Made by a program: the position numbers and the translations under genes. Below the pieces are notes generated by a model. That model did not search any database, was not told where the DNA came from, and was given only the letters and a program-made list of their open reading frames with translations. Positions 1 through 64,000 of a stretch of DNA of 64,000 nucleotides are shown here, piece after piece. The DNA is taken from IMG/VR virus record IMGVR_UViG_3300009514_000004, positions 14,387 through 78,386 of that record. One strand, given 5' to 3'. The stretch is from a virus. Within the stretch, counting starts at the first letter, position 1. Each line of letters opens with the position of its first letter.

Positions 1-432
1 CCCTTCGTCATCGACGGGGTGACCTACAACTGCGCCGAGCAGTACATGATGGCCGAGAAGGCCCGGCTCTTCGGGGACGAGATCCGCGAGAGCCTGATCA
101 TGTCCAACTCGGACCCGGGCACCCAGAAGCGTCTCGGCCGCCAGGTCGTCGGGTTCGACCAGGCCACCTGGGACGCCAACGCTCGAGACATCGTGTACCG
201 AGCCTCCAAGGCCAAGTACACCCAGCACGCCCCCTCACGGAAGGCGCTCCTGGCCGTCCCCAAGGGACGGACCCTAGTCGAGGCCAGCCCGCACGACCGT
301 GTCTGGGGCATCGGGCTCCGCAAGGAGGACCCGAGGGCCAAGCGCCGGTCGACCTGGCGTGGCAAAAACTGGCTCGGAGAGGTCCTCACCCAGGTCCGCG
401 ACGAGTTGATCGCTGGGACGAAAGCGGCGTGA
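1..432 (+). CDS. NADAR/YbiA-family protein (5' truncated by window edge)
   Basis: AEQYMMAEKA.LFGD, LVEASPHDRVWGIG and W.G.N.LG..L..VR motifs; frame is open to base 1. Confidence 0.9.
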   Translation, partial: PFVIDGVTYNCAEQYMMAEKARLFGDEIRESLIMSNSDPGTQKRLGRQVVGFDQATWDANARDIVYRASKAKYTQHAPSRKALLAVPKGRTLVEASPHDRVWGIGLRKEDPRAKRRSTWRGKNWLGEVLTQVRDELIAGTKAA

Positions 433-437
433 ATTAC

Positions 438-512
438 GCGGGGGTAACTCAATGGTAGAGTGCCGGCTTCCCAAGCCGGCGGTTGCGGGTTCGAGTCCCG
501 TCCCCCGCTCCA
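438..512 (+). tRNA. tRNA-Gly(CCC)
   Basis: Cloverleaf GCGGGGG/CCCCCGC, loop TT-CCC-AA, T-loop TTCGAGT, encoded CCA. Confidence 0.95.
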
Positions 513-617
513 TTTTTGGGACATTCGGTAGTAGCACCGGCGTTGGCGGCTTCGATGCTGCGTGACCCGAGGGTCAGGGCCCGGATGTAGCGCTACCGGG
601 CTCCCCTTCAAACCTCT

Positions 618-694
618 GGGGCCTTAGCTCAGACCGGTAGAGCGCCTGGTTCGCAATCAGGAGGTGGCGGGTTCGACTCCCGCAGGTTCCACCA
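618..694 (+). tRNA. tRNA-Ala(CGC)
   Basis: Cloverleaf, loop TT-CGC-AA, G3.U70, CCA. Confidence 0.95.
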
Positions 695-793
695 GATCTA
701 CACGCCCTCTTCGTCGTACAGCATGGCGGCGATCTCCACGGACGTAGGCGTCTACCTTGCCGTGGCTATAGAGGGTCCACCGAGGCCCCCTGG

Positions 794-868
794 GCACTCG
801 TAGTTCAACGGATAGAACGCAGGTTTGCGGAACCTGAGATGGAGGTTCGATTCCTCCCGGGTGTACCA
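794..868 (+). tRNA. tRNA-Arg(GCG)
   Basis: Cloverleaf, CAGGT-TTGCGGA-ACCTG, CCA. Confidence 0.93.
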
Positions 869-875
869 ACAAGAT

Positions 876-1132
876 ACGGCTGCCGGAGTCGTGGCTCTGG
901 GGCGCCCTCCCTCGCCGGAGGAGTCCTCCCAGAGACGAAGTCCGTACCTGTGGCGCCGCAGGTGTGAGCCGGCACAACACGGCTGAGGGGCGAGGGGGTT
1001 GGATTCCCCCTACGGGCGTCAAGCCCGGGTCTGCTGACTATCCTCGGCCCAGTCTAGGGTCGTTCGGGGTTAGACTCCCCGGCCGGACGATAGTCCGGGT
1101 CCGATGGCACGGCTCTGGGCCCCTTCGGGGTT
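876..1132 (+). ncRNA. candidate structured ncRNA (multi-hairpin spacer)
   Basis: No credible ORF; six or more hand-found helices, e.g. 895-901/928-934, 1036-1042/1089-1095, 1051-1057/1070-1076, and a cUUCGg loop. Confidence 0.45.
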
Positions 1133-1138
1133 ATTCAT

Positions 1139-1213
1139 GGGGGTCCATGTCCAAGGTGGCGAGCTTCTCTGGCAGGGAGGCTGAGGCCGGTTCGATTCCG
1201 GTGACCTCCACCA
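1139..1213 (+). tRNA. tRNA-Ala(GGC), atypical D arm
   Basis: GGGGGTC/GACCTCC, loop CT-GGC-AG, G3.U70, CCA. Confidence 0.85.
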
Positions 1214-1216
1214 CGA

Positions 1217-1293
1217 TGGGCGGTAGGCAAATGGTGACGCCGCGCGGCTGATAACCGTGTGATGTGTGGGTTCGAGTCCCACCCGCCCAACCA
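1217..1293 (+). tRNA. tRNA-Ile(GAT)
   Basis: TGGGCGG/CCGCCCA, loop CT-GAT-AA, CCA. Confidence 0.92.
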
Positions 1294-1299
1294 GTTCGA

Positions 1300-1379
1300 T
1301 GGACCGTAGCTCAGTCTGGGTAGAGCGCCTGTCTGATACGCAGGGTCAGTCGAGGGTTCAAATCCCTCCGGTCCAACCA
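1300..1379 (+). tRNA. tRNA-Ile(GAT), second divergent copy
   Basis: TGGACCG/CGGTCCA, loop CT-GAT-AC, CCA. Confidence 0.92.
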
Positions 1380-1380
1380 A

Positions 1381-1455
1381 GCACCCGTGGTCCAATGGAA
1401 GGGCGGCAGCCTTCGAAGCTGTTCGGTGGGGGTTCGAATCCCTCCGGGTGTACCA
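1381..1455 (+). tRNA. tRNA-Arg(TCG)
   Basis: Cloverleaf, loop CT-TCG-AA, CCA. Confidence 0.93.
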
Positions 1456-1460
1456 ACTAC

Positions 1461-1536
1461 AGGCCCTGGGCCAGATGGGACGGCAGCGGGTTTACACCCC
1501 GCGATTGATCGAGTTCGATTCTCGGAGGGCCTACCA
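1461..1536 (+). tRNA. tRNA-Val(TAC)
   Basis: AGGCCCT/AGGGCCT, loop TT-TAC-AC, CCA. Confidence 0.9.
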
Positions 1537-1594
1537 GACACGGTAGGAGGGCTATAGCTGCGCTCCAGTAGACACTCGATCTCTGGAGCGCAGT

Positions 1595-2302
1595 ATGGTC
1601 ACCCTTCGCAACGGAACAACGACCGCGGACCCCCGCCTGACACGGCTTGTCCAGTTCGACGAGCGCTCGAGATCGTTCCCGATCCGGGCGACCTTCGCCT
1701 CCGGCGCCAAGGCCCGGTCGTTCACCTGGCGATGCGACACCTACCTCGACCAGGGATCCGAAGGTACCTGCGTGGGCTTCTCCATGACGCACGAGCTGAT
1801 CGCCCGCCCCTGCGTCGTCAAAGGCGTCGACGGCAAGTTCGCCCGGGAGCAGGTCTACTGGGAGGCCCAGAAGATCGACCCCTGGGACGGCGGCAGTTAC
1901 CCTGGGGCCTCGCCGACCTACGAAGGCACGAGTGTGCTGGCCGGCGTCAAGATGCTTCGCAAGCTCGGCTACATCCAGCAATACCGCTGGTGCTTCGGGC
2001 TCGAGGACCTGGTCATGGCCGTCGGCTACAAGGGGCCCGCAATCCTCGGCGTCAACTGGTACCAGGGGATGTTCGACACCCTCCCCTGCGGCCACATCCA
2101 CGTGACCGGTAGCGTCGCCGGCGGCCACGCGATCCTCTGCAAGGGGGTCAGCGTCAAGAACAAGACCTTCACCCTGCACAACAGCTGGGGCTCGAGCTGG
2201 GGCAACGGCGGCGACGCCCTCATCTCCTGGGACGAAATGGAGCGTCTGCTGTACGAGCAGGGCGAGGCGGTCATCCCGCTCCTCCGTTCTCACCCGACCT
2301 GA
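1595..2302 (+). CDS. papain-like (C1) cysteine peptidase
   Basis: DQGSEGTCVGFS (Gln/Cys), GGHAI (His) and HNSWG (Asn) motifs. Confidence 0.88.
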   Translation: MVTLRNGTTTADPRLTRLVQFDERSRSFPIRATFASGAKARSFTWRCDTYLDQGSEGTCVGFSMTHELIARPCVVKGVDGKFAREQVYWEAQKIDPWDGGSYPGASPTYEGTSVLAGVKMLRKLGYIQQYRWCFGLEDLVMAVGYKGPAILGVNWYQGMFDTLPCGHIHVTGSVAGGHAILCKGVSVKNKTFTLHNSWGSSWGNGGDALISWDEMERLLYEQGEAVIPLLRSHPT

Positions 2303-2368
2303 TCAGATCGGTTGCTTAGTTCTCCGGGCGGCCTCGTAGAGAGGGTGAACCCGATCCGGAGGACAACG

Positions 2369-2533
2369 ATGGCTCTTGCGAAGGTCAAGCCCAACCACAA
2401 CGGCGCGAAGAACGGTGGCGGGGCCTACTGCAAGCGCGCCGAGGCCAAGGCGGCCTCCAAGCGCCGCCGCCGCGCCAACGGCAAGAAGGCGGTCCGCGCG
2501 GCTCTCCGCGACTACGCGAAGAACGGCAAGTAA
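2369..2533 (+). CDS. small Lys/Arg-rich hypothetical protein
   Basis: GGAGG RBS before ATG 2369; high GC3 codons. Confidence 0.75.
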   Translation: MALAKVKPNHNGAKNGGGAYCKRAEAKAASKRRRRANGKKAVRAALRDYAKNGK

Positions 2534-2574
2534 GAGATTCTGGATTTGCGTTGCAAGGACGGGTCACCTAACCT

Positions 2575-3111
2575 GTGGTGGTGACCACCTGCGCGTACAC
2601 CGGCTGCTCCAAGAATTTCAAACCTCGTTGGTCCCGACAGCAGTTCTGCTCTCGCGAGTGCGGGTACGCCTCGAAAAGGGCTCCTCGGGTCGATCTGGTC
2701 TGTTCAAACCCCAGATGCGGTAAAACCTTCTCCCGCAAAGTCTCGAAAACCAAGAACTCTAAGCATGGGTTCCAGTTTTGCGGGCGGAAGTGCAAGGAGT
2801 TCTCGCAAAGCCTGAAAGGTGATGTTGAGGCCATACGTCCAGATCACTACGGGACTGGAGCGGGGCGGAACACCTATCGACGGCTAATACAGACGATCGC
2901 AAAACCTTGTTGCTCGGATTGTGGGGAGGCTCGTCGGTACCTGCTGATGGTTCACCATGTGGATGGCGACCAGGACAACAACAACCCAAGCAATCTGGAA
3001 ATCGTATGCGCCAACTGTCATGTCCGGCGCCACCTCTCGATCAACGTAAACGGTGACTGGGTCTACAATCCACATGCTTTGACACCACGAGAGCAACTCG
3101 CGGGGGTGTAG
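2575..3111 (+). CDS. HNH homing-type endonuclease with N-terminal Zn-finger repeats
   Basis: CxxC...FCS repeats, CSDCGE...VHHVDGD..NN..SNL..VCANCH; lower GC than flanks; stop lies inside tRNA-Ala. Confidence 0.9.
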   Translation: MVVTTCAYTGCSKNFKPRWSRQQFCSRECGYASKRAPRVDLVCSNPRCGKTFSRKVSKTKNSKHGFQFCGRKCKEFSQSLKGDVEAIRPDHYGTGAGRNTYRRLIQTIAKPCCSDCGEARRYLLMVHHVDGDQDNNNPSNLEIVCANCHVRRHLSINVNGDWVYNPHALTPREQLAGV

Positions 3112-3175
3112 CTCAACGGTAGAGCACCTGGCTTGCAACCAGGGGATGGCGGTTCGATTCCGCCCACTTCCACCA
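3102..3175 (+). tRNA. tRNA-Ala(TGC)
   Basis: Cloverleaf, loop CT-TGC-AA, G3.U70, CCA. Confidence 0.95.
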
Positions 3176-3182
3176 AATACTC

Positions 3183-3255
3183 GGCGACGTCCAGGTGGCC
3201 TGGGCTCGGTCTGCAACACCGGTACCTGTCGGTTCGACTCCGACCGTCGCCTCCA
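3183..3255 (+). tRNA. tRNA-Cys(GCA)
   Basis: GGCGACG/CGTCGCC, loop CT-GCA-AC, U73, CCA. Confidence 0.93.
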
Positions 3256-3315
3256 GCTCAAGCGAGGCGTAGGGAAGCTCGAGTCCCCCTGCGCTGAGCG
3301 CGAGGTCCTCCCACG

Positions 3316-3756
3316 TTGATCGCCGTGGGGACAAGGAAGGGAACCCCTCCCCCTACTGCCGTCGTACCGTACCGGCTCCACCGGCTAGTCTTCGGCGGTG
3401 TCGTGGGGAGGGGTAGCGCTCAGACCACCGAAGACCACAGGAGAGCACGATGGGACGCAAGCGGAGGAGCAGGGCCTAACCTCGAGGTTGTAGGCCAGAC
3501 CGAGGACGGGTGGCGCGTCGTGCGCGGTACCTTCGAGTTCTTCGACACGTACGGGCTGCCCCTGGACATCGTCCTCGACATGCTCAGGCAGCGCCGGATG
3601 ATGCCCGACTGGACGCACCTGTACGATAGGTGTCTCGAGGCAGGGTGGCATCCAGAGAGATCCTTCCGGCGGCTTCAACAGATCGTCGGTGACGTCTACG
3701 GCCCTTCCTTCCGCGAGGAGTGGGAGCGCCGGATGAGAAAGCACATGGGGGTGTAG
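3316..3756 (+). CDS. small protein with AlaRS-like FDTYGLPLD helical motif (start uncertain)
   Basis: FEFFDTYGLPLDIVLDML resembles AlaRS F.LYDTYGFP.DLT; the best RBS+ATG (3450) is out of frame; stop lies inside tRNA-Asn. Confidence 0.6.
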   Translation: MIAVGTRKGTPPPTAVVPYRLHRLVFGGVVGRGSAQTTEDHRRARWDASGGAGPNLEVVGQTEDGWRVVRGTFEFFDTYGLPLDIVLDMLRQRRMMPDWTHLYDRCLEAGWHPERSFRRLQQIVGDVYGPSFREEWERRMRKHMGV

Positions 3757-3822
3757 CTCAGTGGCCAGAGCGCTAGGCTGTTAACCTGGAGTGCGTCGGT
3801 TCGAATCCGACCACCCCCTCCA
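3747..3822 (+). tRNA. tRNA-Asn(GTT)
   Basis: GGGGGTG/CACCCCC, loop CT-GTT-AA, CCA. Confidence 0.92.
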
Positions 3823-3928
3823 ATTCTTGCCCGGGGCTCTTTCGGGAGCTACTCTGGGTTCACCGGCATGTCGCGATCCGGGCCAACAGCGCGGCGTCAA
3901 TCCAACTCAAACAACGAAGGATGACGCC

Positions 3929-4366
3929 ATGACTACGACCATTCGCGCCAAGTTCCGCTGCATGTCCATCACCCGCACCTGGGACGGTATGGAGACCTGT
4001 ACCTTCCGACCCGTGAAGCGTGACTCCGGCCAGGACCCCGAAAACGAGATCTTCTGGAAGTACACCCCCAGCGGGTCGGCCAAGCTGACTTTCATGGGTG
4101 CGTGCGATTACCAGCCCGGGGCCTACTACTACATCGACATGACCCTCGCCGAGGACGGCGAGTGGACTCTCGACCTCGTCACCCGGCGAGGCAACGGGAG
4201 CGGCGATGTCGAGCTGGCCAGCACCTGGAAGCCGGTCACCGAAGGCGGCCTCCGGCACGGTAAGCTGGAGATGGGGATCGACTCCGCCCGGGTGATCGAC
4301 CTCTTCGGCCTCCCGGACTCCAAGTGGAACGTCGTGTTCACCTACGCTGAGGCGTCGGACGGCTGA
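3929..4366 (+). CDS. phage hypothetical protein (RAKF...EN..FWKYTPSG type)
   Basis: RBS GAAGGA; coding-like codon bias. Confidence 0.75.
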   Translation: MTTTIRAKFRCMSITRTWDGMETCTFRPVKRDSGQDPENEIFWKYTPSGSAKLTFMGACDYQPGAYYYIDMTLAEDGEWTLDLVTRRGNGSGDVELASTWKPVTEGGLRHGKLEMGIDSARVIDLFGLPDSKWNVVFTYAEASDG

Positions 4367-4575
4367 CCGCCGGCGCACTCGAGGCACACCAGGATCTCGC
4401 GCACGATCTCGTAGCCTTCCCCTCCGGGGTCGTGCGTCTCCCTCTGGGATCTGTTGTACCGCGACATGTTCGCGTCCCGGCGGGGTGGGTATCGGACGGG
4501 TCTCGTCTCGATCACCAACCTCCGGGCCGGCGTGTTAGCGGCAACAACCCTCGAACAACGCTGACATCTGTACAC
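4342..4575 (-). CDS. small Zn-ribbon protein
   Basis: CxxC at both ends; DPGGEGYEIVRE motif. Confidence 0.7.
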   Translation of the reverse strand: MYRCQRCSRVVAANTPARRLVIETRPVRYPPRRDANMSRYNRSQRETHDPGGEGYEIVREILVCLECAGGQPSDASA

Positions 4576-4681
4576 TCCGTACCAACCTCGTGGCCGACGC
4601 TACCCGGGACGGCTTACCAGGGGCGTTGTCTCCTTCGCGGAGACGCGGGTACTATACCGACTCAGCATCAAGGAGATCATC

Positions 4682-5446
4682 ATGAGTGGACAGGGCGTAC
4701 AACGACGAGGGTTCATCAAGTCCCTGTTCGCCGGTGCCGGCGCGGTCGCCGCCTGGTCGACGGTGGCCAAAGCCGCTCCGAAGCCTCAAGCGCTCGAGCG
4801 TCAAGGCAACGGCAAACCGGCCTCCAACCTCCTGCTCGCGGAGCAGGACGAGGTCTGGACTCTGGTCGACGGGTCCAAGCTCCCGGTCCGACGCATCGAG
4901 GTCCAGCTCGACTTCACCCCGGCGGTGACCTGGCAGTTCCTCCCGACCGACGAGATGCTCCGCAAGTGGGGCTACCACGTCGGACCACCGATGCTCGGCG
5001 GCCCTCCCGCCATCTACCCCGAGGACGGGGCGATGAAACGGGTCCAGCGCCGGGTGTTCGCGCGGTTCACCGAGGAGCAGCTTCGGGCCGACTACGTCGC
5101 ACAGAAGGCCGGATTCGACCCGGTCTCCACCGCGGCGCAGCTCCAGAAGGTCTCCCGAGGCGACCTGGTCAAAGCTCTCGAGGAGAAACGGGCCAAGGTC
5201 ATTGCCGAGGACAACGCGACCCCGTTCGACGAGATCCTGCGGCACCGCATGACCAACTGCTTCATCGGGTGGAAGCCGACCCGGCCCGAGGTCTACAAGA
5301 GCCACGACGAGTGGCCGGATCCTCACGGGGTATTCCTCGTGGTCCGTGGCCCGACCACCCTGTACGCCCTCGGCGTGAGTGAGTTCCCGGCGTCGTCCAA
5401 GAACATGCTCATCCAGGCGCCGGCCGCAGCGATCTTCGGTTCATGA
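4682..5446 (+). CDS. hypothetical protein with Tat-like N-terminus
   Basis: QRRGFIKSLFAGAGAVAA; RBS AAGGAG. Confidence 0.75.
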   Translation: MSGQGVQRRGFIKSLFAGAGAVAAWSTVAKAAPKPQALERQGNGKPASNLLLAEQDEVWTLVDGSKLPVRRIEVQLDFTPAVTWQFLPTDEMLRKWGYHVGPPMLGGPPAIYPEDGAMKRVQRRVFARFTEEQLRADYVAQKAGFDPVSTAAQLQKVSRGDLVKALEEKRAKVIAEDNATPFDEILRHRMTNCFIGWKPTRPEVYKSHDEWPDPHGVFLVVRGPTTLYALGVSEFPASSKNMLIQAPAAAIFGS

Positions 5447-5736
5447 GCCGCGAGAACGTCTTCCTGGTGAAGAAGTCGCCCGAGGAGCTTCGGGCGACTG
5501 TCGCCGAGTTGCTCCGGGCGATCCTGGGCAACCATGTGTCGTCGGACGCCCTCCACAGCTCTCCGTTGCGGGAGTTCACAGCCGACGATGTCTTCATCAA
5601 CGCCCACCTGGTCGATCGGGCCGGAGCGCTGCTCAACTGCCTCCTGGCGCTGGGGTACTCCCTGGACGCCAGCGAGTGGACCAGAGAGCTGCTCGACAAG
5701 ACAGACGCCTCGGCGTTGGAACGCATCACGGTCTGA
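5443..5736 (+). CDS. hypothetical protein
   Basis: ATGA overlap with the upstream gene; GC3 bias. Confidence 0.7.
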   Translation: MSRENVFLVKKSPEELRATVAELLRAILGNHVSSDALHSSPLREFTADDVFINAHLVDRAGALLNCLLALGYSLDASEWTRELLDKTDASALERITV

Positions 5737-5766
5737 TGACCCAGGTTGCTCCAAGAGCGTTTTTGA

Positions 5767-5842
5767 TCGGGGGTAGCACAACTGGCGGTGCAGCTGGCTT
5801 TGACCCAGAAGGTTGAGGGTTCGAACCCCTCCCCCCGAGCCA
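5767..5842 (+). tRNA. tRNA-Gln(TTG)
   Basis: TCGGGGG/CCCCCGA, loop CT-TTG-AC, CCA. Confidence 0.9.
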
Positions 5843-5854
5843 ATGACTGCGTCG

Positions 5855-6175
5855 TCAGGGCAGGTAATCCGGCCGGTCCACGATGACCTGGACGTAGCCT
5901 GAAGGGACAGGGCACTCGAGCTGGGTGCCATCGACGCGGATCCCGCTCTTGTACTCCCACCCGCACTCGATCGAGACGTTGCAGAAGGTGTGCAGGCATC
6001 CGTCCCACTGCCAGGAGCAGCACTTCGAGGTACCCGCCTCGTTGCACACCAGAGGGTCTCCGAGGCCCTCTGGGCGCTCTTGGACGACCGGCTTGGCCGG
6101 AAGGGTACATGGGTCCTTGCAGGCCGTCAGAGAGGCCAGAGCGAGGGTCAGGGCGATGATGGTGATGCGCAGCAT
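5855..6175 (-). CDS. Cys-rich lipoprotein
   Basis: Hydrophobic signal ending LTAC (lipobox); several further Cys. Confidence 0.75.
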   Translation of the reverse strand: MLRITIIALTLALASLTACKDPCTLPAKPVVQERPEGLGDPLVCNEAGTSKCCSWQWDGCLHTFCNVSIECGWEYKSGIRVDGTQLECPVPSGYVQVIVDRPDYLP

Positions 6176-6214
6176 GGCGGTCCTCCACAGGAGGGTCGCC
6201 TATAGCGCTCCTAC

Positions 6215-6288
6215 CGCTGCGTAGCACAACTAGGTGGTGCAGTCCCCTCATAAGGGAAAGGTTGTCGGTTCGAATCCGGCCGCAGCGA
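6215..6288 (+). tRNA. tRNA-Met/Ile2(CAT), elongator type, no encoded CCA
   Basis: CGCTGCG/CGCAGCG fully paired, loop CT-CAT-AA; lacks the initiator GGG/CCC stem. Confidence 0.85.
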
Positions 6289-6441
6289 TTTATACCGGGT
6301 AGTCCAGGTTGGGGTTAATCGGTTGTTAAAAGAAGCGGCGTGAGCCCGAGAACAGAAGAACCGGCCAGTTTTGCTGTTGCGGATGTCCTTGGGCTTTCGT
6401 TTGATCGCCGATCCGCAAAGGGCGCATGGGACGTTGGGCAT
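6289..6441 (-). pseudogene. truncated Zn-finger N-terminus of an HNH-type endonuclease
   Basis: MPNVPCALCGSAIKRKPKDIRNSKTGRFFCSRAHAASFNN, similar to the N-terminus of 2575-3111; no nuclease domain; low GC. Confidence 0.55.
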
Positions 6442-6444
6442 GTC

Positions 6445-6523
6445 TGTAGGTTAGTCGAACTTGTGGCTGTGACCAACGCCTAAGCCAGGCCTCGTTGGAG
6501 TTCGAGTCTCCCCCTTGCGACCA
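6445..6523 (+). pseudogene. degenerate tRNA-His(GTG)-like element
   Basis: TGTGG-CTGTGAC-CAACG arm, GGAG-TTCGAGT-CTCC T arm, ends ACCA; D loop deleted, acceptor poorly paired. Confidence 0.5.
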
Positions 6524-6572
6524 CTACTTCCTCTATACGTGTCGCTCAATACAGGCACCGGAGGTGATCGCC

Positions 6573-7337
6573 TTGGGGCGCAAAGAGCGATACAAGAAGC
6601 TGGCCGACAAGTTCCTGCCGACCATGAAGCGCATCTGCGCCGAAGAGGACACACCCTTCCAGGTGTGCTTCGCGCAGCTGCTGGTCGAGTCTGGAGGTCG
6701 CGGCGAGCTGGGCAAGCGGCACAACTACTTCGGGCTCAAGTACCCGAGGGGTAAGTACGCCAAGGTGCTCTGGGAGCGCCTCGGTAAGCCCGGCAAGCAC
6801 GTCAAGATGACGCCGGAGCGGCTCAAAGTCCGCGACCGCAACCATCTCGACAAGCTCCTCAAAAAGGGCGCGGTCTTCAGCGACAAGTTCATGAAGTCGC
6901 CCTACTACGGCAAGTCCGTGCGGCTCAAGATGCCCTGCGCCTTCTGCACTTTCCCGGACATGGAGGCCGGCATCCGCGCCTGGTGCATCTGGATGAAGCG
7001 GAGTCGGTACAAGGACGGCGGTATCTTCGCGACCGATCCCGTTCGCTGGATCGCCTACCGCTGGCTCCGGGGTTACGCGACCGCCAACGCTTACGTCGAA
7101 GCCGTCGTGAAACGGATGAACAGCGTGGCCAAGTACCTTGGCCTCGAGGAGTTCCGGGTCTCGATCGACGACGACCTCGACGAGCTTCTCGACGAGGCCC
7201 GTGAGCTAGGTCCTGGCCGTGACCGGTGGGACCTTGGCAAAGAGGCCCTCGAGGCCAACGGACTGACCGGTGTTCCCTACGAGGTCATCGAGTTCGAGGA
7301 GATGGAGATCGTCGTCGACCTCAACGAGGTGGGTTGA
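6573..7337 (+). CDS. GH73 glucosaminidase-like peptidoglycan hydrolase
   Basis: AQLLVESG..G.L....NYFGLKY and GYATANAY motifs; TTG start after GGAGG chosen. Confidence 0.8.
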   Translation: MGRKERYKKLADKFLPTMKRICAEEDTPFQVCFAQLLVESGGRGELGKRHNYFGLKYPRGKYAKVLWERLGKPGKHVKMTPERLKVRDRNHLDKLLKKGAVFSDKFMKSPYYGKSVRLKMPCAFCTFPDMEAGIRAWCIWMKRSRYKDGGIFATDPVRWIAYRWLRGYATANAYVEAVVKRMNSVAKYLGLEEFRVSIDDDLDELLDEARELGPGRDRWDLGKEALEANGLTGVPYEVIEFEEMEIVVDLNEVG

Positions 7338-7513
7338 TGGTCATCGCGGATTACCCTGGCGCGTACAAGCTCGAAGTCCACGGGACCAAGGTCAAGCTGG
7401 TCCTCGAGACAGAGGACCTGGAAGTCTACCAGACTTACCAGCTGGCCTCGGACCTTTACCGGGCGGGCCATCTGGCCAACCGCGCGGGCGACGACCAGTC
7501 GAAAAAGACTTAG
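7337..7513 (+). CDS. hypothetical protein
   Basis: TGATG coupling with the upstream gene. Confidence 0.65.
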   Translation: MVIADYPGAYKLEVHGTKVKLVLETEDLEVYQTYQLASDLYRAGHLANRAGDDQSKKT

Positions 7514-7537
7514 CCTGGGCTCGCACGGTGACTACCT

Positions 7538-7546
7538 GATGGGGTA
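7538..7546 (+). promoter_or_regulatory. GATGGGGTA motif (candidate phage promoter element)
   Basis: Recurs in intergenic DNA at 9212, 53009 and 57551, with a variant at 62680. Confidence 0.4.
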
Positions 7547-7606
7547 ACTGGGAACGACGCTCGTTGACAACCAGGTCGAAGAAACGGTCCTTTCGGGGAC
7601 CTTTGA

Positions 7607-7682
7607 CGCAGGGTGGAGAAGTGGTCATCTCGCTAGGCTCATAACCTGGAGACCGGAGGTTCGAATCCTCCTCCTGCTACCA
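7607..7682 (+). tRNA. initiator tRNA-fMet(CAT)
   Basis: C1xU72 mismatch, fMet-like D arm TGGAGAAGTGGTCATCTCG, CT-CAT-AA, CCA. Confidence 0.88.
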
Positions 7683-7686
7683 ACAT

Positions 7687-8056
7687 GGGGACGAACTGGT
7701 TTAGACGTGGGTGTCGGAGCCAGGACTGCGTGTCCCGGAGTCAGCGGACCGGGTCAGAAACTGCTGAAACCTTTAAGCGCCAACGACAACGTTTTCGCTC
7801 CTCTCGCACAAGCTGCGTGAGGCGGTCCGCTCGGAGCCTGCTCACGGCGCCGGGTCACGACTGTCATACAATGTGAGCTGGCCGTAGGGATCCAGGTGGG
7901 AGCCTGACCCTCGGTGAGAGCCCGAGAGGGTAACTCCCCGGCACCGTCGAGGTGGGCCGCTTGTGCTCGACGGTGGTGTATGAACGAGCGGGACTACACA
8001 CGTAGACGTTCTGAGCGAAGTTCTCGCGGACTCGGGTTCGACTCCCGACGTCTCCA
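7687..8056 (+). ncRNA. ssrA: tmRNA; tag (A)ANDNVFAPLAQAA at 7779-7820
   Basis: GGGGACG/CGTCTCC-A acceptor with G3.U70, T arm TCGGG-TTCGACT-CCCGA, 370 nt, tag ORF ending AA-stop; CCA not encoded. Confidence 0.95.
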
Positions 8057-8069
8057 AAAGACATGGGCT

Positions 8070-8150
8070 TTGGCTGGTGTGACGTTACGGCTACTTCAAC
8101 CTGTTAAGTTGTTTCTGTACAACCGTGGCACCCTTTCTCAGCCATTCCCA
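8070..8150 (+). ncRNA. Y-RNA-like element B displaying an Asn(GUU) anticodon loop
   Basis: TGGCTG/CAGCCA, GTTACGG/CCGTGGC, CAAC-CTGTTAA-GTTG; homologous to 11582-11660. Confidence 0.7.
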
Positions 8151-8229
8151 CACCTTAGAGGGTCGAGAAGCAGGTGACGAGGGGAGACGGAAGAGAGCTT
8201 CCTAGAACGACCCCTGACCCTCCTTTCAC

Positions 8230-8303
8230 GCGGGCGTAGCTCAACGGTAGAGCACTGGGTTTCCACCCCAGGTATGTCGGTTCGATTCCGTCTGCCCGCT
8301 CCA
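8230..8303 (+). tRNA. tRNA-Gly(TCC)
   Basis: GCGGGCG/TGCCCGC, loop TT-TCC-AC, CCA. Confidence 0.93.
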
Positions 8304-8326
8304 TTCGACCTGGGTACGGTGGCCTC

Positions 8327-8593
8327 ATGGCCTCCCGAGAAGTCCACTGCGCCGACTGCGTCGCCGAGCTGGGTGAGCCCTTTGGGCACGTCCACGACTG
8401 GCTTGACGCGTTCTACCCCGAGCTGGGTCACGACCACCGGCCCGAGCGTCACCACGACGAGGGCGTCGAAGAGGTCCGACGCATGTGGGGTGACCAGGCA
8501 GCTCAGGCCGCCGAGATCCACATCAAGCGCGACTACTACGGCGAGATCCCGACCAAGGACCAGGCCGATCTCTGGAAGCTCCTGATGAGCTAG
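8327..8593 (+). CDS. hypothetical protein
   Basis: GC3-biased ORF; CxxC near the N-terminus. Confidence 0.7.
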   Translation: MASREVHCADCVAELGEPFGHVHDWLDAFYPELGHDHRPERHHDEGVEEVRRMWGDQAAQAAEIHIKRDYYGEIPTKDQADLWKLLMS

Positions 8594-9090
8594 TCGTCTT
8601 CGCGCCGGGACAGCATCATCCTGTCCAGCCGGTCCCAGGCGTCCAGGAGAGCTTGACCCAGGGCGACGACCAGGTCGTCGTGGCTGTGGACGATCATCTG
8701 GCTGCCGGTGTCGCCGATCACGGTCCACCGGCCGGTGAACATCTCGGGCGTGTGCCTGCTCGAGATGGATCCGCGTCGGACGATCGAGAACTGGGCGTAG
8801 GGCGTCGCGTCGGTGAGCAGGTCGAGGAAGACCATGGCCATCCCCGAACCGCCGAGGTCCGGCAACGGCTTGTGCTCTTCCGGGTCGACCTCGATGCCGA
8901 TGCCCGACCCACGGAAGAAGGCGAAAAAGGTCCCCTCGGGCCGGATCTGGACGATGGTGAGCCTGTGCTCGTTCCAGCGCACAGACATCCCCTCCAACCA
9001 GCGCCAGCGCCGGTGACCCAACAGCTCGAGGGCGAGAGCTTCTTCATTCAAGAGATGCCAGCGGGGGCTGTGGGACCTGGGGGGGTCCAT
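8590..9090 (-). CDS. hypothetical protein
   Basis: Convergent ORF with 4-nt stop overlap. Confidence 0.65.
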   Translation of the reverse strand: MDPPRSHSPRWHLLNEEALALELLGHRRWRWLEGMSVRWNEHRLTIVQIRPEGTFFAFFRGSGIGIEVDPEEHKPLPDLGGSGMAMVFLDLLTDATPYAQFSIVRRGSISSRHTPEMFTGRWTVIGDTGSQMIVHSHDDLVVALGQALLDAWDRLDRMMLSRREDD

Positions 9091-9119
9091 TTACTCACCG
9101 GCATCTATAGGCACAACAA

Positions 9120-9196
9120 CGGGGTGTAGCTCAGTCTGGTGGAGCGCTGCGTTCGGGACGCAGAGGCCGCTGGTTCGAATCCAGTCACCCCGACCA
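9120..9196 (+). tRNA. tRNA-Pro(CGG)
   Basis: CGGGGTG/CACCCCG, loop TT-CGG-GA, CCA. Confidence 0.95.
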
Positions 9197-9320
9197 ACAC
9201 CGACTCGATACGATGGGGTACTGTACCAACAGGCGTGCCCAACGGAGCTGCGGCACCCTGGCCAGGGATAAGCGCCTCGAAGGCTAGTCGCAGCTCCTCA
9301 ACGACCTCCTGGACCTCGAC

Positions 9321-10124
9321 ATGATCATCGGACTCACCGGCGCCGCTCGATCCGGCAAGGACACCGTGGCGGACATGCTGCTCCTGCACTGGGTCTTGGG
9401 CAACAACGGCAAAACGATCGCCCGGTGGCTCGAGATCGCGCAGGAAGACCGCAAGGTCAAGTCCAACTGGGCCCGACGTATCCAGGTGGCCGGCCCTCTC
9501 AAGCAGTTTTGCCGAGAGGTCTTCGACTGGACCGAGGAACACACCGACGGCGACCTCAAAGACTCCGAGGACAAGCGTTACAAGCGCAACTGTGGCCGGT
9601 GCGTCGACGGCCAACAGGTGGCCAAGCCGATCGCGGTCGGCAACGATCAAATACGGAACCCCTGCAACGAGATGGGGCCCTGCTCTCACTGCGGCGGGCG
9701 GGGGTTCACCTTCCTCAAGCCGAGGGAGGCGATGCAGCGCCTGGGCTACGACTGGTCGTTCCCGCTGTACCCGACCATCTGGGCAGACAAGGCAGCTCGT
9801 ACGGCCAAAGCGTTCTCCGACGACCCTATCGCGCACCCGGCGCGCAGTACCCCCAAGGAGCGGTTGGCGATCGTGACCGACTGCCGGTTCATCGCCGACA
9901 TCAAGGCGGTGGCCGACGTCGGGGGCATCGTCATCCAGGTTCACCGTGACCACGAGGGTCTGACCGGGGCCGCGGCACAACACCACGGTGAGACGGTGCG
10001 GGACACGCCCGAATTCCAGGCGATCGTCCACCACCACATCTATAACGACGGGACGCTCGACGACCTCAACGACAAGGTCAAGGCGCTCGTAGGCGCACTC
10101 AAGAAGGAGGCCGGCATGAGGTGA
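9321..10124 (+). CDS. deoxynucleoside monophosphate kinase
   Basis: IIGLTGAARSGKDT, A.PLK, PRE.MQRLG and IVTDCRF..D motifs. Confidence 0.88.
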   Translation: MIIGLTGAARSGKDTVADMLLLHWVLGNNGKTIARWLEIAQEDRKVKSNWARRIQVAGPLKQFCREVFDWTEEHTDGDLKDSEDKRYKRNCGRCVDGQQVAKPIAVGNDQIRNPCNEMGPCSHCGGRGFTFLKPREAMQRLGYDWSFPLYPTIWADKAARTAKAFSDDPIAHPARSTPKERLAIVTDCRFIADIKAVADVGGIVIQVHRDHEGLTGAAAQHHGETVRDTPEFQAIVHHHIYNDGTLDDLNDKVKALVGALKKEAGMR

Positions 10125-10142
10125 ACTACCAAGGAGTTCCCC

Positions 10143-10370
10143 ATGTCCCGATCCTTCAAGAAGACCCCCGGCTGGTGTGACCGATCTCCGTTCGCCAAGC
10201 GTCAGGCGAACAAGCGCGTCCGGAAGTACAAGGGCGACGTCTCCAACGGCCGCTCGTACAAGAAGCTCTACTGCTCCTGGAACATCTGTGACTTCCGGTT
10301 CCTCCGCAAGGATGCCCGGTGGCGCAAGTACCCGCAGCGGCAGCCCGACTACAAGGCGCGCATGAAGTAA
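10143..10370 (+). CDS. small basic phage protein (MSRSFKK...NGRSYKKLYCSWNICDF)
   Basis: RBS AAGGAG; stop directly abuts tRNA-Val. Confidence 0.8.
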   Translation: MSRSFKKTPGWCDRSPFAKRQANKRVRKYKGDVSNGRSYKKLYCSWNICDFRFLRKDARWRKYPQRQPDYKARMK

Positions 10371-10442
10371 GGGCCCATAGCTTAATGGGAAAGCGCCGCT
10401 TTGACGTAGCGGAGAGACCTGGTTCGATCCCAGGTGGGCCCA
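10371..10442 (+). tRNA. tRNA-Val(GAC), no encoded CCA
   Basis: GGGCCCA/TGGGCCC, loop TT-GAC-GT. Confidence 0.88.
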
Positions 10443-10593
10443 CTGGCGCCGGGGAGGCCTTAACCCGGATGAACTGCGGACCTCCGAGAAACGCAGCGAG
10501 ATCGTGAACAACGGAACCAGCGGCCACAAGGGCCGCACCTGTTGCCGAGCAGGGCTGGCGGTCTAAGAAGGCGCAGCGCAAGTCGGCACCCAA

Positions 10594-10670
10594 CGGGATG
10601 TAGCTCAGTCTGGTGGAGCGCTTGTCTGGGGGACAAGAGGCCGCAGGTTCGAATCCTGTCATCCCGACCA
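10594..10670 (+). tRNA. tRNA-Pro(GGG)
   Basis: CGGGATG/CATCCCG, loop CT-GGG-GG, CCA. Confidence 0.95.
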
Positions 10671-10707
10671 ACTTGCTTAGTTCGAGACCCGCTCTCGTAG
10701 CTAGGCT

Positions 10708-10811
10708 GACAGCGAGTCCTTCTGACCCAACAGGGTAGCCCAGATCGGTCGGTGCCCGTGGATCGTATCATCGACCGGCAAGTACGGGGTCCACCAGCGG
10801 GGCTCGCTGTC
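10708..10811 (+). ncRNA. candidate pseudoknotted RNA module
   Basis: 12-bp closing helix 10708-19/10800-11; helix 10746-54/10769-77 whose loop complements 10783-94. Confidence 0.5.
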
Positions 10812-10816
10812 TACAC

Positions 10817-10881
10817 GGTGCCGTAGCTCAAAGGTAGAGCAGGCCGAGAGGTCAGACCCCGGTTCGAGTCCGGGCGGTACA
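10817..10881 (+). ncRNA. anticodon-less tRNA mimic (anticodon loop replaced by a GAGA tetraloop)
   Basis: Canonical TAGCTCAAAGGTAGAGCA D arm and CCCGG-TTCGAGT-CCGGG T arm, 6-bp acceptor, GGCC-GAGA-GGTC arm, no CCA. Confidence 0.7.
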
Positions 10882-10885
10882 AGGA

Positions 10886-10957
10886 GCAGGTGGCCCGTCG
10901 ACAGACGGACGGCAAGGAGCCATGGATCCGACCCGCGAGTCCTAGACGGCCATCTGC
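10886..10957 (+). ncRNA. candidate small RNA, 13-bp terminal stem with one bulged C
   Basis: GCAGGTGG(C)CCGTC / GACGGCCATCTGC; inner GGAC/GTCC and GGC-AAGGA-GCC. Confidence 0.45.
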
Positions 10958-10990
10958 AACGTTCCTATACCACAACGACGGGAGGTAGCT

Positions 10991-11575
10991 GTGAGCGACC
11001 CCATGTACGAAGCGGGGTTCCTCGCAGTGACCCCGGAGTTGAGGCAGGCGGTTCTCGAGGGGACCCCCTGGATAGACAGGACCGAGGCCCGGCGTGAGTG
11101 TTTCATGTCCGACGGCGGAGGCCTGTCCTACACCTACGGCAAGGGCAGAGGCGTGCGCACGTACACCTCGATCCCCTACACGTCAGTCGTTCGCGACGTG
11201 CTCGAGTTCGTCAACGGCCTGGTCTTCGCGTGCGGGTGGGCAGCCATGAACGGCTGTTTCCTCAACCGCTACGACCACGACCGGATGCACCTCGGGTGGC
11301 ACGCCGACGACTTCCGCAAGATGGACCACGCGGCTCCGGTCGTCGTGGTCAGCTTCGGCGAGGAGCGCGAGATCTGGTGGCGCAGGGTCGGAGAGCGAGG
11401 GATCACCCCGCCCGATCAGCGTCAGCTCCTGGCCGAGGGGAGCGTCTTCGTGATGCCCCCAGGCTTCCAGCACTCCCACGAGCACCGCATCCCCAAGGGA
11501 GACCGCTCGATGGGTCCGAGGGTCTCGATGACCTTCCGTCGGTTCCTCCCGCAGGGGGAAGAGCCGATAGCGTAA
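10991..11575 (+). CDS. alkB: AlkB-family 2OG-Fe(II) dioxygenase
   Basis: N.Y......LGWHADD, SFGEER, H.IPK and RVSMTFR motifs. Confidence 0.9.
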   Translation: MSDPMYEAGFLAVTPELRQAVLEGTPWIDRTEARRECFMSDGGGLSYTYGKGRGVRTYTSIPYTSVVRDVLEFVNGLVFACGWAAMNGCFLNRYDHDRMHLGWHADDFRKMDHAAPVVVVSFGEEREIWWRRVGERGITPPDQRQLLAEGSVFVMPPGFQHSHEHRIPKGDRSMGPRVSMTFRRFLPQGEEPIA

Positions 11576-11581
11576 ACCGGG

Positions 11582-11660
11582 TTGGCTGGTGCGACTTACG
11601 GGTTACTTCACACTTGCACTGTGGTTTTCCATAACCTGTGAGGCTTTTCTCAGCCTTCCC
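11582..11660 (+). ncRNA. Y-RNA-like element A displaying an Ala(UGC) anticodon loop
   Basis: GGCTG/CAGCC, 10-bp TTACGGGTTA/TAACCTGTGA, CACA-CTTGCAC-TGTG; about 40 nt upstream of ro60. Confidence 0.72.
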
Positions 11661-11698
11661 ATCCACTCGTACTGATTCTCTCCTACGGAGGTGTGACC

Positions 11699-13408
11699 AT
11701 GAGCTTCATCAACCCAACTGCGTCCAGCGTCGTCAAGAGCGTTACCGACCCCAAGAACCAGCCCGTGATCGCCACGCCCGACAAGGCCGCCGGCGAGCAC
11801 CTCAACTGGATGGGCGGCATCAGCTTCGACATCAACGACCCGCTGCTCCGGCTCCAGGTGGCCGCGTCGAGCTGCTTCTTCGGCGAGCCGATGTACTACC
11901 ACAAGGACTCGGGCGACAAGCGACCCAAGCGGGTTACCGCACCGCAGCGTCGCGCGCGACTCAACGCCGCCCAGCTCACGAAGCTCCGGGACACCCTGGG
12001 GGCGGTCGATCCGGCCGAGTGGCGATCTCTGACGCCGGCCGACCTCATGGTCAAGGCCATCGACGAGGCCCTGGCGCACGACCCGGAGAAGACCCTCGAG
12101 TTCGCGGCCTTCCTGCGGCAGACGCTGCACATCCGGACGACCCCGCAGGTCATCATGGTCCGCGCGGCGCTCCTGGACAGCGTCAAGGGCACAGGGCTCA
12201 TCACCAAGTACGCAACGGCCATCATCGGCCGGCTCGACGAGGTGACGGTCCAGTACGCCTACTTCCTGTCCCTCGGCAAGGGCAAGACCCCGCCGAAGAA
12301 CCTGAAGCGCAACTGGGCCCGCGCCATCCAGCGTGCCAACGAGTACCAGCTCGCGAAGTACCGGATGGAGGGTCGCTCGGTGAACCTCTACGACGTCGTC
12401 AACATCAGCCACCCGAAGGGGCCCCTGATCGACAAGCTCATGAAGGGCAAGCTGAAGCTCGGCGGTGACGGCCGAAAGACCTGGGAGTCCATCCGCTCCG
12501 GCGGCGGCTCCTGGACCGAGGCCGCGGCGGTCATGGGCCACATGGCTCTGCTGAGGAACCTCCGCAACCTGTCGGAGAACGACGCCCTGACCAAGGAGCT
12601 GTGCGACAAGCTCGTCGCCGGCGCCGCCAAGGGCAAGCAGCTCCCGTTCCGGTACTTCAGCGCCTTCAAGGCTCTGGAGGGCAAGGCCAAGAGCGGGCTG
12701 GTGTTCGACGCCATCGAGGCCGCGCTCGAGGCTTCCATCGGGAACCTCCCGCGCTTCTCGGGCCGCGTGTGCTCCCTGGTCGACAACTCGGGCTCCGCCT
12801 GGGGGACGACCACGTCCTCGATGGGGTCCATGCACATGGCTTCCATCGGGAACCTCATGGGGGTCCTGACGGGCAAGGCTTCCGACGAGGGTCACATCGG
12901 CATCTTCGGTGACCACCTCAAGATGCGGCCGGTCCGCAAGAAGGAGTCGACCTTCGACGCCCTCAAGGCCATCGACCAGATCGGCCGCAACGAGGTCGGA
13001 GGGGCTACCGAGCACGGCGTGTGGCTGTTCTGGCGCGACGCCATCAAGCAGCGCCAGCACTGGGACACCGTGTTCGTCTACAGCGACATGCAGGCCGGTC
13101 ACGGCGGGCTCTACGGCAACAAGCCGGGTGAGTACGCTGACTACCTGTGGGGCGATGACGGGTACGCCCGGTACATCGACGTCGCCAAGCTGGTCAAGAC
13201 GTACCGCGAGAAGGTCAACCCGAAGGTGAACGTCTTCCTCGTCCAGATCGCCGGGTACCAGGACACCCTGATTCCCGAGTTCTACGACAGGACGTACATC
13301 CTCGGCGGCTGGTCCGACCAGCTGCTGCGCTTCGCGGCGCAGATGATCGCCATGACCGAGCAGGCACCGACGGCACAGCCTCCCTCCCAGGAGCCGTCGG
13401 CAACCTGA
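11699..13408 (+). CDS. rsr: Ro60/TROVE-vWA RNA-binding protein
   Basis: TROVE-like helical region (A..LR....IRT.PQ, ALLRNLRNL, LPFRYFSA) plus vWA VDNSGS and VFVYSDMQ. Confidence 0.9.
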   Translation: MSFINPTASSVVKSVTDPKNQPVIATPDKAAGEHLNWMGGISFDINDPLLRLQVAASSCFFGEPMYYHKDSGDKRPKRVTAPQRRARLNAAQLTKLRDTLGAVDPAEWRSLTPADLMVKAIDEALAHDPEKTLEFAAFLRQTLHIRTTPQVIMVRAALLDSVKGTGLITKYATAIIGRLDEVTVQYAYFLSLGKGKTPPKNLKRNWARAIQRANEYQLAKYRMEGRSVNLYDVVNISHPKGPLIDKLMKGKLKLGGDGRKTWESIRSGGGSWTEAAAVMGHMALLRNLRNLSENDALTKELCDKLVAGAAKGKQLPFRYFSAFKALEGKAKSGLVFDAIEAALEASIGNLPRFSGRVCSLVDNSGSAWGTTTSSMGSMHMASIGNLMGVLTGKASDEGHIGIFGDHLKMRPVRKKESTFDALKAIDQIGRNEVGGATEHGVWLFWRDAIKQRQHWDTVFVYSDMQAGHGGLYGNKPGEYADYLWGDDGYARYIDVAKLVKTYREKVNPKVNVFLVQIAGYQDTLIPEFYDRTYILGGWSDQLLRFAAQMIAMTEQAPTAQPPSQEPSAT

Positions 13409-13414
13409 CTCTCC

Positions 13415-13455
13415 GGTAGGGGGCTCCCATCCGCACCTGGGTGGGGGCTTCCTGC
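13415..13455 (+). terminator. long GC hairpin after ro60
   Basis: GGTAGG...CCCATCC-GCACCT-GGGTGGG...CCTGCC; no U tract. Confidence 0.4.
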
Positions 13456-13493
13456 CACCCCTCTCGGTAGAAAGGCTATGGATCCGGGTAGAC

Positions 13494-13886
13494 ATGAGCA
13501 TTCCAACCTGGGCACCTCCTGGCCATTTCAACTACAACGTCTACGGCGACCCCGTGGCTATCGCCCACATCAAGGGGTGGGCTGCGGCGGAGAACGTCAC
13601 CCCCCACGAAGGTGGGGACGATGACACCGAGACCTTCTTCGGGGGATTCTTCACCGAAGCGGAGATCGAGCGCCTCCGGCGCGTTGCCGGCGACACGGTC
13701 GAGGAGGCTCATTTCCTGGGCCTCCGCACCGACGACGTCGAGACCTACCGGGCCTGGCTCAAAGGCCAGGACATCCCGGTGGTCCACGAGGTCCTCGAGC
13801 AACCCGAGGGCTTCTTCAACGCCTACTACCGCCCGGACGACATCGAGACGATCTCGACCGGGTACCTGGGCACTCCGCCTCTGTAG
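13494..13886 (+). CDS. acidic hypothetical protein
   Basis: GC3 bias; stop codon is the TAG at positions 8-10 of tRNA-Thr. Confidence 0.75.
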   Translation: MSIPTWAPPGHFNYNVYGDPVAIAHIKGWAAAENVTPHEGGDDDTETFFGGFFTEAEIERLRRVAGDTVEEAHFLGLRTDDVETYRAWLKGQDIPVVHEVLEQPEGFFNAYYRPDDIETISTGYLGTPPL

Positions 13887-13950
13887 CTCAACGGTAGAGC
13901 CCCGGCCTTGTAAGCCGGTGATGTCGGTTCGAACCCGACCGGGGGCTCCA
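13877..13950 (+). tRNA. tRNA-Thr(TGT)
   Basis: GCCTCTG/CGGGGGC, loop CT-TGT-AA, CCA. Confidence 0.92.
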
Positions 13951-13955
13951 GATCC

Positions 13956-14192
13956 TCAGCTGAGGATTCCCTTCACCGTGCGGAGTCGGTAACCGTCGGC
14001 TACCAGATGGCCGAGCTGGTCGACGAGCTTGTCGACCGTGTCGGTGGGGAGCGGGGAGTGCGACTTGTCGGACAGGTCGCGGAAGTGGAAGCCGAGATCG
14101 GACGCGTAGTCCTGATCGCAGGCCCAGATACAGACGGCGCGGCCGTCTGGGAGAGCGAGGCCTTTGCAGCCACACTCGAAGCGGACGAACAT
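13956..14192 (-). CDS. hypothetical protein
   Basis: AAGGAGGA RBS before ATG 14192. Confidence 0.7.
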   Translation of the reverse strand: MFVRFECGCKGLALPDGRAVCIWACDQDYASDLGFHFRDLSDKSHSPLPTDTVDKLVDQLGHLVADGYRLRTVKGILS

Positions 14193-14345
14193 GCGTCCTC
14201 CTTGGGTTGAGGTTTCGTCCTCTGACCTCTCTACGAGGTCGCCCCCGAGAATCAGCAAGCCTCGTGCCATCTCTAAGTCCGCGAACCCAGGTGATCCCCA
14301 CCTGGTCGACCGCAAGAAATCCTGCGGTCCTGTAAGAGATCTTAC

Positions 14346-14419
14346 GCCTGTGTAGCTCAACGGTAGAGCAGCCGCCTCGTAAGCGACCGATGAGGGTTCG
14401 ACTCCCTCCGCAGGCTCCA
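14346..14419 (+). tRNA. tRNA-Thr(CGT)
   Basis: GCCTGTG/CGCAGGC, loop CT-CGT-AA, CCA. Confidence 0.92.
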
Positions 14420-14422
14420 GAT

Positions 14423-14497
14423 GCCGGTATAGCACAACGGCCAGTGCACCGCCGTGGTAAGGCGGGGATCCGGGTTCAACTCCCGGTGCCGGCTCCA
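14423..14497 (+). tRNA. tRNA-Thr(GGT)
   Basis: GCCGGTA/TGCCGGC, loop GT-GGT-AA (unusual G32), CCA. Confidence 0.9.
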
Positions 14498-14502
14498 CCT
14501 TC

Positions 14503-14581
14503 GTCCCTGTCGTCTAGTCAGGCCCAGGACACCAGGCTCTCAACCTGGAGACGGCGAGTTCAAATCTCCCCAGGGACGCCA
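14503..14581 (+). tRNA. tRNA-Glu(CTC)
   Basis: GTCCCTG/CAGGGAC, loop CT-CTC-AA, GCCA. Confidence 0.92.
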
Positions 14582-14605
14582 GATCTTCTATAGGCCTTCC
14601 TCTGT

Positions 14606-14788
14606 ATGGAATCCTTCCCCGACTACAACGCCTGGCTCACCGTCGCGTGCATCCTCTGGATCGCCATCCTGGTCCTCCTGCTGCACGTCACAGCCCGATG
14701 GGTGTTCGGTGACCAGGAGGCCCCACCCAAGCCCAAGAAGACCCCAAAGAGGCCCCCTGGGGCCCCTCACAAGACTGTGCTCTCGTAG
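14606..14788 (+). CDS. small single-pass membrane protein
   Basis: One TM helix then a Pro/Lys tail; stop lies inside tRNA-Arg(CCG). Confidence 0.6.
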   Translation: MESFPDYNAWLTVACILWIAILVLLLHVTARWVFGDQEAPPKPKKTPKRPPGAPHKTVLS

Positions 14789-14853
14789 TTCAACGGATAG
14801 AACGCAGGTCTCCGGAACCTGAGATAGAGGTTCGATTCCTCTCGGGAGTACCA
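14779..14853 (+). tRNA. tRNA-Arg(CCG)
   Basis: GCTCTCG/CGGGAGT, loop CT-CCG-GA, CCA; near-paralog of Arg(GCG). Confidence 0.93.
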
Positions 14854-14891
14854 TCCGCTCTAGCGGCCCCATCGTCGTGTTCCTACAATGT

Positions 14892-14967
14892 GCGTCCGTG
14901 GTCTAACTGGAAAGGCGCTCGGCTTCTAACCGGGAAGATGGGGGTTCGACTCCTCCCGGACGCGCCA
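14892..14967 (+). tRNA. tRNA-Arg(TCT)
   Basis: GCGTCCG/CGGACGC, loop CT-TCT-AA, CCA. Confidence 0.93.
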
Positions 14968-14996
14968 CCAACACAGAAGGAGAAAGGAGAGCAGAA

Positions 14997-15515
14997 ATGG
15001 ACACCCTTGTACTCAGCATGGCTTTCGAGCCTATGGACCAGATCGACTGGCAGAGGGCGATGACCCTCTGGATGGGTGGTCGGGTCGAGGTCGTAGAGGC
15101 TTATGATGACCGGGTGTGTCGAACGTCGACCGATGAGTACCAGGTGCCTGCGGTGGTCCGCTTCTTGAACTCGCTTCGACGCCGGCGCAGATCGGTCCGC
15201 TTCTCCCGGGACAACGTCTTCTTACGCGACAGCGGGCGGTGCCAATACTGCCTCCGCCGCATCGCGAGAGACGCGGCCACGTACGACCACGTCGTGCCTC
15301 GAGCCCAGGGCGGGGTCACGAACTGGAAGAACGTCGTCATCGCGTGCTCTCCGTGCAACCAGCGGAAGGCCGACCGGACTCCAGAGCAGTCGGGCATGTA
15401 CCCGCGCAACTCCCCGGTGAGGCCGCGCCACCTTCCGGATGTCCGGGAGATGCAGCTCCGACGCCGCAAGGCGAACATGCCAGAGATCTGGTTGCCCTAC
15501 CTGGGCCTGTCCTGA
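14997..15515 (+). CDS. HNH endonuclease (McrA-like)
   Basis: FSRDNVFLRD..RCQYC, TYDHVVPRAQGG and AC..CNQRK motifs. Confidence 0.92.
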   Translation: MDTLVLSMAFEPMDQIDWQRAMTLWMGGRVEVVEAYDDRVCRTSTDEYQVPAVVRFLNSLRRRRRSVRFSRDNVFLRDSGRCQYCLRRIARDAATYDHVVPRAQGGVTNWKNVVIACSPCNQRKADRTPEQSGMYPRNSPVRPRHLPDVREMQLRRRKANMPEIWLPYLGLS

Positions 15516-15524
15516 AGATCAGAT

Positions 15525-15558
15525 AGGGGGACTCAGCCGCGTGCTGAGTCCCCCTTTG
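15525..15558 (+). terminator. intrinsic terminator-like hairpin
   Basis: 13-bp stem AGGGGGACTCAGC/GCTGAGTCCCCCT followed by TT. Confidence 0.7.
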
Positions 15559-15624
15559 TCGTCTGGTCGGGTACCCCTTCTATAGCTCGTCCTGTGTGTA
15601 GGACCTCTATGGGAGGGAACCCTG

Positions 15625-16725
15625 ATGCCGCTGGAACCGACCTTCTCAATTCGCGTGAGCCACACTGGCGTGTTTGCGGACGGACGCGCGAACACCGAGT
15701 CGATTTTCATCCACGACCTCGAGTCGGGGGACGGGGAGCAACGCTTCCAGAACCACCAGGTGCCCTCCTACGTCCCGGTCGCCGGGTCCCTCGAGCTGCC
15801 GCTGTCGGCCCGGGTGTTCATGTCGTTCTCCCAAGGTGCCATCGCGGGCCTCTTCGACGCAGGGCTCGTCGATGTCGAGATCGTCGACCCAGGGCTTGGG
15901 ACCACCGGCATGTCGGTCTGCGACGGCCAGAGCACCAAGGAGTTCGAGAACGGCAGTTGGGAGTACCCCTGGAAGACCATCCAGCGAGGCATCAACGCGA
16001 TGCACGGCGACCCCGACGACATGACCCCCGCCGGGCCCACCGAGGCCGGCGAGGTGCGGACGATGTACATCATCCCCGGCACCTACGACGAGGACATCGT
16101 CCTGCCGCCCGCCGGCGCCATCAGCCTCGTCGCGTTCGGGGGAGGTGTCTCGATCGGCACCGTCACCTCCCCACGGTCGGTCACCCGCGTCGTCGACCCC
16201 ACTCTGAACCCCGATGCTCCCCTGGTCCCGGTCCTCTCGCTGCTGACCAACTCCGTCCAGGGCGGCGGTATCGGCGTTTTCGGCGACATCACGTTGTCAG
16301 ACATCGGCGCGGGTCAAATCCAGAACTTCATCTGGGAGGCTGGCCTCCTGCTGGGCGACTTCGACGCCACCAGCCAGTCTCTGGCCCTGAACATGACTCT
16401 GAACCGCTGCCTGTTCGTCTCCACGACCTGGACGGCGCCTACGGGTATCCTGCCGGCACGGGACACACGGTGGCTCGCAGGGACACCCTCGGTGGACGAG
16501 CTTGGCGCCGTGGTCACCGGCTGTGAGTTCGCAGCAGGCTTTACGGTCGCCGGCAACTCCCTGGACCCGGTGCTGACCAACTGCGACATCAGCGGGACCG
16601 TGACCTCCCCCACCGATTTCAGGGTCGATTTCACCACCAACGGGTACATGGCCGACAACGGCGTGGCCCTTGCCGGGGGCTGGACCACGACCATCCCGGT
16701 CGGCCGCACCACCGCGTACCCGTAG
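15625..16725 (+). CDS. probable virion protein with beta-helix-like region
   Basis: GS.EYPWKTIQ.GI and I.PGTY.E motifs typical of pectin-lyase-like caps. Confidence 0.65.
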   Translation: MPLEPTFSIRVSHTGVFADGRANTESIFIHDLESGDGEQRFQNHQVPSYVPVAGSLELPLSARVFMSFSQGAIAGLFDAGLVDVEIVDPGLGTTGMSVCDGQSTKEFENGSWEYPWKTIQRGINAMHGDPDDMTPAGPTEAGEVRTMYIIPGTYDEDIVLPPAGAISLVAFGGGVSIGTVTSPRSVTRVVDPTLNPDAPLVPVLSLLTNSVQGGGIGVFGDITLSDIGAGQIQNFIWEAGLLLGDFDATSQSLALNMTLNRCLFVSTTWTAPTGILPARDTRWLAGTPSVDELGAVVTGCEFAAGFTVAGNSLDPVLTNCDISGTVTSPTDFRVDFTTNGYMADNGVALAGGWTTTIPVGRTTAYP

Positions 16726-16734
16726 GAGTAGCTC

Positions 16735-16917
16735 ATGGCGATCATCACCGCCGACGACGTCAAGACCCGGCTGATCTCCAACAAGCAGATCGTCGACGAC
16801 AACGCCCGTGCGGCCGATTTCGACACGCTCAAGGACGACATCGAGGAGACCTGGGGCACCGGGAAGACCGACGCGGTCGTTTGCCGGGCCCTCGAGGAGA
16901 TGCGCGCAGGGATCTAG
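16735..16917 (+). CDS. hypothetical protein
   Basis: RBS AGGAG; GC3 bias. Confidence 0.7.
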   Translation: MAIITADDVKTRLISNKQIVDDNARAADFDTLKDDIEETWGTGKTDAVVCRALEEMRAGI

Positions 16918-17114
16918 CTGTGTAGCCCGGCGTCGCACTTCTCTCCGGGGTCGGCCTTGCAGACAGGGCACACCCCTGGGGGCACGTTGGGGTCGTAGGC
17001 AGGGTGCCGGATGGCCGGAGTCTCGGTCTGTCTCCGCCGCCCTCCGGTGGGCCAGATGACCAGGGACAGAAGGGTGCCGGCGACCACGGCGACGGCGATC
17101 AAGAGGGCGCCCAT
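16914..17114 (-). CDS. small membrane protein with C-terminal Cys/His motif
   Basis: TM helix; CPVC..PGEKC..H. Confidence 0.65.
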   Translation of the reverse strand: MGALLIAVAVVAGTLLSLVIWPTGGRRRQTETPAIRHPAYDPNVPPGVCPVCKADPGEKCDAGLHS

Positions 17115-17115
17115 G

Positions 17116-17448
17116 TCAGTTCTCCTCCTGGAGAGCCGGGTTGTTCTCGAGCCACCAACGCGCGGCGTACTCGGACCAGGCCTTCTCTCCGGTATCAGCC
17201 CAGCAGACCAGGCGTATGGGGTGCTCGGTCTGGTCGTTGTGGAACTCGTTGGCGATCACCAACAGGCCTGTCTCATACCTATACGCTACAGGCCATTTCT
17301 CGGCCTCGGTCGCCTTGGTGAAGGCCTGGTGCCCCTCGGGGCCCAGGACGTCCTCAGAGACGGCCTCAGCGGTCTCCTCGATGTGCTGAGAGAGGTTGTG
17401 AAGGGCGGCCATCATGAAGATGCCGTCGAGGAACTTGTACGCGTCCAT
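17116..17448 (-). CDS. hypothetical protein
   Basis: Start MDAYKF chosen; GC3 bias. Confidence 0.65.
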   Translation of the reverse strand: MDAYKFLDGIFMMAALHNLSQHIEETAEAVSEDVLGPEGHQAFTKATEAEKWPVAYRYETGLLVIANEFHNDQTEHPIRLVCWADTGEKAWSEYAARWWLENNPALQEEN

Positions 17449-17459
17449 TCCGCCGCTGC

Positions 17460-17660
17460 TCACCAGATCAGCCCCTTGTGTCCACCGAGGATGAGATGCC
17501 GGCCGCCGCACCCGGTGCAGTGCGCGTAGCCGATGTCGCCGTACTCGGTCGCACCGAAGAAGGGGACATCCTGAGGCCAGACCACCATGGGCACGAGCAT
17601 CCAGAGGCGTCGCCAACAGCGCCGTTGGATGCCACGGTGGCGGCGGGCCCTCATGTTCAT
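17460..17660 (-). CDS. hypothetical protein
   Basis: Operon-like coupling; CxxC. Confidence 0.5.
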   Translation of the reverse strand: MNMRARRHRGIQRRCWRRLWMLVPMVVWPQDVPFFGATEYGDIGYAHCTGCGGRHLILGGHKGLIW

Positions 17661-17905
17661 GGAGGGATCTCCTCGGGGTTGTACACCCTGTCGGCGTCAG
17701 CTCGAGTCGCCTTCTTGCGCGGGAACCGGTTGTGCCACTTGCCGTACCTGGTGGCCGTGCCGTCACTGTTCTCCTTGGGCGCGCACGCCGAGCACAAGGC
17801 CTTGCCGACGACGTCGGGCGGCCACATCGACATGTTCCGAGACCACCAGAGCCCGCAGGCGGTGTTCTCGATCGACTTGCACTCCTGGCAGACGAACAGA
17901 CCCAT
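17657..17905 (-). CDS. Zn-binding hypothetical protein
   Basis: CQEC...C and CSAC. Confidence 0.7.
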   Translation of the reverse strand: MGLFVCQECKSIENTACGLWWSRNMSMWPPDVVGKALCSACAPKENSDGTATRYGKWHNRFPRKKATRADADRVYNPEEIPP

Positions 17906-18156
17906 CAGACCCCTGGCGGCCGGGCCTGCATCATTGCCCGGGTCAGCTCGAAGACACGCTTGGCGAACGCTTTGGGGTCCCTGCCTTGGTCGCGGTGTAC
18001 TTGGTTCACCCCGTAGCTGGATGCCAGTCCGACGGCGATGTGGGCCGCGTAGAAGTCGAACAGGGAGGGTGGGGTCATGTGGTCGGACTTGGATTCAGGG
18101 GTCGCGTTGCCGGTGAGGTCCACGCTCCTGCTGCTTGATGTTGTGCCCTTTAGCAT
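17905..18156 (-). CDS. hypothetical protein
   Basis: Coupled to the downstream ORF. Confidence 0.55.
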   Translation of the reverse strand: MLKGTTSSSRSVDLTGNATPESKSDHMTPPSLFDFYAAHIAVGLASSYGVNQVHRDQGRDPKAFAKRVFELTRAMMQARPPGV

Positions 18157-18257
18157 CGGAGTCTCCTTGGAACAGGGTCACGAAGCTGAGGATGATGTGC
18201 GCCAACCCCCAGACGATCAGGATGGCTCCGAGTATCCCGAGGACAAGCCACCACATT

Positions 18258-19037
18258 TCATTTTACTCCCTGGATGGGGTAGGTGTCGGGCCACACCTGG
18301 TCGCCTGACAGGGCCGTCACAGTACCCGAGGGCCAGTCGATTGTGGCCACCTCGAAAAAGTCGCCCTCGTTCAGCTGGACGTCGTCGACCTCGAGACGCA
18401 GCTCCTGGTTGATGTAGATCCGCAACGTCGGTGTCGCCGAACCCTGGTCGAGATCGTCCCAGTAGTGGATGCCCACCTTGAACGTGAGGCCCTCGTTTGG
18501 GCTGGGATTGTCCCACTTGATCGTTTCCGGACACGACCCGTCGAGGCTCTCGGTGAACCGAGGTCCTCCGCTTATCCACGTGGGGTGCTCGTTGACCCAG
18601 GAGCAATCGAAGGTGCTGTCGAACCACCCGTCGTCGGTGCCGTCCCCGTCGATGTCCAATCCCGAGGCGAAAGGGTGCACCAGGTGTAAGTCGAGGTCCG
18701 CGCCGGGGGTGTCCCAGGTCAGCTCGAGGTAGATCGGTGCCACCGGGGGATTCGGGCAAGTCGGGGTTGGCGGGCTATCTGGCTCGATGTCGGGCGTCGC
18801 GTCGGGGCCCGAGTCCGGCTCGGCAATGTCGGGCTCCGAAGTGTCCACGCCCGCGTCGGGCTCAAAAGAGTCGACATCCGGCTTGGGCAGCGGGGTACCC
18901 AACGGAGCTTGTCCAGGCTCGAGCAGGGGAGACCCACGCTCGGCCAGCTGCGTCAGATGGGGTCTGGGGAGGGCGCTGTCGCACGCCACGAAGGCAGCAG
19001 ACAGACCAAGGCATAGAGCTACGAGGTAGTGTTTCAT
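18258..19037 (-). CDS. lipoprotein with Pro/Asp linker and YfaP/DUF2135-like domain
   Basis: Signal ending FVAC; EPDAGVDTSEPD linker; LELTWD....DLDLHL motif. Confidence 0.75.
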   Translation of the reverse strand: MKHYLVALCLGLSAAFVACDSALPRPHLTQLAERGSPLLEPGQAPLGTPLPKPDVDSFEPDAGVDTSEPDIAEPDSGPDATPDIEPDSPPTPTCPNPPVAPIYLELTWDTPGADLDLHLVHPFASGLDIDGDGTDDGWFDSTFDCSWVNEHPTWISGGPRFTESLDGSCPETIKWDNPSPNEGLTFKVGIHYWDDLDQGSATPTLRIYINQELRLEVDDVQLNEGDFFEVATIDWPSGTVTALSGDQVWPDTYPIQGVK

Positions 19038-19083
19038 GCACTACCTACGGTAGCGATCCAGGAACTAAGCAATCCAGGATCGC

Positions 19084-19746
19084 TTAGACGTCGAATCGTC
19101 TCTCGGTCGGCGAGGGGAGGAGATCCTCGAGCTGGGCTATCGCCTTCCCGACGTACCCGGGGTTGGGTCCGTTGCGGAGCAGGTGGACCACGCCACGGAT
19201 ACCCTGCTCTTGCTTCTTGAGCTTCTTGAGGGCGGTCGCCAGCGGATGCTTGGGGCACTGGGAGATGTGGTCCTCGAGGACCTTGGCCATCGTCGCAGGG
19301 ACCTCGTCCTGGGGTCCGTACTGGTGGCCGCAGTAGACGCAGTTGATGTACATCCCCGACTGGAGGTCGTTGACCCACTGTCGAAGGGCACGTACCTCTT
19401 CGACGGAGCTGAGAGCCGCGTCGCGGCAGTGCTGGCACCACTTGGCCAGGAGCCCTTTGTCGTCCTTGCAGTTGGCGCACCCGGGTTGGTCGCTCGATTC
19501 GGTCTCGGGATCCGGTCCCGGGTGTTCGAGACGGTAGAGACGGCACAGGAGGTGCATCGCCTCATACTTGTTCAGACGGGTCGCCTCCGCGAGCATCTCG
19601 GCGCCCTCGTGCTGGTCCGTGTGGAACAGATCCTCGAGGTCGCCGAGCCAGTTGTTGAGGTTTTCTTCTAGAATCGACGAGTGGGTGATGACCTCGTCGA
19701 ACGTTTCCTGGGCTGCATACACGTCGGCGCGGTCGGCTTCATTCAT
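19084..19746 (-). CDS. hypothetical protein with Zn fingers
   Basis: CANC, CQHC and CVYC...H...C..HP. Confidence 0.7.
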   Translation of the reverse strand: MNEADRADVYAAQETFDEVITHSSILEENLNNWLGDLEDLFHTDQHEGAEMLAEATRLNKYEAMHLLCRLYRLEHPGPDPETESSDQPGCANCKDDKGLLAKWCQHCRDAALSSVEEVRALRQWVNDLQSGMYINCVYCGHQYGPQDEVPATMAKVLEDHISQCPKHPLATALKKLKKQEQGIRGVVHLLRNGPNPGYVGKAIAQLEDLLPSPTERRFDV

Positions 19747-20029
19747 CGTCGGTCTCCTTCGCCTTTCCAACCAGGACTTGAACCCCCGGGAACCGTTTCT
19801 TGAAGTCGGCGAGGATGTTCTTGGCCGCTTCTTCCTCCGAGAGAGGCTCGACGGAGACCACTTGGAGATCCGCCATCTTGACCTGCCTGGAGTACCGCTC
19901 GGCGAATGTGGCGGTCTTGGCCATGTTGCGCTGAGCAGGGGTCACGTCCTTGGGATCGATGTCGTAGAGTTTGGCCGCGATCTCGGTCATCTCGTCGGGC
20001 TTGCTTTCACGGTCACGTCTGCTGCTCAC
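19739..20029 (-). CDS. hypothetical protein
   Basis: Overlapping start/stop operon; AKTATFAERY motif. Confidence 0.65.
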   Translation of the reverse strand: MSSRRDRESKPDEMTEIAAKLYDIDPKDVTPAQRNMAKTATFAERYSRQVKMADLQVVSVEPLSEEEAAKNILADFKKRFPGVQVLVGKAKETDDE

Positions 20030-20328
20030 GGTCGCCTCTCAAACTGGACACGGTCTCCGCCGCAGTCGCGGCAGGTACGTCGTCCCTTGTGGTCGTCCCA
20101 GGTCGCGCCGGCGCCGCCACACGCCTGACACCGGATGGTCGCGGCGATCTCCCGGTACTTGCCGGCCTCGTGGTAATAGTCGAGCGTCAACATAGCCTGG
20201 CCAGCTACGACCCGGTGCTTGGACTTCTTGAGCTTGTCCAGGGTCTCGATGTCCAAGGCGTCGAGCAGCTCTCGGAGAGAGCGCGCCAGGCGCTCCTCCC
20301 CAAGGGTCTTTCGGCGCTCCGGGCTCAC
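20026..20328 (-). CDS. hypothetical protein with DnaJ-like CxxCxGxG motif
   Basis: CQACGGAG...CRDCGG. Confidence 0.65.
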   Translation of the reverse strand: MSPERRKTLGEERLARSLRELLDALDIETLDKLKKSKHRVVAGQAMLTLDYYHEAGKYREIAATIRCQACGGAGATWDDHKGRRTCRDCGGDRVQFERRP

Positions 20329-20558
20329 TCGTCTTCGACCTCGGTCTCCGGGAGGGGTTTGGCGGGCCGGCAGTAGAGGTAGTAGCTACCCTGGGAGCCG
20401 GCTCGACGCTCGGCGCGTGCGCGGCGGCGCTTCCAGTTCTTGCGGGACCGGGCGACGTGGGTGCTGTTGCAGCCGGCCGACGGGGTGTGCGACTCCCACC
20501 TGGGGCCGTTGTCCTGGATGTGGCCGTGGCCGCGCCTGTGGTTGGGTCCGTTACTCAT
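20325..20558 (-). CDS. small basic hypothetical protein
   Basis: Operon coupling; Arg-rich. Confidence 0.6.
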   Translation of the reverse strand: MSNGPNHRRGHGHIQDNGPRWESHTPSAGCNSTHVARSRKNWKRRRARAERRAGSQGSYYLYCRPAKPLPETEVEDE

Positions 20559-20769
20559 CCTGTAGTCCTTCGAGGTTCCGTTTCAGGTCATGAGCCAGGT
20601 GCCAGGTCTGAAGGACCTTTTCGGCCTCCTCGCTCATCCCCATCTCTTTCAGGCGTTCCGCGATCTGCCAGCAGTCAGGGACCACAATCTGGTTGAGAGG
20701 GACCTCTCTCCGTCGAGAGCCCCCAGGTGACAGAACGACGGTCCTGTTGTTTTCGACTCCGCTACTCAT
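20551..20769 (-). CDS. hypothetical protein
   Basis: Operon coupling. Confidence 0.6.
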   Translation of the reverse strand: MSSGVENNRTVVLSPGGSRRREVPLNQIVVPDCWQIAERLKEMGMSEEAEKVLQTWHLAHDLKRNLEGLQDE

Positions 20770-21190
20770 CGGGGTCCTCCTTGTAAATGCTCAGCCTCTG
20801 GAGGCCTCGAGTGTTTATACTCCCTGAGCACGTCCAGCAGGGTGGTCCTACGACCCTCTCTCTGAACTCGAGAGGGAACATGGTGTGCTCCCCACCCATC
20901 GCGTGTAACGTGCCGCCCTGGCCCTCCTGGACGACGCCCCAGGAGTACCCGAACAGGGTCGCGACCAAGATGCGGTCGCCAGTCTTGATGCCGCCCTCGG
21001 TAAGCACCTTGTATTGGTCGAGCCAGTCCTCATCGAGATCGGATTTGCCCTCCAGGTCGGCCTTCGGCACAAGCCAGATGGGTGAGCCCATCTCCTCGTA
21101 GACCGAGAACTTGATGGTCCGGTCGGCAGGCTTGGCCTCGAGGACGGTCAGTTCGGTCTGGACGGGAATCCTGGGGGGGTCGTCGGTCAT
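20762..21190 (-). CDS. hypothetical protein
   Basis: Operon coupling; GC3 bias. Confidence 0.65.
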   Translation of the reverse strand: MTDDPPRIPVQTELTVLEAKPADRTIKFSVYEEMGSPIWLVPKADLEGKSDLDEDWLDQYKVLTEGGIKTGDRILVATLFGYSWGVVQEGQGGTLHAMGGEHTMFPLEFRERVVGPPCWTCSGSINTRGLQRLSIYKEDPDE

Positions 21191-22153
21191 CTAAACCCCC
21201 GTTGTGCCGAGAATCTGAAGGTAGTGCCCGATGCGCTTGTAGTTCAGGTCCTCCAGAGTCTGAGTGAAAGCGTCCCGAACACTTCCTCCCCTTCGGGCCA
21301 AGACCATCCGACCGTCCCAGTATTTCGTGCGGTGGATGCTGCTGGTCAACAGAAATTTGGCGAGGCCGTCGATTTCGTTCTGGTTGTGCGGATCAGTCCA
21401 CAGGGCGTAGGCGAAAGTGAACCAACGATGGTGAGTCTGGCAATGCTTTCGGGTCTTGGGGTCCGTCACCGTCTTTTCGGTGAGGTCTAGCCACCATCGG
21501 ACTGACCGACAAAAATCCAGAGCATCCGGCGGACAATTGTGCCAGAGCTTATGGAGGACGCGTGGTGGTGGGGACCCTGACGGGGGCCACAACTTGTTCT
21601 TGATGTGTTGCGCGTTTTGATACGCTCGGAGAAGAGCCTGGGGTGTGAGAATCGAATTCTTGGCGACGTACACAGGGTCAATGTCTGCGGACCGGAAATG
21701 GTCCTTCCACAGGGAAGCCTCGATCATGAGGAAATCCGGCAACTTCCAGTTGCCGTCTGATGAAACTAGACGGACCCATACCGCGATAGGAAGGTCCGCC
21801 TTGACGAGGTCGTCGAGAGTGTAAATCTTGGCGGTCGTCTTCCGAGGGACCCCGCGCTCTTTGATGAGGGTACACCGTGCTTGACCGTCGCCCACAGCCA
21901 AGTTCTCCTTGGATACGCGAAGGAGGTGCATCGTGTCCCGCTGAAGGACCAGGTCGAGGACAGGGCGGAGTTCCCGAAGACGGGAAGCCGAGATGGCCCG
22001 CTGACAGGCCTCTCCCGTGTGGTCTTCCACTTTGATCAGGTTGACCCAGACCTTCTTCGGGTCCACCACGAAGTCGTGGACGGTCTTGGGTTTGAGTAGG
22101 GCGAACTTGTCCTTGTACTTCTGGTACTGCTTGATGAGGTAAGTGTCGCGCAT
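21191..22153 (-). CDS. ParB/DGQHR-like N-terminal domain protein
   Basis: LAVGDGQARC resembles the DGQHR motif; lower GC; RBS GGGGAGG. Confidence 0.55.
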   Translation of the reverse strand: MRDTYLIKQYQKYKDKFALLKPKTVHDFVVDPKKVWVNLIKVEDHTGEACQRAISASRLRELRPVLDLVLQRDTMHLLRVSKENLAVGDGQARCTLIKERGVPRKTTAKIYTLDDLVKADLPIAVWVRLVSSDGNWKLPDFLMIEASLWKDHFRSADIDPVYVAKNSILTPQALLRAYQNAQHIKNKLWPPSGSPPPRVLHKLWHNCPPDALDFCRSVRWWLDLTEKTVTDPKTRKHCQTHHRWFTFAYALWTDPHNQNEIDGLAKFLLTSSIHRTKYWDGRMVLARRGGSVRDAFTQTLEDLNYKRIGHYLQILGTTGV

Positions 22154-22154
22154 A

Positions 22155-22886
22155 TTATTCCTCCCCGAGGCCGAGGGCCTCGGCAGCGATCTCATGGATG
22201 ACTTGGAACACCGTAAGAAGTTCCTCGCGCGGCTTCCCGCGACCGGAATCCCGGCGCGTTCGTTGCCAGATAGTCTGGAGTGCCCGAGCCATCTGAGTGC
22301 GGGGGATTTTCTTTCGGCCCCTTTTTCGGGTCGTTGCGACGGTTCCGCTAGGGTCCAAGTCGCCCGGTCTTGCGCGCACCCAGACCGTGTTTGGTCGTTT
22401 TGTGGTGGGGTGAACACGTGTACAGCCCGTGTCGCGGACGAGCCCTCGCTCCTCGAGACCTTTCCTGCGTGATGCGGTGTCCTTTGGACTCTTGGCCCAT
22501 CCGATACCGTTGGCGCAGAGGAACTCTTGAATCTCTCTGTCGGTAGCTCCTTCTGTCCCGCGGTAGTCTAGGATTGCGAGAACTTGCTCAGCTTGGGTGC
22601 CGCTGAGGTCTGGGCCTTCCACGGGTTCTTCAGGTTCGTCCGTCCCCTTTTGTACGGCTACGAAAACCACGTAGCCGCCTACACGTCCCCCGGCTCTCCC
22701 GGAGCGTCGTTCACCCGTTGGGCGGATGTAACCTGCCCGGACCAAATTTCTGAGCGTATTCGTGATTTTGGTCGATGGCCAAGTCAAGACGTCTTGGATA
22801 TCTGCGTTGGTGATTCCCTCAGGGGACTCCGCAACAAGATCGAAAACCTGTCGGAGGTTCGAGCCCGGTGTAGGTTTCACTTGCAT
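22155..22886 (-). CDS. tandem winged-HTH DNA-binding protein
   Basis: Two units of V..L...GIT..EI...L...L...G.I..TG.R. Confidence 0.7.
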   Translation of the reverse strand: MQVKPTPGSNLRQVFDLVAESPEGITNADIQDVLTWPSTKITNTLRNLVRAGYIRPTGERRSGRAGGRVGGYVVFVAVQKGTDEPEEPVEGPDLSGTQAEQVLAILDYRGTEGATDREIQEFLCANGIGWAKSPKDTASRRKGLEERGLVRDTGCTRVHPTTKRPNTVWVRARPGDLDPSGTVATTRKRGRKKIPRTQMARALQTIWQRTRRDSGRGKPREELLTVFQVIHEIAAEALGLGEE

Positions 22887-23209
22887 CAGTCGTCCTCCAC
22901 CTCACCGAGCTGGATCAGATAGGCCTTGGCGGCGAGCGCCGCTTCCATGACCTGTTCCTCGGTCGCGGTATCGCCGTCCGGGAGGTCTCCCCCGTCCATG
23001 GCGAAGTGGTCGATGGAGCTGGAGCCCATCACGATCGCGTTCTCGCCGGCCCGGTGGAACACGATGATGCCCGCGGTCAGGTAGTCGTGGAACGGGTTGC
23101 CGGTGTTGAACACCTCGGGCTCGGCCTCGAGACTCATCTTCAGCTCGATGCCCTCGTAGGTAGCCGGGTCCCGATCGTCGTACAGGCAGCTGAGGTGCGC
23201 GATGCTCAT
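22886..23209 (-). CDS. hypothetical protein
   Basis: RBS GGAG before ATG 23209. Confidence 0.7.
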   Translation of the reverse strand: MSIAHLSCLYDDRDPATYEGIELKMSLEAEPEVFNTGNPFHDYLTAGIIVFHRAGENAIVMGSSSIDHFAMDGGDLPDGDTATEEQVMEAALAAKAYLIQLGEVEDD

Positions 23210-23943
23210 GGTTTCTCCTCCAACCCCAGCTCGACAGCGAGGAAGGCCACCAGGTGAGGTTGCAGGGGGCTGCGGCAGGACAGGGTCCACTCGTTCGGTT
23301 TCGGGGTCGCATGGAGGATGTGGTTGTTGAGGTTGGTGACGTCCCAGCGCGCCAGGTTCGGCGTGCCATCGTCCTTCTGTACGGGACGTGGGTGACAGCT
23401 CCGACCCATCATGATGTCGCAGAGCCGAAGAGCGACCTGGTTTATCGTCATCTCGTAGCTGGGCCGGACCGTGTACGTCATGACCTGTTCTACTCTATGG
23501 CCGACCGCCATGTTGGACAGCTCGATTTTGGTGTCGCTGTCGTCCCAGGTCTCCTCGAGGGTCAGGAACTTGTCGGCCATGTAGCCTTCCTCGAAGGCTG
23601 CGCGGGCCAGGTCGTCGATGAACAGCAGCTGTCCGTTCGTGGCGACATTGATGGGGATGTTGGTGACAACCGAGTAATCAGGGTCCATCAGCGCCAGGTC
23701 GACCTGCTCCCGGAGGTCGGAGAGCTGGTCTGCGTCCAGGTCGACAGCCATGAGGACCGCTGACGGTGGGAGCCGCTGGAGGCTGATACCTGGGGCGCCG
23801 AGGGCCTTACCAAGCCGGGCGTACGCGACTTCGAGGACCTCTCTGGTGACGGTGAGGCGTTCGGTCGGGATGTCGGTGTAGACGAGGATGACGATGCCCT
23901 CGTTGCCCTCGACGGACCAGTCGATCGCAACGGGGTTAGACAT
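23206..23943 (-). CDS. hypothetical protein
   Basis: Operon coupling. Confidence 0.7.
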   Translation of the reverse strand: MSNPVAIDWSVEGNEGIVILVYTDIPTERLTVTREVLEVAYARLGKALGAPGISLQRLPPSAVLMAVDLDADQLSDLREQVDLALMDPDYSVVTNIPINVATNGQLLFIDDLARAAFEEGYMADKFLTLEETWDDSDTKIELSNMAVGHRVEQVMTYTVRPSYEMTINQVALRLCDIMMGRSCHPRPVQKDDGTPNLARWDVTNLNNHILHATPKPNEWTLSCRSPLQPHLVAFLAVELGLEEKP

Positions 23944-24557
23944 CAGCGCAGCTTCTCGAACAGCGCCTCGTCACCGTCGCAGTGGGTCCGCAGTCGATCG
24001 AGCCAGGCGCGTGTCTTGACTTTGAACATCAGCGGGCGTCCTGGAGTCGCCAACGGTCCTTTGGCGACGACCCCTTCGACGGACATGCCGGGGAGCGTCC
24101 CCTCTCGGATCTGCTGTTCGAGGTCGGCGGTCATCGCTCCGTGGTGGAGCATCGCCGCGTGCTCGACGTCACCGAAGTGCTTGAGGAAGAGCTTGGGCGG
24201 CAGGATCCCTTTGGGATGGATGGCGACGTCGATCAAAGTGACCGTCTGGGCCTCAGTCTCCTCATGGTTGCCGGCGAAACTCGAAGGCCCCCACAGCTCG
24301 AAGAAGGCCGTGGCCTTCTGGGCCCGCAGGCCCCTGAAAATTCGGGGCAGGAGGTCGCCGTACTTGTCGAGGACGAGCTGCGGCGCCTGGACCAGGTGGG
24401 GGTTGCTGTCGTCCAGGAGGGCCTTGCGGCGCCCGAACTTCCAGAAACCCTTTTTCCGGCTCCACTCGGCGCGGATGTTCGACCCGTCGAGTTTGTCGAA
24501 CACGTACACGGACGTGCCTCGAGGCACTACAGGGCTGATTGTCGGGTAGGTTTTCAT
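23943..24557 (-). CDS. Rnl2-like ATP-dependent RNA ligase (nucleotidyltransferase core)
   Basis: Motif I FDKLDGSN; FFELWG; EGVV; MFKVK. Confidence 0.82.
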   Translation of the reverse strand: MKTYPTISPVVPRGTSVYVFDKLDGSNIRAEWSRKKGFWKFGRRKALLDDSNPHLVQAPQLVLDKYGDLLPRIFRGLRAQKATAFFELWGPSSFAGNHEETEAQTVTLIDVAIHPKGILPPKLFLKHFGDVEHAAMLHHGAMTADLEQQIREGTLPGMSVEGVVAKGPLATPGRPLMFKVKTRAWLDRLRTHCDGDEALFEKLR

Positions 24558-24573
24558 GAGGCGCCCAGGGTAA

Positions 24574-24861
24574 TCACCACCCGTCGTCGCAGGCGACGAG
24601 GTTGGACACCGCCAGTCGAAGCTCGTCGAACTCCTCTTCGGTGTAGGCAGGGGTCTCCCGCGTGTCGGTGCGCGTCAGCGAAAGGAGCTGTAGGAAGAAG
24701 ACCTCGGGCCTGATATCGTAGCCATCTGGCTCGGTCACGTGGAAGACCGCTTCCAGCTCGGGCTCAGACGCGTCGTCATTCTGTCGGACTCCGATCACGC
24801 GCACCAGGCGTCGGCCATCGGTGGCGTGGTCGGAGTCGACAGTTTTGATGGTCAAGGGCAT
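24574..24861 (-). CDS. hypothetical protein
   Basis: RBS GGAGG. Confidence 0.65.
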   Translation of the reverse strand: MPLTIKTVDSDHATDGRRLVRVIGVRQNDDASEPELEAVFHVTEPDGYDIRPEVFFLQLLSLTRTDTRETPAYTEEEFDELRLAVSNLVACDDGW

Positions 24862-24889
24862 GTCGACCTCCGATGGAGGACGGACGCGG

Positions 24890-25396
24890 CTAGGCCGCGT
24901 TCGCCTTCGGATCGGTGCCGGCGCCCTTGACGGTGAGCTTGGCGCCCTTGACCTTGACGGACTTGCGCACGCGCGTCCGGGGAAGGGTCGCGATGACCTC
25001 GTCCTTGAGCCGCTGCTGCGCCTCGGCGACGCCAGTCTCCTTGAGCAGCTCCTTGGACGCGTCCTTGCCGAGCGCCATGGCCTGCTTCATCACGTCCCCG
25101 ATGAGGTCGAGGGCACCATCGCGGGTCACGCCCATGCGCTTGATGAGTAGGGCCATGGCCGCGAGCATCGGGATGCTGCACGTCGGGGCCTTGTCCGTGT
25201 CGTGGCCGATGTCGACCTGGTCGATCTCCAGCTGGAGGTCGATGACCAGGCCCTTGAGGGTCTGGTCGGGCTGTGCGAGGTCGCGAAGGTCACCGCTGCC
25301 GGCGGTCTTCGTGAGGGTCTTGAGCGCGCTTTTGACGCCTTCCTGACAGGCCAGGAGGATCTCGGGCTGGCTCGGGAGTGGGGTGTTACTGGTCAT
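24890..25396 (-). CDS. hypothetical protein
   Basis: RBS AAGGAG before ATG 25396. Confidence 0.75.
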   Translation of the reverse strand: MTSNTPLPSQPEILLACQEGVKSALKTLTKTAGSGDLRDLAQPDQTLKGLVIDLQLEIDQVDIGHDTDKAPTCSIPMLAAMALLIKRMGVTRDGALDLIGDVMKQAMALGKDASKELLKETGVAEAQQRLKDEVIATLPRTRVRKSVKVKGAKLTVKGAGTDPKANAA

Positions 25397-25464
25397 GAGG
25401 TACTCCTTGGGCTCTCGGCCCGGTGGGTCTGAACTACCTACGCGATTGCCCGGCGTTCTAAGCA

Positions 25465-26361
25465 TCAGACCTCGATGTTTTGCCGGCGCTCCATCTCGCG
25501 CACGTAGGCCTTGTGCGCCCGGTGCCAGTCGCTCAGGCTCAGGAGCCGATGCGAGAAGAAACTCGGGTGGCCGTTGATGCTCCGCGGGCCCGCCTTGTCT
25601 ATGTACTCCCAGATCACCCCCAGGTTGCGCCAGAAAACCCCGCGAAGCGCCCCCTCATACAGGTTGCAGGTCCGGTTGGTCTTGAGCCACTCCTCGAGCT
25701 TGGCCCGCTGAGAGGCGTTGTCCGTCTCGTACTGGGCCATGGTCACGGTGCGGTGGAACTCGAGGGCTTCCTCATGTTTCCGGTCGACCTCCTCGCAGGC
25801 CTTCGCGTGGGCAGCCTCGGCGTCGGCGTGCTCTTGTAGAGCCTCCTGGTGCTCGAGACGGCGCACCTCGTTGTCGTTGTCGACGCTCGCCAGGTACCGG
25901 GCCTTCTCGTCTTCGGTGGCGTGCTCCCACTCGATGTTCGAGTCGATGGTCGCGATGACCTTGGGGTCTGGTTCGGCCAGCTCGGGCTCCGGTGGAGGCT
26001 CCTGGTCGAAGACTGGGTAGGTGGGCTTGTCTGGTTCGGGCGGCGGCGGAGGCATCTCGGGCTTGGGCCCGGGGTCGACCAGGAGGTCTTTGGCCAGCTC
26101 CCGGACCTCGTCGGGTACCTCCATGCCTCCAAGGGCGATGCACATGAAAACCATCGGGATGTCGCGCGGATTGGTCACATGCGCCGAGGTGTAGATGGCG
26201 TTGCCGATCAGGTTGTTGACGAAGTCGCGCAGCTCTTCGTCCGTGCTGGGCTCGAACTCGTGGGGCGTGACCCCGAGGGCTTCCAGCTCGGCGACGGCGG
26301 CTTTGAACTCCTCCTGGGTGGGAGTGTCCTGGGGCCCGTGAATGGCGTAGGTGTTGGACAT
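25465..26361 (-). CDS. hypothetical protein with Pro-rich and coiled-coil insert
   Basis: GC3 bias; coupled to the vWA gene. Confidence 0.75.
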   Translation of the reverse strand: MSNTYAIHGPQDTPTQEEFKAAVAELEALGVTPHEFEPSTDEELRDFVNNLIGNAIYTSAHVTNPRDIPMVFMCIALGGMEVPDEVRELAKDLLVDPGPKPEMPPPPPEPDKPTYPVFDQEPPPEPELAEPDPKVIATIDSNIEWEHATEDEKARYLASVDNDNEVRRLEHQEALQEHADAEAAHAKACEEVDRKHEEALEFHRTVTMAQYETDNASQRAKLEEWLKTNRTCNLYEGALRGVFWRNLGVIWEYIDKAGPRSINGHPSFFSHRLLSLSDWHRAHKAYVREMERRQNIEV

Positions 26362-28907
26362 CAGGCGACTCCGATGACCCGCGCATCCATTAGCTCGCTG
26401 ATGCGCTCGATGAGCATGTTGGGGATGTCAGCGATGGTCTCGGAGTACACGTGGCCCGTGCCTTTGATGTCGTCGTTGGGGCACAGGGTCTCGACGTACT
26501 GGGCTCCCGTACCCACCCCGACGAACACCACGAAGATGCCCTGAGCCGACGCCTGGCGGAGCTGCCACTTGATGACCGGTCGGTGGTTCCCGTTGGGCTG
26601 ACCGTCGGTGATGACGAACATGAACTTGTGGGTCTCGGGCCGTTTCTTGAGGGCGTCGAGGCCGAACTGGACGCCGTCGGACATCGGCGTGCCGCCCACC
26701 GCCAGGGTGTTGGCGAACCGCCACCGGACCTCGGAGAACCGTTCGTCGAACGCCTTGAACAGGTCGTGGCGGATCGACTCCCAGCGGTGGTATTCACCTT
26801 CGTCTCCCGGCTCCGGCGACTGGTAGTTGCGCCCGTTACGGAAGCCGGCGACCTGTACCGCGCACTGGAGGGCGTCCAGAGGCTCGGTGATGGCGATCAT
26901 CATCTGGGTCGCCAGCTTGCGCAGGTGGGACATCGAGCTGGACTCGTCCATGACGACCGTGGCCGCCATCGAGGTGTCGACCCGGTGGGCGCGCTGGTAG
27001 TAGGCCCGCGTGGGCATCCGGCCTTGCATGAGGGAGACCCGGCTGTCGACCAGGTACTTCTCCGACAGGCCACGACCCCGGCGCGTGCCGTGGACCGTGC
27101 TCGTCATACGCATTGCCCGGAAGAGCGTCCGCATCCGCGCTCGGAGGTAGGCCGCTTCCATCTTCACCTCCTTGTAGAGGCGGTCGGCGGCCCGCCTGTC
27201 GTGGTCCTTGCCCTGGGCGGACGGGGCGACGAATTCGACCTCGTCCTGGGTGACGTCGTAGGGGTTCCAGCGGCGCTCCCCGACCTCCTCGACCTCCTCC
27301 TGCTCTTCGCGGGTCTGGTCGAACTCCTCCTGGAGCGCGGTGTTGTTGTTCAGGAGGCCCGTGGGCTTGCCTGATGCGGCGTCCTGAAGAACGCCCTGAG
27401 CGAACTCCTCGAAGTCGAATCCAGGGACCGGACCGTCGTGGTACTGGTGTCCACCGGCCCCGCGGCCCGGCTGGTCGCCACTGCCATCCCACTCGTCGCC
27501 GATCTGTCCTTCACCGGACGGGTCCCCACTTCCGGACTCTCCGCCCGCGCCCTGACCCTTGCCGTCCTTCCCCTGACCCTGACCCGGGCCGTCTCCGTCC
27601 TGTTGGCCGGCGCCGGCACCCTTGCCGTCACCTTTACCGTCCTTGCCAGCGCCTTCGCCGTCCTTGCCGTCCTTGCCGGCACCTTTGCCAGCATCTTTGC
27701 CGTCTTTGCCGTCCTTTCCCTTGCCCTTCTTGCCGAAGCCCTCCATCCGGATGCCTTTCCCAGGCTTCCCTTTGCCGGAGCCCTGGCCGGGCTTGCCCTT
27801 CTTGAGCTTGACGTCCTTCTGCCAGCCACAGTCGGTGCAGGTGATGACGCCGCGGCTCTTGTCCCGGTGCCCGCGTCCGTCCGATTTGGGTCGGATGACC
27901 AGCTTGTCCTGGTCCGCGCCGCAGGAGGGGCACTCGTGCCCCGGGCTTTGGCCTTCGCCACCCTGTCCATCACCCTGTCCATCACCCTGTCCATCACCCT
28001 GTCCGTCCTTGCGCTTCTTGCCTTGCTCGCTGAGCTGGGACAGCTCGGCGATGACGTCCAGGGCGATGCGGATACAGCCCAGGTCGTCGCCGACTTTCAT
28101 GTCGATGCACTCGCGCAGCATCGGCGACAGAGGTCCGTCGAGGACTATTTCGACGGCTTCTGGGCGCTTCTTGCGGTACTCGTCGAGGACCTCGACCTGG
28201 AGGTCGGTGACGTACCCGAGACCCACGTCGCGGAACGTGCGCGACACGATGGAGAGGTCGGAGTCGATTTGGGCCGCCCGGACCCCGTGTGCTCGCGCGG
28301 ATTCCGCGCTCTCCCGCTCTTTCCGGAGGATGAAGTCTTGGAGGTCATGGAGCTTGGTGTCGGTGCCGGGGAAATCCTCGCGTCCGCGGCGCTCGATCCA
28401 GATGTCGTCGGCGATGTTGGCCCACTCGAGCAGCGATCCGGCGTAGGGGGCCCAGTTGGGCACCTTGGCCCAGCGAGGGAGGATGAGCTTGCAGGCCTCG
28501 GCGACGGAGATGTCGCGCCGGCAGCTGTACCGGGTGTGGAACCCCTCATGGTACGCGCCGCCTGTGAGCGCCATGGCCGTCCGGATGGTCAGGCGCTCCG
28601 GCGTGCTTGCGATGACGATCTCGGGGTTGAGGACCTGCTCGGCGTTGGCGTGCCGCACCCAGTCGGCGACTTCGCGTCGCGTGGGCATACTGTTGGGGTT
28701 GGCCCCGGCCCACTTGCACATCTGGTCCAGGAGGATGCGGCCCGTCCAGCGATCCTTGTTGTAGAAGAGGGCGCCCTTCGAAAAGACCGGGCGCGTCTCC
28801 TTACCGAGGATAGCCGTCACCGACTCCTTGTGGGACTGACGGTACTGAGAACCGCGGATGGTTGGGTTCTCCGCCGTGGTTTGATGGGGTATGGGTAGTG
28901 CTGTCAT
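26361..28907 (-). CDS. CobT-like vWA protein with Gly/Asp/Lys low-complexity linker
   Basis: VVMDESSSM (MIDAS), T and TDG motifs; RBS GGAGGT. Confidence 0.85.
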   Translation of the reverse strand: MTALPIPHQTTAENPTIRGSQYRQSHKESVTAILGKETRPVFSKGALFYNKDRWTGRILLDQMCKWAGANPNSMPTRREVADWVRHANAEQVLNPEIVIASTPERLTIRTAMALTGGAYHEGFHTRYSCRRDISVAEACKLILPRWAKVPNWAPYAGSLLEWANIADDIWIERRGREDFPGTDTKLHDLQDFILRKERESAESARAHGVRAAQIDSDLSIVSRTFRDVGLGYVTDLQVEVLDEYRKKRPEAVEIVLDGPLSPMLRECIDMKVGDDLGCIRIALDVIAELSQLSEQGKKRKDGQGDGQGDGQGDGQGGEGQSPGHECPSCGADQDKLVIRPKSDGRGHRDKSRGVITCTDCGWQKDVKLKKGKPGQGSGKGKPGKGIRMEGFGKKGKGKDGKDGKDAGKGAGKDGKDGEGAGKDGKGDGKGAGAGQQDGDGPGQGQGKDGKGQGAGGESGSGDPSGEGQIGDEWDGSGDQPGRGAGGHQYHDGPVPGFDFEEFAQGVLQDAASGKPTGLLNNNTALQEEFDQTREEQEEVEEVGERRWNPYDVTQDEVEFVAPSAQGKDHDRRAADRLYKEVKMEAAYLRARMRTLFRAMRMTSTVHGTRRGRGLSEKYLVDSRVSLMQGRMPTRAYYQRAHRVDTSMAATVVMDESSSMSHLRKLATQMMIAITEPLDALQCAVQVAGFRNGRNYQSPEPGDEGEYHRWESIRHDLFKAFDERFSEVRWRFANTLAVGGTPMSDGVQFGLDALKKRPETHKFMFVITDGQPNGNHRPVIKWQLRQASAQGIFVVFVGVGTGAQYVETLCPNDDIKGTGHVYSETIADIPNMLIERISELMDARVIGVA
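27959..28004 (-). repeat. 12-nt tandem repeat (about 3.8 copies) encoding GQGD
   Basis: CACCCTGTCCAT repeated. Confidence 0.9.
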
Positions 28908-29043
28908 GGTCACCTCCGCTCTAACTACGCTATGGGCGGCGAAACTAAGCAGGTGAGAAAATTTGCTTACTGGGGCTGGTAATCGCGTAGGTAGAGCGAA
29001 CCATCGTAGCTCAGCCCTTGGGGCGTAGCTCAGAAGGAGCAGT

Positions 29044-30282
29044 ATGAACATCAAAGCGCTTGCCGCCGCAACTCCGGTCGTCTGTGCCGAATGCGGTCAC
29101 GAGGCCCACTACCTACCGAACCACCTGCTCGAGGAGCACGGCCTCTCCCAGAAGGAGTACGAGGCCAAGCACCCGGGCTCGCCTTCCATGTCCAAGGAGT
29201 TCGAGAAAGAGTTCCTCAAGGGCGTCAAGAAGGCGGACCAAATCGCCGCGCCCCCGCCGGAGGCTCTGAGCATCAAGTTCGGCGGCGTCCGGTTCCCTGT
29301 GAACCCCGACGTCCCGGAAGCCGACTGCCTTCCCATGCCGGACCACTACATGACGCCCCAGCATGGGCAGCTGTCCACCGACATCCACCACGCGTGCGTG
29401 TCACTCCGTAAGGGTCGGCACACCCTTATCTGGGGGCTCCCGGGCTCGGGCAAGGACGCCTGTCTGTCGGCTCTGTCGGCGGTCACACGACGCCCGGCCG
29501 GGCTGTTCAACATCAAGCCCGGCGTCGACATCCAGAGCTGGTTCTACAGCCGGTCCTTCGACAAGGAGGGGACTTCCTGGGAAGAGGGCAAGCTCCTCAA
29601 GATGCTCAGGGACGGGTACACGACGCGCACCGGGCGCCGCATCCCTTTCATGGTCGTCATCTCCGACCTCGACCGCGCGGACCTCGCGCAGGCCGAGCAC
29701 CTCCGCCTCATCCTCGACTCCATCCAGGGTCGGGTCGAGGGGCCTGGTGGTGAGGTCTCCCCGATTTTCCCGGGGACCATCATCGCGGCGACGGCCAACT
29801 CCATCGGCGCCGGCGACGTCCGCGGGCGCTGCATCTCGGCCAATCCCATCGACGCCTCCATCCTGGACCGGTTCGAGCGCAAGTTCGAGTTCGCCATGAT
29901 GGACTGGAAAGACGAGGGGAAGATCGCCCGCGCGAAGTTCCCGCTTCTGGTCGAGAACTGCCCGGGCATCTTCGACCCGGTCGGCAAGGGCACTGACGCC
30001 ATGCGTCAGGCCGTCGCCAACGGGCAGGTGTTCACGGAGTTCAGCCACCGCGCCGTCTGCGCCTGGCTGGGACACGCCCAGGACATCATCGAGGTCACGG
30101 GTGCCAAGCCCAAGAACCTCCTCAAAAAGGCCGCCAAGTGCGTGCTCGACGGTCTCCCGGACCAGATCACCAAAGAGAAGGTCAAGAAGATCCTCGACCC
30201 GTGCCTCAAGGGGGGCATCCTCGAGGAGGGTGACACCTCGTTCATCAAGACCGGCAAGCAGAAGCTCGCCGCGGGCTGGTAG
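29044..30282 (+). CDS. CobS/MoxR-like AAA+ ATPase with N-terminal Zn finger
   Basis: GLPGSGKD, ATANSIGAG and NPIDASILDRF; N-terminal CAEC...H....HG..EY. Confidence 0.88.
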   Translation: MNIKALAAATPVVCAECGHEAHYLPNHLLEEHGLSQKEYEAKHPGSPSMSKEFEKEFLKGVKKADQIAAPPPEALSIKFGGVRFPVNPDVPEADCLPMPDHYMTPQHGQLSTDIHHACVSLRKGRHTLIWGLPGSGKDACLSALSAVTRRPAGLFNIKPGVDIQSWFYSRSFDKEGTSWEEGKLLKMLRDGYTTRTGRRIPFMVVISDLDRADLAQAEHLRLILDSIQGRVEGPGGEVSPIFPGTIIAATANSIGAGDVRGRCISANPIDASILDRFERKFEFAMMDWKDEGKIARAKFPLLVENCPGIFDPVGKGTDAMRQAVANGQVFTEFSHRAVCAWLGHAQDIIEVTGAKPKNLLKKAAKCVLDGLPDQITKEKVKKILDPCLKGGILEEGDTSFIKTGKQKLAAGW

Positions 30283-30351
30283 TAGAGTATCTACCAGCAC
30301 AACCCAGAGTCTCAGTCCCCTGCGGGGGACGTAGCCCAAGGGGAAACCAAC

Positions 30352-31242
30352 ATGGCCAAGCAGCACGACATCTCAGCTCAGAATTTCCGCGAGCCGCTCC
30401 TCCAGGCGCTGGCGACGCTGTCTGGGTTCACAGCCCACCAATCCGTGAAGCACAAGGAGACCTTCGGGCCCGTCTGCTCCACCATGGGCATCACCCTGGA
30501 CCAGTACGGCAACCAGCAGAACACGGGCCTGCCCTGGGTCCAGAAGTGGATCGGCTGGGCATACAAGGAACTGAAAAAGGAAGGCCTGGCGGCCACGACC
30601 GACGGCGCCGGGATGCGTATCCCTCGAGGCTGGTGGGCCCTGACCACCCAAGGCGTCGACGAAGCGCGCAAGCTCGCCGGTGACCAACCCACGGACCCGG
30701 CGCCGCCGGCCGAAGAGGATGTTCCGATTCTCGCCAACGGTGAGGACGACCGGGCACCCGACCAGGTCGTCAGCTACCACGAGGACCCGTACATCCGCGG
30801 GCTGGCGATCGGTCAGAGCCCCTGTTTCGGGACCGTGAGTTCACGGTCGACCGTCTGCGCCCGGTGCCCACTGCGTCGCGAGTGCGAGGTCCAGCTCCAG
30901 ACCCTGATGTCGGCCTTCGCCGTCCAGGTCGACGGTGCCCTGGTGGCGTTCCGGGCCATGGAGAACCAGCCGGCGCCGGAGGCCAAGAAGGTCGAGTCCA
31001 AGGAAGACCCCAAGGCCAAGGTCGCCGAGGACATCGCCGACTTCCTGGGTGCCGAGCGGGTCAAGGCGGCCAAGAGCGGGCGCCTGCGAGTCAAAAGCGT
31101 GGACGTCGCCCACGAAGCCGTCTGCGCCGCGTGCAGTCAGACCATCCCCAAGGGCGGGAAGGGAAAGTGGGTGCGCTCTGACGACAAGACGACGGGCGGC
31201 ATCTATCACCCGCACTGCCTCGTCATCCAAGAAGGCCCCTGA
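30352..31242 (+). CDS. Mrr_N-like winged-helix plus Zn-binding domains
   Basis: PLLQAL...IGWA..ELKKEGL...RGWWALT..G; CARC..RREC; CAAC...YHPHC. Confidence 0.65.
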   Translation: MAKQHDISAQNFREPLLQALATLSGFTAHQSVKHKETFGPVCSTMGITLDQYGNQQNTGLPWVQKWIGWAYKELKKEGLAATTDGAGMRIPRGWWALTTQGVDEARKLAGDQPTDPAPPAEEDVPILANGEDDRAPDQVVSYHEDPYIRGLAIGQSPCFGTVSSRSTVCARCPLRRECEVQLQTLMSAFAVQVDGALVAFRAMENQPAPEAKKVESKEDPKAKVAEDIADFLGAERVKAAKSGRLRVKSVDVAHEAVCAACSQTIPKGGKGKWVRSDDKTTGGIYHPHCLVIQEGP

Positions 31243-31751
31243 TGTCGCTCGCACGAGTCCTAGACGAGCTGGGTCTAACCCTCGACAGCCTCATCCGGCT
31301 GTTCGAGGACCTGCTCGATCAAGACCTCTCTGCGGCCGACACCGCGGAGTTGGTCGACATCGGCCAATGCCTTTGGGGGTTGGCCGACACGGCCAACCAG
31401 TCGCTCGTGACCGTCAAAGCCCGCCTCCGCGTCCTCGCCCTGGCGAGGGGGGACGGTGCGCCTGGCCCGCGAAGGTTCGCCGGCCGCGACGGTGAGGAGA
31501 CCTGCCTGGTCACGGTCCCCTCCCGGCGGGTCGTGCTCCGCAAGGGCACCGACATCGACAGGCTCCGGGACCTCTTGGGAGATCAGTTCGACGTGTACTT
31601 CGACCGCAAGGTCAAGTACGCCCCGCGCAAGGATTTCCAGAGCCGCATCGTCGAGATGGACGACAAGGCCCTGGCCGCTCAGCTCCTGGACGCGGTCGAC
31701 GTCGAAGACGGCACCCCTCGAGTGTCCTTTCCGAAGAGGAACAAGTCGTGA
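31242..31751 (+). CDS. hypothetical protein
   Basis: Coupled ORF. Confidence 0.75.
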   Translation: MSLARVLDELGLTLDSLIRLFEDLLDQDLSAADTAELVDIGQCLWGLADTANQSLVTVKARLRVLALARGDGAPGPRRFAGRDGEETCLVTVPSRRVVLRKGTDIDRLRDLLGDQFDVYFDRKVKYAPRKDFQSRIVEMDDKALAAQLLDAVDVEDGTPRVSFPKRNKS

Positions 31752-32176
31752 GGCTGTTCCACTTCACCCACGAGGACCGCTTGCCCATCATCGAGGCGAA
31801 GGGGATCGCCAAGGGTGACGTGCCCACGAGCCCCGATGGCGGGTTCAATGCGCCGTGGTTCACGTCGGAGGACTCGTTCTTCAAACAGGCGTGGACGGCG
31901 ACGGCAGACCCTCGAATCGCCCTGGACAAGTCCGAGGTCAGGCTCACTGTCGAGATCCCCGACGACGACCCCAACCTCCAGTATTGGCCTGATGTCGCCA
32001 AGGCCGAGGGCGTCGAGGACTGGTGGTTCCAGGCACTCGATCGAACCGGCGACGGCAAGTCCGACTGCTGGTACATCTACCGGGGCGTGGTGCCTTGGGA
32101 GTGGGTCATGGCCATCGACTACAAGTCAGCGGTCCAGTACGGCGCTGGCAAGACCCTGAGCTTCGGGGATCGGTAG
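31748..32176 (+). CDS. hypothetical protein, possibly ART-like fold
   Basis: N-terminal LFHFT...L..I...G followed by APWFTS. Confidence 0.6.
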   Translation: MRLFHFTHEDRLPIIEAKGIAKGDVPTSPDGGFNAPWFTSEDSFFKQAWTATADPRIALDKSEVRLTVEIPDDDPNLQYWPDVAKAEGVEDWWFQALDRTGDGKSDCWYIYRGVVPWEWVMAIDYKSAVQYGAGKTLSFGDR

Positions 32177-32215
32177 ATGTCCTATCCCACGGGGTCTGTA
32201 GAACCCGGAGGGTGT

Positions 32216-32638
32216 ATGTCTTCCACAGGACCGAAGGCGCCGCGGCCCGGCGCGGTCGTCGAGCGCTTCCTCCAACGGAGAGCCTTCAAAGGCAACCCGC
32301 TGGACAACCAGGACCAGCGCAAAGCCGCACGGATGGTCAACCAGGTCATCGGGCGGGTCAACCTCCGTGGGTTCTTCAGCGACGAGTTCTGGCGCCCCGT
32401 CCAGGCGATCTGGAAGGCCCTGGGCGATGCCGGTCTTCCCTTCGCTATCACCAAGTCCGAGTACGAAGCGGCACCGGGCACCCGGTTCCCACCCATCCGC
32501 AAGGTGTGGACCTTCGAGATCCCCTACACCAACAAACGTGGCCGCAAGGCCACGGTGTACGGGCGGGTTGTGGCGGCAGGCGCCGGACCCGAGGAAGACC
32601 CCCTCTCCACCTACGATGTGACGGCTTATGCGAACTGA
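32216..32638 (+). CDS. hypothetical (probable internal virion) protein
   Basis: VVERFL motif; RBS GGAGG. Confidence 0.7.
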   Translation: MSSTGPKAPRPGAVVERFLQRRAFKGNPLDNQDQRKAARMVNQVIGRVNLRGFFSDEFWRPVQAIWKALGDAGLPFAITKSEYEAAPGTRFPPIRKVWTFEIPYTNKRGRKATVYGRVVAAGAGPEEDPLSTYDVTAYAN

Positions 32639-32858
32639 TCTACTGGTGCGGCGCGTGGTCGCCAGGTACCTCGAAGCCAACCCCACCATGTGCGGTCAGC
32701 AAATGCTGCGAGACCTTCTCGAGGAGGGCAAGCTCGAGGATGTCGAAGAGGACACCCGTCACGACGAGGTCCTCCGTCTCATCCAGCGGGTCTCCAAGGA
32801 GCAGTACCCCTGGGAGAAGGCCGCGCTCGGGATGAACCCGCCGAGTGGTATGTCCTAG
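32628..32858 (+). CDS. hypothetical protein
   Basis: RRVVARYLEA motif. Confidence 0.65.
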   Translation: MRTDLLVRRVVARYLEANPTMCGQQMLRDLLEEGKLEDVEEDTRHDEVLRLIQRVSKEQYPWEKAALGMNPPSGMS

Positions 32859-32860
32859 GA

Positions 32861-33454
32861 GTGCTCCGAGAGCTGCACATCTACGACTTCGACGGGACCT
32901 TGTTCCGCAGCCCCGACGAGCCCGACTGGTGGCCCAAGAACAAGCTCGGCTCGTTCTTTTTCCACCGGGCTTCGATGGGGTTCCCGACGGTCCCTAAGGA
33001 GCCCAACGGTCGTTGGTGGGTGCCCGAGGTCGTAGAAAAAGCGCGCCGGTCGATCGGCAACCCCGCGGTCTACACGATCATGGCCACCGGGCGATACGAC
33101 CAGGTCTACGGCGACCGCGTCCTCGAGCTTCTCGATCAGAAAGGGCTCGAGTTCGACCAGGTCCATTGCAACCCCAACGAGAGGACCAAGGTGTTCAAGC
33201 GCCGGTTGTTCCTCGGGGTCATCGCGGACCTCCCCGAGCTGGAGCGCATCGAGATCTGGGACGACCACAAGGAGTATCTCCAGGTGTACCTGGACGCCTT
33301 CTCTGACGAACATCCCGATCTCGACGTGTCCCCGACCTTGGTCGACGTCGACCCCCAGCAGCTCCCTGACACCCCAGCCAACCGGGCGGCCATTCAGGCG
33401 TTCCTGTCGGCAATGAAGGTCGCGGCGCGTTACGGCACGAGGTCTTTCGGGTAG
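32861..33454 (+). CDS. HAD phosphatase, Swiss-Army-Knife RNA-repair-like (HAD_SAK_1)
   Basis: HIYDFDGTLFRSP, WW, ATGR, FK and IEIWDD motifs. Confidence 0.78.
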   Translation: MLRELHIYDFDGTLFRSPDEPDWWPKNKLGSFFFHRASMGFPTVPKEPNGRWWVPEVVEKARRSIGNPAVYTIMATGRYDQVYGDRVLELLDQKGLEFDQVHCNPNERTKVFKRRLFLGVIADLPELERIEIWDDHKEYLQVYLDAFSDEHPDLDVSPTLVDVDPQQLPDTPANRAAIQAFLSAMKVAARYGTRSFG

Positions 33455-33481
33455 AACAAAGAGACCCGAGAGGCCCCTGAC

Positions 33482-35104
33482 GTGGCAGAACGACAGCCCA
33501 GAGACATCGTCACCGGCTACCAAGCTCGACTCAGACTGCTCGAGGGTGCTACGACCCTCGCCGAGGTCGTGGCGGTCACCTTGGGGCCTCACGGGCGGAC
33601 GGTGGCCCTTCAGAGGCCCGCTGGCCTCCTCACCACCAAGGACGGAGTCACGGTCGCCCGAGAGGTTGACCCCTCTGGGTCTGTGGAGGCCCTTGGAGCG
33701 AAGATGTTCCGGGAGGCCTGCCTCCGGGTCCACAAGGAGGCAGGAGACGGCACAACGTCCACTGCGGTGGTCGCAGCGTCGCTTCTGGCCCAGGGGCAGA
33801 AGCTCTTGTTGGCCGGCGTCGACATGAACCTGTTCCTCCAAGGCCTCAAGCAAGCTGCCCAGGTCGCGATCGACAGCGTCCGGGCCATCGTGTCCGAGGT
33901 TGAAGACCAAGGGGTCCTCGAGCGCGTGGCCATGGTCTCGTCCAACGGCGACGAGGAGATGGCGACCAACGTGGCTGAGGCTTGCATGTCCGCCGGCGAG
34001 GGCGGAACCGTGGTCGTCCAAGACGGACAACGAGTCGGCATCAACCTGGTGTTCAAGAACGGCATGGAGATCCCGACTCGCATCAACAGCTCCTTCCTTC
34101 GGGAGAGCCTTCCCGACACGGTCGAAGGACCCCATGTCGCCGTCATCAACAAGGCCCTGACCTCGTTCAAGGACGTGCGCGACGTCATCGAGTGCATGAC
34201 CCAGTACCCGCCGCACCACCTGATCTTGTTCGCGCCTTCGATCAGTGCCGAGGCTCAGGAGACCATCGCCGTCAACATGTTGGGCAACTCGAGGATTCGC
34301 GGGACGTCCCAGGTGTACGCGCTCGACGCTCCTGGGACGAAGTTCAAGAAAGTCGAGTTCCTCAAGGACATCGCAGCGCTGGCCGACGCCAGGTTCGTCG
34401 ACCCCGCTGCCGGCTACGACCACACCCACTGGGATCCCGCCTGGTTCGGGTCTTTCCGTCGGGTCGCCATTGGCCGAGAGACGACCCTGTTGACAGCGTA
34501 CCCGACTGCTTTCGACTCGACCCAGGCGCGCGTCCAGGTGCTCCAACACGAGCGTGCTCGATCGGACTCCGACTACGACAAGGACCAGCTCACCCAACGC
34601 ATCGCCAAGCTCGTGGGCGGCCTGGTCATCCTCGAGATCTCCGGGCAGACCGAGGCGGCACTCAAGGAGCGCCGTGGACGCCTCGAGGACGCCCTTGCAG
34701 CCGTCCGAGGGGCCCTGGAAGGAGGAGTGGTCCCCGGGGCCGGCACGGCGTATCTGGAGGCCTCTCAGGCGTGTCTGAAGACGTTCCAGGGGATGCAGGG
34801 ACCACAAGAGTACCGGATGGCCTTCCGAGTCCTGGCTCGAGCGCTCGAGTGTCCGTTGAGGCAGCTGGCCGACAACGCCGGCAAGAGCCCAGGGGATGTC
34901 CTCTCCAGGGTCCTCCGGGCTCGGGAGGATGACGAGTACGGGTGGGTCGGTTGGGACGCCACGGTCGACAAGATACGTGACCTCGGCGCCAACCCGGTCA
35001 TCGCAGATCCCCTCCCTGTCGTAGAGGAGGTGATCCGATCCGCCGTAGCGGTCACGTCGCTGATGCTGACGTGTGAAACAGTGGTATCCCGGAGGTCCAA
35101 GTGA
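33482..35104 (+). CDS. groEL: GroEL-like chaperonin
   Basis: TLGP.GR, TKDGVTVAREV, AGDGTTS, RIAKL.GG, GVVPGAG. Confidence 0.93.
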   Translation: MAERQPRDIVTGYQARLRLLEGATTLAEVVAVTLGPHGRTVALQRPAGLLTTKDGVTVAREVDPSGSVEALGAKMFREACLRVHKEAGDGTTSTAVVAASLLAQGQKLLLAGVDMNLFLQGLKQAAQVAIDSVRAIVSEVEDQGVLERVAMVSSNGDEEMATNVAEACMSAGEGGTVVVQDGQRVGINLVFKNGMEIPTRINSSFLRESLPDTVEGPHVAVINKALTSFKDVRDVIECMTQYPPHHLILFAPSISAEAQETIAVNMLGNSRIRGTSQVYALDAPGTKFKKVEFLKDIAALADARFVDPAAGYDHTHWDPAWFGSFRRVAIGRETTLLTAYPTAFDSTQARVQVLQHERARSDSDYDKDQLTQRIAKLVGGLVILEISGQTEAALKERRGRLEDALAAVRGALEGGVVPGAGTAYLEASQACLKTFQGMQGPQEYRMAFRVLARALECPLRQLADNAGKSPGDVLSRVLRAREDDEYGWVGWDATVDKIRDLGANPVIADPLPVVEEVIRSAVAVTSLMLTCETVVSRRSK

Positions 35105-35481
35105 ACGTCGACGAGGTCACCGGCATCCTGCGTCTTCTCCGAGAGACGCTGCACGGGCTCAAGATGGCTGATAGCGGCGGTTGGTGGAAGTCCGACCCCG
35201 AGCTGGCCCCGCTGTTCCTGGAGGGCGTGTACAACCAGATCGTCCTGCTCGACCTGTACCTGACGGACTCGGCCGGGTCGCTCGAGCCGGACATGAAGGA
35301 TCTGTTGAACCTGTGGACGAGAGTAGACTGTGATGTACAGCTCTCCGATGGGGAGTCGGTGCTACAACTTCGACCCTCCAGTGATGACGTCGTGCAACTG
35401 TCCACCACATCTGGTCGCGTCCGCGTACGTTGGGGACGCATCGACACCGAAGCGTCCCAGGCGACGGAGTTCAAGCTATGA
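35101..35481 (+). CDS. hypothetical protein
   Basis: GTGA coupling; too large and dissimilar for GroES. Confidence 0.65.
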   Translation: MNVDEVTGILRLLRETLHGLKMADSGGWWKSDPELAPLFLEGVYNQIVLLDLYLTDSAGSLEPDMKDLLNLWTRVDCDVQLSDGESVLQLRPSSDDVVQLSTTSGRVRVRWGRIDTEASQATEFKL

Positions 35482-35927
35482 GCGGCCAGGGTCCCCCTCC
35501 ATTCCCGTGGAAGACCGGCACGAGCGAGAGTTACACGGCGTTCACCGTCGCCGTCGACGTCTGCCAGGACCAGCGGAAGCGTGTCTGGTCCGACCAGCGA
35601 TTCCCCACCGCTGAGGACGCAGCTGCGGCTCAGACCTTGGATGGCGATGCCATCCAGCAGATCGCGTACGCTCTGCTGACCGAGGCGTTGCGTCGGGAAC
35701 TGTATCTCGACGCGATGGTGGAGCTGTCCAACAACCCCGACTTCATCACGGCCTGGGTCAACGCTGACCCCCAAGGGAAGACCAAGCTCGAGCACGAGCT
35801 GGCCAACGCAGGCCTGACGGTGATGTTCCAGGGGCTCGGCAAGATGGCCCCGAGCGTGGCCCGCGAAACCTTCCTGCGCGTCAAGGACGCGATCGAGTCC
35901 CAAGGAGAGCCAGATGCAGCTCTCTGA
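35478..35927 (+). CDS. hypothetical protein
   Basis: ATGA coupling. Confidence 0.7.
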   Translation: MSGQGPPPFPWKTGTSESYTAFTVAVDVCQDQRKRVWSDQRFPTAEDAAAAQTLDGDAIQQIAYALLTEALRRELYLDAMVELSNNPDFITAWVNADPQGKTKLEHELANAGLTVMFQGLGKMAPSVARETFLRVKDAIESQGEPDAAL

Positions 35928-36165
35928 GGCACACAGAGCACGTCTCGAGGAGCACTGTCGGAGCTTCCTCAAACGGCTCGAAGCGGCGCCTCGGGAGCTG
36001 AGCCCGGCCGAGCGACAGGTCTACCTGGAAGCGTTCAAGGAAGGGTTTCTGAATGGGTACGCAGCGGGGGCGGAGGCGGGAGTCGACGTGGGCTATGAGG
36101 TAGGGGTCGATGCGGCGGTATTGGAGATGGTCGCGTCGCTCTCGCCGGAGGCCGGCAGGGCCTGA
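35914..36165 (+). CDS. hypothetical protein
   Basis: RBS AAGGAG. Confidence 0.65.
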   Translation: MQLSEAHRARLEEHCRSFLKRLEAAPRELSPAERQVYLEAFKEGFLNGYAAGAEAGVDVGYEVGVDAAVLEMVASLSPEAGRA

Positions 36166-36434
36166 TCTTCAGGATCGCGGCGCAAGCTGGTACCCGGCTT
36201 GAGTTTGACGACCAGCTCGCCGGGCACATTGACCCAACCCTCGCCTCCTATGCTCCGGACGGCGAATGGTTTACGGCGGACCATTCGAAACGTTCCCATT
36301 GGGGTTCGGACATGGTCCCCTTCAGGTAGGTGTGTGACCAACGCGTCGGCGATGGCCTCGAAGAAGGAACGCACGTACTTGGGTGTGGTTCCTGTTGCCT
36401 CCGCGATCTGGGAGGCCAGGGTCTGAAATCTCAT
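36093..36434 (-). CDS. hup: HU/IHF-like DNA-binding protein
   Basis: L...IAEATG....V..F......G..V...GTF....RK......V.VP...VK.KPG..L. Confidence 0.82.
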   Translation of the reverse strand: MRFQTLASQIAEATGTTPKYVRSFFEAIADALVTHLPEGDHVRTPMGTFRMVRRKPFAVRSIGGEGWVNVPGELVVKLKPGTSLRRDPEDQALPASGESDATISNTAASTPTS

Positions 36435-36505
36435 CAGTATCCTCTCTCGTTTTTCAGCCTATCGGTGAGGCCTCCATAGGAGATTGTACATGCCGGGCGG
36501 TCACC

Positions 36506-37141
36506 GTGGACACGACGAAAGAAGCGTTCAACAAGAACAACCCTACCGAGCTGCTAGGTCAGTTGGTCGCGGTCCTCCGTAAGGAGGGGCTCGACGACGT
36601 CGTAGCAACACTCAAGTCCAAGGGCGTCACGCGTCTGATCAACGACGCCTGGATGAACCGGAAGAAGCGCCGGAGTGGTTCAGGGGGCAGAGACCCGCTC
36701 GTCGACTCTCTGGTGTATCTGGCTCATGAGAACCCTTCTGCTCGGTCGCAACTTCTCCCCCTCATCAAGAGGTACCGCAGCGCGGCTGGCGGGAAAGTCG
36801 ACGCCCAGTTCTGGGTCGAGCCCAAGAGGGCCAAGAACATCTCGGTCAAAGAGTACGGCTCCGATGGCGGCGGTACCTCCGGCCGGTCGGGAGCTTTCGT
36901 GCTCTCTGGCACCCTCAAGGTGCAGCCCAAGGGTTACCGGTGGGTGATGGAAGTCCCGTTCACGGAGACGATTCAGGTGGCCGAGGAGCCGCGCTCGGGG
37001 ACCATCGCTTTCTCCAGCCGTGGGGGCGGCCTCAGTCAGATGATCGTCACCGCCATCGGCGACGCCTACGAAACCGAGAACGCGGTCATGCGTCTGATCG
37101 GGAAGGTCCCCTACGTGCCTGACCCCGCCGAAATTCAGTAG
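36506..37141 (+). CDS. hypothetical (probable virion) protein
   Basis: LVYLAHENPSARSQLLPLI motif shared with 40012. Confidence 0.7.
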   Translation: MDTTKEAFNKNNPTELLGQLVAVLRKEGLDDVVATLKSKGVTRLINDAWMNRKKRRSGSGGRDPLVDSLVYLAHENPSARSQLLPLIKRYRSAAGGKVDAQFWVEPKRAKNISVKEYGSDGGGTSGRSGAFVLSGTLKVQPKGYRWVMEVPFTETIQVAEEPRSGTIAFSSRGGGLSQMIVTAIGDAYETENAVMRLIGKVPYVPDPAEIQ

Positions 37142-37152
37142 GAGCCGACTGC

Positions 37153-38397
37153 GTGCACACTCGAGAGGCCAAAGCAGACGTGACTCCGGTGCGGCAGCGC
37201 ACCCAGTACACGTGCATGGCCACCTCGATGATGATGTGCCTCCAGGCCCACGGCGTCGAGTGCACCGAGGACGAGGTCGCCGACGTCATGGGGTGCAAGC
37301 CCATGAAAGGCGCGTCCTGGGAAGACGCCCTGGCGTGCGCCCAGCACTACGGGATGCGCGCCACCCTGACGGCGCCGGCCACGGTCAAGCAGCTCAAGGT
37401 CTGCACCGACGCCGGAACCCCTGTGATGATCGCCTGGAACCCCGAGGGCCGACCGTGGTCGCACGCCTCGGTCGTGTTCCACGTCGACGACGACATGAAC
37501 GTTCACGTCGCCGACCCCAACATCCCCGACCCCGATGAGACCGTCCGTGTCGTGCCCAAGGCGGAGTTCTACTCGAAATGGTCGGAGAAATGGCCCAACT
37601 ACCTGGTGAGGCGGCCCGCCATGTCGATCGAGCGCGAGATCTCTCCAGACGGCCGCCAGATGGTCGCCAACATCATCGCTGCCGTTGGTCTGTGGGAACG
37701 GATCTCCAAGCCCAAGGGTCACCGGTTCGTCTCCGACGACATCGTCGCGTTCCTGACTCTCGAGCCCAAGAACGTCAAGTACAAGAACCGCAACGTCCCC
37801 TCCTGGGCCGACATCACCAACGACGGCGAGATGTTCGCCGACGGGCATGTCTCGCCGCGAGAGCAGGCGAAGATGTGGGAGGACCACCAGAAGCTCCTCA
37901 AGCAGGGGTGGTTCTGGGCTACCAAGAAGGTCCCGACCTGGCACCTGCTGGCCATCCACAAGGGAGCCAACAAGGCCTTCGAAGGCTGGTTCGAGGGTAT
38001 GTCCGAGAGCGAATCGCTCAAGCGGAGCGGTGACGCAGTCGACAAGATGAAGGGGCGCCGGCGTCCCAGCTGGCTGACCCCCGTCAAACCCTCGGCGACC
38101 AGGACCGTTCAGCGCCACCTGGCCAACGGAGACGCGGTCGAGGCCGGGCGCAAGAAACGCAAGAAGCCGCCGGAGTCGGCCAAGACCCGGATGAAGCCCA
38201 AGTCGAAGCCCACCAAGCCCAGGGATCCGCACTCCCGTGCGCGAGCTGAGGGTGTTGGGGCCGGCGGCGCGGGGCGCCACCACACCCGGCAGCGGGACAT
38301 CTCCAAGGGCCGATCCCGCAAACCCAAGCACAAGAAAGATTGGCGCGACGTGGCCGCGTCGGTCGTGAACCAGTTCCTCGAAAGGAGGGAGCGATGA
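37153..38397 (+). CDS. C39-like peptidase domain protein
   Basis: Q.TQYTCMATS, HASVV and VADP. Confidence 0.75.
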   Translation: MHTREAKADVTPVRQRTQYTCMATSMMMCLQAHGVECTEDEVADVMGCKPMKGASWEDALACAQHYGMRATLTAPATVKQLKVCTDAGTPVMIAWNPEGRPWSHASVVFHVDDDMNVHVADPNIPDPDETVRVVPKAEFYSKWSEKWPNYLVRRPAMSIEREISPDGRQMVANIIAAVGLWERISKPKGHRFVSDDIVAFLTLEPKNVKYKNRNVPSWADITNDGEMFADGHVSPREQAKMWEDHQKLLKQGWFWATKKVPTWHLLAIHKGANKAFEGWFEGMSESESLKRSGDAVDKMKGRRRPSWLTPVKPSATRTVQRHLANGDAVEAGRKKRKKPPESAKTRMKPKSKPTKPRDPHSRARAEGVGAGGAGRHHTRQRDISKGRSRKPKHKKDWRDVAASVVNQFLERRER

Positions 38398-40004
38398 GCC
38401 AACCCACCAACCCTCCGCACAACACCGGGCGTACCGACCCACCTTCCACCGGCGACCACGGTGGCAAACCCATCTACCCGAATGAGATCGACCACGGCTA
38501 CGATCAGCCCCTTTCCGGAGGACACGACATCATGAAGCGGCTGCAAAACAACCTGGTGCACGAGCAGGGGCGCCCGGACTACGTCCGAGACCCCAACCAC
38601 CACCTGGCGTCTCGCTCGATCGACGAGTCCCTGGCTCGCGTGAGCCGGCTCCGCCTGCCGACGCGACTGAGCAAGGACGACGAGAAGGAGGCCCGTCACC
38701 CCGAGGGGAAGAAGATGACCCTCGAGCAGGTCACCGCTCCGATGTCTCCCGAGGACAAGAAGAAGTTCAAGGACAAGAACGAGGAGCACGGGGACAAGTT
38801 CAAGGGCGCTGCGTCCGGTCGAACGATCAAGGTGCGGCACGACAGAGGGTCTTATTGGATTGAAACCGGAGGTCAACTGGAAGGTCCTTTCACTGCGGCG
38901 GATGCGGTTTTCAGGGTCGAGAAGCTCCTGACTGGGCCGGATGATATCGTTCTGGGTCCCAAATACTCGTTGGGACGAGCACAGGATGCGGTGTCGTACA
39001 GTCGCGCTCCTTTCGTGGTCTACGACCTTCGTGGGGACGAGGTCGACCAGGGATACTCCCTCAAGTCATTGTGGGCGAAGTATTTTCCGCGATTCTTGGG
39101 TTGGCGCATGGCGTCCGGCGACGAGAAGGTCTCCAAGCACCCCAAGGGCGAGAAGATGACCCTCGAGCAGGTCACCGAGGACCTCACCCCCGAGGGCAAG
39201 AAGAAGTTCGAGGACGAAAACGAAGAGAACCGCGACCAGTTCACCGGCAAGTCCGCGGCCCGGGCTCGTGGCGGCCTCTACGGCTACACCAAGGCCGTCC
39301 AGAGCGACTGTGAGGTCGCGAGCCGGCGGGTGGCCAAGATCGCGAGCCGGCTCGCCAAGAGCATCTACGGCCAGGATGAGCGGACCGCGCAGTTCCTCGC
39401 GACGCACTCCAAGAGGGCCAAGAGCCTCTCCGCCGACATCCTCATGGCCGCGATGACCAACATCGGACCGAAGTTCGCTTCCCTCGATCGGCTTGAGGAG
39501 CTGCGTGAGCAGCGTCGGGCCAAAGAGGAGCTGAACGAGCGGTCCCTCACGGAGTTCCTCGAGGGCCGGAAGGGGCGCACGGTCTCGGTCTCTGCGCTGA
39601 CCTACGCCTTCGGAGGTCAGCCCCAAAAGCACACCCAACTTCTCCAGGCGATGACCAAGAAGGGCATCCTGGAGAAGGTCCACAAGGGCGTCTACAGGCT
39701 CAAGCTCGCCTCTGACCGCGAGGCTGCGGACTACTCGATGTACGGGTACCCGACCAAGACGGTCCGCCTGGCCATGGGCGCCTGCTCGACCCTTCGCGAG
39801 GAGGCCGGCCGGATCGCTACCTCCCTCCACCGCCGTCGGACTGCCCGTCACGGGGACATCACCGGGTTCTTCAACCAGCACGCCAAGGCGGCCCAGTGCC
39901 GCTACGCGGAGATCCTGGGCCGGTACTACCCCGACGCCGAGGCCAAGCTCGCGTCGGCCCCGGTGCCTGACACCGTCGAGGGATGGTTGACCTGGGAGGA
40001 GTAG
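38394..40004 (+). CDS. mosaic probable internal virion protein with duplicated module
   Basis: Two copies of HP.G.KMTLEQVT....E.KKKF...NEE..D.F. Confidence 0.75.
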   Translation: MSQPTNPPHNTGRTDPPSTGDHGGKPIYPNEIDHGYDQPLSGGHDIMKRLQNNLVHEQGRPDYVRDPNHHLASRSIDESLARVSRLRLPTRLSKDDEKEARHPEGKKMTLEQVTAPMSPEDKKKFKDKNEEHGDKFKGAASGRTIKVRHDRGSYWIETGGQLEGPFTAADAVFRVEKLLTGPDDIVLGPKYSLGRAQDAVSYSRAPFVVYDLRGDEVDQGYSLKSLWAKYFPRFLGWRMASGDEKVSKHPKGEKMTLEQVTEDLTPEGKKKFEDENEENRDQFTGKSAARARGGLYGYTKAVQSDCEVASRRVAKIASRLAKSIYGQDERTAQFLATHSKRAKSLSADILMAAMTNIGPKFASLDRLEELREQRRAKEELNERSLTEFLEGRKGRTVSVSALTYAFGGQPQKHTQLLQAMTKKGILEKVHKGVYRLKLASDREAADYSMYGYPTKTVRLAMGACSTLREEAGRIATSLHRRRTARHGDITGFFNQHAKAAQCRYAEILGRYYPDAEAKLASAPVPDTVEGWLTWEE

Positions 40005-40011
40005 TCGATAG

Positions 40012-41138
40012 ATGCCATCGTTGCGCGAGAGGGTGGCCAGGCTAGCCCTGGAGAACCCCGAGAGGATCCGGGCGCACCTGGTGCCCCTTCTGCGCCGCAC
40101 AGCCGCAGGGACAGCTGAGGACATCACCCGGAACCTGCCCGCCTTCCAGTCGGCCTACAACGACATGGTGGCGGCGATCGCCGAGGCCCAGGGGAAGGGG
40201 CTTGACGGGGTTTCCCTGGGAGCCAGGCGCCGGGCCAACGTTCCCTGGGTCCAGCTGATGAACCTCGGGTACAAGATTGCTGAGGGGATCCTCTCGACCC
40301 GCAGCATCCCTGCCCGTCAGGCCAAGGGTCTGGAGATGGCGTACCGGCTGTTCTCCCAGTCCCGCCGAATGCCCAAGGACGCGTACAAGTGGTGGGCCAA
40401 GAACCAGAAGCGGTGCCTGCTCATCATCACCGCGGCCAACCAGTGGCCGGAGAAGCAGGAGGGCACCGACGAGCTGTTCGTCCTGGGGTCCTTCCGCGTC
40501 CATAACACGGTAGGGGCCACGGGTCCGGAGCTGGAGAGCCTGAAGAAGACCGTCGAGATGGCCGAGAAGATGGCCCGCCGGAACCCGGTGAAGGGGTTCA
40601 CCCGGACGGTCTACGGGGACATCCACGTGGTCGCGCGCCTCACCAAGGCCCACCACGCGGCCTGGTACCACTACGGTGACGACAGCCTCTACCTCCGCCG
40701 GGCCAAGAGGACCGGCATGGATGAGGTCCAGTCATTGGTCCACGAGCTGGGCCACCGCTACTGGGCGAAGTTCGCGCCAAAGGAAGCCAAGCTCGCCTGG
40801 CTCAGGCACCACAACCAGGTCTCGGGCAAGCCCGTGGACGTGGAGATGCCGGAGGTCGGAGATCCGGTCCCGGTCGTCCATATCCGAGGGCTCAAGGGCG
40901 ACCCGGTGGTCTCCCGCAAGGACGGCGCCAACTTCTACTTCGACGTCAAGGGCGAGGTGTTCAGCATCCCGTACATGCGGCTCTACAAGCTCATGAGGGA
41001 GCAGACCCGGCGCACCACCAACTTCCCGACCGCCTACGCCGCCAAGGACCACGAGGAGCACTTCTGTGAGGCTCTCAAGCTCCTGGCGGCGGGCGCACTC
41101 ACGGATGAGCATGCCATCCCGTTCAAGGCGATCTGGAG

Positions 41139-41142
<4 letters not shown>
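40012..41142 (+). CDS. zincin-like metallopeptidase domain protein
   Basis: VHELGHRYW (HExxH) and YA.KD.EEHFCE. Confidence 0.7.
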
Positions 41143-42755
<1,613 letters not shown>

Positions 42756-42872
42756 CGTTCGTTCCTCTCTTTACCTTGGGCATCCTCTCCGAGGAGGTTG
42801 TGCCGTGGCTATGTTGGATGCGACTGGGACAAAGCATCTTACCGTTGCAGGTCGTGTCGCAGGATTGATAGG

Positions 42873-42900
42873 AGTCTAGCACCTGCGACGGGCCTGTCAA
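42873..42900 (-). promoter_or_regulatory. sigma70-like promoter TTGACA-N16-TAGACT
   Basis: Read on the minus strand about 120 nt upstream of the sigma-like gene. Confidence 0.5.
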
Positions 42901-43038
42901 CCCTACCTTCCCCCGGTTTTTCGGGGGAATCCGGCAGGCCCGCAAGATCATTGATGATCCGCGGAGCGGAAATTTGGGGTTCGTTGGGGGGCCTATAGAG
43001 TTCGCTCTGACGAGAGGCTAACCGACGGACGGAGACCC

Positions 43039-44046
43039 ATGAGAACCCTGACAGCTCAAGAGGCCCGAAACCTGGCCAAGAAGGTGGCCGCTGATTTCCT
43101 CATGCGGATGGCGCGCCGGTTGGCGTTCCGTCGCTTTCTCCGCGCCGCCAGCCGAGGTGACCTCGACAAGCTCATGCGCCTCCAGGTCCTCGAGGGAGCT
43201 GCCGGGCAGATCGGTTCCTGGTCTCGGGGATCGGCTCGGTCAGGCATGTCCAAGGCCCGGGAGTGGTTCGCCGACAGTGGTCACCGAGTGAACCCGAGCT
43301 GGTTCCAGGAGAGCGGCACGGAGATGCTGTCTCTGATCGAGGGCATCCTCAAGCAGAACCTCCGTCGGTACAAGGTCTACAGCACCACCCCCGACGACCT
43401 CATCCAGAACGCCCTGGCCGGCCTCGGCGCCAACTTCAACCCGCTGCCCAGCGGCGACAAGTTCTCCGGAACCGGGAACGCTTTCAAGTCGAAAATCCTC
43501 AGCGGTGGGGAGACACCTACGTCCATCGCGGCGGCAGCTGCCAAGGTCATCACCCAGCAAATCATCGACATCTCCCGATCGGCCGAGCACAGGCGGACCG
43601 AGACTGTGGGCGAAGACCCCCGCCAGGGCATCAAGGAGATGTCCGAGGACACCGCGCTCGGTTTCCTGACCAACCTCATGATGGACCGCTCCGACCCGCT
43701 CGGCAAAAGGGTGCGCGACAAGATGCGTGGCTCGGCCGGAGGTGGCCGTCGGGAGCAGGTCATCAATCACATGATGGACTACGCCGAGAAGAACGGCCGC
43801 CTCCCCTCGAGCCTCCAGAGCGAGGCCAAGACTTTGGGGATGGCGCCCCAGGACCTGTCCCGTGCCTGGAAACAAGGGCAGGAGCGCGCCTTCGAGGCCA
43901 TCAAGCGCGACCGAGGTCTCTCTGACGCGATCGACGAGGCCCTCGACAAGGCCGGTCTCGGGGGCTCCTGGGGAGCCTCCCAGAAGAAGCGTCTCCCCCG
44001 CTGGGTACAAGGGTCTGACCAGGGGTGGATGGCCATCCCCTTCTGA
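43039..44046 (+). CDS. divergent sigma-like/HTH protein
   Basis: PDDLIQNAL and QQIIDISR (region-2-like); C-terminal HTH-like EAKTLGMAPQDLSRAW. Confidence 0.5.
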   Translation: MRTLTAQEARNLAKKVAADFLMRMARRLAFRRFLRAASRGDLDKLMRLQVLEGAAGQIGSWSRGSARSGMSKAREWFADSGHRVNPSWFQESGTEMLSLIEGILKQNLRRYKVYSTTPDDLIQNALAGLGANFNPLPSGDKFSGTGNAFKSKILSGGETPTSIAAAAAKVITQQIIDISRSAEHRRTETVGEDPRQGIKEMSEDTALGFLTNLMMDRSDPLGKRVRDKMRGSAGGGRREQVINHMMDYAEKNGRLPSSLQSEAKTLGMAPQDLSRAWKQGQERAFEAIKRDRGLSDAIDEALDKAGLGGSWGASQKKRLPRWVQGSDQGWMAIPF

Positions 44047-44053
44047 GCTTTCC

Positions 44054-44083
44054 TTGACAGCCCCCGAAATCCGGATCTAAGTT
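44054..44083 (+). promoter_or_regulatory. sigma70-like promoter TTGACA-N18-TAAGTT
   Basis: Perfect -35 and TAnnnT -10 ahead of an ORF-poor, hairpin-rich tract. Confidence 0.45.
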
Positions 44084-44579
44084 CGCCGGCAAGTTCTACT
44101 TGTCGTGCTCCCTGACTCGCTGTCGGAGCCCTCACACCCGAGGGAGTCCTTGATCGTGAGCAAAGCATCCTGGAAACGGGAGCGGTTGGGTATCTCGCCG
44201 CCTGAGTAGAGCCCAGCTCTTTCCAGCTCTACCAACGACGGTACCGCCACCGTGTCCGTACTTCTCCTTTGGGAGATAGGAACCCGGGGAGGACCCCGGC
44301 TGGTCGAAATCCTAAGTGGGTATAAGGCCAGCCCCTCGATATCGAGGAGAAGGCGGCCTCCTGGATTTCGCCTGGACCTCTAGTAGTAGTAGAACCTCTA
44401 CAGAACCAGGTGAGCGTGGCAAACGACAGTGCAGCCAGCGATACCTCATCATCTGTCCACGACAGCAACACCCCCACCAAGAGGACAACCACCTACACGA
44501 CCGACAGCTCGACCGGCCTCAATGGTTCGTCGATGGTCTTCCCCCTGTAGGAGACCGTTTACGTCCTCGAGGTGGATAG

Positions 44580-45038
44580 ATGCCCCAGATCAGTTTGACG
44601 ACGCTGGCGATAGGGGCCCTCCACGTGGTGACCAACAGATCCCTGTTGCTGTTCCCGACCTCTGCGCACAACCACCAGAGCTGGGAGGTCATCGTGAGCC
44701 TGAGTGCTTACCCCGGGCCTCTGCGTCCTGGGTACCGGGTGGCGTTCCCCCACGGGGTTCGCTGGGACGTCTGGCAGAGGGTCATCAAGCCGATCGTCGA
44801 GGACCGGGAGTACCTGCCCAGCAACCCGGCTATGCTGGCGCACCTCCAGTCCGGCAGCTTCGACACCTACATCTCCATCCTGGAGGAGGCGATCAGGCGA
44901 GGGCTGGTCGAGCACGGGTTCCTACCTGGTGGCCCCACAGAAGAGGAGCTGCCGACCGACAACCCGGAAGCGGGTATCGGTGAGCCCGTGAGTAGAGTGG
45001 ATCCAGACATCCCGTCGTACAAGCAGTACGACTGCTAG
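44580..45038 (+). CDS. hypothetical protein
   Basis: RBS GAGGT. Confidence 0.7.
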   Translation: MPQISLTTLAIGALHVVTNRSLLLFPTSAHNHQSWEVIVSLSAYPGPLRPGYRVAFPHGVRWDVWQRVIKPIVEDREYLPSNPAMLAHLQSGSFDTYISILEEAIRRGLVEHGFLPGGPTEEELPTDNPEAGIGEPVSRVDPDIPSYKQYDC

Positions 45039-45048
45039 GAGGACCTGG

Positions 45049-45237
45049 GTGGCCAACCAAGCCAAAGGCAAAAAGAAAGACGAGACCGTGTGGATGAGCT
45101 GTCGTGCTCGCCAGGGCTGTGAGGGCAACCAGGCCAAGGTGGTGTTCCGGCGGCGGCTAGCCATCCAGCAGGGTGGGGGGACGGCGACCCGGTACAGGTG
45201 CATGACCTGCAACGGGGTGTTCCACATCCGTCACTAG
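45049..45237 (+). CDS. small Zn-ribbon protein
   Basis: C.....C and YRCMTC; RBS GGAGG. Confidence 0.7.
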   Translation: MANQAKGKKKDETVWMSCRARQGCEGNQAKVVFRRRLAIQQGGGTATRYRCMTCNGVFHIRH

Positions 45238-45734
45238 AAAAGGCTGAGCTGCTTGCGGTCGTCGAACCACTTGCGCAGCCCACCGATGCATTGGTTGGCC
45301 GGCTTTCGGGTGGGGGCCCGCACCAGGTCGATGGCCTCCTGGATGCTCGAGACGACCCCGGCGGCCAGGAGCACTGCCGCCGCTGCGGTGGCGCTCCGGG
45401 AGACCCCACGCTTGCAGAAGACCAGGACCGTCCCGCCGTCGGCGATGACCTCGGAGACGGTGGCGACGATCCGGTTGAGGTCGCTGGCGGTCCACGAGTG
45501 GTTGGTCTTGCCAGTCGGGCTCTGGTCGAGGTGCATGTAAGAGCCTCGGGCCACCGGCAGCTCGCCGGTGCAGTTGACCGTCAGGTCGAAGTCGGACCCG
45601 AGGATGGCCGCCGACTTCTGGTCGGCTACCCACAGCTGGTCCGTGATGGCTCGTAGGGTCTCCATGTCACCTAGACTACGAGCAGCGGCAGGAAAATCAG
45701 CAACCTGAACGGCATTCAGGGTAAAACAGGACAT
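45234..45734 (-). CDS. dual-specificity (CX5R) phosphatase
   Basis: VLVFCKRGVSRSA. Confidence 0.85.
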   Translation of the reverse strand: MSCFTLNAVQVADFPAAARSLGDMETLRAITDQLWVADQKSAAILGSDFDLTVNCTGELPVARGSYMHLDQSPTGKTNHSWTASDLNRIVATVSEVIADGGTVLVFCKRGVSRSATAAAAVLLAAGVVSSIQEAIDLVRAPTRKPANQCIGGLRKWFDDRKQLSLF

Positions 45735-46344
45735 GACCTGCTTGCTGTTCTACGGTCCGGGAGCTGAAGCCGAAGCTCTGCGCTACGCTGGTAGCGTGGG
45801 CCGACAGCTCTCCCCGCCGGTGGGGGCGAACGGCCTGAAGGTCTCTGACGCGAGGAGAGTGTCAAACCTCCTCGCGTCTGCTCCTGTTGGCTCCCGAATC
45901 GGGGTCGTTATCGTAGGTCCGATGGACCTGGCCAATTACAAGGCCAGCGATGTACTGCTCAAGTCGGTAGAGGAGTTCGATCCGAAACTGGTGTGCCCGG
46001 TGCTCTGGGCAGAGGATCTGGGAGGCGTTCGGCCGACCATTCGGTCGCGGTGCTTGGCGAGGTGGTCTGGTGGGCAAGAAGAGGAAGACGACATCGAGAC
46101 GGAGGTCTATGACCTCGTCCAAGCAACGGTATCGGGAGAGCTGCACCGCATCTGGTCACTCCTGGACGAGTTCAAGGGGCAAGAGCAAGGCCTTCTCGGG
46201 CAGATCGCTCGAGTCGTGTCCGCCGATCCGACACCCGCCCATCTTCGGGTTTGGGAGGCTATCCGACCTGTGGCCCGGTGGCGTAATCCGACCCGATGGG
46301 AAGTGGCAGCGGCCCTTTACCAGACAGCGGTACCCGCAGGCTGA
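45733..46344 (+). CDS. holB: degenerate clamp-loader delta-prime-like subunit
   Basis: LLFYGP, ASDVLLKSVEE and VRPTIRSRC. Confidence 0.72.
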   Translation: MTCLLFYGPGAEAEALRYAGSVGRQLSPPVGANGLKVSDARRVSNLLASAPVGSRIGVVIVGPMDLANYKASDVLLKSVEEFDPKLVCPVLWAEDLGGVRPTIRSRCLARWSGGQEEEDDIETEVYDLVQATVSGELHRIWSLLDEFKGQEQGLLGQIARVVSADPTPAHLRVWEAIRPVARWRNPTRWEVAAALYQTAVPAG

Positions 46345-46354
46345 CATCGCCTTC

Positions 46355-46765
46355 ATGACCCCCTTCGGTCACCAGTTCACCCTCCACGATGAGATCCTGA
46401 TCGACATCCCGGTCGGGACCAAGGTGGCGACGGCCGACGGTCGGTTCGTCGGTCACCAGTTCACCCAGGTCCAGCACTCGATGAACGGCGCCGAGATACG
46501 AACCATAGCCCAACTCCAAGAGATGCTGAAGGGAGGCTTCCCGAAGGGCAAGGTGGCCGACCTGCGGGGGATCTCGATGGGGATCTCGATGGGGGGCAAG
46601 GTGATGCCCTCCCTATCGGGCGTTTCCGTCGGAGCCTTACCCATACACCCCAGTCTTCGGGACTCCTTGGCTGCTCTGACGTGGGGCCTGAAGGCCAAAG
46701 CCAAAGAGGACGAGTGGGTGTCCGATCCCGAGGAGTGGGACGGGCCCATCCTGCCGGTGGAGTAG
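46355..46765 (+). CDS. hypothetical protein
   Basis: ATG 46355; GC3 bias. Confidence 0.65.
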   Translation: MTPFGHQFTLHDEILIDIPVGTKVATADGRFVGHQFTQVQHSMNGAEIRTIAQLQEMLKGGFPKGKVADLRGISMGISMGGKVMPSLSGVSVGALPIHPSLRDSLAALTWGLKAKAKEDEWVSDPEEWDGPILPVE

Positions 46766-46773
46766 AGTAGGTC

Positions 46774-47061
46774 ATGCAGTGGCCTGACAACGCGCTCCAA
46801 CGGGTCTTGTTGGCTGCCGGCCTCGACCCCGAGGACCCGAGTGTTCAGGAGGTCCTCGTCGAGCAGGAGGGGATCCTCCTCGAGGAGGCCAAGGAGCTTC
46901 ACAAGGGCATGACCCAAAAGCAGCTCCACAGCGCCGTCAGGGCCATCGCACCTGTGGTGTTGCCCCTGCGCGTCGCCGCCCGGCACAAGAAACTGGTCGA
47001 GGAGAGGAAGGCCGCTGCCGAGGAAGAGGCCTGGTCAGGACCTCTCACGGAGGGTGGGTGA
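46774..47061 (+). CDS. hypothetical protein
   Basis: Coupled to the downstream gene. Confidence 0.7.
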   Translation: MQWPDNALQRVLLAAGLDPEDPSVQEVLVEQEGILLEEAKELHKGMTQKQLHSAVRAIAPVVLPLRVAARHKKLVEERKAAAEEEAWSGPLTEGG

Positions 47062-48026
47062 GCAAGGCGATCTCCGTGCTGGCCTTCTCGGGGTCTGATC
47101 ACCTCCGGCGCAAGCGGCTGGTCCGCAAGACCGTGCGTGCCTTCGAGGAGAAAGGGTGGTCGTCGAGCCGGGTTGACGCGACGGCGCCGGGACGGTTCCG
47201 GGCGGTGATGTCCGGGTCGGTATTCCGAGCCGGCAAGCTCGTTGTCGTGATCGACAACCCCAACAAGGTCGACGTGAAGCTGTGGCAGCCCTACGTCGAC
47301 CACCCCGACTCCTCTCTGGTGCTGGTCCTCAACTACGTGGGCAAGGTCCGAGGCAACACCAAGTTCGGCAAGTTCCTCAAGGCCCTCCCCAAGGGTCGGT
47401 GGCGGGAGCACAACATGCCGACGTCGCCTTGGAAGGTCGAGGAGGCCGCTGAAGCCTTCTGCGTACAGGAGGCCAAGAACCACGGGCTCACCCTGGACCC
47501 GAAACTCGCAAAGTCGATCGTCCTGTATTCAGGCACCAACCTCGAGCTTTTGGCACTCGAAGTTCTCAAAGTCGCGACCCTCACATCTCACTTTGGGGAG
47601 GTGCGCATCTCACCTTCCCATATCGGAGGTGGACTTTCGGGTATAGGCGGGTCTCACTTTGGCGCTTTGGTGGACGGACTTTCAGCACGTCACGGTCGAA
47701 AGGTGGCACAGAGTTTGGCCAGGATTCGTGCGGGTTCGAAGTCCGACCCCACGATCCAGGTGGCGCGTTTTCTGTGGGCAACCGTATCTAAGTGGCTCTC
47801 GGTCGCGAATCTTCTGGCCCAGGGGACGCTCGCCGAGGACGTGGCCTCTGAGCTGGACCTGAACGGTTGGTATTGCCAGAGCAAGCTGATGCCGCCGGCG
47901 AAGCGGTGGGGACAGCAGGATCTGATTGCCTTGTTGAGCGCCCTGTCAGAGGGTGAGCGGGGGGTGCTCCGAGGAGCGGCAGACCCCTGGATCTACTTGT
48001 CCTGCCGGGTTTTGAAGGTGATCTGA
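47058..48026 (+). CDS. holA: clamp-loader delta-like subunit
   Basis: G.D.LR..., S.F...KLVVI, G.NL..L..EV.K and HolA-like C-terminal collar. Confidence 0.72.
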   Translation: MSKAISVLAFSGSDHLRRKRLVRKTVRAFEEKGWSSSRVDATAPGRFRAVMSGSVFRAGKLVVVIDNPNKVDVKLWQPYVDHPDSSLVLVLNYVGKVRGNTKFGKFLKALPKGRWREHNMPTSPWKVEEAAEAFCVQEAKNHGLTLDPKLAKSIVLYSGTNLELLALEVLKVATLTSHFGEVRISPSHIGGGLSGIGGSHFGALVDGLSARHGRKVAQSLARIRAGSKSDPTIQVARFLWATVSKWLSVANLLAQGTLAEDVASELDLNGWYCQSKLMPPAKRWGQQDLIALLSALSEGERGVLRGAADPWIYLSCRVLKVI

Positions 48027-48219
48027 AAACGTCGGGGTGGATCGGGTCGGAGGTCGGTACGGTAGCCCTTCGATAGGGCTTCTGTAAGAGGAGCACATCT
48101 CCGACATAGACGACCTCGTGACGGCACGAGGAGCTACGCCTGCGCGGCCCCAAAGGTGGATGCGCAGAGCATCAGCTCGCACGCAACCTTCGGCCCGGGA
48201 CCCATTCCAAGGTGCAGGG

Positions 48220-51200
48220 ATGATTTTTGGTGATATTCGACCCGGCCGGAAGACTCGCGTCTTCCGCCTGAGCCCCTCTTTCGTCGACCAGTACCGCGGG
48301 AAGCAGCCGAAATGGGGGCCGGTCGGATACTTCACTTACAAACGGACCTACGCTCGGGACGTGCCCGGCGAGAACCGGACCGAGGAGTTCTGGGAGACCT
48401 GCAAGCGGGTCGTCGAGGGCACCTTCAACATCCAGAAGATTCACTGCCGCAACCTGAGCACGCCCTGGGACGAGCCCAAGGCGCAGAAGTCCGCCCAGGA
48501 CATGTTCGAGAGGATGTGGGCGTTCAAGTTCACGCCGCCAGGGCGTGGGCTTTGGATGATGGGCACGCCGCTGGTCTATGAGAAGGGCAGCGCCGCGTTG
48601 AACAACTGTTTCGCTGGGGACACGGAGGTCATCACCCGGTACGGGGTGCGGACGCTCAAAGAGCTGGCGGCGGACGACGGGGATCCCATCCTCCTTACGA
48701 CGGGCGGCAAGTGGGTCGAAGCCCCTGTGCGATCGTTCGGTAAGCAGAAGCTGTTCAAGCTGTGGCTGACCCGGCAGGGGGTCGACAAGGTCATCTACTG
48801 CACCGGAGACCATCGTTGGTTCACCGACCGTGAGGTGTTCTCGTTCGGGGAGAAGATAGAGATCGATGGGGTCGAAGCAATCGAGACCACGACCCGGAAA
48901 ATAGGTCGTGGTGCTCGTCTTTTGAGCGTGAGTCCTTTTGAAGGGGTTGGGGGGAGCCACTGGACGGTCAAGCAGGTCGAGGAGACCGACCGGGTCGAAG
49001 AGGTCTATTGCGCAACGGTCGAAGGTTACGGGGCGTTCGCCCTGGAAGGGAACATCCTCACCGGCAACTGCGCATTCACGAGCACGGAGAACATCGACCT
49101 CGATTTCGCCGAGCCGTTCTGCTTCCTCATGGACATGTCCATGCTGGGTGTGGGCGTCGGGGGCGACTGTCGAGGTGTCGGCAAGGTTCGACTCCGGGTC
49201 CCTCGGATGGGCAAGAAGGCCTTCATGGTGGCCGACAGCCGCGAGGGGTGGGTCGACCTGGTTCGGCAGATCCTCAATTCGTTCGTCGGCAAGGGCGTGT
49301 ACCCGCGAACCGTCGACTACAAGAAGGTCCGTCCTCGAGGAGCCCCGATCAAAGGCTTCGGCGGCACGGCTTCGGGCCCTGAGCCCCTCAAGGAGATGGT
49401 CGAGTGCTTGACCAAGCTCCTGCTCCCGGACGGGGCGACGTACACGGTGACCCACAAGGGTCAAAAGGTGGTGACGGAGTTCACCAAGACCCAAAAGACG
49501 ATCAAGCCGGTGCCGATCACCTCTCCCCAGATCGTCGACGTCTTCAACTACATCGGCAAGTGCGTCGTCGCCGGTGGGGTTCGCCGGACCGCCGAAATCA
49601 TGTTCGGCGAGCCAGACGACGACGATTTCCGGACCCTCAAGCAAGACCAGGAGGCGCTCAACGACCGGCGCTGGGCGTCGAACAACTCCATCCTGGGCCA
49701 GGTGGGGATGGACTACTCCCAGATCGCCGAGTCGATCGCCGTCAACGGCGAGCCGGGCATCATCTGGTTGGACAACATGCGGGCATTCTCTCGTATGGAC
49801 GGCCAGAAGACCCACAAAGACCGCCGGGTGATGGGGTCGAACCCTTGTAGTGAGCAAAGCCTTGAGGACCAGGAGCTGTGCTGTGTTTCCGGGGACATGC
49901 GCATCACCACCAAGACGGCTGCTCCTCGGATTTCGGATGTTGTCGGGCAAGAGGTTGAGGTGTGGAATGGGGAGGCGTGGTCGAAGGTCACGCCTTTTAT
50001 TGCAGGACAGGACAAGAAGCTCTATCGAGTCCATTTGAGTGATGGGTCCCATCTCGACTGCACCGACGACCACAAGTGGGAGGTTCTCCCTCCGGGTAAG
50101 CGGAAGTTCCGCCAGGTTGAGACTAGAGACCTCGTGCTTGGATCGAAGGCGGTCGAGTTCAACATCAACCTGCCCTGCGGAGGTTCCGAGCTACCTTTCG
50201 CCTATGAGTGGGGCTTCTTCACGGGCGATGGGTGGGTCGATAACGATCGGGTGATGGCGGCCCTTCACGGGCCTGACAGGAAGCTCGAAGGGGTCCTTCG
50301 AGCGGCAGTGAGAAAGGAACAACATCCCGAGGGATACGCTGAATCTTTCGTTCGCATCGATTTCACAGGTTTCTTCAGGGAGGCTTTCCCTGCCGACTAT
50401 CTCGACCGAGCCCGGGCGTTGAATGACAAGACTTCTGGGTTGCCCGATTGGGTGTTTAGTATGGACCGGAAGAGCACCCTTCGGTTCGTGGCTGGGTGGA
50501 TCGAAGCGGACGGCAACGTCTGTCGCCAGGTCAACACGGATAACTATCGCGTGTTCGGTACCGAGACCAAGATGCGCGACCTCCAACTGCTTCTCCGCCG
50601 GGTCGGGGTCAACCATGCCTCGATCTACCTCATGGCTGAGGCAGGGGAGGAGTTGGTCATCAACGGAAATCTGACCACACGGAACCATGACCTGTGGGTG
50701 TGTTTGGTTCCGAGCTATGAGTGTGAGGAGATCAGCCGGTACTGCCACCTCAAGGTGGCACGCCGGTTTGGATCCCGTTTCGCCACAAACAATGCTCACC
50801 CCGAGGGTGCCCCCATTGACCGGGCACGCAAACAGAAGATCGTGGACGTCGAGGAGCTTCCCGGGGAGCACACGACTTACTGCTTCACCGAGCCTGAGCG
50901 CCACATGGGGGTGTTCGGCAACGTGCTGACCTATCAGTGCCTGGTCGAAACCTACCCGACGCACCACGACGACCTCGACGACTACAAGGCCACCCTCAAG
51001 ATGGCCTACCTGTACGCCAAGACGGTGACCTTGGTTCCGACCCACCATCCGCGCACCAACGCGGTCATGATGCGGAATCGCCGCATCGGCTGTTCCCAGA
51101 GTGGCATCGTTCAGGCGATGCAGAAGCTCGGCCGCCGGGAGTACCTCCGCTGGTGCGATGAGGGGTACGGGTACATCCGCGACCTCGACCGCATTTACGC

Positions 51201-52989
51201 CGACTGGCTGTGCGTCCCGCGGTCGATCAAGATGACCAGCGTGAAGCCCAGCGGCTGCCGTCCATGGTACGCCCTCACGTCCACGGACAAGGGGCTGCTC
51301 ACTCTGGAGGACCTGTTCGAGCACCACCCGGCCGGCCAGGAGTGGGCCAACATATCGGGGGTCGGGACAGAAGCAGGGCCGAGGGCCCTGCGTTCGGGCC
51401 ACATCAGCAAGACCTACAACAATGGTGTGGCCCCGGTCTTGCGGATCACAACGTCCTACGGCATCGAGGTGGAATCCACGCCCAACCACCAGTGGTGGGT
51501 GGCCCAGCGGTATGGCCGCAACAAGTCGCAGAAGTATCAAGACGTGAACGAGTGGCGTCGGGCCGACGAGATCCGGCCCGGCGACATCCTCGACATCCAG
51601 CCGGGTGTCTACGACACAGAAGGCGGGATCGCACTGGCCCGCCTCAACAGCCTCGCCCTCAACATGCGTGGCGACGCTGTCGAAATCCAGCAGCCGAAGC
51701 GTATGAACCCCCGACTGGCGTGGCTGCTGGGTTACCTATGGGGCGATGGGGCGATGTCCCCGGCGAAGTACCGTCTGCGGTGGGTGGATGCTCGTCGGGA
51801 GAACCTGCAAAAGGCGCAGACAATCCTCAAGGAGCAGTTCGGTCTGGATGCCTCGATCAAGCAGGCGTCGGAGCACCGAAAGGCGGAGACACTGGAAGTC
51901 GGGTCAAAGCACCTGTGGCACTGGCTCATCCGCAACGACGTGTTCAAGCTTTACGCGGACAAGATCGACATCATCCCCAAGGTCGTGCGCGCCTCGGGCC
52001 AGGAGGAGATCCTGGCTTTTCTCGCCGGTCTTCTCGATGCGGATAGGTGGGCAGGTCTGACGGAACAGGGGGCCAAGCTGGTCTGGACGACGGCAGACAA
52101 GTTCTTCGCTCGTCACGTTCAGGACGTTGCTCTTGCGGTGGGGCTGGTGCTGGGTCGCTCTCACATCACCGGAGGGTCGAGCTTCCAAAACAAGCGGTCG
52201 ATGTACCACCTGACGCAGAGCGCCCATGTGGACGAGCGGGGCTTCGAGCTTCTTCGTCGGCATTCGACCAAGGTGGCTGCTGTCGAGTCGCGTCCTGACT
52301 TCACCGGCTGGCACTGCACCAAGCAGATGTCGAGCGGCAAGCTCATCCTCGGCAAGGTTCTCAAAGTCGAGCCGGTGGGGGAGATGCCCACGTTCGATGT
52401 CGAGGTCTATGGCGAGCACTGGTATTACGCCGGCGCGGTCCGTAGCCACAACACCGTCAGCCTCCTGTGCGGGGCGACGCCGGGGATCCACCACGCGCAC
52501 TCGGAGCACTACATCCGCCACATCCGGGTGGCCAACGTGTCCCCGCTGGTGCAGGCGTGCAAGGACGCCGGTTACGACGTCCACGACGACCCCTACGCAC
52601 GGGACACCTCGGTCGTGGCGTTCCCGGTCAAGGAGAAGGACTTCGACCGGCCCAAGGTCGATGTCTCTATCTGGGAGCAGTTCGCGAATGCTGCCGCGCT
52701 CCAACGCCACTGGGCCGACAACCAGGTCTCTGTCACGGTGACCTTCACCCCCGACGAGGTCGACGAGATCCCGAGGTGTCTGGAGGTCTACGAGGACCAG
52801 CTCAAGTCGGTCTCCCTGCTGCCGCTGACCGAGCACGGCTACAGCTTCCCTCCGTACCAGACCATCACCGCGGCCGAGTACGAGGAGATGGTCTCGAGGG
52901 TGCAGCCGATCGACATGTCCAAGTCGCGCCACGAGGAGGACGACAAGTTCTGCTCGGGCGACAAGTGCCAGGTGAGCTTCGGCAACTAG
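48220..52989 (+). CDS. nrdJ: class II (B12) ribonucleotide reductase with three inteins
   Basis: TYKRTYAR, PPGRGLW, NNC, VVAGGVRR.A, NPCSEQ.L, KPSGTVS; exteins total about 684 aa. Confidence 0.95.
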   Translation: MIFGDIRPGRKTRVFRLSPSFVDQYRGKQPKWGPVGYFTYKRTYARDVPGENRTEEFWETCKRVVEGTFNIQKIHCRNLSTPWDEPKAQKSAQDMFERMWAFKFTPPGRGLWMMGTPLVYEKGSAALNNCFAGDTEVITRYGVRTLKELAADDGDPILLTTGGKWVEAPVRSFGKQKLFKLWLTRQGVDKVIYCTGDHRWFTDREVFSFGEKIEIDGVEAIETTTRKIGRGARLLSVSPFEGVGGSHWTVKQVEETDRVEEVYCATVEGYGAFALEGNILTGNCAFTSTENIDLDFAEPFCFLMDMSMLGVGVGGDCRGVGKVRLRVPRMGKKAFMVADSREGWVDLVRQILNSFVGKGVYPRTVDYKKVRPRGAPIKGFGGTASGPEPLKEMVECLTKLLLPDGATYTVTHKGQKVVTEFTKTQKTIKPVPITSPQIVDVFNYIGKCVVAGGVRRTAEIMFGEPDDDDFRTLKQDQEALNDRRWASNNSILGQVGMDYSQIAESIAVNGEPGIIWLDNMRAFSRMDGQKTHKDRRVMGSNPCSEQSLEDQELCCVSGDMRITTKTAAPRISDVVGQEVEVWNGEAWSKVTPFIAGQDKKLYRVHLSDGSHLDCTDDHKWEVLPPGKRKFRQVETRDLVLGSKAVEFNINLPCGGSELPFAYEWGFFTGDGWVDNDRVMAALHGPDRKLEGVLRAAVRKEQHPEGYAESFVRIDFTGFFREAFPADYLDRARALNDKTSGLPDWVFSMDRKSTLRFVAGWIEADGNVCRQVNTDNYRVFGTETKMRDLQLLLRRVGVNHASIYLMAEAGEELVINGNLTTRNHDLWVCLVPSYECEEISRYCHLKVARRFGSRFATNNAHPEGAPIDRARKQKIVDVEELPGEHTTYCFTEPERHMGVFGNVLTYQCLVETYPTHHDDLDDYKATLKMAYLYAKTVTLVPTHHPRTNAVMMRNRRIGCSQSGIVQAMQKLGRREYLRWCDEGYGYIRDLDRIYADWLCVPRSIKMTSVKPSGCRPWYALTSTDKGLLTLEDLFEHHPAGQEWANISGVGTEAGPRALRSGHISKTYNNGVAPVLRITTSYGIEVESTPNHQWWVAQRYGRNKSQKYQDVNEWRRADEIRPGDILDIQPGVYDTEGGIALARLNSLALNMRGDAVEIQQPKRMNPRLAWLLGYLWGDGAMSPAKYRLRWVDARRENLQKAQTILKEQFGLDASIKQASEHRKAETLEVGSKHLWHWLIRNDVFKLYADKIDIIPKVVRASGQEEILAFLAGLLDADRWAGLTEQGAKLVWTTADKFFARHVQDVALAVGLVLGRSHITGGSSFQNKRSMYHLTQSAHVDERGFELLRRHSTKVAAVESRPDFTGWHCTKQMSSGKLILGKVLKVEPVGEMPTFDVEVYGEHWYYAGAVRSHNTVSLLCGATPGIHHAHSEHYIRHIRVANVSPLVQACKDAGYDVHDDPYARDTSVVAFPVKEKDFDRPKVDVSIWEQFANAAALQRHWADNQVSVTVTFTPDEVDEIPRCLEVYEDQLKSVSLLPLTEHGYSFPPYQTITAAEYEEMVSRVQPIDMSKSRHEEDDKFCSGDKCQVSFGN
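48607..49068 (+). mobile_element. mini-intein 1 (154 aa, no endonuclease), ends Gly-Asn
   Basis: NN|CFAGDTEV ... EGNILTGN|CAF. Confidence 0.92.
49882..50937 (+). mobile_element. intein 2 (352 aa) with LAGLIDADG endonuclease, ends Tyr-Gln
   Basis: ELC|CVSGD ... WGFFTGDG ... VAGWIEADG ... GNVLTYQ|CLVE. Confidence 0.9.
51256..52452 (+). mobile_element. intein 3 (399 aa) with LAGLIDADG endonuclease, ends His-Asn
   Basis: KPSG|CRPWY ... LLGYLWGDG ... LAGLLDADR ... VRSHN|TVS. Confidence 0.92.
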
Positions 52990-53026
52990 CTCCCCTCAGC
53001 CGCCTTCCGATGGGGTAAAGAGAGGC

Positions 53027-53533
53027 ATGGATGACGCGTTTCATGTCGTGCTTCTCGAGGGGGTCTACGCGACCCAGAACAACGCGCGGGTTGTAGTGGG
53101 GGACTCCTCGACCACTGACGTGGTTGAGGAGTTCCGGCGTCTGACCGGCCGGGAAGTCAAAGTGCTGCTCCAGCACGTTCCTCCGGTGGTGTACTCCGAC
53201 CGATGGGGGGGAGGCTCCTGCTTGTGGGAGGGGTCGGGTAACTGTCCAGCTGGTCACCACCTGAACCCTGGATTCCTCCTCAACGTCGACCTGGATGGGG
53301 TACTAGAGGAAGACGAGGTCTCCGGGACCTGGTCGGTACGCTCCGCCACGGAGTCTCACATCCTCCCCCTCTCGATGCTGGAAGGGCACCATGTCCGTGT
53401 TGTTGTAGTCCCCCTACCTGACCTCGAAGCCATGAAGGCGTCACTCGAAGCTGGTGACCCCACCAAGGCCCTCGAGCTGGGCGCGCAGATAAAGCGGCTC
53501 AGCGAAGTCCTCTCTCAGCTCCGGAATCTCTAG
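53027..53533 (+). CDS. hypothetical protein
   Basis: RBS GAGAGG; coupled to recD2. Confidence 0.7.
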   Translation: MDDAFHVVLLEGVYATQNNARVVVGDSSTTDVVEEFRRLTGREVKVLLQHVPPVVYSDRWGGGSCLWEGSGNCPAGHHLNPGFLLNVDLDGVLEEDEVSGTWSVRSATESHILPLSMLEGHHVRVVVVPLPDLEAMKASLEAGDPTKALELGAQIKRLSEVLSQLRNL

Positions 53534-55875
53534 TGGCAGCCAAGTACCACTCTGGAAGGGTCCACTCGGTTCTGTTCGAGAACCCCGCCCAGGCGTTCTA
53601 CATCCTCCGGATGCTCCTCGACGGGCCTGCTGCTTTCGACGAGTTCGGCGTCCCGGTTCAGTACACCACGGTGAAGGGCTACGTCCCCGGCCTCGACGTC
53701 AAGATCGGGACGTGGTTCGGGTTCGAGGCGAGCTGGACAACCCACCCCAGATACGGCCGGCAGCTGGCCATCGCCAAAGCCCCGGTGCTCAAGAACGGGT
53801 GGGACCCCGACAACGCAGCCAACGTCCTGGTGTCGCACGGCGTGGGATCGAGCACGGTTCTCCAGGTCCGTGGGCACTTCGGCGACGACAAGTTCGTCGC
53901 CACCCTCGACGACGTCAAGCAGCTCGAGCAGGTGCCGGGCATCAACCGTTTCACGGCGATGCACATCAACCACCGGTGGAAGACCGCCAAGGCGTTTTTC
54001 AAGACGTTGCCGTACCTGACCGACGCCGGCATCCCGAAGTTCCGCATCGGACAGGTCTGGGGTCGGTTCGGCGACGACGTCGTCGACTTCATCAACGACA
54101 ACCCCTGGAAGCTCGTCGAGGTCGACGGCATCACCTTCGCCCAGACCGACGAGATCGCGCGCAAGCTCGGCCTGGACATGACCTCTAGTCACCGCATCCG
54201 CGGCGCCGTCCTGTACGCGTCGAGGGCGCAGAAGGTCCAGGGACACCTCTACTCGGGCTCGGGCCCGTTCGTGACGGCAGTGCGGGGCCTGCTTCGAGGG
54301 AGCGCCCCTACCCGCGACATCGTGACCAACCTGGCCGACGCCAACAACGAGGGCGTGCTCATCGTCGACCGGGACACCAAGCCGGGGACCACAGCCATCT
54401 ACGAGCCGGCGGCCTACCAGCTCGAAGCCGAATCCGCCCGCCTCCTGAGTGAGCGCATGAAGACGGCCTCCCCTACGGAGCTGTACCGGGACAGCCTCAA
54501 CATGTACAGCCCGGCAACCCGCAAGCTGGCTGAGGAGGGTGGGTCCCTCGACGATGTGGCCCGCCTGGCAGTCAAGGAGTGGGAGGCCTTGTCCAAGATC
54601 AGTTTCTCTCCCAAGCAGGTCACTGGCATCGTCAACGCCCTGACCAAGCCCGTGTCGGTCTTGACCGGTCTGCCGGGGACAGGCAAGACGACCAGCCTGC
54701 GTGCCTTGGTGGACATCCTGGCCGACTCCGGGGTCAGGTTCTTACAGGTGGCGCCCACCGGCATCGCGGCGAAGAACCTGGCCAGCGTGTCGGGGTACTC
54801 GGCGTCGACCATTCACCGGGCCTTCTCCGCCAAGGGGGAAACCGGTGGAGACCGGGATGCGACCTACGCGGGTGTCGTAGGGGACAGCAAGGCTCCCAGC
54901 GGCAAGATCGGTGGTGGGTGGCAGTGGGGGTACTCCCCGGAGGCTCCCCACCCGGCCTCGGTCCTGGTCGTCGACGAGTCCTCGATGGTCGACCAGGCGC
55001 TGCTGTTCCAGCTGCTGCATTGCACCAGTGACCAGTGCCGCATTGTGTTCGTAGGAGACGCGGCCCAGCTTCCCTCTGTAGGCCCCGGAAACGTGCTCAG
55101 GAGCCTCGCGGGGTACGACCCCCTCCCCAAGGTAGCCCTGACCGAAATCTTCCGTCAGAAGGACACCTCCGGCATCGTGTTCGCCGCTCACGCGATTCAT
55201 GCCGGTCAGGTCCCGGACACCTCGTCGTACAAGGCCGATTTCACCCTGTTCGAGGCTCACTCGGAGTCCCGGGTCAAGGAGATCGTCGAGCGTCTGGCGA
55301 TGAACCTGTACGCCAAGCGGCTCAACTTCCAGGTGCTGTCCCCGCGTCATGGCGGGACCGTCGGGGTCACCAGCCTCAACAAGCACCTGCGGGAGCTACT
55401 CAACCCCCGGGACTCCTCCAAGCGCGAGGTCAAGCTGGGGGAGACGGTGCGCGAGGGCGACCGGGTGATGATCGTCCGCAACAACTACAAGCTCGAGGTC
55501 GTCAACGGGGACGTCGGCAAGGTCGAGAAGATCGACACCTCGCGCAAGATCGTCATCGTCAAGGTGTTCGGCGCGGTTCCCCTGCACGTCGAGTTCAAGT
55601 TCAACGAGGTCGCGGTGTACTTGCGCCTGGCTTACGCGTGCACGGTCCACAAGAGCCAGGGCCTCGAGTACGACGTGATCGTGATGCCCCTGGTCGACGG
55701 GTTCAAGCACCAGCTCCAGCGGAACCTGCTTTACACCGCCATCACCCGGGCCCGACGACGGGTCGTTCTGGTGGGCACTCAGTCGGCGCTGAGCAAGGCT
55801 GTGCACAACAACAGAGAGGACGCTCGAAACACCCTGTTCATCGAGCGCCTCGAAGCCCTCCGATCAACCGCCTAG
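53533..55875 (+). CDS. recD2: RecD2-like SF1B helicase
   Basis: N-terminal OB and HhH region, GLPGTGKTT, VDESSMVD, VGD.AQLPSVGPG, LAYA.TVHKSQG.E, LYTAITRA. Confidence 0.93.
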   Translation: MAAKYHSGRVHSVLFENPAQAFYILRMLLDGPAAFDEFGVPVQYTTVKGYVPGLDVKIGTWFGFEASWTTHPRYGRQLAIAKAPVLKNGWDPDNAANVLVSHGVGSSTVLQVRGHFGDDKFVATLDDVKQLEQVPGINRFTAMHINHRWKTAKAFFKTLPYLTDAGIPKFRIGQVWGRFGDDVVDFINDNPWKLVEVDGITFAQTDEIARKLGLDMTSSHRIRGAVLYASRAQKVQGHLYSGSGPFVTAVRGLLRGSAPTRDIVTNLADANNEGVLIVDRDTKPGTTAIYEPAAYQLEAESARLLSERMKTASPTELYRDSLNMYSPATRKLAEEGGSLDDVARLAVKEWEALSKISFSPKQVTGIVNALTKPVSVLTGLPGTGKTTSLRALVDILADSGVRFLQVAPTGIAAKNLASVSGYSASTIHRAFSAKGETGGDRDATYAGVVGDSKAPSGKIGGGWQWGYSPEAPHPASVLVVDESSMVDQALLFQLLHCTSDQCRIVFVGDAAQLPSVGPGNVLRSLAGYDPLPKVALTEIFRQKDTSGIVFAAHAIHAGQVPDTSSYKADFTLFEAHSESRVKEIVERLAMNLYAKRLNFQVLSPRHGGTVGVTSLNKHLRELLNPRDSSKREVKLGETVREGDRVMIVRNNYKLEVVNGDVGKVEKIDTSRKIVIVKVFGAVPLHVEFKFNEVAVYLRLAYACTVHKSQGLEYDVIVMPLVDGFKHQLQRNLLYTAITRARRRVVLVGTQSALSKAVHNNREDARNTLFIERLEALRSTA

Positions 55876-55915
55876 ATAGCGTAACTAGGGGTAGCTACTA
55901 CTTTCGGAGCATGTC

Positions 55916-56347
55916 ATGAGTCTCGAGCTGACCCCTGAAGAGCGGGCGTACTTGCGTGACATCGCGCAAAGCGTCCGCGTTACCAAGATCGTCTGCACCC
56001 GTTCCGTCAAGGGGAAGGGCGGTGACACTTTCCTCGGTTTCAGCGCCGTCTGGGACTCCGTCCAGGACGATGGCGGCCAGGACCTCGTCTCCAACCTGGA
56101 GGACGAGGAGATCGAGATCGAGGGTCAGGCCGCCGGTCGTGACCTCACCGACGCCAAGATCGCCGCCTGTTTCGTAGCCCTGACTGTCGAGGAGCAGGCA
56201 TTCACCAACGCGGCAGCCAACGGTACAGTGTCGTCTGACCGGGCCAAGGCTCACATCAACCGATCCCGCCAGAACTACCTGCGCAAGATGATCGAGCTGA
56301 AGCGGGACCGCGAGGAACGGGATCGGAAGCGAGCGTCGAACACGTGA
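55916..56347 (+). CDS. hypothetical protein
   Basis: Lies within the replication operon. Confidence 0.75.
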   Translation: MSLELTPEERAYLRDIAQSVRVTKIVCTRSVKGKGGDTFLGFSAVWDSVQDDGGQDLVSNLEDEEIEIEGQAAGRDLTDAKIAACFVALTVEEQAFTNAAANGTVSSDRAKAHINRSRQNYLRKMIELKRDREERDRKRASNT

Positions 56348-57537
56348 CAGCGACCCCACCTGCAAGCACTCCCGACCAGCCGCCACCTTCCCTTCCGGAT
56401 GTCGATCAGGACTACGTCCAGCGCGTTTTCTCCGAGCTGTCGGAGATGGACGTACCGCTCGACCCCAACCCGTTGGAGCTAGGACCTCAACGCCTCCGGG
56501 AGAAGATCGCCGAGGTGCGCCGGATGCGGTCGCGTTGCGAGGCGATCTTCTTGCAGGTGTCCAAGGACCAGTACCACTACAACCGATTCCATCGGCTGCT
56601 CTCCACCGAGCTGTCGATCAAGACCAAGCGCCTCATCGCCGAGGATCCTGAAGTCCGCGCGGGTCGAGCAGCTGTCGATCGAGAAGCCTTGGCCCACATG
56701 AAACTCTGGTCGCTGGTCGCTGAGACCGAGCGACTCAGCAACTGCTTGTCGGATCTGGACACTGTCATGAAGGTGGTCAAGGCCAAGCGGTCGGACCTCT
56801 CGGACATTCAGGGTCGCATCAAGGACCAGATGCGGCTGTGCCACGACGAGATCACACACCTCCACGGGGTCTGGGGCTCCAAGCTCCCGCCCGACGCTGA
56901 CAAGACGCCGTTGCTCCCGGGTCAAGGGACCGCGATCAAGAACCCCGACGACCTCGACGATTTCCTCAAGGACATCGAAGGGGAGATGCACCTCCGTCCG
57001 GACTACACCGAGGACTACACCGAGGACGACGACGAGGTCGAGGTCGACGAGGTCGAGCCCGACGAGGTCGAGCCCGACGAGGACGACGACGAGGTCGAGG
57101 TCGACGAGGTCGAGGAGCCCGACGAGGTCGAGGTCGAGGTCGAGGAGCCCGACGAAGTCGAGCCCGAAGGGGATCCGGATCCGGAGCCGGAGCCGGAGGT
57201 GGTCGAGGAGACCACCGAGACGCCCGAAGAGGAGACGCCCGAAGAGGAGCCCGATCCCGAGGCAGTCGAGAACGAGCTGGTCGACGAGGTGTCCCTCGAG
57301 GATCTCGAAGAGGCACCGATCGAGAAAGCAGCTGCGGCACCGATCGAGACAGAACCCGAGCCGGAGCCGAAGGCGGATCAGAAGCCGAAGAAGCCGCCGG
57401 AGGCGGTAGACATCCTGCCTGGGTCGGCGACCGAGGCTGACGTCGAGGCGTTCCTGACGGGCACAGTGCCCGGCTCCGAGGATCCGTTCGGCGCGGTCGG
57501 CGACGATGACGTCGAGGCCCTGCTCAATTCTTTCTGA
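56344..57537 (+). CDS. coiled-coil protein with long acidic repeat tail
   Basis: Helical N-terminal half; E/D/P/V repeats. Confidence 0.75.
   Translation: MTATPPASTPDQPPPSLPDVDQDYVQRVFSELSEMDVPLDPNPLELGPQRLREKIAEVRRMRSRCEAIFLQVSKDQYHYNRFHRLLSTELSIKTKRLIAEDPEVRAGRAAVDREALAHMKLWSLVAETERLSNCLSDLDTVMKVVKAKRSDLSDIQGRIKDQMRLCHDEITHLHGVWGSKLPPDADKTPLLPGQGTAIKNPDDLDDFLKDIEGEMHLRPDYTEDYTEDDDEVEVDEVEPDEVEPDEDDDEVEVDEVEEPDEVEVEVEEPDEVEPEGDPDPEPEPEVVEETTETPEEETPEEEPDPEAVENELVDEVSLEDLEEAPIEKAAAAPIETEPEPEPKADQKPKKPPEAVDILPGSATEADVEAFLTGTVPGSEDPFGAVGDDDVEALLNSF
57001..57185 (+). repeat. GACGAGGTCGAG-type tandem repeats (DEVE/PDEVE)
   Basis: Imperfect in-frame short repeats. Confidence 0.85.
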
Positions 57538-57629
57538 TCAAGTCCCTCCGGATGGGGTATAGGGAGGCACACCACTGGCGCGCTTTGCTCGGAAAGAAGC
57601 CCAGCCCGCCCTTGCTAGGAGATACCAAG

Positions 57630-58349
57630 ATGGCAGTCGAAGAATTCGGAATCGACCAGGGTGACGAAAACGTCGCTGTAAACACGGAGCGCTTCAAGGC
57701 CGACAAGCGGAAGTACCGCATCAGCTTCGCGGCCTGGCACGTCGACGACGAGGGGCACTTCAAGATGGGGCCCGAGGACGAGTCGCTGACCCCGCGCTTC
57801 CTCTCGTCCAACCGCAACTACCTCTCGGGCATCGGGTACGTGCTCAACAAGGGCAAGGCCTGGACCAAAGCCATCGGCGAGAAGGGCAAGCGGGCTGTCG
57901 GGACGGTCATCGTCATCTGGCCGACGGACCTCAAGGGCAACATCCGCAAGGAGCTGCTCAAGGACCTGGACGCCATCCAGGTCAAGATGTGGGTGTTCGG
58001 CAAGGACAAGTACCGCGACATCAGCTCGACCCACCGCGAGTGGCCGCTGAACAGCCACGACCTGACGCTCGACTGCACGGAGACGCAGTACCAGCGCATG
58101 ACGTTCACGCCGTGCCGTCAGAGCCTCCTGCGCAAGTTCAAGGAGAGCGACAAGACCACGGAGCTGTACGCGGAGATCGAGAAGCGCGCCAAGTCCTGCT
58201 GGGAGGCACTGCCCGACGAGATCGGCCAGGAGCTGTCCCCCGAGCAGATCCTCGCCAAGAAGAGCGGCGACGGAGGCAGCGTGACCGACGCGGCGGTCGA
58301 TGCGGTCGCGGACGAGGAAGTCGACGAGATGCTCGACGAGATGATTTAG
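57630..58349 (+). CDS. probable ssDNA-binding protein (gp32-like)
   Basis: Aromatic-rich OB-like core, acidic tail DEEVDEMLDEMI, recombination operon context. Confidence 0.65.
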   Translation: MAVEEFGIDQGDENVAVNTERFKADKRKYRISFAAWHVDDEGHFKMGPEDESLTPRFLSSNRNYLSGIGYVLNKGKAWTKAIGEKGKRAVGTVIVIWPTDLKGNIRKELLKDLDAIQVKMWVFGKDKYRDISSTHREWPLNSHDLTLDCTETQYQRMTFTPCRQSLLRKFKESDKTTELYAEIEKRAKSCWEALPDEIGQELSPEQILAKKSGDGGSVTDAAVDAVADEEVDEMLDEMI

Positions 58350-58364
58350 CCGGCTCGGGCTGGG

Positions 58365-59042
58365 ATGCGCGTTCTAGGGCTAGACCCGTCGCTCACCCAG
58401 TTCGGCTGGGCTGTTCATGACACCGCGGAGACCGGTCGTGCACGCTGCGGCGCGCGCGGCCGGTTCCGCACTTCGTCGAAGACCTTGTTCATCGATCGCT
58501 ACGTCCAGATGCGGACGAACCTGCGGTCGCTCCTCCAGGAGATAGGACCGATGCGCGTGGGCTTGGAATTCCCGGTGTTCAACGACCTCTGGTCGGAGGG
58601 CATGTACGGGTTGTTCCTGTTCTCGTGCGAGGCGTTGCGGCTTGAGGGTCGTGACGTCGTGTTCTTCTCCCCGGGGCAAATCAAGCGCCACGCAGCGGAC
58701 TTCCTCGACCGTCCTCGTGGCTGGAAGATGAAGAAGGGCGACATGGTCGAGGCGGCCAGGACCGACACCGGGGGCAAGGGTCGGTGGAACCACAACGAGG
58801 CGGACGCGTACTGGGTCGCCCGCGCGGCGGCTCGATTCTGGCAGGTCCACGATGACCTGCTGACCCCCGAGGAGTTGACCGAAGCGGAGGCGCACCAGTT
58901 CCTCCGCATCCATACCTACAAACGAGGCAAGCGAGCTGGGCAGACCGTGCGTAAAGGCATCCTCCACCGGGAGGATGAGCGGTTTTTCCTGTGGTCTGGC
59001 CCTTCAGGAGGAGACACCCGTGCCCCGGAAAGCCGCGCCTAA
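58365..59042 (+). CDS. ruvC: RuvC-like Holliday junction resolvase
   Basis: VLGLDPS, LEFP and NEADA catalytic motifs. Confidence 0.82.
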   Translation: MRVLGLDPSLTQFGWAVHDTAETGRARCGARGRFRTSSKTLFIDRYVQMRTNLRSLLQEIGPMRVGLEFPVFNDLWSEGMYGLFLFSCEALRLEGRDVVFFSPGQIKRHAADFLDRPRGWKMKKGDMVEAARTDTGGKGRWNHNEADAYWVARAAARFWQVHDDLLTPEELTEAEAHQFLRIHTYKRGKRAGQTVRKGILHREDERFFLWSGPSGGDTRAPESRA

Positions 59043-60324
59043 CACCAAGGCGGCCACCAATAAAAAGGCCACCAATAAGACCACGACGACCAAGAAGGCC
59101 AAAGGCAAGGCCACTGCCATGGACGTGGTCGACGAGATGTTCGCCAAGGACAAGAAGAAGCTGAAGAGCCTTCAGGAGGCGGAAGTCCAGCTCGACACGA
59201 CCCTGCTCAAGAAGCCCATCCCGCACAGGTCGACGGGCTCGATCGTGTTCAACTACGCGATCGGCGGGTCCAAGAACGTCTTCGGGGTACCCGCCTGCCC
59301 GGGAATCCCCAAGGCCAAGATCACCAACGTGTACGGCCCCGAGGCTTCCGGGAAGACGACCTTCGCCCTGACCTGCTGCGCCCAGGCCTGTCAGACGGGT
59401 GGGACCGCGGTCTTCATCGACCTCGAGAACGAGGTCGTGCCGAGTTACGCCAAGGCTCTCGGCGTACCGATCGAGAAGAAGCGGCAGTTCCGCCTCTACC
59501 AGCCCGAGACTCTGGATGAGGCCATCAAGCTGGCGGCCATGTACGCGGCCGCTGGCGTCGACATCATCGTCATCGATTCCGTCGGGGCCGGTATCCCGCA
59601 AGCCGCTATCGAGGCCGAGGAGAAGAACAAGAAAACCCAGCTGGGTCTCATCGCGACGATCTGGTCGCAGAAGCTGCCGCGACTCAAGCGCATCATCAAG
59701 AAGACCGGCACGTCCATCATTGGGATCGCGCAGCTGCGGTCCTCCATGGGCCAGGGCGCCAGCACCGTCCAGGGCGGCCGCGTCTGGAAGTATTACTCGG
59801 CCGTGCGGATGAACTTCAGCGTCAAGGAGCAGGAGAAGGGCAAGGTCTACAACGCTGTCGAGAACAAGTACGAGGAGCAGGTCATCGGGGCCGAGTGCGA
59901 GGTCCGCCTCGACAAGTGCAAGGTCAGCGACCACCAGAAGCACAAGTACCGCTACTTCCTACGCTGGGGCGTGGGCATCGACGACTTCCGCTCGTACCTG
60001 CACGTGGCCCAGAACCACAAGGCCATCGAGAAATCGGGCTCCTGGTTCAACTGGGAGCAGCCCGACGGGACCATCCTGCGGGCTCAAGGTTACGAGAAGT
60101 TCCGGCAGCTGGTCATCGACACCCCTGGAGCTGTCGAACGTCTCGTGGAGCTGACCGTGACCCTTCTGGAGAGGGGCGCCGGGCACATCGCCTCTGATGA
60201 GGAGATAGACGATTTCATGGAGGTCGAGGACCTGCTCGCCAGCACCGGGGAGGAAGCTGACGTCGACGACATCCTGGCGGCGGCGGAGAAAGCGGTGGGT
60301 GGTAAGGAAGACTTCGACGAGTAG
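59020..60324 (+). CDS. recA: RecA/UvsX recombinase
   Basis: YGPEASGKTT, FIDLE, VIDSV, GG..WKYY...R, SGSWF. Confidence 0.93.
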   Translation: MPRKAAPNTKAATNKKATNKTTTTKKAKGKATAMDVVDEMFAKDKKKLKSLQEAEVQLDTTLLKKPIPHRSTGSIVFNYAIGGSKNVFGVPACPGIPKAKITNVYGPEASGKTTFALTCCAQACQTGGTAVFIDLENEVVPSYAKALGVPIEKKRQFRLYQPETLDEAIKLAAMYAAAGVDIIVIDSVGAGIPQAAIEAEEKNKKTQLGLIATIWSQKLPRLKRIIKKTGTSIIGIAQLRSSMGQGASTVQGGRVWKYYSAVRMNFSVKEQEKGKVYNAVENKYEEQVIGAECEVRLDKCKVSDHQKHKYRYFLRWGVGIDDFRSYLHVAQNHKAIEKSGSWFNWEQPDGTILRAQGYEKFRQLVIDTPGAVERLVELTVTLLERGAGHIASDEEIDDFMEVEDLLASTGEEADVDDILAAAEKAVGGKEDFDE

Positions 60325-60332
60325 AATGGGCC

Positions 60333-61565
60333 ATGGGCGTCACCGTCACCGTCACAGACTTCCAGTCGATCAAGAAGGCCGAGGTTTACATCCACGGGTT
60401 CACGGTCGTCACCGGGCCCAACAACACCGGCAAATCCGCCCTGGTGCGTGCGATCCGTGGGGTGTTCTCCAACATGCCCGGCCACAGTTTCGTCCGGCAC
60501 GGCTGTAAGCAGTCCACCGTCACCCTGGAGTTCGACGATGGCAACTCCGTCACCTGGGAGAAGGGCAAGGGGGTCAACCGTTACACCATCAACGGCAAGG
60601 TCTACGACAAGGTTGACCGAGGTGTTCCACCGGAGGTTGCGGATCTGGGGGTCCACGCTATCCAGGCGGGCACCCACACCCTATGGCCGCAGATCGCGCC
60701 CCAGTTCACCGGCCAGATGTTTCTGCTCGACTTGCCGGGTTCAGCTGTTGCGGAGGCCGTCGCCGACGTCGACCGCGTCGGTGCCCTGAACCGGGCGCTG
60801 AAGGCATCCGAGAAAGATCGCCGATCGGCGGCCTCGACGCTGAAGGTCCGTCGCAAGGACCAGACCAGGCTCGAAGGGGAGCTGGAGGCGTTCAAAGGGC
60901 TCGACGACGCTCTCGCCCTGGTCGCGGAAGCAGAAGCCGAGCGTGAGCACTTGGGGAAAGTGGCCGAGGCAGCGGTGTGGGCAAAGAACCAGTTCACCAA
61001 GTACGTCGCGGCCACGAGCCTGATCGAGCAGCTCTCCGGGGTCGACGAGGTCGATATCCCTTCGGCTGAGGACCTCCAGGCCCTCAAGGCGGAGCAGACG
61101 CGGCTCGAAGGTCTCGGGCGTCTCCACGAGAAACACAAGCAGGCCTCCGACCTGGTGGGACGTCTCAGGGGGGTGGAGAGCGTCGAGGTGCCCTCTTCCA
61201 AGGACCTCCAGGAGGTCCGTGAGGCCGCTGTAGAGCTTTCCCAGCTCGAGGCCTTGCTCCAGACCCAGACGCAGGCCCAAGCGCAGGTAGAACGTCTCCA
61301 GGGACTCGAGAGCGTCTCCCTCGACGTGGGCGCGACCGAGGCTGAGAAGTGGTTGGGGACCCTCACCTGGCTCGAAGCTCTACACAACCGAGGGAAGACC
61401 GCCAGGGACCAGGTCAAGCAGTCGCGGACCGACCTGGCCACCGCCGAGAAGGAGTATCAGGAAGCAGTCGCCGAGGTCTCCCGGTTGCTCGAAGGGTTGT
61501 CAGAGTGCCCCCTTTGCGGTTCCGCAGAGATGTCGCCCGAGCACCGGCACGAGGAAGTGGCGTAG
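60333..61565 (+). CDS. sbcC: SbcC/Rad50-like ATPase, N-terminal half only (ends at the Zn hook)
   Basis: FQSI, TGPNNTGKSAL, Q loop, coiled coil, CPLCG; no signature motif or Walker B. Confidence 0.82.
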   Translation: MGVTVTVTDFQSIKKAEVYIHGFTVVTGPNNTGKSALVRAIRGVFSNMPGHSFVRHGCKQSTVTLEFDDGNSVTWEKGKGVNRYTINGKVYDKVDRGVPPEVADLGVHAIQAGTHTLWPQIAPQFTGQMFLLDLPGSAVAEAVADVDRVGALNRALKASEKDRRSAASTLKVRRKDQTRLEGELEAFKGLDDALALVAEAEAEREHLGKVAEAAVWAKNQFTKYVAATSLIEQLSGVDEVDIPSAEDLQALKAEQTRLEGLGRLHEKHKQASDLVGRLRGVESVEVPSSKDLQEVREAAVELSQLEALLQTQTQAQAQVERLQGLESVSLDVGATEAEKWLGTLTWLEALHNRGKTARDQVKQSRTDLATAEKEYQEAVAEVSRLLEGLSECPLCGSAEMSPEHRHEEVA

Positions 61566-61571
61566 GCGGCG

Positions 61572-61691
61572 ATGAAATCCACAGACGACTATGATGCTCG
61601 AATTAGCGATTGGGTTGATTGGGCGGAGATCGTGTTCATCGTTTGCGGGATCCCGTTTCTCGCAGGCCTGGTCGTGGGGATGTGTATATGA
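61572..61691 (+). CDS. small membrane peptide (39 aa)
   Basis: One TM helix; ATGA overlap with sbcD. Confidence 0.5.
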   Translation: MKSTDDYDARISDWVDWAEIVFIVCGIPFLAGLVVGMCI

Positions 61692-62671
61692 TCAGGCTTC
61701 TCTGGCGCACCGACCTGCACCTGTCGGACCGGACCCCGCAGTCGCGGACCGACGACTGGACTGAGGCCATCCTCGGCAAGATACGCAAGATCGGAGACAT
61801 CGCCCGCGAGGTGGGTGCCGCCGGGGTCATCGACGGCGGGGACTTCTTCCACACCAAGACCCCAAGCAGGAACCCGCACCACCTGGTCGAGAAGGCGGCC
61901 CGAGCACACGAGGACTACCCCTGTCCCGTCTGGTGCAACATCGGCAACCACGACTGCAAGTACGCTGACTACACCCTGGTCGACGAGAACCCGCTGGGGG
62001 TCCTGTTCAGCACGGGGGTGTTCAACCGGCTGTACGACGAGCACGAGGCCATCTTCACCACGCCCGAGGGCCTCAAGGTCCGCGTTGTCGGCATCCCTTA
62101 CCACGGGGTCCGATACGACATGGAGCGCTTCCACAGCATCAAGAAAGGCGACGAGGACTGGCTCGTCGTGGTGGCGCACGTCCTGGCCTCTCCGGCGGGC
62201 GGGAAGATGTTCGAGGGCGAGGACATCGTCAAGTACGGCGATCTGCTCGAGACCGACGCCGACGTGTACTGTTTCGGGCACTGGCACATGGACCAGGGCG
62301 TCCAGTTCTTCAAGAAGCCCAACGGCGACGAGCTGGTCATCGTCAACGTCGGCAGCGGCTCTCGGGGGGCCCTGACCGAAGACGAGATGACCCGCGAGCC
62401 CAAGGTCATCGTGATGAGGTTCGACGCCGAGGACCTGGGGCTCGGCCAGGTCACCTTGGACGTCCGACCTGCCGACGAGGTCTTCGACATCGAGGGGCGT
62501 GTTCGGGCCGAGGGTCGGCAGATGATGGTCGAGGCGTTCGTGGAGTCTCTCAAGGACGCTCTACAAGGTCAGGAGGGAGCCGACCTGGCCGAGGAAGTGC
62601 GGCAGTGGCCCAACATCGACGACCAGGTCCGAGAACGCGCCGTCGGGTATCTGGAGGAAGCCCAAATCTGA
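61688..62671 (+). CDS. sbcD: SbcD/Mre11-like metallophosphoesterase
   Basis: TDLH, GGDFF, IGNHD, H and FGHWH motifs. Confidence 0.88.
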   Translation: MIRLLWRTDLHLSDRTPQSRTDDWTEAILGKIRKIGDIAREVGAAGVIDGGDFFHTKTPSRNPHHLVEKAARAHEDYPCPVWCNIGNHDCKYADYTLVDENPLGVLFSTGVFNRLYDEHEAIFTTPEGLKVRVVGIPYHGVRYDMERFHSIKKGDEDWLVVVAHVLASPAGGKMFEGEDIVKYGDLLETDADVYCFGHWHMDQGVQFFKKPNGDELVIVNVGSGSRGALTEDEMTREPKVIVMRFDAEDLGLGQVTLDVRPADEVFDIEGRVRAEGRQMMVEAFVESLKDALQGQEGADLAEEVRQWPNIDDQVRERAVGYLEEAQI

Positions 62672-62717
62672 TCCCCCTGGGTGGGGTAACTACTTCTGCA
62701 CGACCCAGGAGGAAAGG

Positions 62718-63689
62718 ATGTCGGGAGAGGTAGTCATCATCGCGGGGCCGCCGGCGAGCGGCAAGACAACGCAGGTCCAGGACTTCGTGGAGCGCGGTTA
62801 CACCCGCATCAACCGCGACCTCCTGGACAAGCCTGGCCACGTCGCGCGGACTGACGACTGCGCCCTCCATCTGGCGCAGCTCTTCGACTCGGGCCAGGCG
62901 ACCCGGTTCGTCCTCGACAACACGTACGGGACGAAGAAGCAGCGGGCTCTGCTCCTCGAGGTCGCCAGGGAGCGTGGACTCCCGGTCCACATCCGGGTCA
63001 TGTCGACGACCCGCGAGCAGTGTCAGTTCCTGGCAGCGCGTCGGATGATTCAGAAGTACGGCAAGATGATGACCGCCGCCGAGATGAAGGCTTACAAGGC
63101 GGAGAACGGTCCCGATCCCAACCTGTTCCCGCCGGTCGTGATCTCGGTCTTCTTCAAGAAGCGCGAGCAGCCGGAGCCCGAGGAGGGGTTCGCCTCCATC
63201 GAGTACATCCCGTTCGTGTTCGAGCTGGGGCCGGAGTACACCAACAGCGCGTACATCTTCGACTACGACGGGACGCTCCGGGACACGAAGAACGACGAGA
63301 AGTACCCGGTCGACCAGGACAACATCGAGATCCGCCCGGGCGTCATCGGGGTCCTCAATCAGCTGGAGGCGCAAGGCCACCTGCTGCTCGGCATCTCGAC
63401 CCAGTCGGGGGTCACCAAGGGCGTCATGACCTGGGAGGAGTGTCAGGGCCTGTTCGAGTACACCAACGCGATGCTCGGCCACGACATCGAGACCGTGTTC
63501 TGTCCCCATCGGGCGGGGCCGCCCCAGTGCTACTGCCGCAAGCCCATGCCCGGCTGGGGCGTGTGGTTCATCGAGAAGTACAAGCTCGACCCCGCCAAGG
63601 TCGTTTACGTCGGGGACATGACGAGTGACAAGACCTTCTCAGGGAGAGCCGGGTTCAAGTTCGTCCACGCGGACCAATTCTTCGCGTAG
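62718..63689 (+). CDS. bifunctional polynucleotide kinase / HAD 3'-phosphatase (PNKP-like)
   Basis: GPPASGKTT plus VLDNT kinase; FDYDGTL, CPH..C.CRKP..G and VGD..SD HAD. Confidence 0.85.
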   Translation: MSGEVVIIAGPPASGKTTQVQDFVERGYTRINRDLLDKPGHVARTDDCALHLAQLFDSGQATRFVLDNTYGTKKQRALLLEVARERGLPVHIRVMSTTREQCQFLAARRMIQKYGKMMTAAEMKAYKAENGPDPNLFPPVVISVFFKKREQPEPEEGFASIEYIPFVFELGPEYTNSAYIFDYDGTLRDTKNDEKYPVDQDNIEIRPGVIGVLNQLEAQGHLLLGISTQSGVTKGVMTWEECQGLFEYTNAMLGHDIETVFCPHRAGPPQCYCRKPMPGWGVWFIEKYKLDPAKVVYVGDMTSDKTFSGRAGFKFVHADQFFA

Positions 63690-63747
63690 GGATCCGGAAG
63701 CCTACGATCGCGCGGGTAGAGTGAGCGAGCCAGAGGAGGCTCGTTTC

Positions 63748-64000
63748 ATGCCACGTGCGTTCACGCTGTACTGGACCAATTTCAAGCGCTTCGAGGAGTG
63801 CCCTCAGAAGTTCCTCTGGTACAAGGGTTGGGGCACCATCGACGTCGGCGGCGGCCCGGGGAAGGGCAAACCCTATCCGGAGGAACCCTCGGAGCACCAT
63901 GCCGCGATGGGGACCGTGGTCCATGCCGGCATCGAGCGTCTCTACAAGGACGAGCTGTGGCGGAACCCTCAAACCCTGGTCGACAACCTCAAGCGGACGG
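63748..64000 (+). CDS. PD-(D/E)XK (RecB/Cas4-like) exonuclease, 3' truncated
   Basis: W..F..FEECPQKF and MGTVVHAGIE N-terminal pattern. Confidence 0.7.
   Translation, partial: MPRAFTLYWTNFKRFEECPQKFLWYKGWGTIDVGGGPGKGKPYPEEPSEHHAAMGTVVHAGIERLYKDELWRNPQTLVDNLKRT

Follow-up and report, generated by a model that had tools for sequence, protein, structure and literature searches.

In mitochondria, tRNAs punctuate the transcripts: excision of a tRNA defines where the mRNA ends, either at the stop codon or within it, and the U or UA that is left is completed by polyadenylation. Genes that end inside a tRNA are also present in phage T5. In the curated T5 annotation (28.0-35.5 kb), all 10 CDS-to-tRNA junctions are 15 nt or tighter, and 4 of the 10 are overlaps, formed by T5.057 (6 nt), hegC (14 nt), hegD (23 nt) and T5.069 (24 nt); no tmRNA over the Rfam cut-off was found in T5. 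A message may also lose its stop codon to a processing nuclease. For E. coli arfA, RNase III cuts a hairpin inside the ORF, the stop is lost, and the product is tagged by tmRNA for degradation (PMC8012679). Phage tRNA clusters are in addition known to harbor free-standing homing endonucleases, among them T4 SegB and the F-Tfl enzymes of T5 (PMC2330249). Our literature search found no paper on phage genes stopping in tRNAs or on non-stop messages made by RNase P.

Here, we analyzed a window of 64,000 nucleotides from an IMG/VR virus record, in which, at four junctions, a gene terminates within the 5' region of the tRNA that follows directly on the same strand. The ORF ends given in the original prediction were confirmed by ARAGORN, Rfam cmscan and a frame scan: in all four, the TAG at tRNA nucleotides 8-10 is the stop codon, resulting in a 10-nt overlap. 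All eight features lie on the plus strand. An HNH homing-type endonuclease gene of 178 aa (2575-3111; identified by PHROG 1271, a homologue in LR756511.1 and the frame scan) runs into tRNA-Ala(TGC) (3102-3175), whose U8-A9-G10 is 3109-3111. The gene of a small AlaRS-fragment-like protein (3316-3756; homologues, alignments, an AF2 fold and weak AlaRS matches), hereafter ORF3316, runs into tRNA-Asn(GTT) (3747-3822; TAG at 3754-3756). An acidic orphan gene of 130 aa (13494-13886; GC3 0.85) is followed by tRNA-Thr(TGT) (13877-13950; TAG at 13884-13886), and the gene of a 60-aa protein (14606-14788; GC3 0.85) ends on the TAG (14786-14788) of tRNA-Arg(CCG) (14779-14853). ARAGORN and Rfam cmscan agree in placing the tRNA +1 positions at 3102, 3747, 13877 and 14779, and the frame scan found an in-frame stop ahead of the tRNA in none of the four ORFs. 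The four overlapped tRNAs are intact, with 66-73 bits across the full Rfam model (tRNA-Ala, 72.7 bits with RF00005, model positions 1-71; tRNA-Asn, 73.2; tRNA-Thr, 68.3; tRNA-Arg, 65.9). All four overlapping ORFs are credible genes according to homology, codon statistics and a confident fold.

The product of 2575-3111 matches PHROG 1271 with E=2e-16, and its Pfam HNH and HNH_3 scores are slightly under the cut-off. It possesses an HNH motif with His/Asn and flanking Cys pairs. The homologue in LR756511.1 shares 42% identity with it over residues 2-178, has an equal C-terminal length, and keeps H127, H128, N140, C145, C148, H149 and H153 invariant. Nucleotides 1-10 of tRNA-Ala(TGC) encode the final A-G-V and the TAG of this gene. 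At least five other phages have members of the family in their tRNA islands, and the island of this phage holds two HNH genes. Conservation of the overlap, named as a test when the overlap was first noticed, was largely absent from this family: a tRNA overlap was present in only one of about 7 homologues and measured 1 nt, the TAG of the LR756511.1 gene sharing its G with the +1 of a tRNA-Val. The majority of HNH homologues carry a separate stop and are not adjoined by a tRNA.

ORF3316 has 625 homologues. Its conserved core of about 90 aa corresponds to 3475-3756, the first ~50 residues are not conserved, and its true start (3316, 3403 or later) is uncertain. Nucleotides 1-10 of tRNA-Asn supply the tail, M-G-V followed by TAG. 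In the AF2 model of the core (pLDDT 96.8), the last helix stops 2 residues short of the stop codon, and the tRNA-encoded residues are outside the predicted fold. About 30-60 residues of ORF3316 match positions 387-415 of the 552 in Pfam PF01411 with 15 bits (cut-off 30), a PDB profile match falls on E. coli AlaRS residues 394-424 (E=0.005), and the best Foldseek matches are AlaRS but with E>=0.08. An identity as alanyl-tRNA synthetase (PF01411) was rejected, as the class II catalytic core with its aminoacylation motifs was not found; ORF3316 resembles one AlaRS subdomain, not a synthetase. In public protein records of this family, gene callers have extended some ORFs through tRNA genes.

We then scanned ORF3316-family loci with the closer 7-sequence alignment, the 40-sequence alignment being too diverse. 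Homologues stop at nucleotides 8-10 of four tRNAs (Asn, Val-CAC, Lys and Val-UAC). The anticipated conservation held in part for this family: the overlap is kept in all three gene-to-tRNA-Asn loci, which are separated by indels of 3n with the register intact, whereas locus L027 has its own stop. L027 and L025 are 82% identical across their junction with tRNA-Val(CAC), and a 1-nt indel shifts the stop from positions -3 to -1 in L027 to nucleotides 8-10 in L025. Past a conserved EWE..M motif, the tails of the family vary in both length and sequence, each terminating at the first stop that the tRNA offers, which is TAG or, in a contig of 37% GC, TAA. In another member, L039, the stop is a TGA at tRNA nucleotides 6-8, and nucleotides 8-10 are AAA. 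Overlap was found in 7 of the 10 tight junctions of the ORF3316 family, compared with 5 of 32 in LR756511.1 (p=0.002).

The other two genes are orphans. ORF 13494-13886 adjoins a Ro60/TROVE gene, lying directly downstream of it, and ends on the tRNA-Thr(TGT) TAG. Its codon score of 47 was reached by none of 81 nested null ORFs of comparable length, and the score of 14 for 14606-14788 by none of 180. No homologue of either was found in a search of 5.8 billion proteins, which returned the query alone; both ORFs are already on record with identical ends. Scans by tblastn and in IMG/VR with ORF 13494-13886 and ORF3316 as single proteins gave no match. The product of 14606-14788 consists of a single hydrophobic helix and a Lys/Pro-rich tail, and a CTATAG motif is located 12 nt ahead of its ATG.

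These junctions belong to an island in which this phage carries 41 tRNAs and a tmRNA inside 19 kb. The tmRNA (7687-8056, plus strand; ARAGORN; RF00023 at 127 bits, full length) encodes the tag ANDNVFAPLAQAA, and no SmpB gene was found in the record. TAG stands at nucleotides 8-10 in 25 of the 41 tRNAs of the record, and because it stands there, a frame entering such a tRNA in the TAG register must end at this position. Spacing at the 11 confident junctions is -10 nt in four cases, 0 in two, and 5, 30, 45, 269 and 526 nt in the others, so that 7 of them overlap the tRNA or lie within 5 nt of it, three of these at 0-5 nt. One of the two gap-0 junctions is provided by a 75-aa gene (10143-10370, plus strand; frame scan and codon score), which served as a comparator and whose own TAA abuts the +1 of tRNA-Val(GAC); the second lies upstream of the window (genome 12989-13453, then tRNA-Arg(CCT)). 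Four ORFs of 63-158 aa without coding signal (5534-5776, 5925-6224, 8653-9129 and 14164-14355) also end on a TAG at nucleotides 8-10. TAG is an ordinary stop in this phage, ending 53 of the 133 confident genes, and as no CTA anticodon is present among the tRNAs, recoding of TAG by a suppressor tRNA was rejected. A scan with sigma-70 and terminator consensus sequences gave 1 promoter-like site versus 1.9 expected. No close relative of the window was found, megablast of 2500-15000 against a phage collection giving tRNA-sized matches only.

If the overlaps were a device of this phage, they should be commoner than expected for abutting genes, but this was not borne out: the rate of 4/11 here is the same proportion as the 4/10 of T5, which lacks a tmRNA (Fisher p=1.0). 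In the 595-kb phage LR756511.1, 5 of 32 junctions overlap and gaps are mostly 0-18 nt; its stops inside tRNAs are located at nucleotides 8 (twice), 13 and 20, and one further overlap is of 1 nt. Overlaps were found at 9/54 junctions of tmRNA-bearing phages and 5/19 of tmRNA-less phages, a small sample (p=0.5). Faust was counted as 0/11 overlaps from its annotation, in which CDS/tRNA overlaps may have been avoided by the annotators, and Bxz1 (64% GC) was left out as a high-GC control on account of long spurious ORFs through its tRNA arrays. All four overlaps are in one register, the one meeting the first possible stop (p=0.012 against equal frames), and stops at nucleotides 8-10 occur at 4 of 11 junctions here versus 2 of 32 in LR756511.1 (p=0.03). 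The overlap pattern itself is peculiar neither to this phage nor to tmRNA.

We propose that, in a compact phage tRNA island, the conserved U8-A9-G10 of a tRNA probably serves the gene packed against that tRNA as a backstop stop codon, the overlap being a by-product of packing rather than a device. A caveat of the original prediction, that compaction or tRNA insertion alone could suffice, is the better-supported reading. Island genes sit 0-15 nt from the following tRNA, where the native terminator could disappear through a deletion or an indel, when a mobile HNH cassette inserts, or when the stop codon of the gene is itself lost. The reading frame would then run on into the tRNA as far as the first stop in frame; in one register, this would be the TAG at nucleotides 8-10, and termination there would add just 3 unconstrained residues. 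Such a state would be sticky and hard to reverse, with selection on the tRNA holding the TAG and a new upstream stop seldom arising at 64% GC, and deeper overlaps are probably purged by selection. Both the direction of this evolutionary change and the neutrality of the overlap are what we infer from the comparisons. As the TAG is held by the tRNA itself, conservation of the overlap is expected even without a function. The register bias, the higher rates and the indels of 3n fit a sticky neutral state together with high GC, and would also be expected under selection.

The original prediction had gone further, to a shut-off of the four genes coupled to tRNA processing through tmRNA; its geometry stands, but the comparisons with other phages give no support for regulated tagging. 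By textbook RNase P biology, a cut at +1 would deprive the upstream message of its stop, and such cleavage would be expected to reduce the yield of the four proteins and to supply substrates to the tmRNA of the host or of the phage. In a programmed shut-off, RNase P would cut a co-transcript at the tRNA +1, ribosomes would be stranded at the resulting 3' end, ANDNVFAPLAQAA would be appended by a tmRNA of phage or host origin, and the protein would be degraded; the overlap would be maintained by selection for limiting or timing products such as a potentially harmful HNH nuclease. The cut would fall within the third-from-last codon in all four cases, a full-length tmRNA resides in the same island, and the precedent of arfA mRNA cut by RNase III exists (PMC8012679). 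Cleavage would likewise destroy the stop of the close HNH homologue in LR756511.1, the HNH genes hegC and hegD of the T5 tRNA island end within tRNAs, and the overlap of the ORF3316 family recurs before four different tRNAs. However, T5 shows overlaps without a phage tmRNA, overlaps are no commoner in tmRNA-bearing phages, L027 terminates ahead of the tRNA at the junction that is an overlap in L025, most HNH homologues likewise keep a stop of their own with no neighboring tRNA, and the tRNA alone accounts for conservation of the TAG. Nor do the four products, which range from an HNH nuclease and an AlaRS-like fragment to an acidic orphan and a small membrane protein, have a function in common; SmpB is absent from the record, and co-transcription of gene and tRNA is an assumption. 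We consider programmed shut-off unlikely, and equally doubt a selected expression valve by which tRNA maturation leaves only tmRNA-tagged, short-lived protein to each processed transcript. Such a valve, if true, would let phages with a tRNA island and a tmRNA keep homing nucleases and the AlaRS-fragment-like protein low or restricted to early infection. Nothing in the comparisons shows programmed shut-off, or exploitation by the phage of a conflict between translation and tRNA maturation.

Tight or overlapping termination could instead be under selection because it benefits the tRNA. Rho acts on untranslated RNA, and a gene translated up to the tRNA would leave no naked untranslated RNA for it to load on, letting transcription reach the tRNA reliably. 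That nearly all junctions in this phage, T5 and LR756511.1 are within about 15 nt, tighter than packing by itself requires, agrees with this possibility, but it accounts for the tightness and not for overlap as such. Moreover, some of the tRNAs have a promoter-like CTATAG motif of their own 15 nt upstream, and one junction has a terminator-like hairpin (5747-5766) that separates gene from tRNA; we regard protection from Rho as an improbable cause. An artefact of gene calling, by which some of the four ORFs would not be genes or would end earlier, was considered because long open frames are common at 64% GC. The four ORFs of 63-158 aa that end on a TAG at nucleotides 8-10 without coding signal are in line with such an artefact, as are the lack of homologues for the 60-aa product of 14606-14788 and the unconserved first ~50 residues of ORF3316. 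Against it, homology reaches the very C-terminus in both the HNH protein and ORF3316, the fold of the latter is confident, the codon scores of all four exceed those of every null ORF, and the frames are without any stop before the tRNA; we regard an artefact as very unlikely.

Phage genes in tRNA islands can legitimately end inside the next tRNA, and annotation pipelines that bar CDS/tRNA overlap will truncate or lose such genes. Translation and tRNA processing are also predicted to come into conflict where they share a transcript in this way, and the conflict would naturally generate non-stop messages in infected cells. Should the products in fact be tagged, a phage-encoded tmRNA would have in them some of its first named substrates.

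Compared with mitochondrial punctuation, the locus is alike in having coding regions flanked by tRNAs. It differs in that the TAG, complete and set 7 nt into the tRNA, would be removed by excision instead of being completed. With no incomplete stop to be completed after excision, punctuation of the mitochondrial type was rejected; the 1-nt overlap of the LR756511.1 relative is nearer to that case. The lodging of an endonuclease gene between tRNA genes is shared with SegB and the F-Tfl enzymes, and homing explains why such a gene is flush against conserved tRNA sequence (PMC2330249). SegB is a GIY-YIG enzyme, whereas 2575-3111 encodes an HNH protein with a putative homing function. The mechanism of arfA is the same as that originally proposed for the four phage genes. 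In arfA, however, a dedicated hairpin is cut and the regulation is proven by experiment, whereas cutting in this phage would be incidental to maturation of the tRNA. Conservation beyond other constraints, as required of an arfA-type system, was not found at the four junctions, given the TAG held by the tRNA, the own stops of L027 and of the HNH homologues, and the absence of a link to tmRNA. T5 is a close counterpart. In both phages, same-strand genes, HNH endonucleases included, are packed against tRNAs in a multi-tRNA island with stops in the 5' region of the tRNA; at the remaining T5 junctions, the gaps are 0-15 nt. The T5 overlaps of 6, 14, 23 and 24 nt never use nucleotides 8-10, in contrast to the four of four at U8-A9-G10 here; one overlapped T5 tRNA is marked as a pseudogene, and T5 is without tmRNA. 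In every defining respect, the four junctions are CDS-tRNA overlaps of the T5 type, as found in compact tRNA islands.

In a frame-by-frame scan, the TAG at nucleotides (nt) 8-10 of the next tRNA served as the stop codon of ORFs 2575-3111, 3316-3756, 13494-13886 and 14606-14788. ARAGORN and Rfam concordantly placed +1 of these tRNAs at 3102, 3747, 13877 and 14779, and the coordinates and 10-nt overlap of the original prediction proved exact for all four ORFs. A codon-usage model was trained on 42 long, high-GC3 ORFs of the record, and every ORF was scored against shifted, reverse and background models. ORF13494 and ORF14606 scored 47 and 14 (GC3 of 0.85 for each), values reached by 0 of 81 and 0 of 180 similar-length ORFs nested out of frame in confident genes; both are recorded with identical ends in a large protein collection, in which no homologues of either were found. 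ORF2575, atypical in codon usage, is an HNH endonuclease by its match to PHROG 1271 (E=2e-16), and its residues 2 to 178, the last one, align at 42% identity with a homologue from LR756511.1, an uncultured phage of 595 kb. A search at E<=1e-3 found 625 homologues of ORF3316, which has a conserved core of about 90 residues (3475-3756) predicted to fold with pLDDT 96.8, its last helix stopping two residues short of the stop codon. Codon scores, the PHROG match, the homologues and the predicted fold together make all four ORFs credible genes, with doubt limited to the start of ORF3316.

The single virus record is linear, 138,380 bp long and 63.6% GC, the window being its bases 14387-78386. As CheckV estimated its completeness at about 26%, the phage itself is probably much larger, perhaps several hundred kb, and the record a fragment of it. 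ARAGORN and Rfam located 41 tRNAs and one full-length tmRNA, encoding the tag ANDNVFAPLAQAA, within a 19-kb island; an SmpB gene was not found in the record fragment carrying the tmRNA. Interspersed among the tRNAs are genes for a NADAR-domain protein, two HNH endonucleases, a glucosaminidase-domain protein, a dNMP-kinase-like protein, a 2OG-Fe(II) oxygenase and a Ro60/TROVE protein. The second HNH gene (14997-15515; Pfam HNH_5, E=6e-14) begins 29 nt downstream of tRNA-Arg(TCT). Among phages, the best homologues of the Ro60/TROVE-like RNA-binding protein (11693-13408) come from Bacillus phage G (40% identity) and Desulfovibrio phage 7757 (38%); the tRNA island of Streptomyces phage Faust, too, combines HNH genes and a tmRNA with a Ro-like gene.

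Part of the pattern is trivial. Nucleotides 8-10 read TAG in 25 of the 41 tRNAs and TAA in one, and any frame open in that register of such a tRNA must stop there. Four more ORFs with clearly negative coding scores do so (5534-5776, 5925-6224, 8653-9129 and 14164-14355), two of them upstream of tRNAs with a CTATAG at -15 that may be a promoter. The window has seven copies of this palindrome, where 1.6 would be expected, six of them inside the island (766, 1552, 6200, 9105, 14588, 15580) and one at 42993. It lies 15 nt upstream of tRNA-Met 6215 and tRNA-Pro 9120 and 18 nt upstream of the ATG at 14606, and could serve island promoters as their -10 element, giving leaderless or near-leaderless transcripts. 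Spacings at the record's 11 confident CDS-to-tRNA junctions are -10 (four times), 0 (twice), 5, 30, 45, 269 and 526 nt; the four overlaps are therefore the extreme end of a generally flush layout. Under equal frames, a binomial test gives p=0.012 for all four sharing the register of nt 8-10. Short GC hairpins with T-runs at 5747-5766 and 7586-7606, ending in TGA abutting +1 of tRNA-Gln and tRNA-Met, look like terminators set flush against the next tRNA.

The overlap behaved differently in the two families with homologues. The HNH gene of LR756511.1 lies between tRNA-Ala(TGC) and tRNA-Val(TAC) and has the same C-terminal length as ORF2575; the G of its TAG is tRNA-Val +1, a 1-nt overlap. All eight IMG/VR homologues, five within tRNA islands and one a broken copy, use their own stop, and none is followed directly by a tRNA, the closest one lying roughly 0.8-1.1 kb past the stop. 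These neighbourhoods argue that the family is a habitual resident of tRNA islands and that the overlap is not a family trait. Its members, with N-terminal Cys-pair repeats and an HNH motif, recur in tRNA islands of unrelated large phages (LR756511.1 locus L001, 2456-3016; L003-L008), usually starting 10-100 nt past a tRNA 3' end, and look like a homing endonuclease lineage specialised for such islands. Homing into conserved tRNA flanks, a known habit of which T4 SegB is an example (PMC2330249), would explain the flush position of ORF2575.

Counting the window, the ORF3316 family gave 24 distinct loci: IMG/VR contributed 3, metagenomes 17 once duplicates were merged, and look-ups another 3. At 10 of the 24, a tRNA overlaps the gene or lies at most 10 nt downstream. 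Six of these ten tight junctions stop on nt 8-10: before tRNA-Asn in the window, L022 and L036, before tRNA-Val(CAC) in L025, before tRNA-Lys(CTT) in L026, and, as TAA on a 37% GC contig, before tRNA-Val(TAC) in L038. In L039 the stop is a TGA at nt 6-8 of a tRNA-Gly whose nt 8-10 are AAA, and the other three use their own stop, with gaps of 0, 6 and 10 nt. In all, 7 of the 10 tight junctions in the ORF3316 family overlap the tRNA. Acceptor stems at these junctions are unlike (GGGGGTG, TCCGACA, TGGGGTG, AGGCGGG, GGACTCA, GCGGGAT), and protein tails vary in both length and sequence. L025 and L027 share the same tRNA-Val(CAC) and 82% identity across the junction; owing to a 1-nt indel four bases 5' of the flush TAG, L025 reads past it in another frame and stops at nt 8-10. 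At the three tRNA-Asn loci, tail indels come in multiples of three, preserving the register.

The ORF3316 core represents a widespread family of small proteins, about 90 aa long (consensus G.T.DG..VV.G.F..VDT.GLPLD...PDW...GW.P.R...RL..AVGDVYGP..R.EW), often located inside phage tRNA islands. It weakly but consistently resembles a subdomain of the AlaRS catalytic fragment (E. coli residues ~380-440), and the family may bind tRNA. Public calls often carry N-terminal extensions holding GFDP, GFEP or GGSNP (P0004, P0006, P0016, P0019, P0021, P0032; 40-sequence alignment A2); judged by the peptides, these seem to be translated tRNA T-arms, gene callers having run the ORF back through the upstream tRNA gene.

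We consider it likely that the overlap is a by-product of packing. The data fit a backstop model: island genes are packed flush against tRNAs, and a frame whose native stop is lost or displaced enters the tRNA, where in one register the first stop met is the near-universal U8-A9-G10, at a cost of just three added residues outside the fold. This TAG is fixed by tRNA function, new stops seldom arise in GC-rich tails and deeper overlaps are presumably worse, so the state would persist and accumulate, above all at high GC. The model would account for the way the overlap recurs before different tRNAs, for the switch between L025 and L027, for the variability of the tails and for the occurrence in T5, a phage without tmRNA. 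The original prediction instead proposed that the arrangement could shut these proteins off, RNase P cleavage at tRNA +1 stripping the stop and turning the message into a tmRNA substrate. That consequence of cleavage is soundly inferred from RNase P biology, and arfA is known to be regulated through a nuclease-made non-stop message (PMC8012679). Selection for shut-off is nevertheless improbable: the sole observation keeping it in play is that stops at nt 8-10 are in excess among ORF3316-family members, nothing in these data requires it, and overlaps here are no commoner than at abutting genes of T5 (4/11 vs 4/10, Fisher p=1.0), which by the original prediction's own yardstick speaks against the coupling idea.

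In the curated T5 annotation, all 10 CDS-to-tRNA junctions in 28.0-35.5 kb are within 15 nt, and 4 run into the tRNA 5' end (by 6 nt in T5.057, by 14 and 23 in the HNH genes hegC and hegD, and by 24 in T5.069); no T5 tmRNA scored above the Rfam cut-off. When upstream ORFs of 60 codons or more are counted, LR756511.1 (42% GC, with tmRNA) shows 32 junctions, mostly with gaps of 0-18 nt; 5 are clear overlaps, two stopping at nt 8, one each at nt 13 and nt 20, and one overlapping by 1 nt. One of 9 junctions overlaps, by 2 nt, in KVP40, in which no tmRNA was found, and 0 of 11 by annotation in Faust, which has one. In this small sample, overlaps were no commoner in tmRNA-bearing than in tmRNA-less phages (9/54 vs 5/19, Fisher p=0.5). 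Stops at nt 8-10 were more frequent here than in LR756511.1 (4/11 vs 2/32, Fisher p=0.03), as were overlaps at tight ORF3316-family junctions (7/10 vs 5/32, Fisher p=0.002). In T5, likewise, coding sequences, HNH genes included, stop inside the next tRNA. The junction type is thus already known and the present case is another example; what it adds is that U8-A9-G10, the first available stop, is used repeatedly, both in islands of high GC and throughout a single protein family.

Follow-up and report, generated by a model that had tools for sequence, protein, structure and literature searches.

What is a gene with the body of a tRNA, and a closed hairpin in place of its anticodon loop, doing upstream of ro60 in a phage genome? 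Large phages very often carry tRNA genes, which are usually interpreted as spares that serve codon supply or counter host defences. The gene considered here (10817–10882, plus strand) lies in the window, a stretch of 64,000 nucleotides within a 138-kb IMG/VR virus fragment (about 26% complete by CheckV) from a high-GC large phage. The fragment carries 41 tRNA genes and a tmRNA gene in an island of about 19 kb (window −4016 to 14967), with the tmRNA 2.8 kb upstream of the element. No tRNA genes for Leu, Ser, Tyr or Trp were found in the 138-kb fragment.

The element is built as a tRNA in all of its parts save one. Its acceptor strands (10817–10823 and 10875–10881) form 6 pairs, including U3–A70 and G4·U69, and end in a G1·A72 mismatch. 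U8–A9 (10824–10825) leads into a D arm with a 4-bp stem (GCTC/AAAGGTA/GAGC; 10826–10840), which is followed by A26 (10841); on the 3′ side, a 4-nt variable region, AGAC (10854–10857), precedes a T arm with a 5-bp stem (CCCGG/TTCGAGT/CCGGG; 10858–10874). The elbow nucleotides (U8, A14, G18G19, T54-T55-C56 and A58) are intact, and the acceptor and T stems stack to 12 layers, made up of 11 pairs and the terminal G·A mismatch; positions 15 and 48 are A·C, which is not a Levitt pair. The usual anticodon arm of 17 nt, with a 5-bp stem and a 7-nt loop, is replaced by a 12-nt stub (GGCC-GAGA-GGTC; 10842–10853), in which a 4-bp stem is capped by a GAGA loop. Because its anticodon arm is reduced to this stub, the element cannot read a codon. 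An earlier note on the locus, made from the letters alone, had described canonical D and T arms, U8–A9 and a GNRA-capped stub in the anticodon position. The arms and U8–A9 are borne out by the sequence, by the Rfam tRNA model and by folding, and the stub is present as described, with the correction that one of its pairs is G·U and the other three are Watson–Crick. The discriminator A (10882) is followed by GGAG, hence no CCA is encoded; this absence, like the mismatch at 1:72, had been noticed correctly. The acceptor helix cannot extend beyond 10817/10881 because C10816 and A10882 cannot pair. In an alternative register, the terminal G·A can be read as G−1/A73, which leaves a 6-bp helix with the G·U as its third pair.

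Covariance and folding analyses agree with this assignment. The Rfam tRNA model (RF00005) scored the element at 40.2 bits against a gathering threshold of 29 (E 1e-6 in a 1.35-kb scan), and in the anticodon arm the alignment passed over 11 positions of the model but 6 of the sequence. The element was not listed in a scan of the whole window at the gathering threshold, and ARAGORN made no call of any kind at this site, where a tRNA with an undetermined anticodon had been expected. The cloverleaf is the minimum-free-energy fold and accounts for 59% of the ensemble (z = −3.0; 0/200 shuffles fold as well). It is unchanged when the element is folded in a 271-nt context, where it stands between two independently folding modules. 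In a structural scan of the 138-kb record, the element was the only short-armed unit among 42 tRNA-shaped genes. These results confirm that 10817–10882 is a real tRNA-shaped element without an anticodon loop. Its missing CCA is meaningful, since 37 of the 41 tRNA genes in the record encode one. The CCA-less tRNA genes are those for tRNA-Asp, tRNA-Lys, tRNA-Met (window 6215–6288) and tRNA-Val (window 10371–10443).

The surrounding genes all lie on the plus strand. The tRNA-Val(GAC) gene (10371–10443) is followed by a structured spacer of 150 nt (10444–10593) and by tRNA-Pro(GGG) (10594–10670; called by ARAGORN, Rfam 66.1 bits, CCA encoded), the last decoding tRNA before the element. Next is a second structured spacer (10675–10811), which folds into a hairpin (10675–10706) and module A (10708–10811); the latter, 104 nt long, is closed by a helix of about 13 bp containing AGCGAG/CUCGCU, and ends 5 nt before the predicted RNase P site. 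About 3 nt past the discriminator, module B (10885–10958) begins and folds as a long stem with a bulged C. It is succeeded by a gene for an AlkB-like 2OG-Fe(II) oxygenase (10991–11575; PF13532, E 7e-15), by a Y-RNA-like gene (11582–11660) whose fold has a Ro60-docking stem and an anticodon-arm-like tip and no T or D arms, and by the Ro60 (TROVE) gene (11699–13408). The Pfam TROVE match of the latter is weak (20.6 bits); its product is 39.6% identical to gp540 of Bacillus phage G and has 2535 homologues at E ≤ 1e-30, most of which, among the matches listed, carry the TROVE domain. The distance from the element to the start of ro60 at 11699 is 817 nt, so the site had been placed accurately at some 0.8 kb upstream of ro60 between two structured modules. 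Several island genes sit immediately behind tRNAs. No sigma-70-like promoter was found in 9000–13600, and no plus-strand terminator-like site between 9041 and 13600; the lone such site in 9000–13600 (9023–9040) lies upstream of the element block, and the number of sites is no higher than in shuffled sequences.

Two minor features of this interval are recorded here. An AAGGAG box (10881–10886) is separated by 3 nt from a GTG-started ORF of 32 codons (10890–10988), which overlaps module B and stops 2 nt short of the alkB-like start; it could encode a leader peptide or be due to chance. The word (A/C)GCGAG occurs in all three structured spacers near the element (10444–10593, 10708–10811 and 10885–10958), at about 10493, 10712 and 10935, and again in the closing helix of a YrlA-type RNA in the phage contig L070, described below. 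It may be a common protein-binding word or a chance repetition.

The reading that we tentatively favour, and to which we give somewhat less than an even chance, is that the element, a tRNA unit with no decoding function, is a substrate of RNase P and RNase Z, whose cuts would release the structured RNA upstream and generate the 5′ end of the alkB-like/ro60 message. By this scheme tRNA-Val, tRNA-Pro, module A, the element, module B, the alkB-like gene, the Y-like RNA and ro60 would be transcribed together. RNase P, cleaving at 10816/10817, would give the structured RNA upstream its 3′ end. A cut of the RNase Z type just past the discriminator (10881/10882) would set the 5′ end of the RNA that carries module B, the alkB-like gene and ro60; once this 3′ cut is made, the alkB-like message would have module B as its 5′ leader. 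RNase Z is inhibited by an encoded CCA, and without one an endonucleolytic cut right after the discriminator is allowed. Since the element encodes no CCA, an RNase Z-type cut would be permitted there. The excised RNA of 66 nt, probably CCA-tailed, may persist as a stable tRNA mimic. Transcription, both cleavages, and the stability and any role of the excised product are inferred. What the sequence retains is consistent with such a fate: the element keeps the features read by RNase P, RNase Z and the CCA-adding enzyme, namely the acceptor/T stack and the elbow, and is without those read by the ribosome and by most synthetases. As it has no anticodon, G3·U70, long variable arm or G−1:C73, no aminoacylation is predicted in the standard register. 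The idea of punctuation also fits the absent CCA, the tRNA-punctuated island and the tight packing between structured RNAs, the element lying on the strand and with the spacing of the island, 5 nt past module A and about 3 nt before module B. Against it, the G1·A72 mismatch, the C at −1 and A15·C48 make the element a slightly sub-optimal tRNA-like substrate, and a neat stub can also result when a duplicated tRNA gene suffers one internal deletion.

Both tRNA-like processing signals and tRNA mimics are known kinds, and several bear comparison with the element. Plant mitochondrial t-elements are non-decoding tRNA-like structures in longer transcripts, at which cuts by RNase P and RNase Z make the ends of neighbouring RNAs; C/A residues may be added to a t-element once it is excised (Forner et al. 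2007, PMC1920247). Together with the M. smegmatis YrlA RNA described below, they are the precedents for the processing proposed here. They are irregular cloverleaves in a different genetic system, whereas the phage element has a near-perfect tRNA body and a designed-looking stub. The vertebrate mascRNA and MEN-beta units (RF01684) share its reduced anticodon arm, and processing of the mascRNA unit by RNase P and RNase Z frees the flanking RNA; their context, however, is that of a vertebrate nuclear lncRNA, and with 16.5 bits against a gathering threshold of 42.5 the element is related to this family by analogy only. In the tmRNA tRNA-like domain, an acceptor/T module likewise dispenses with an anticodon arm, but tmRNA has G3·U70, an mRNA-like domain, no D stem and, in this phage, an encoded CCA. 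Canonical elongator tRNAs (RF00005) have the same acceptor, D and T arms and tertiary-contact nucleotides, and the element scores above the gathering threshold of their model; it departs from them in having no anticodon arm with a 5-bp stem and 7-nt loop, no CCA and a mismatch at 1:72.

A comparison of phage contigs and metagenomes revealed that the element is not alone. Like other units, it lies in a phage tRNA region on the same strand, keeps the acceptor, D and T arms intact and has its anticodon loop replaced by a closed hairpin. A first scan of IMG/VR required a GNRA loop and thus has no bearing on whether GNRA marks the class. A second, loop-agnostic scan, based on D-arm and T-loop words at a shortened distance from one another, returned at least 119 stretches. 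From the matches listed, 61 distinct units with a good acceptor and T stem were taken for a test of stub closure. A closed stub of at least 4 bp was present in 22 of these 61 units, compared with 8.5 ± 2.5 in shuffled sequences (maximum 17 in 1000); in another 21 of the 61, likewise among the matches listed, the hairpin was wholly absent. Many short-arm units lie within tRNA arrays, on the strand of the array. Loops are diverse: of the 21 that have four bases in the loop-agnostic sample, among the matches listed, a single one was GNRA, so the GNRA cap is not a hallmark of the class and is one solution of several. A search of the literature on anticodon-less tRNA-like RNAs of phages found no specific description. 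The element belongs to a recurring, apparently undescribed class of non-decoding phage tRNA look-alikes. New here are a clean single-copy case in an RNA-quality-control block, a second case linked to Ro60, and an orthologous pair with compensatory change.

The second Ro60-linked case is in L009, a phage-like contig whose Ro60 is 59% identical to that of the window. Its unit (L009:2209–2276) combines D and T arms and an acceptor stem of 7 bp with the stub CCGC-GAAA-GCGG; it scores 47.6 bits with the Rfam tRNA model and is passed over by ARAGORN. Downstream of it, a YrlA-type RNA follows after about 70 nt and ro60 after 1.7 kb. The GNRA swap that the earlier note had thought worth seeking in related phages is thus found in L009, although it is rare in the loop-agnostic sample. 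The L009 stub is identical to the top four anticodon-stem pairs (CCGC/GCGG) of a tRNA-Ala(UGC) gene in the same contig (L009:3025–3097), with GAAA replacing the lower stem and the loop, and the unit retains G3·U70 and A73. On these grounds it looks to be derived from that tRNA-Ala, and since the stub matches the top of the contig's own tRNA-Ala anticodon stem, such stubs can arise from a tRNA copy. AlaRS could in principle charge the L009 unit without an anticodon.

The orthologous pair comes from L035 and L039, which are homologous phage regions with the same order of tRNA-Trp, a short-armed unit, tRNA-Met and tRNA-Ser, and with flanking tRNAs that are about 90% identical. The stub reads CCC-GGUGA-GGG in one and GGCC-GGAA-GGUU in the other, staying closed through compensatory changes, and the acceptor stems differ at several positions, again with compensation. 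The pair has inherited and kept the anticodon-less state.

No orthologue of the window's own element was recovered. Locus searches of IMG/VR based on Ro60 and on the AlkB-like protein yielded only distant relatives, and neither two metagenome pattern scans, of which the second returned only an unrelated look-alike (L186), nor blastn against a phage database detected one. The nearest Ro60 homologues are 59–63% identical, and the collections searched held no close phage relative; AlkB-like relatives in L069–L071 have 37–55% identity. L070, a 618-kb contig (record G010, 92% complete), has tRNA-Pro(CGG), tRNA-Pro(GGG) and an alkB-like gene in the order of the window. In the interval after tRNA-Pro(GGG), where the window has module A and the element, L070 carries a YrlA-type RNA and then two real tRNA-Leu genes, so that the nearest syntenic relative speaks against a punctuating role for the element. 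AGCGAG/CUCGCU is found in the closing helices of both module A and the L070 YrlA-type RNA, and blastn of modules A and B against the RNAs of relatives detected no homology. Elsewhere in L070, at 4493–4563, ARAGORN calls a 71-nt tRNA-Ile(AAT) for which the Rfam tRNA model is silent at E ≤ 0.1; a stem of 5 bp closed by a loop of 5 nt is an alternative reading of its anticodon arm.

The missing orthologue bears on whether the element is simply a decaying tRNA duplicate, a neutral remnant from which a private internal deletion removed the anticodon loop. Such an origin is a serious rival, although in our judgement a fairly unlikely one. It would account for the absence of a CCA that 37 of the 41 real tRNAs encode, for the G1·A72 mismatch and the A15·C48 pair, and for the solitary occurrence of the element among 42 tRNA-shaped genes, and the L009 stub illustrates how simply a tRNA anticodon stem can give rise to one. 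Yet none of the four helices is broken, the elbow nucleotides are preserved, and most of the ensemble adopts the cloverleaf. No clear parent could be found among the 24 tRNAs of the window, the best agreeing at 51 of 66 positions, most of them universal ones; with no parent recognisable in the record, the element is not a recent copy. The earlier note had argued from the clean tetraloop against random decay. Private decay is indeed made less likely by the recurrence of the design in L009 and L035/L039, by its maintenance between the latter two and by closed stubs above chance, while the failure to find an orthologue counts in favour of decay. The same comparative data raise a further explanation, that the excised RNA is a stable decoy or sponge which occupies a factor reading the elbow or acceptor of tRNAs, such as a defence, modification or CCA-adding enzyme, and is immune to anticodon-loop nucleases. 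Units in the dense tRNA arrays of L035, L039 and L064 need no punctuation, and the class therefore probably has another or an additional role. Their persistence where punctuation is redundant, the free variation of acceptor stems with compensation, as for selection on shape only, and the heavy investment of this phage in 41 tRNAs and a tmRNA are what a decoy would lead one to expect. We nevertheless regard it as unlikely to be the main function of this element, which is present in a single copy and for which no candidate partner was identified; no gene for a peptidyl-tRNA hydrolase or a CCA-adding enzyme was found in the 138-kb fragment, itself about 26% complete.

Proximity to ro60 calls for the element to be set against the Ro60/Y-RNA system, of which it might be a component, either by remaining attached to module A, the two forming a Y RNA of two domains, or by acting in trans as the tRNA-like effector domain that the Y-like RNAs lack. 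YrlA RNAs are arranged as T arm, closed acceptor stem-loop and D arm, with the Ro60-docking stem in the position of the anticodon stem; in M. smegmatis, YrlA undergoes RNase P cleavage and receives a CCA tail (Chen et al. 2014, PMC4201824). Like YrlA/Yrn1 (PMC4201824; Wang et al. 2018, bioRxiv 10.1101/312249; RF02553), the element mimics a tRNA body, has no usable anticodon and lies near a Ro60 gene, here 817 nt upstream of it on the same strand. The Ro60-linked relatives all have sub-threshold YrlA matches (37–42 bits) upstream of ro60, whose tRNA-like domain has no counterpart of this kind in the window; a YrlA-type RNA occupies the syntenic place in L070, and in L009 an element of the same kind is found about 70 nt from one. 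The Y-RNA-like gene at 11582–11660 shares the docking-stem words CUGGUG.GA, GGGUUACUUC and UUCUCAG with the L009 YrlA-type RNAs, and has no Rfam YrlA match. However, in the element itself the stub stands between the D arm and the T arm, the acceptor stem is open and a Ro60-docking stem (GNCGAA-type 5′ strand) is absent, and no match to RF02553 was found in 10400–11750 at E ≤ 10; it is not a YrlA RNA, and the YrlA-like role once suggested for it does not follow. Yrn1 of D. radiodurans does have the order D, short arm, T, but its acceptor-position helix runs into the Ro60 site, whereas that of the element stops after 7 layers and its flanks fold separately.

The wider survey gives the class little to do with Ro60. 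Among ten virus records reached via look-alike loci, nine are without Ro60, six of these being at least 92% complete; the exception, G001 (the L035 phage), has ro60 at a distance of 38 kb from its element, and the record of L070 itself holds no such element. A TROVE gene was found in the flanks of 2 of about 170 pattern-derived loci. Most carriers being without Ro60, a general linkage was rejected: the Ro60 link of the class is weak, and the class is not Ro60-dependent. For the window's element we consider membership of the Ro60 system improbable. A bolder version would have the tRNA mimicry of YrlA split between molecules, with the docking Y-like RNAs showing an anticodon-arm look-alike and the free element supplying elbow and acceptor, so that together they would display all tRNA surfaces to host enzymes or defences, or recruit an effector to the Ro60 particle in trans; sealed-anticodon bodies would then be a functional class of RNA, undescribed so far, that phages and some bacteria share and that has its own dedicated partner. 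This we regard as a long shot, and the presence in L009 of both full YrlA-type RNAs and a free element argues against strict complementarity with Y-like RNAs. The YrlA-type RNA of L070 (L070:2507–2650; 37 bits with Rfam YrlA) has a T arm, a closed acceptor loop and a D arm, and searches of this huge-phage contig with the TROVE profile and with the window's Ro60 protein both failed to find a Ro60 gene. A last explanation takes the element for an anticodon-less acceptor that, once processed, can be charged by a synthetase that needs no anticodon, and that donates its residue outside normal decoding. Its G·U pair is third in a 6-bp helix when the G−1/A73 register is adopted, and G3·U70 occurs in L009, L186 and several other members, most of them with A73. 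The standard register has G4·U69 and U3–A70 instead, no CCA is encoded, and G3·U70 is present in just 6 of 80 class members, about the share expected from tRNA-Ala, so that alanine identity was rejected as a class feature and charging of the element appears very improbable.

Processing by RNase P and RNase Z thus remains the reading that we prefer for this locus. Non-decoding tRNA bodies that recur as a conserved class would mean that the tRNA shape itself has been put to other use, possibly as a handle for processing, by which long phage transcripts are organised, or as a mimic addressed to tRNA-reading proteins. Standard tRNA finders miss sealed-anticodon units or would label them pseudogenes. 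The RNA-centred block of the window, with the element, Y-like RNAs, an AlkB-like oxygenase and Ro60, is a small system in which the links between tRNA mimicry, processing by RNase P/Z and Ro60 particles could be studied.

Several further observations were made in the course of the searches. A covariance model of short-arm units (R1) failed to tell these apart from ordinary tRNAs, and neither the window nor the Ro60-linked loci yielded another member with it; at window 29019–29071, far from the tRNA island, the short-arm tRNA model gives a weak match of 19 bits that is probably due to chance. Additional units that match the Rfam tRNA model at 33–46 bits and on which ARAGORN is silent occur in Ro60-linked phage contigs (L009:1021–1089, 1114–1198 and 1756–1828; L010:2848–2933; L002:3598–3667), one of them with a shortened T arm. 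The GNRA-constrained pattern was also found in bacterial and MAG contigs, none of which has a Ro60 gene near the unit, and the stub covaries within Acidovorax and within an Enterovirga group. Eight Acidovorax loci (L191, L200, L208, L221, L222, L228, L245 and L250) share a conserved unit with a D arm, a GNRA-capped 4-bp stub (CCCC/GGGG, ACCC/GGGT or CTCC/GGAG) and a T arm; its flanks form no standard 7-bp acceptor stem in the expected register, and the unit may be a tRNA-like module within a larger RNA. Two unrelated short-armed look-alikes adjoin tmRNA genes, in L186 (38–103; tmRNA 185–552) and in L210 (about 4400–4970). The L186 unit has the stub ACC-GAGA-GGU, a D arm identical to that of the window's element and G3·U70, and is convergent with the tmRNA gene. 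In the Enterovirga group, a G3·U70 unit with a GNRA-capped, covarying stub lies beside a permuted tmRNA gene.

What the first reader, a model, noticed from the sequence alone, without database searches (positions are those of the whole stretch)
11582..13408. Y-RNA-like ncRNA upstream of phage Ro60 displays a tRNA-Ala(UGC) anticodon loop; a homolog displays a different one
Seen: 11582-11660 and 8070-8150 align as TTGGCTGGTG(C/T)GAC-(G)TTACGG-T(T)ACTTCA-[hairpin]-GTTT..AACC..GTG..TTTCTCAGCC..TTCCCA, and the stems are kept despite sequence differences. The main variable part is a 4-bp stem with a 7-nt loop shaped like an anticodon loop. Here it is CACA-CTTGCAC-TGTG, versus CTTGCAA in the phage tRNA-Ala(TGC). 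Knowledge: the Ro60-binding 5' strand of human Y1/Y3 is GGCUGGUCCGA, and this element has GGCUGGUGCGA (10/11). Described bacterial YrlA RNAs mimic the tRNA D/T elbow, not the anticodon. Inference: a modular Ro60-bound RNA family with swappable anticodon loops. It could be a decoy for host anticodon nucleases or a tether linking Ro60 to tRNA surveillance/repair. I know no description of it but cannot verify novelty.
Basis: partly seen in the sequence, partly recalled or inferred. Interest (0 to 1): 0.92.

Follow-up and report, generated by a model that had tools for sequence, protein, structure and literature searches.

The report
Phage Ro60 partner RNAs, anticodon-arm-like tips
A large phage carries four small RNA genes that share one docking stem for its Ro60-like protein; two end in a hairpin shaped like a tRNA anticodon arm. 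The pairing is a known kind of particle, but this RNA family and its anticodon-like tip appear undescribed.

Summary
Window 8070-8147 and 11582-11659 are two paralogous ~78-nt RNA genes. Two more copies lie just upstream of the window in the same virus record.

A covariance model built only from other phages finds exactly these four copies. The family occurs on the same strand beside one clade of TROVE genes in about 160 phage and bacterial loci, and its two helices covary strongly. The adjacent 569-aa protein folds like Ro60.

Rfam YrlA and Y_RNA do not match. The RNAs share YrlA's conserved YUAC and, more loosely, a 5' bulge motif.

The "anticodon loop" reading is partly supported. The hairpin after UUAC has 7-nt loops far more often than shuffled controls. 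A recurrent subclass reads C-U-N-N-U-A-A, identical to loops of tRNAs that read ANN codons. In long relatives this hairpin sits where a tRNA anticodon arm sits.

Against it: most members have plain loops, only two of the four copies here are anticodon-like, and no function has been tested. The 10/11 match to human Y RNA lies partly in a helix that covaries freely.

This scan has noted similar handle-plus-module RNAs beside other Ro60-like genes on other DNA. Verdict: new variant of a known kind.

The parts
8070..8147 (+). Copy A of the Y-type RNA, starting 11 nt after the Rfam tmRNA match. P1 8071-8076/8139-8144; 5' bulge GGUGUGA 8076-8082; P2 8084-8090/8123-8129; CUAC 8091-8094; 3' bulge UUCUC 8135-8139.
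   Evidence: R1 40.5 bits. Leave-out model R3 27.9 bits, E 1e-4. Sequence.
8097..8111 (+). Copy A tip hairpin P3: 4-bp stem CAAC/GUUG and 7-nt loop CUGUUAA. The loop is identical to the anticodon loop of the phage tRNA-Asn(GTT).
   Evidence: The same loop sits on different stems in L171:4891, L173:1053 and L087:3270.
11582..11659 (+). Copy B of the Y-type RNA. It starts 6 nt after the stop of the upstream 2OG-Fe(II) oxygenase ORF and ends 39 nt before the TROVE start codon. P1 11583-11588/11651-11656; 5' bulge GGUGCGA 11588-11594; P2 11595-11602/11635-11642; UUAC 11603-11606; UUCUC 11647-11651.
   Evidence: R1 37.1 bits. Leave-out model R3 30.7 bits, E 2e-5. Sequence.
11608..11624 (+). Copy B tip hairpin P3: 5-bp stem UCACA/UGUGG and 7-nt loop CUUGCAC. 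It resembles a tRNA-Ala(UGC) loop; the phage tRNA has CUUGCAA.
11699..13408 (+). Ro60-like protein, 569 aa: a TROVE helical ring plus a vWA-like domain. It is the presumed partner of the RNAs.
   Evidence: Pfam TROVE 20.6 bits, below the cut-off of 23. PDB phmmer hit to Thermus phage phiLo Ro60, 2e-14. AlphaFold model pLDDT 79. The top 13 Foldseek matches are all Ro60 structures, probability 1.0. 2576 homologues at E<1e-20.
10991..11575 (+). Context: an AlkB-type 2OG-Fe(II) oxygenase ORF ending just before copy B.
   Evidence: Pfam PF13532, 7e-15.
7687..8059 (+). Context: the phage tmRNA gene immediately upstream of copy A. The copies sit inside the tRNA/tmRNA array.
   Evidence: Rfam RF00023, 127 bits; ARAGORN.

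Best explanation
These are genes for small Y-type RNAs, the RNA partners of the phage's Ro60-like ring protein.

Each RNA has a closing helix P1. Next comes an asymmetric internal loop, 5' GGUG(Y)GA opposite 3' UUCUC, that most likely docks the protein. Then follow a second helix P2, an invariant YUAC, and a variable tip. The genome holds four paralogs with the same docking stem and four different tips.

In copies A and B the tip is a hairpin with the dimensions and loop signature of a tRNA anticodon arm. In longer relatives the same hairpin is followed by a 4-5-nt variable loop and a T arm, so it sits in the anticodon arm's place. The tip is therefore best read as a tRNA-derived module.

The RNAs are probably cut out of the long tRNA/tmRNA/ORF transcripts by the enzymes that process the neighbouring tRNAs.

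Shown: family membership, covariation, linkage to TROVE genes, Ro60 fold, loop statistics.

Inferred: that the protein binds the internal loop, that the RNAs are discrete, and that the tip presents an anticodon-arm look-alike to some tRNA-directed factor. That last step I rate at about 0.3.
For: (1) Covariation on a MAFFT alignment of 44 members. 83% of cells are paired against 55% after shuffling. There are 183 double-change cells against 73, reached by 0 of 500 shuffles, and the signal collapses when partners are slid. It is stronger still on 82 phage members.

(2) Model R1 finds 97 matches in 81 phage sources (80 TROVE loci plus L167) and 89 in 80 bacterial TROVE loci. All are on the TROVE strand and most lie within about 700 nt upstream.

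(3) The leave-out model R3 recovers only the four own copies. The closest TROVE relatives carry 2-4 tandem copies with the same YGGUGUGA motif.

(4) The protein is Ro60-like by fold.

(5) There is experimental precedent. Thermus phage Ro60 binds short upstream RNAs through a CGAA bulge motif (PMC12135203). YrlA carries a 5' GNCGAA motif and a conserved YUAY (PMC4201824).

(6) Tip hairpin statistics:
- 7-nt loops: 28 observed against 9.7 +/- 2.9 in shuffles.
- U33 in 32 of 54 loops (p 5e-7) and A37 in 33 of 54 (p 2e-5).
- The loops CUGUUAA, CUUGUAA, CUCAUAA/C, CUGAUAA, CUCUUAA and CUUUUAA each recur on unrelated stems.

(7) In long forms, a 5-bp stem, a 7-nt loop and 4-5 nt precede the T arm. 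Examples are L009:3710, L027:3831, L103:5873, L153:5666 and L171:4496.

(8) L020:8754 and L080:8593 share the handle and the loop CUCAUA, but their stems are entirely different.
Against: - No transcript, end-mapping or binding data exist for this phage; no sequencing run was listed.
- Rfam YrlA (RF02553) and Y_RNA do not match.
- The bulge motif GGUG(Y)GA is only similar to GNCGAA/CGAA.
- The bacterial-only model R2 finds copy C, finds A only weakly, and misses B and D. This clade is therefore divergent.
- Most family members have plain loops, and copies C and D of the same genome lack an anticodon-like tip.
- The loop statistics count related sequences, so the p-values are inflated.
- Copy B lies in the TROVE leader and could act in cis.
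Confidence: 0.72

Rival explanations
1. The anticodon-like tip is a functional mimic. The Ro60-RNA particle displays an anticodon stem-loop of the ANN-decoding type. This either occupies a host enzyme that attacks or modifies anticodon loops (a decoy or competitor), or tethers such an enzyme or a repair enzyme to Ro60.
For: - The loop frame C32-U33...U36-A37-A38 is kept while positions 34-35 and the stems change.
- Identical loops sit on unrelated stems in different lineages.
- The loci lie in tRNA arrays beside repair-type genes: an AlkB-like ORF at 10991-11575, a Pnkp-like kinase-phosphatase at 62718-63689, and an RNA ligase and a metallophosphatase downstream of TROVE in L171.
- Hughes et al. 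proposed that YrlA may competitively inhibit an anticodon nuclease (PMC7790460).
Against: - No experiment bears on this.
- Only about 15% of members carry such a loop.
- Copy B's loop (C36, C38) departs from the common frame.
- The stems do not resemble those of the cognate phage tRNAs.
- With about 37 tRNA genes in the phage, a match of the triplets to phage tRNAs is expected by chance.
Confidence: 0.3
2. The tip is an evolutionary leftover. The family arose from tRNA genes, short forms lost the T, acceptor and D parts, and the remaining hairpin has no role beyond closing the RNA. Only the docking stem matters, for gating Ro60 or tethering an exonuclease.
For: - All intermediate architectures exist: full tRNA-like bodies, T arm only (copy D), hairpin only, plain loop.
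- Bacterial short forms have decayed to UUC-N6-8-GAA loops.
- Between the close relatives L171 and L173 the plain tips change fast while the handle stays fixed.
- The tRNA-dimer origin model is already in the literature (10.1101/312249).
Against: Neutral decay should blur positions 32, 33, 36, 37 and 38 as fast as 34-35, yet they stay fixed across distant phages. L171:4891 and L173:1053, which carry the anticodon-like tip, are identical over 77 nt, while their neighbour copies differ.
Confidence: 0.35
3. Copy B is mainly a cis-acting leader. The Ro60-like protein binds its own mRNA upstream of the start codon and controls its own synthesis.
For: Copy B ends 39 nt before the ATG. The short form lies directly upstream of TROVE in nearly every bacterial locus. 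No promoter or terminator separates them.
Against: Copies A, C and D sit after the tmRNA and tRNA-Phe and not before a coding sequence. Many loci carry 2-5 tandem copies, some of them downstream of TROVE.
Confidence: 0.12

Closest known systems
YrlA / YrlB Y RNAs of bacteria and phages with Rsr (Chen et al. 2014, PMC4201824; Wang et al. 2018, 10.1101/312249; Rfam RF02553)
   Same: - Encoded beside a Ro60/TROVE gene on the same strand, often in several copies.
- A terminal stem with a purine-rich 5' bulge motif.
- A conserved YUAY after the stem, followed in many YrlAs by a 'V' stem-loop.
- tRNA-like modules. Copy D has a T arm, and long relatives have T, acceptor-like and D arms.
- YrlB is likewise a short form without a tRNA body.
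   Different: - The Rfam YrlA model gives no match at any copy, nor at long relatives at the gathering score.
- The bulge motif is GGUG(Y)GA / CAGUGA, not GNCGAA.
- A conserved 3' UUCUC is present.
- Copies A, B and C lack T and D arms.
- The hairpin after YUAC has anticodon-loop form, whereas published YrlA is said to lack an anticodon loop.
- The TROVE protein belongs to a divergent clade.
Thermus phage phiLo Ro60 with Yrl1/Yrl2 (PMC12135203; PDB 9KOP, 9L5Y)
   Same: It is the closest solved structure to the window's protein. A phage Ro60 binds short stem-bulge-stem RNAs encoded just upstream of its gene, through a bulge motif that contains CGA.
   Different: About 20% protein identity. The phiLo upstream region gives no match to model R1. 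No UUAC or anticodon-like hairpin is described there.
Metazoan Y RNAs with Ro60 (Rfam RF00019; PDB 1YVP)
   Same: The 5' strand GGCUGGUGCGA matches GGCUGGUCCGA in 10 of 11 positions. The plan is the same: a closing stem with a bulged Ro60 site and a variable apical module.
   Different: No Rfam match even at E<=10. The GGCU part is a freely covarying helix in this family, and the mismatch falls on a family-invariant G. The 3' strand differs.
tRNA anticodon arm
   Same: A 4-5-bp stem and a 7-nt loop with Y32, U33, A37 and A/C38. Loop A is identical to that of tRNA-Asn(GUU). In long relatives the hairpin is followed by a 4-5-nt variable loop and a T arm.
   Different: There is no tRNA body in copies A and B. 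The stems are unrelated to the phage tRNAs. ARAGORN and the Rfam tRNA model do not call them.

Membership tests
Ro60-associated Y RNA (functional class) | Encoded next to a Ro60/TROVE gene on the same strand | tested here: met
   Copy B ends 39 nt before the TROVE start codon. 186 family matches in 161 sources (160 TROVE loci plus L167) all lie on the TROVE strand.
Ro60-associated Y RNA (functional class) | 5'/3' closing stem with a bulged or internal-loop Ro60 site (GGUCCGA / GNCGAA / CGAA type) on the 5' strand | tested here: inconclusive
   The stem and an asymmetric internal loop are present and supported by covariation. The motif is GGUG(C/U)GA, which is similar to the published motifs but not identical.
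Ro60-associated Y RNA (functional class) | Physically bound by the Ro60 protein; exists as a discrete small RNA | not testable with these tools
   No RNA run was listed. The complex predictor takes no RNA.
YrlA (Rfam RF02553) | Covariance-model score at or above the gathering score of 69 bits | tested here: not met
   No match at any of the four copies. The best sub-threshold match in the genome scores 24.7 bits, and none of those listed lies at any of the four copies. There are no hits at E<=10 on the two elements.
YrlA (Rfam RF02553) | tRNA-like domain with conserved T and D stem-loops | tested here: not met
   Copies A, B and C have none. Copy D has a T arm (CUCAG-UUCGACU-CUGAG) and an acceptor-like hairpin but no D arm.
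YrlA (Rfam RF02553) | Conserved YUAY after the 5' strand of the stem | tested here: met
   CUAC at 8091-8094 and UUAC at 11603-11606. The U, A and C of YUAC are invariant and its first base nearly so in the 44-sequence alignment.
Metazoan Y_RNA (Rfam RF00019) | Covariance-model match | tested here: not met
   No match at E<=10.
TROVE-linked handle RNA family defined here (models R1, R3) | Match to a model built without any sequence of this genome | tested here: met
   R3: E 2e-5 (B), 1e-4 (A), 6e-4 (C), 2e-3 (D). There are no other matches in 67 kb.
Ro60 / TROVE protein | TROVE helical ring followed by a vWA domain | tested here: met
   The top 13 Foldseek matches are full-length Ro60 structures, E 1e-16 to 2e-10. 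Separate vWA matches cover the C-terminal part. Pfam TROVE alone is below its cut-off, 20.6 against 23 bits.

The most novel reading that the evidence does not exclude
Phage and bacterial Ro60-like particles use a common docking stem to display interchangeable pieces of tRNA. One class of piece is an anticodon stem-loop of the ANN-decoding type (C-U-N-N-U-A-A). It serves as bait or shield for enzymes that cut or modify anticodon loops during the phage-host conflict over tRNAs.
Probability: 0.2. Interest if true: 0.85.

Novelty: new variant of a known kind. Interest (0 to 1): 0.58.

Why it matters
Ro60 and Y RNAs are conserved from bacteria to humans, yet what the variable module of bacterial Y RNAs binds is still unknown. 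This family gives a large, covarying and easily aligned set of about 190 examples. One docking stem carries nothing, an anticodon-arm look-alike, a T arm, or a whole permuted tRNA.

Four consequences follow:
- It gives a concrete RNA family to add to Rfam.
- It suggests that the 'V' stem-loop of YrlA-type RNAs is the counterpart of the anticodon arm.
- It supports a tRNA origin of these RNAs.
- It names simple hairpins, such as CUGUUAA on a 4-bp stem, that can be used as baits to find the missing effector.

If the tips prove to be decoys or tethers for anticodon-loop enzymes, Ro60 particles would be linked directly to the tRNA-centred arms race between phages and bacteria.

Tried and rejected
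- Rfam at the gathering score over the window, and at E<=10 over both elements: only tRNAs and the tmRNA, with noise hits to snoRNA and miRNA models.
- Rfam over the Bacillus phage G spacer: nothing.
- Megablast of the locus against deposited phages: no match.
- The search for related loci with the single protein: nothing. An alignment was needed.
- An exact pattern scan of viral contigs gave two loci, L003 and L004. Their middles are unrelated and I read them as chance.
- Single-sequence folding z-scores were not significant.
- The bacterial-only model R2 found copy C, found A only at E 0.14, and missed B and D.
- Model R1 found nothing near the Ro60 genes of Thermus phage phiLo or Desulfovibrio phage 7757.
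- Sequencing runs: none was listed for 7600-8400, so there is no RNA holder.
- No sigma-70-type promoter or terminator lies near the copies.
- I considered a pseudoknot between the loop of copy B (GCAC) and its bulge (GUGC). Copy A has no equivalent, so I dropped it.
- Matching the loop triplets to tRNAs encoded by the phage is uninformative, because the phage encodes about 37 tRNAs.
- The stems of the hairpins do not resemble the anticodon stems of the cognate phage tRNAs, so there is no sign of recent copying.
- Two reviews on bacterial Y RNAs, and the supplements of Chen et al. 2014, are not held. I could not check whether this clade's RNAs are listed there.
Full report
WHAT IS THERE

The window is part of a 138-kb IMG/VR virus record judged 26% complete, so it comes from a very large phage. 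It carries 24 tRNA genes and a tmRNA gene, and 7 more tRNA genes lie in the 1.7 kb upstream of the window that L167 covers.

They align at 76% identity, with conserved flanks and a different middle. Copy A starts 11 nt after the Rfam tmRNA match. Copy B starts 6 nt after the stop of an AlkB-type 2OG-Fe(II) oxygenase ORF and ends 39 nt before the ATG of a 569-aa ORF.

THE PROTEIN

Pfam TROVE scores just under its cut-off (20.6 against 23 bits). The nearest solved relative by sequence is the Ro60 of Thermus phage phiLo (2e-14). An AlphaFold model (pLDDT 79) matches only Ro60 structures at the top of a PDB search: phiLo, Xenopus, human and Deinococcus Rsr, all at probability 1.0. vWA domains match the C-terminal part.

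The protein belongs to a large, well-conserved clade with 2576 hits at E<1e-20. The clade includes Sorangium and Polyangium, Chloroflexota and many jumbo phages. The best deposited phage relative is Bacillus phage G gp540 at 40% identity.

THE RNA FAMILY

Reading the 1-kb spacer upstream of phage G gp540 showed at least five tandem elements. They share a YUACUUC word and an UCUCA word with the window's copies. The word YTACTTC is strongly concentrated on the TROVE strand within 1 kb upstream of the gene in 160 phage and bacterial loci.

The common plan has these parts, in order:
- a closing helix P1;
- an asymmetric internal loop, 5' CAGUGA (GGUG(Y)GA in the window's clade, GAAGCGG in Firmicutes phages) opposite 3' UUCUC;
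- a helix P2 ending in CGG/CCG;
- an invariant UUAC;
- a tip that begins with UUC and, in short bacterial forms, ends in GAAACA.

On a MAFFT alignment of 44 short members both helices covary. 83% of cells are paired against 55% after shuffling. There are 183 double-change cells against 73, reached by 0 of 500 shuffles, and the signal collapses when partners are slid. On 82 phage members aligned to the model the values are 89.5% against 53.8%.

Model R1 finds 97 matches in 81 phage sources (80 TROVE loci plus L167) and 89 in 80 bacterial loci, all on the TROVE strand.

In the window's own genome R1 finds four copies. A and B are in the window. C and D lie at record positions 14103-14187 and 14197-14300, just upstream of the window and directly after a tRNA-Phe gene.

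Model R3 was built from 51 sequences of other phages only. It recovers exactly these four copies and nothing else in 67 kb. A bacterial-only model finds C clearly, A weakly, and misses B and D, so the clade is divergent. The closest TROVE relatives (59-63% identity) carry two to four tandem copies upstream with the same YGGUGUGA motif.

RELATION TO KNOWN Y RNAs

Chen et al. (PMC4201824) found YrlA RNAs beside Ro60 genes in 254 bacteria and 22 phages. A later paper lists Bacillus phage G among phages with a Ro60 homolog and Y RNA-like ncRNAs, citing Chen et al. (PMC12135203). YrlA has a 5' GNCGAA motif, a conserved YUAY, an optional 'V' stem-loop, and T, acceptor-like and D arms. Its crystal structure shows a tRNA mimic that "lacks the anticodon loop" (10.1101/312249).

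The present family shares the gene linkage, the YUAY word and, in long members, the tRNA-like arms. But the Rfam YrlA model (RF02553, gathering score 69 bits) gives no match at any copy, nor over long relatives at the gathering score. Y_RNA gives none either.

Copies A, B and C have no T or D arm. Copy D has a T arm and an acceptor-like hairpin only. I therefore do not file A and B as YrlA. They are short Y-type RNAs in the manner of YrlB, in a family that Rfam does not hold.

The 10/11 identity to the human Y RNA 5' end is real as a string. However, GGCU lies in P1, where every pair type occurs in the family, and the one mismatch falls on a family-invariant G. Only the G-GUG(Y)GA part can be compared with the Ro60 site.

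THE TIP HAIRPIN

Copy A has CAAC-CUGUUAA-GUUG. Copy B has UCACA-CUUGCAC-UGUGG. Both start inside the UUC that follows UUAC.

Across the family a hairpin at this place has a 7-nt loop far more often than in shuffled tips. In phage members the count is 28 against 9.7 +/- 2.9. Perfect-stem hairpins with Y32, U33 and R37 number 11 against 1.05 +/- 0.9, with a maximum of 5 in 300 shuffles.

Among 54 distinct 7-nt loops, U33 occurs 32 times (p 5e-7) and A37 33 times (p 2e-5). The combination U33+U36+A37 occurs 16 times against 1.3 expected. These counts include related sequences, so the p-values are generous.

The loops are canonical anticodon loops of tRNAs that read ANN codons:
- CUGUUAA on three unrelated stems, in the window, L171/L173 and a Bradymonadia genome;
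- CUUGUAA or UUUGUAA;
- CUCAUAA/C or AUCAUAA/C;
- CUGAUAA;
- CUCUUAA;
- CUUUUAA;
- CUUCUAA;
- AUGCUAA.

So the frame C-U-N-N-U-A-A is kept and mainly positions 34-35 vary. Copy B (C36, C38) is an outlier.

L020:8754 and L080:8593 share the handle and the loop CUCAUA, but their stems are entirely different. This points to selection on the loop.

In long members the hairpin (5 bp plus 7 nt) is followed by 4-5 nt and a T arm. That is the geometry of anticodon arm, variable loop and T arm (L009:3710, L027:3831, L103:5873, L153:5666, L171:4496). Helix P2 then emerges between the D arm and this hairpin.

Other permutations exist:
- D arm, anticodon arm and T arm enclosed by P2 (L065, L154);
- open-acceptor tRNA-like genes in Polyangiales in which the whole Y module replaces the anticodon loop.

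LIMITS

- Most members, especially bacterial ones, have plain UUC-N6-8-GAA tips or other hairpins.
- Only two of the four copies in this genome are anticodon-like.
- The hairpin stems are unrelated to the phage's own tRNA stems.
- The triplets matching phage tRNAs means little when the phage has about 37 tRNAs.
- No expression or binding data could be obtained.
- No promoter or terminator flanks the copies. This fits release from long transcripts by tRNA-processing enzymes but does not show it.

MECHANISM

Best supported (about 0.7): these are partner RNAs of the Ro60-like protein, docked through the internal loop, with a tRNA-derived tip.

Two readings of the tip remain open at about 0.3 each.
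- It acts as a mimic, for example a competitor or tether for anticodon-loop enzymes. This idea was already voiced for YrlA in PMC7790460, and it fits the AlkB-like and Pnkp-like genes here and the RNA ligase next to TROVE in L171.
- It is a conserved leftover of tRNA ancestry.

A purely cis-acting role of copy B is less likely, because copies A, C and D do not precede genes.

EARLIER NOTES OF THIS SCAN

Notes on this window agree on the copy A loop. They add a D/T-arm tRNA mimic at 10817-10881, which I saw in the sequence.

On other DNA the scan has repeatedly reported Ro60-like genes with arrays of 'handle' RNAs carrying tRNA parts. One note mentions anticodon-arm mimics in a different Ro-like clade. 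Those notes are unverified by me. They suggest that the phenomenon is general and that this window is one more instance of it, with a different handle.

Noticed in passing
G000:C1:14103-14300 (L167:1407-1604), 87-284 nt upstream of the window start: Two further paralogs lie directly after a tRNA-Phe gene. Copy C has two tip hairpins, one closed by a GAAA tetraloop. Copy D has a T arm (CUCAG-UUCGACU-CUGAG) and a 9-bp acceptor-like hairpin but no D arm.
   Followed up: yes
L005:1880-2937 (Bacillus phage G, spacer upstream of gp540), also L005:700-800: At least five tandem members of the same RNA family fill the 1-kb unannotated spacer before the TROVE gene. A further copy with a T arm lies about 2 kb upstream. 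None is annotated in the record.
   Followed up: partly
L124:3689-3821, L134:3700-3826, L137:3815-3942, L140:3705-3837: Polyangiales genomes carry tRNA-like genes with normal acceptor, D and T arms. In them a 62-74-nt insert replaces the anticodon loop, and the insert is a circularly permuted copy of the Y module, closed by a loop at P1. Each sits just upstream of a short-form copy and the TROVE gene.
   Followed up: partly
L065:2997-3128, L065:3534-3668, L154:3745-3867: In these members helix P2 takes the place of the acceptor stem and encloses a D arm, a full anticodon arm (UUU, GUA, UGA) and a T arm. The Rfam tRNA model hits the two inner parts in L065.
   Followed up: partly
window 10817-10881: A tRNA-like element with good D and T arms whose anticodon arm is replaced by GGCC-GAGA-GGUC. 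It is not matched by the handle models.
   Followed up: partly
window 62718-63689: A T4 Pnkp-like ORF with a kinase P-loop domain and a PNK3P/HAD phosphatase domain. It fits an RNA-repair toolkit in this phage.
   Followed up: partly
L171:6885-9237: In a close relative the TROVE gene is followed by a metallophosphatase and an RNA ligase (PF09414) on the same strand.
   Followed up: no
window 438-14967: All tRNA genes printed from the window encode their 3' CCA except the tRNA-Met at 6215-6288. The Y-type copies are spaced 6-14 nt from the preceding gene, like members of the tRNA array.
   Followed up: no
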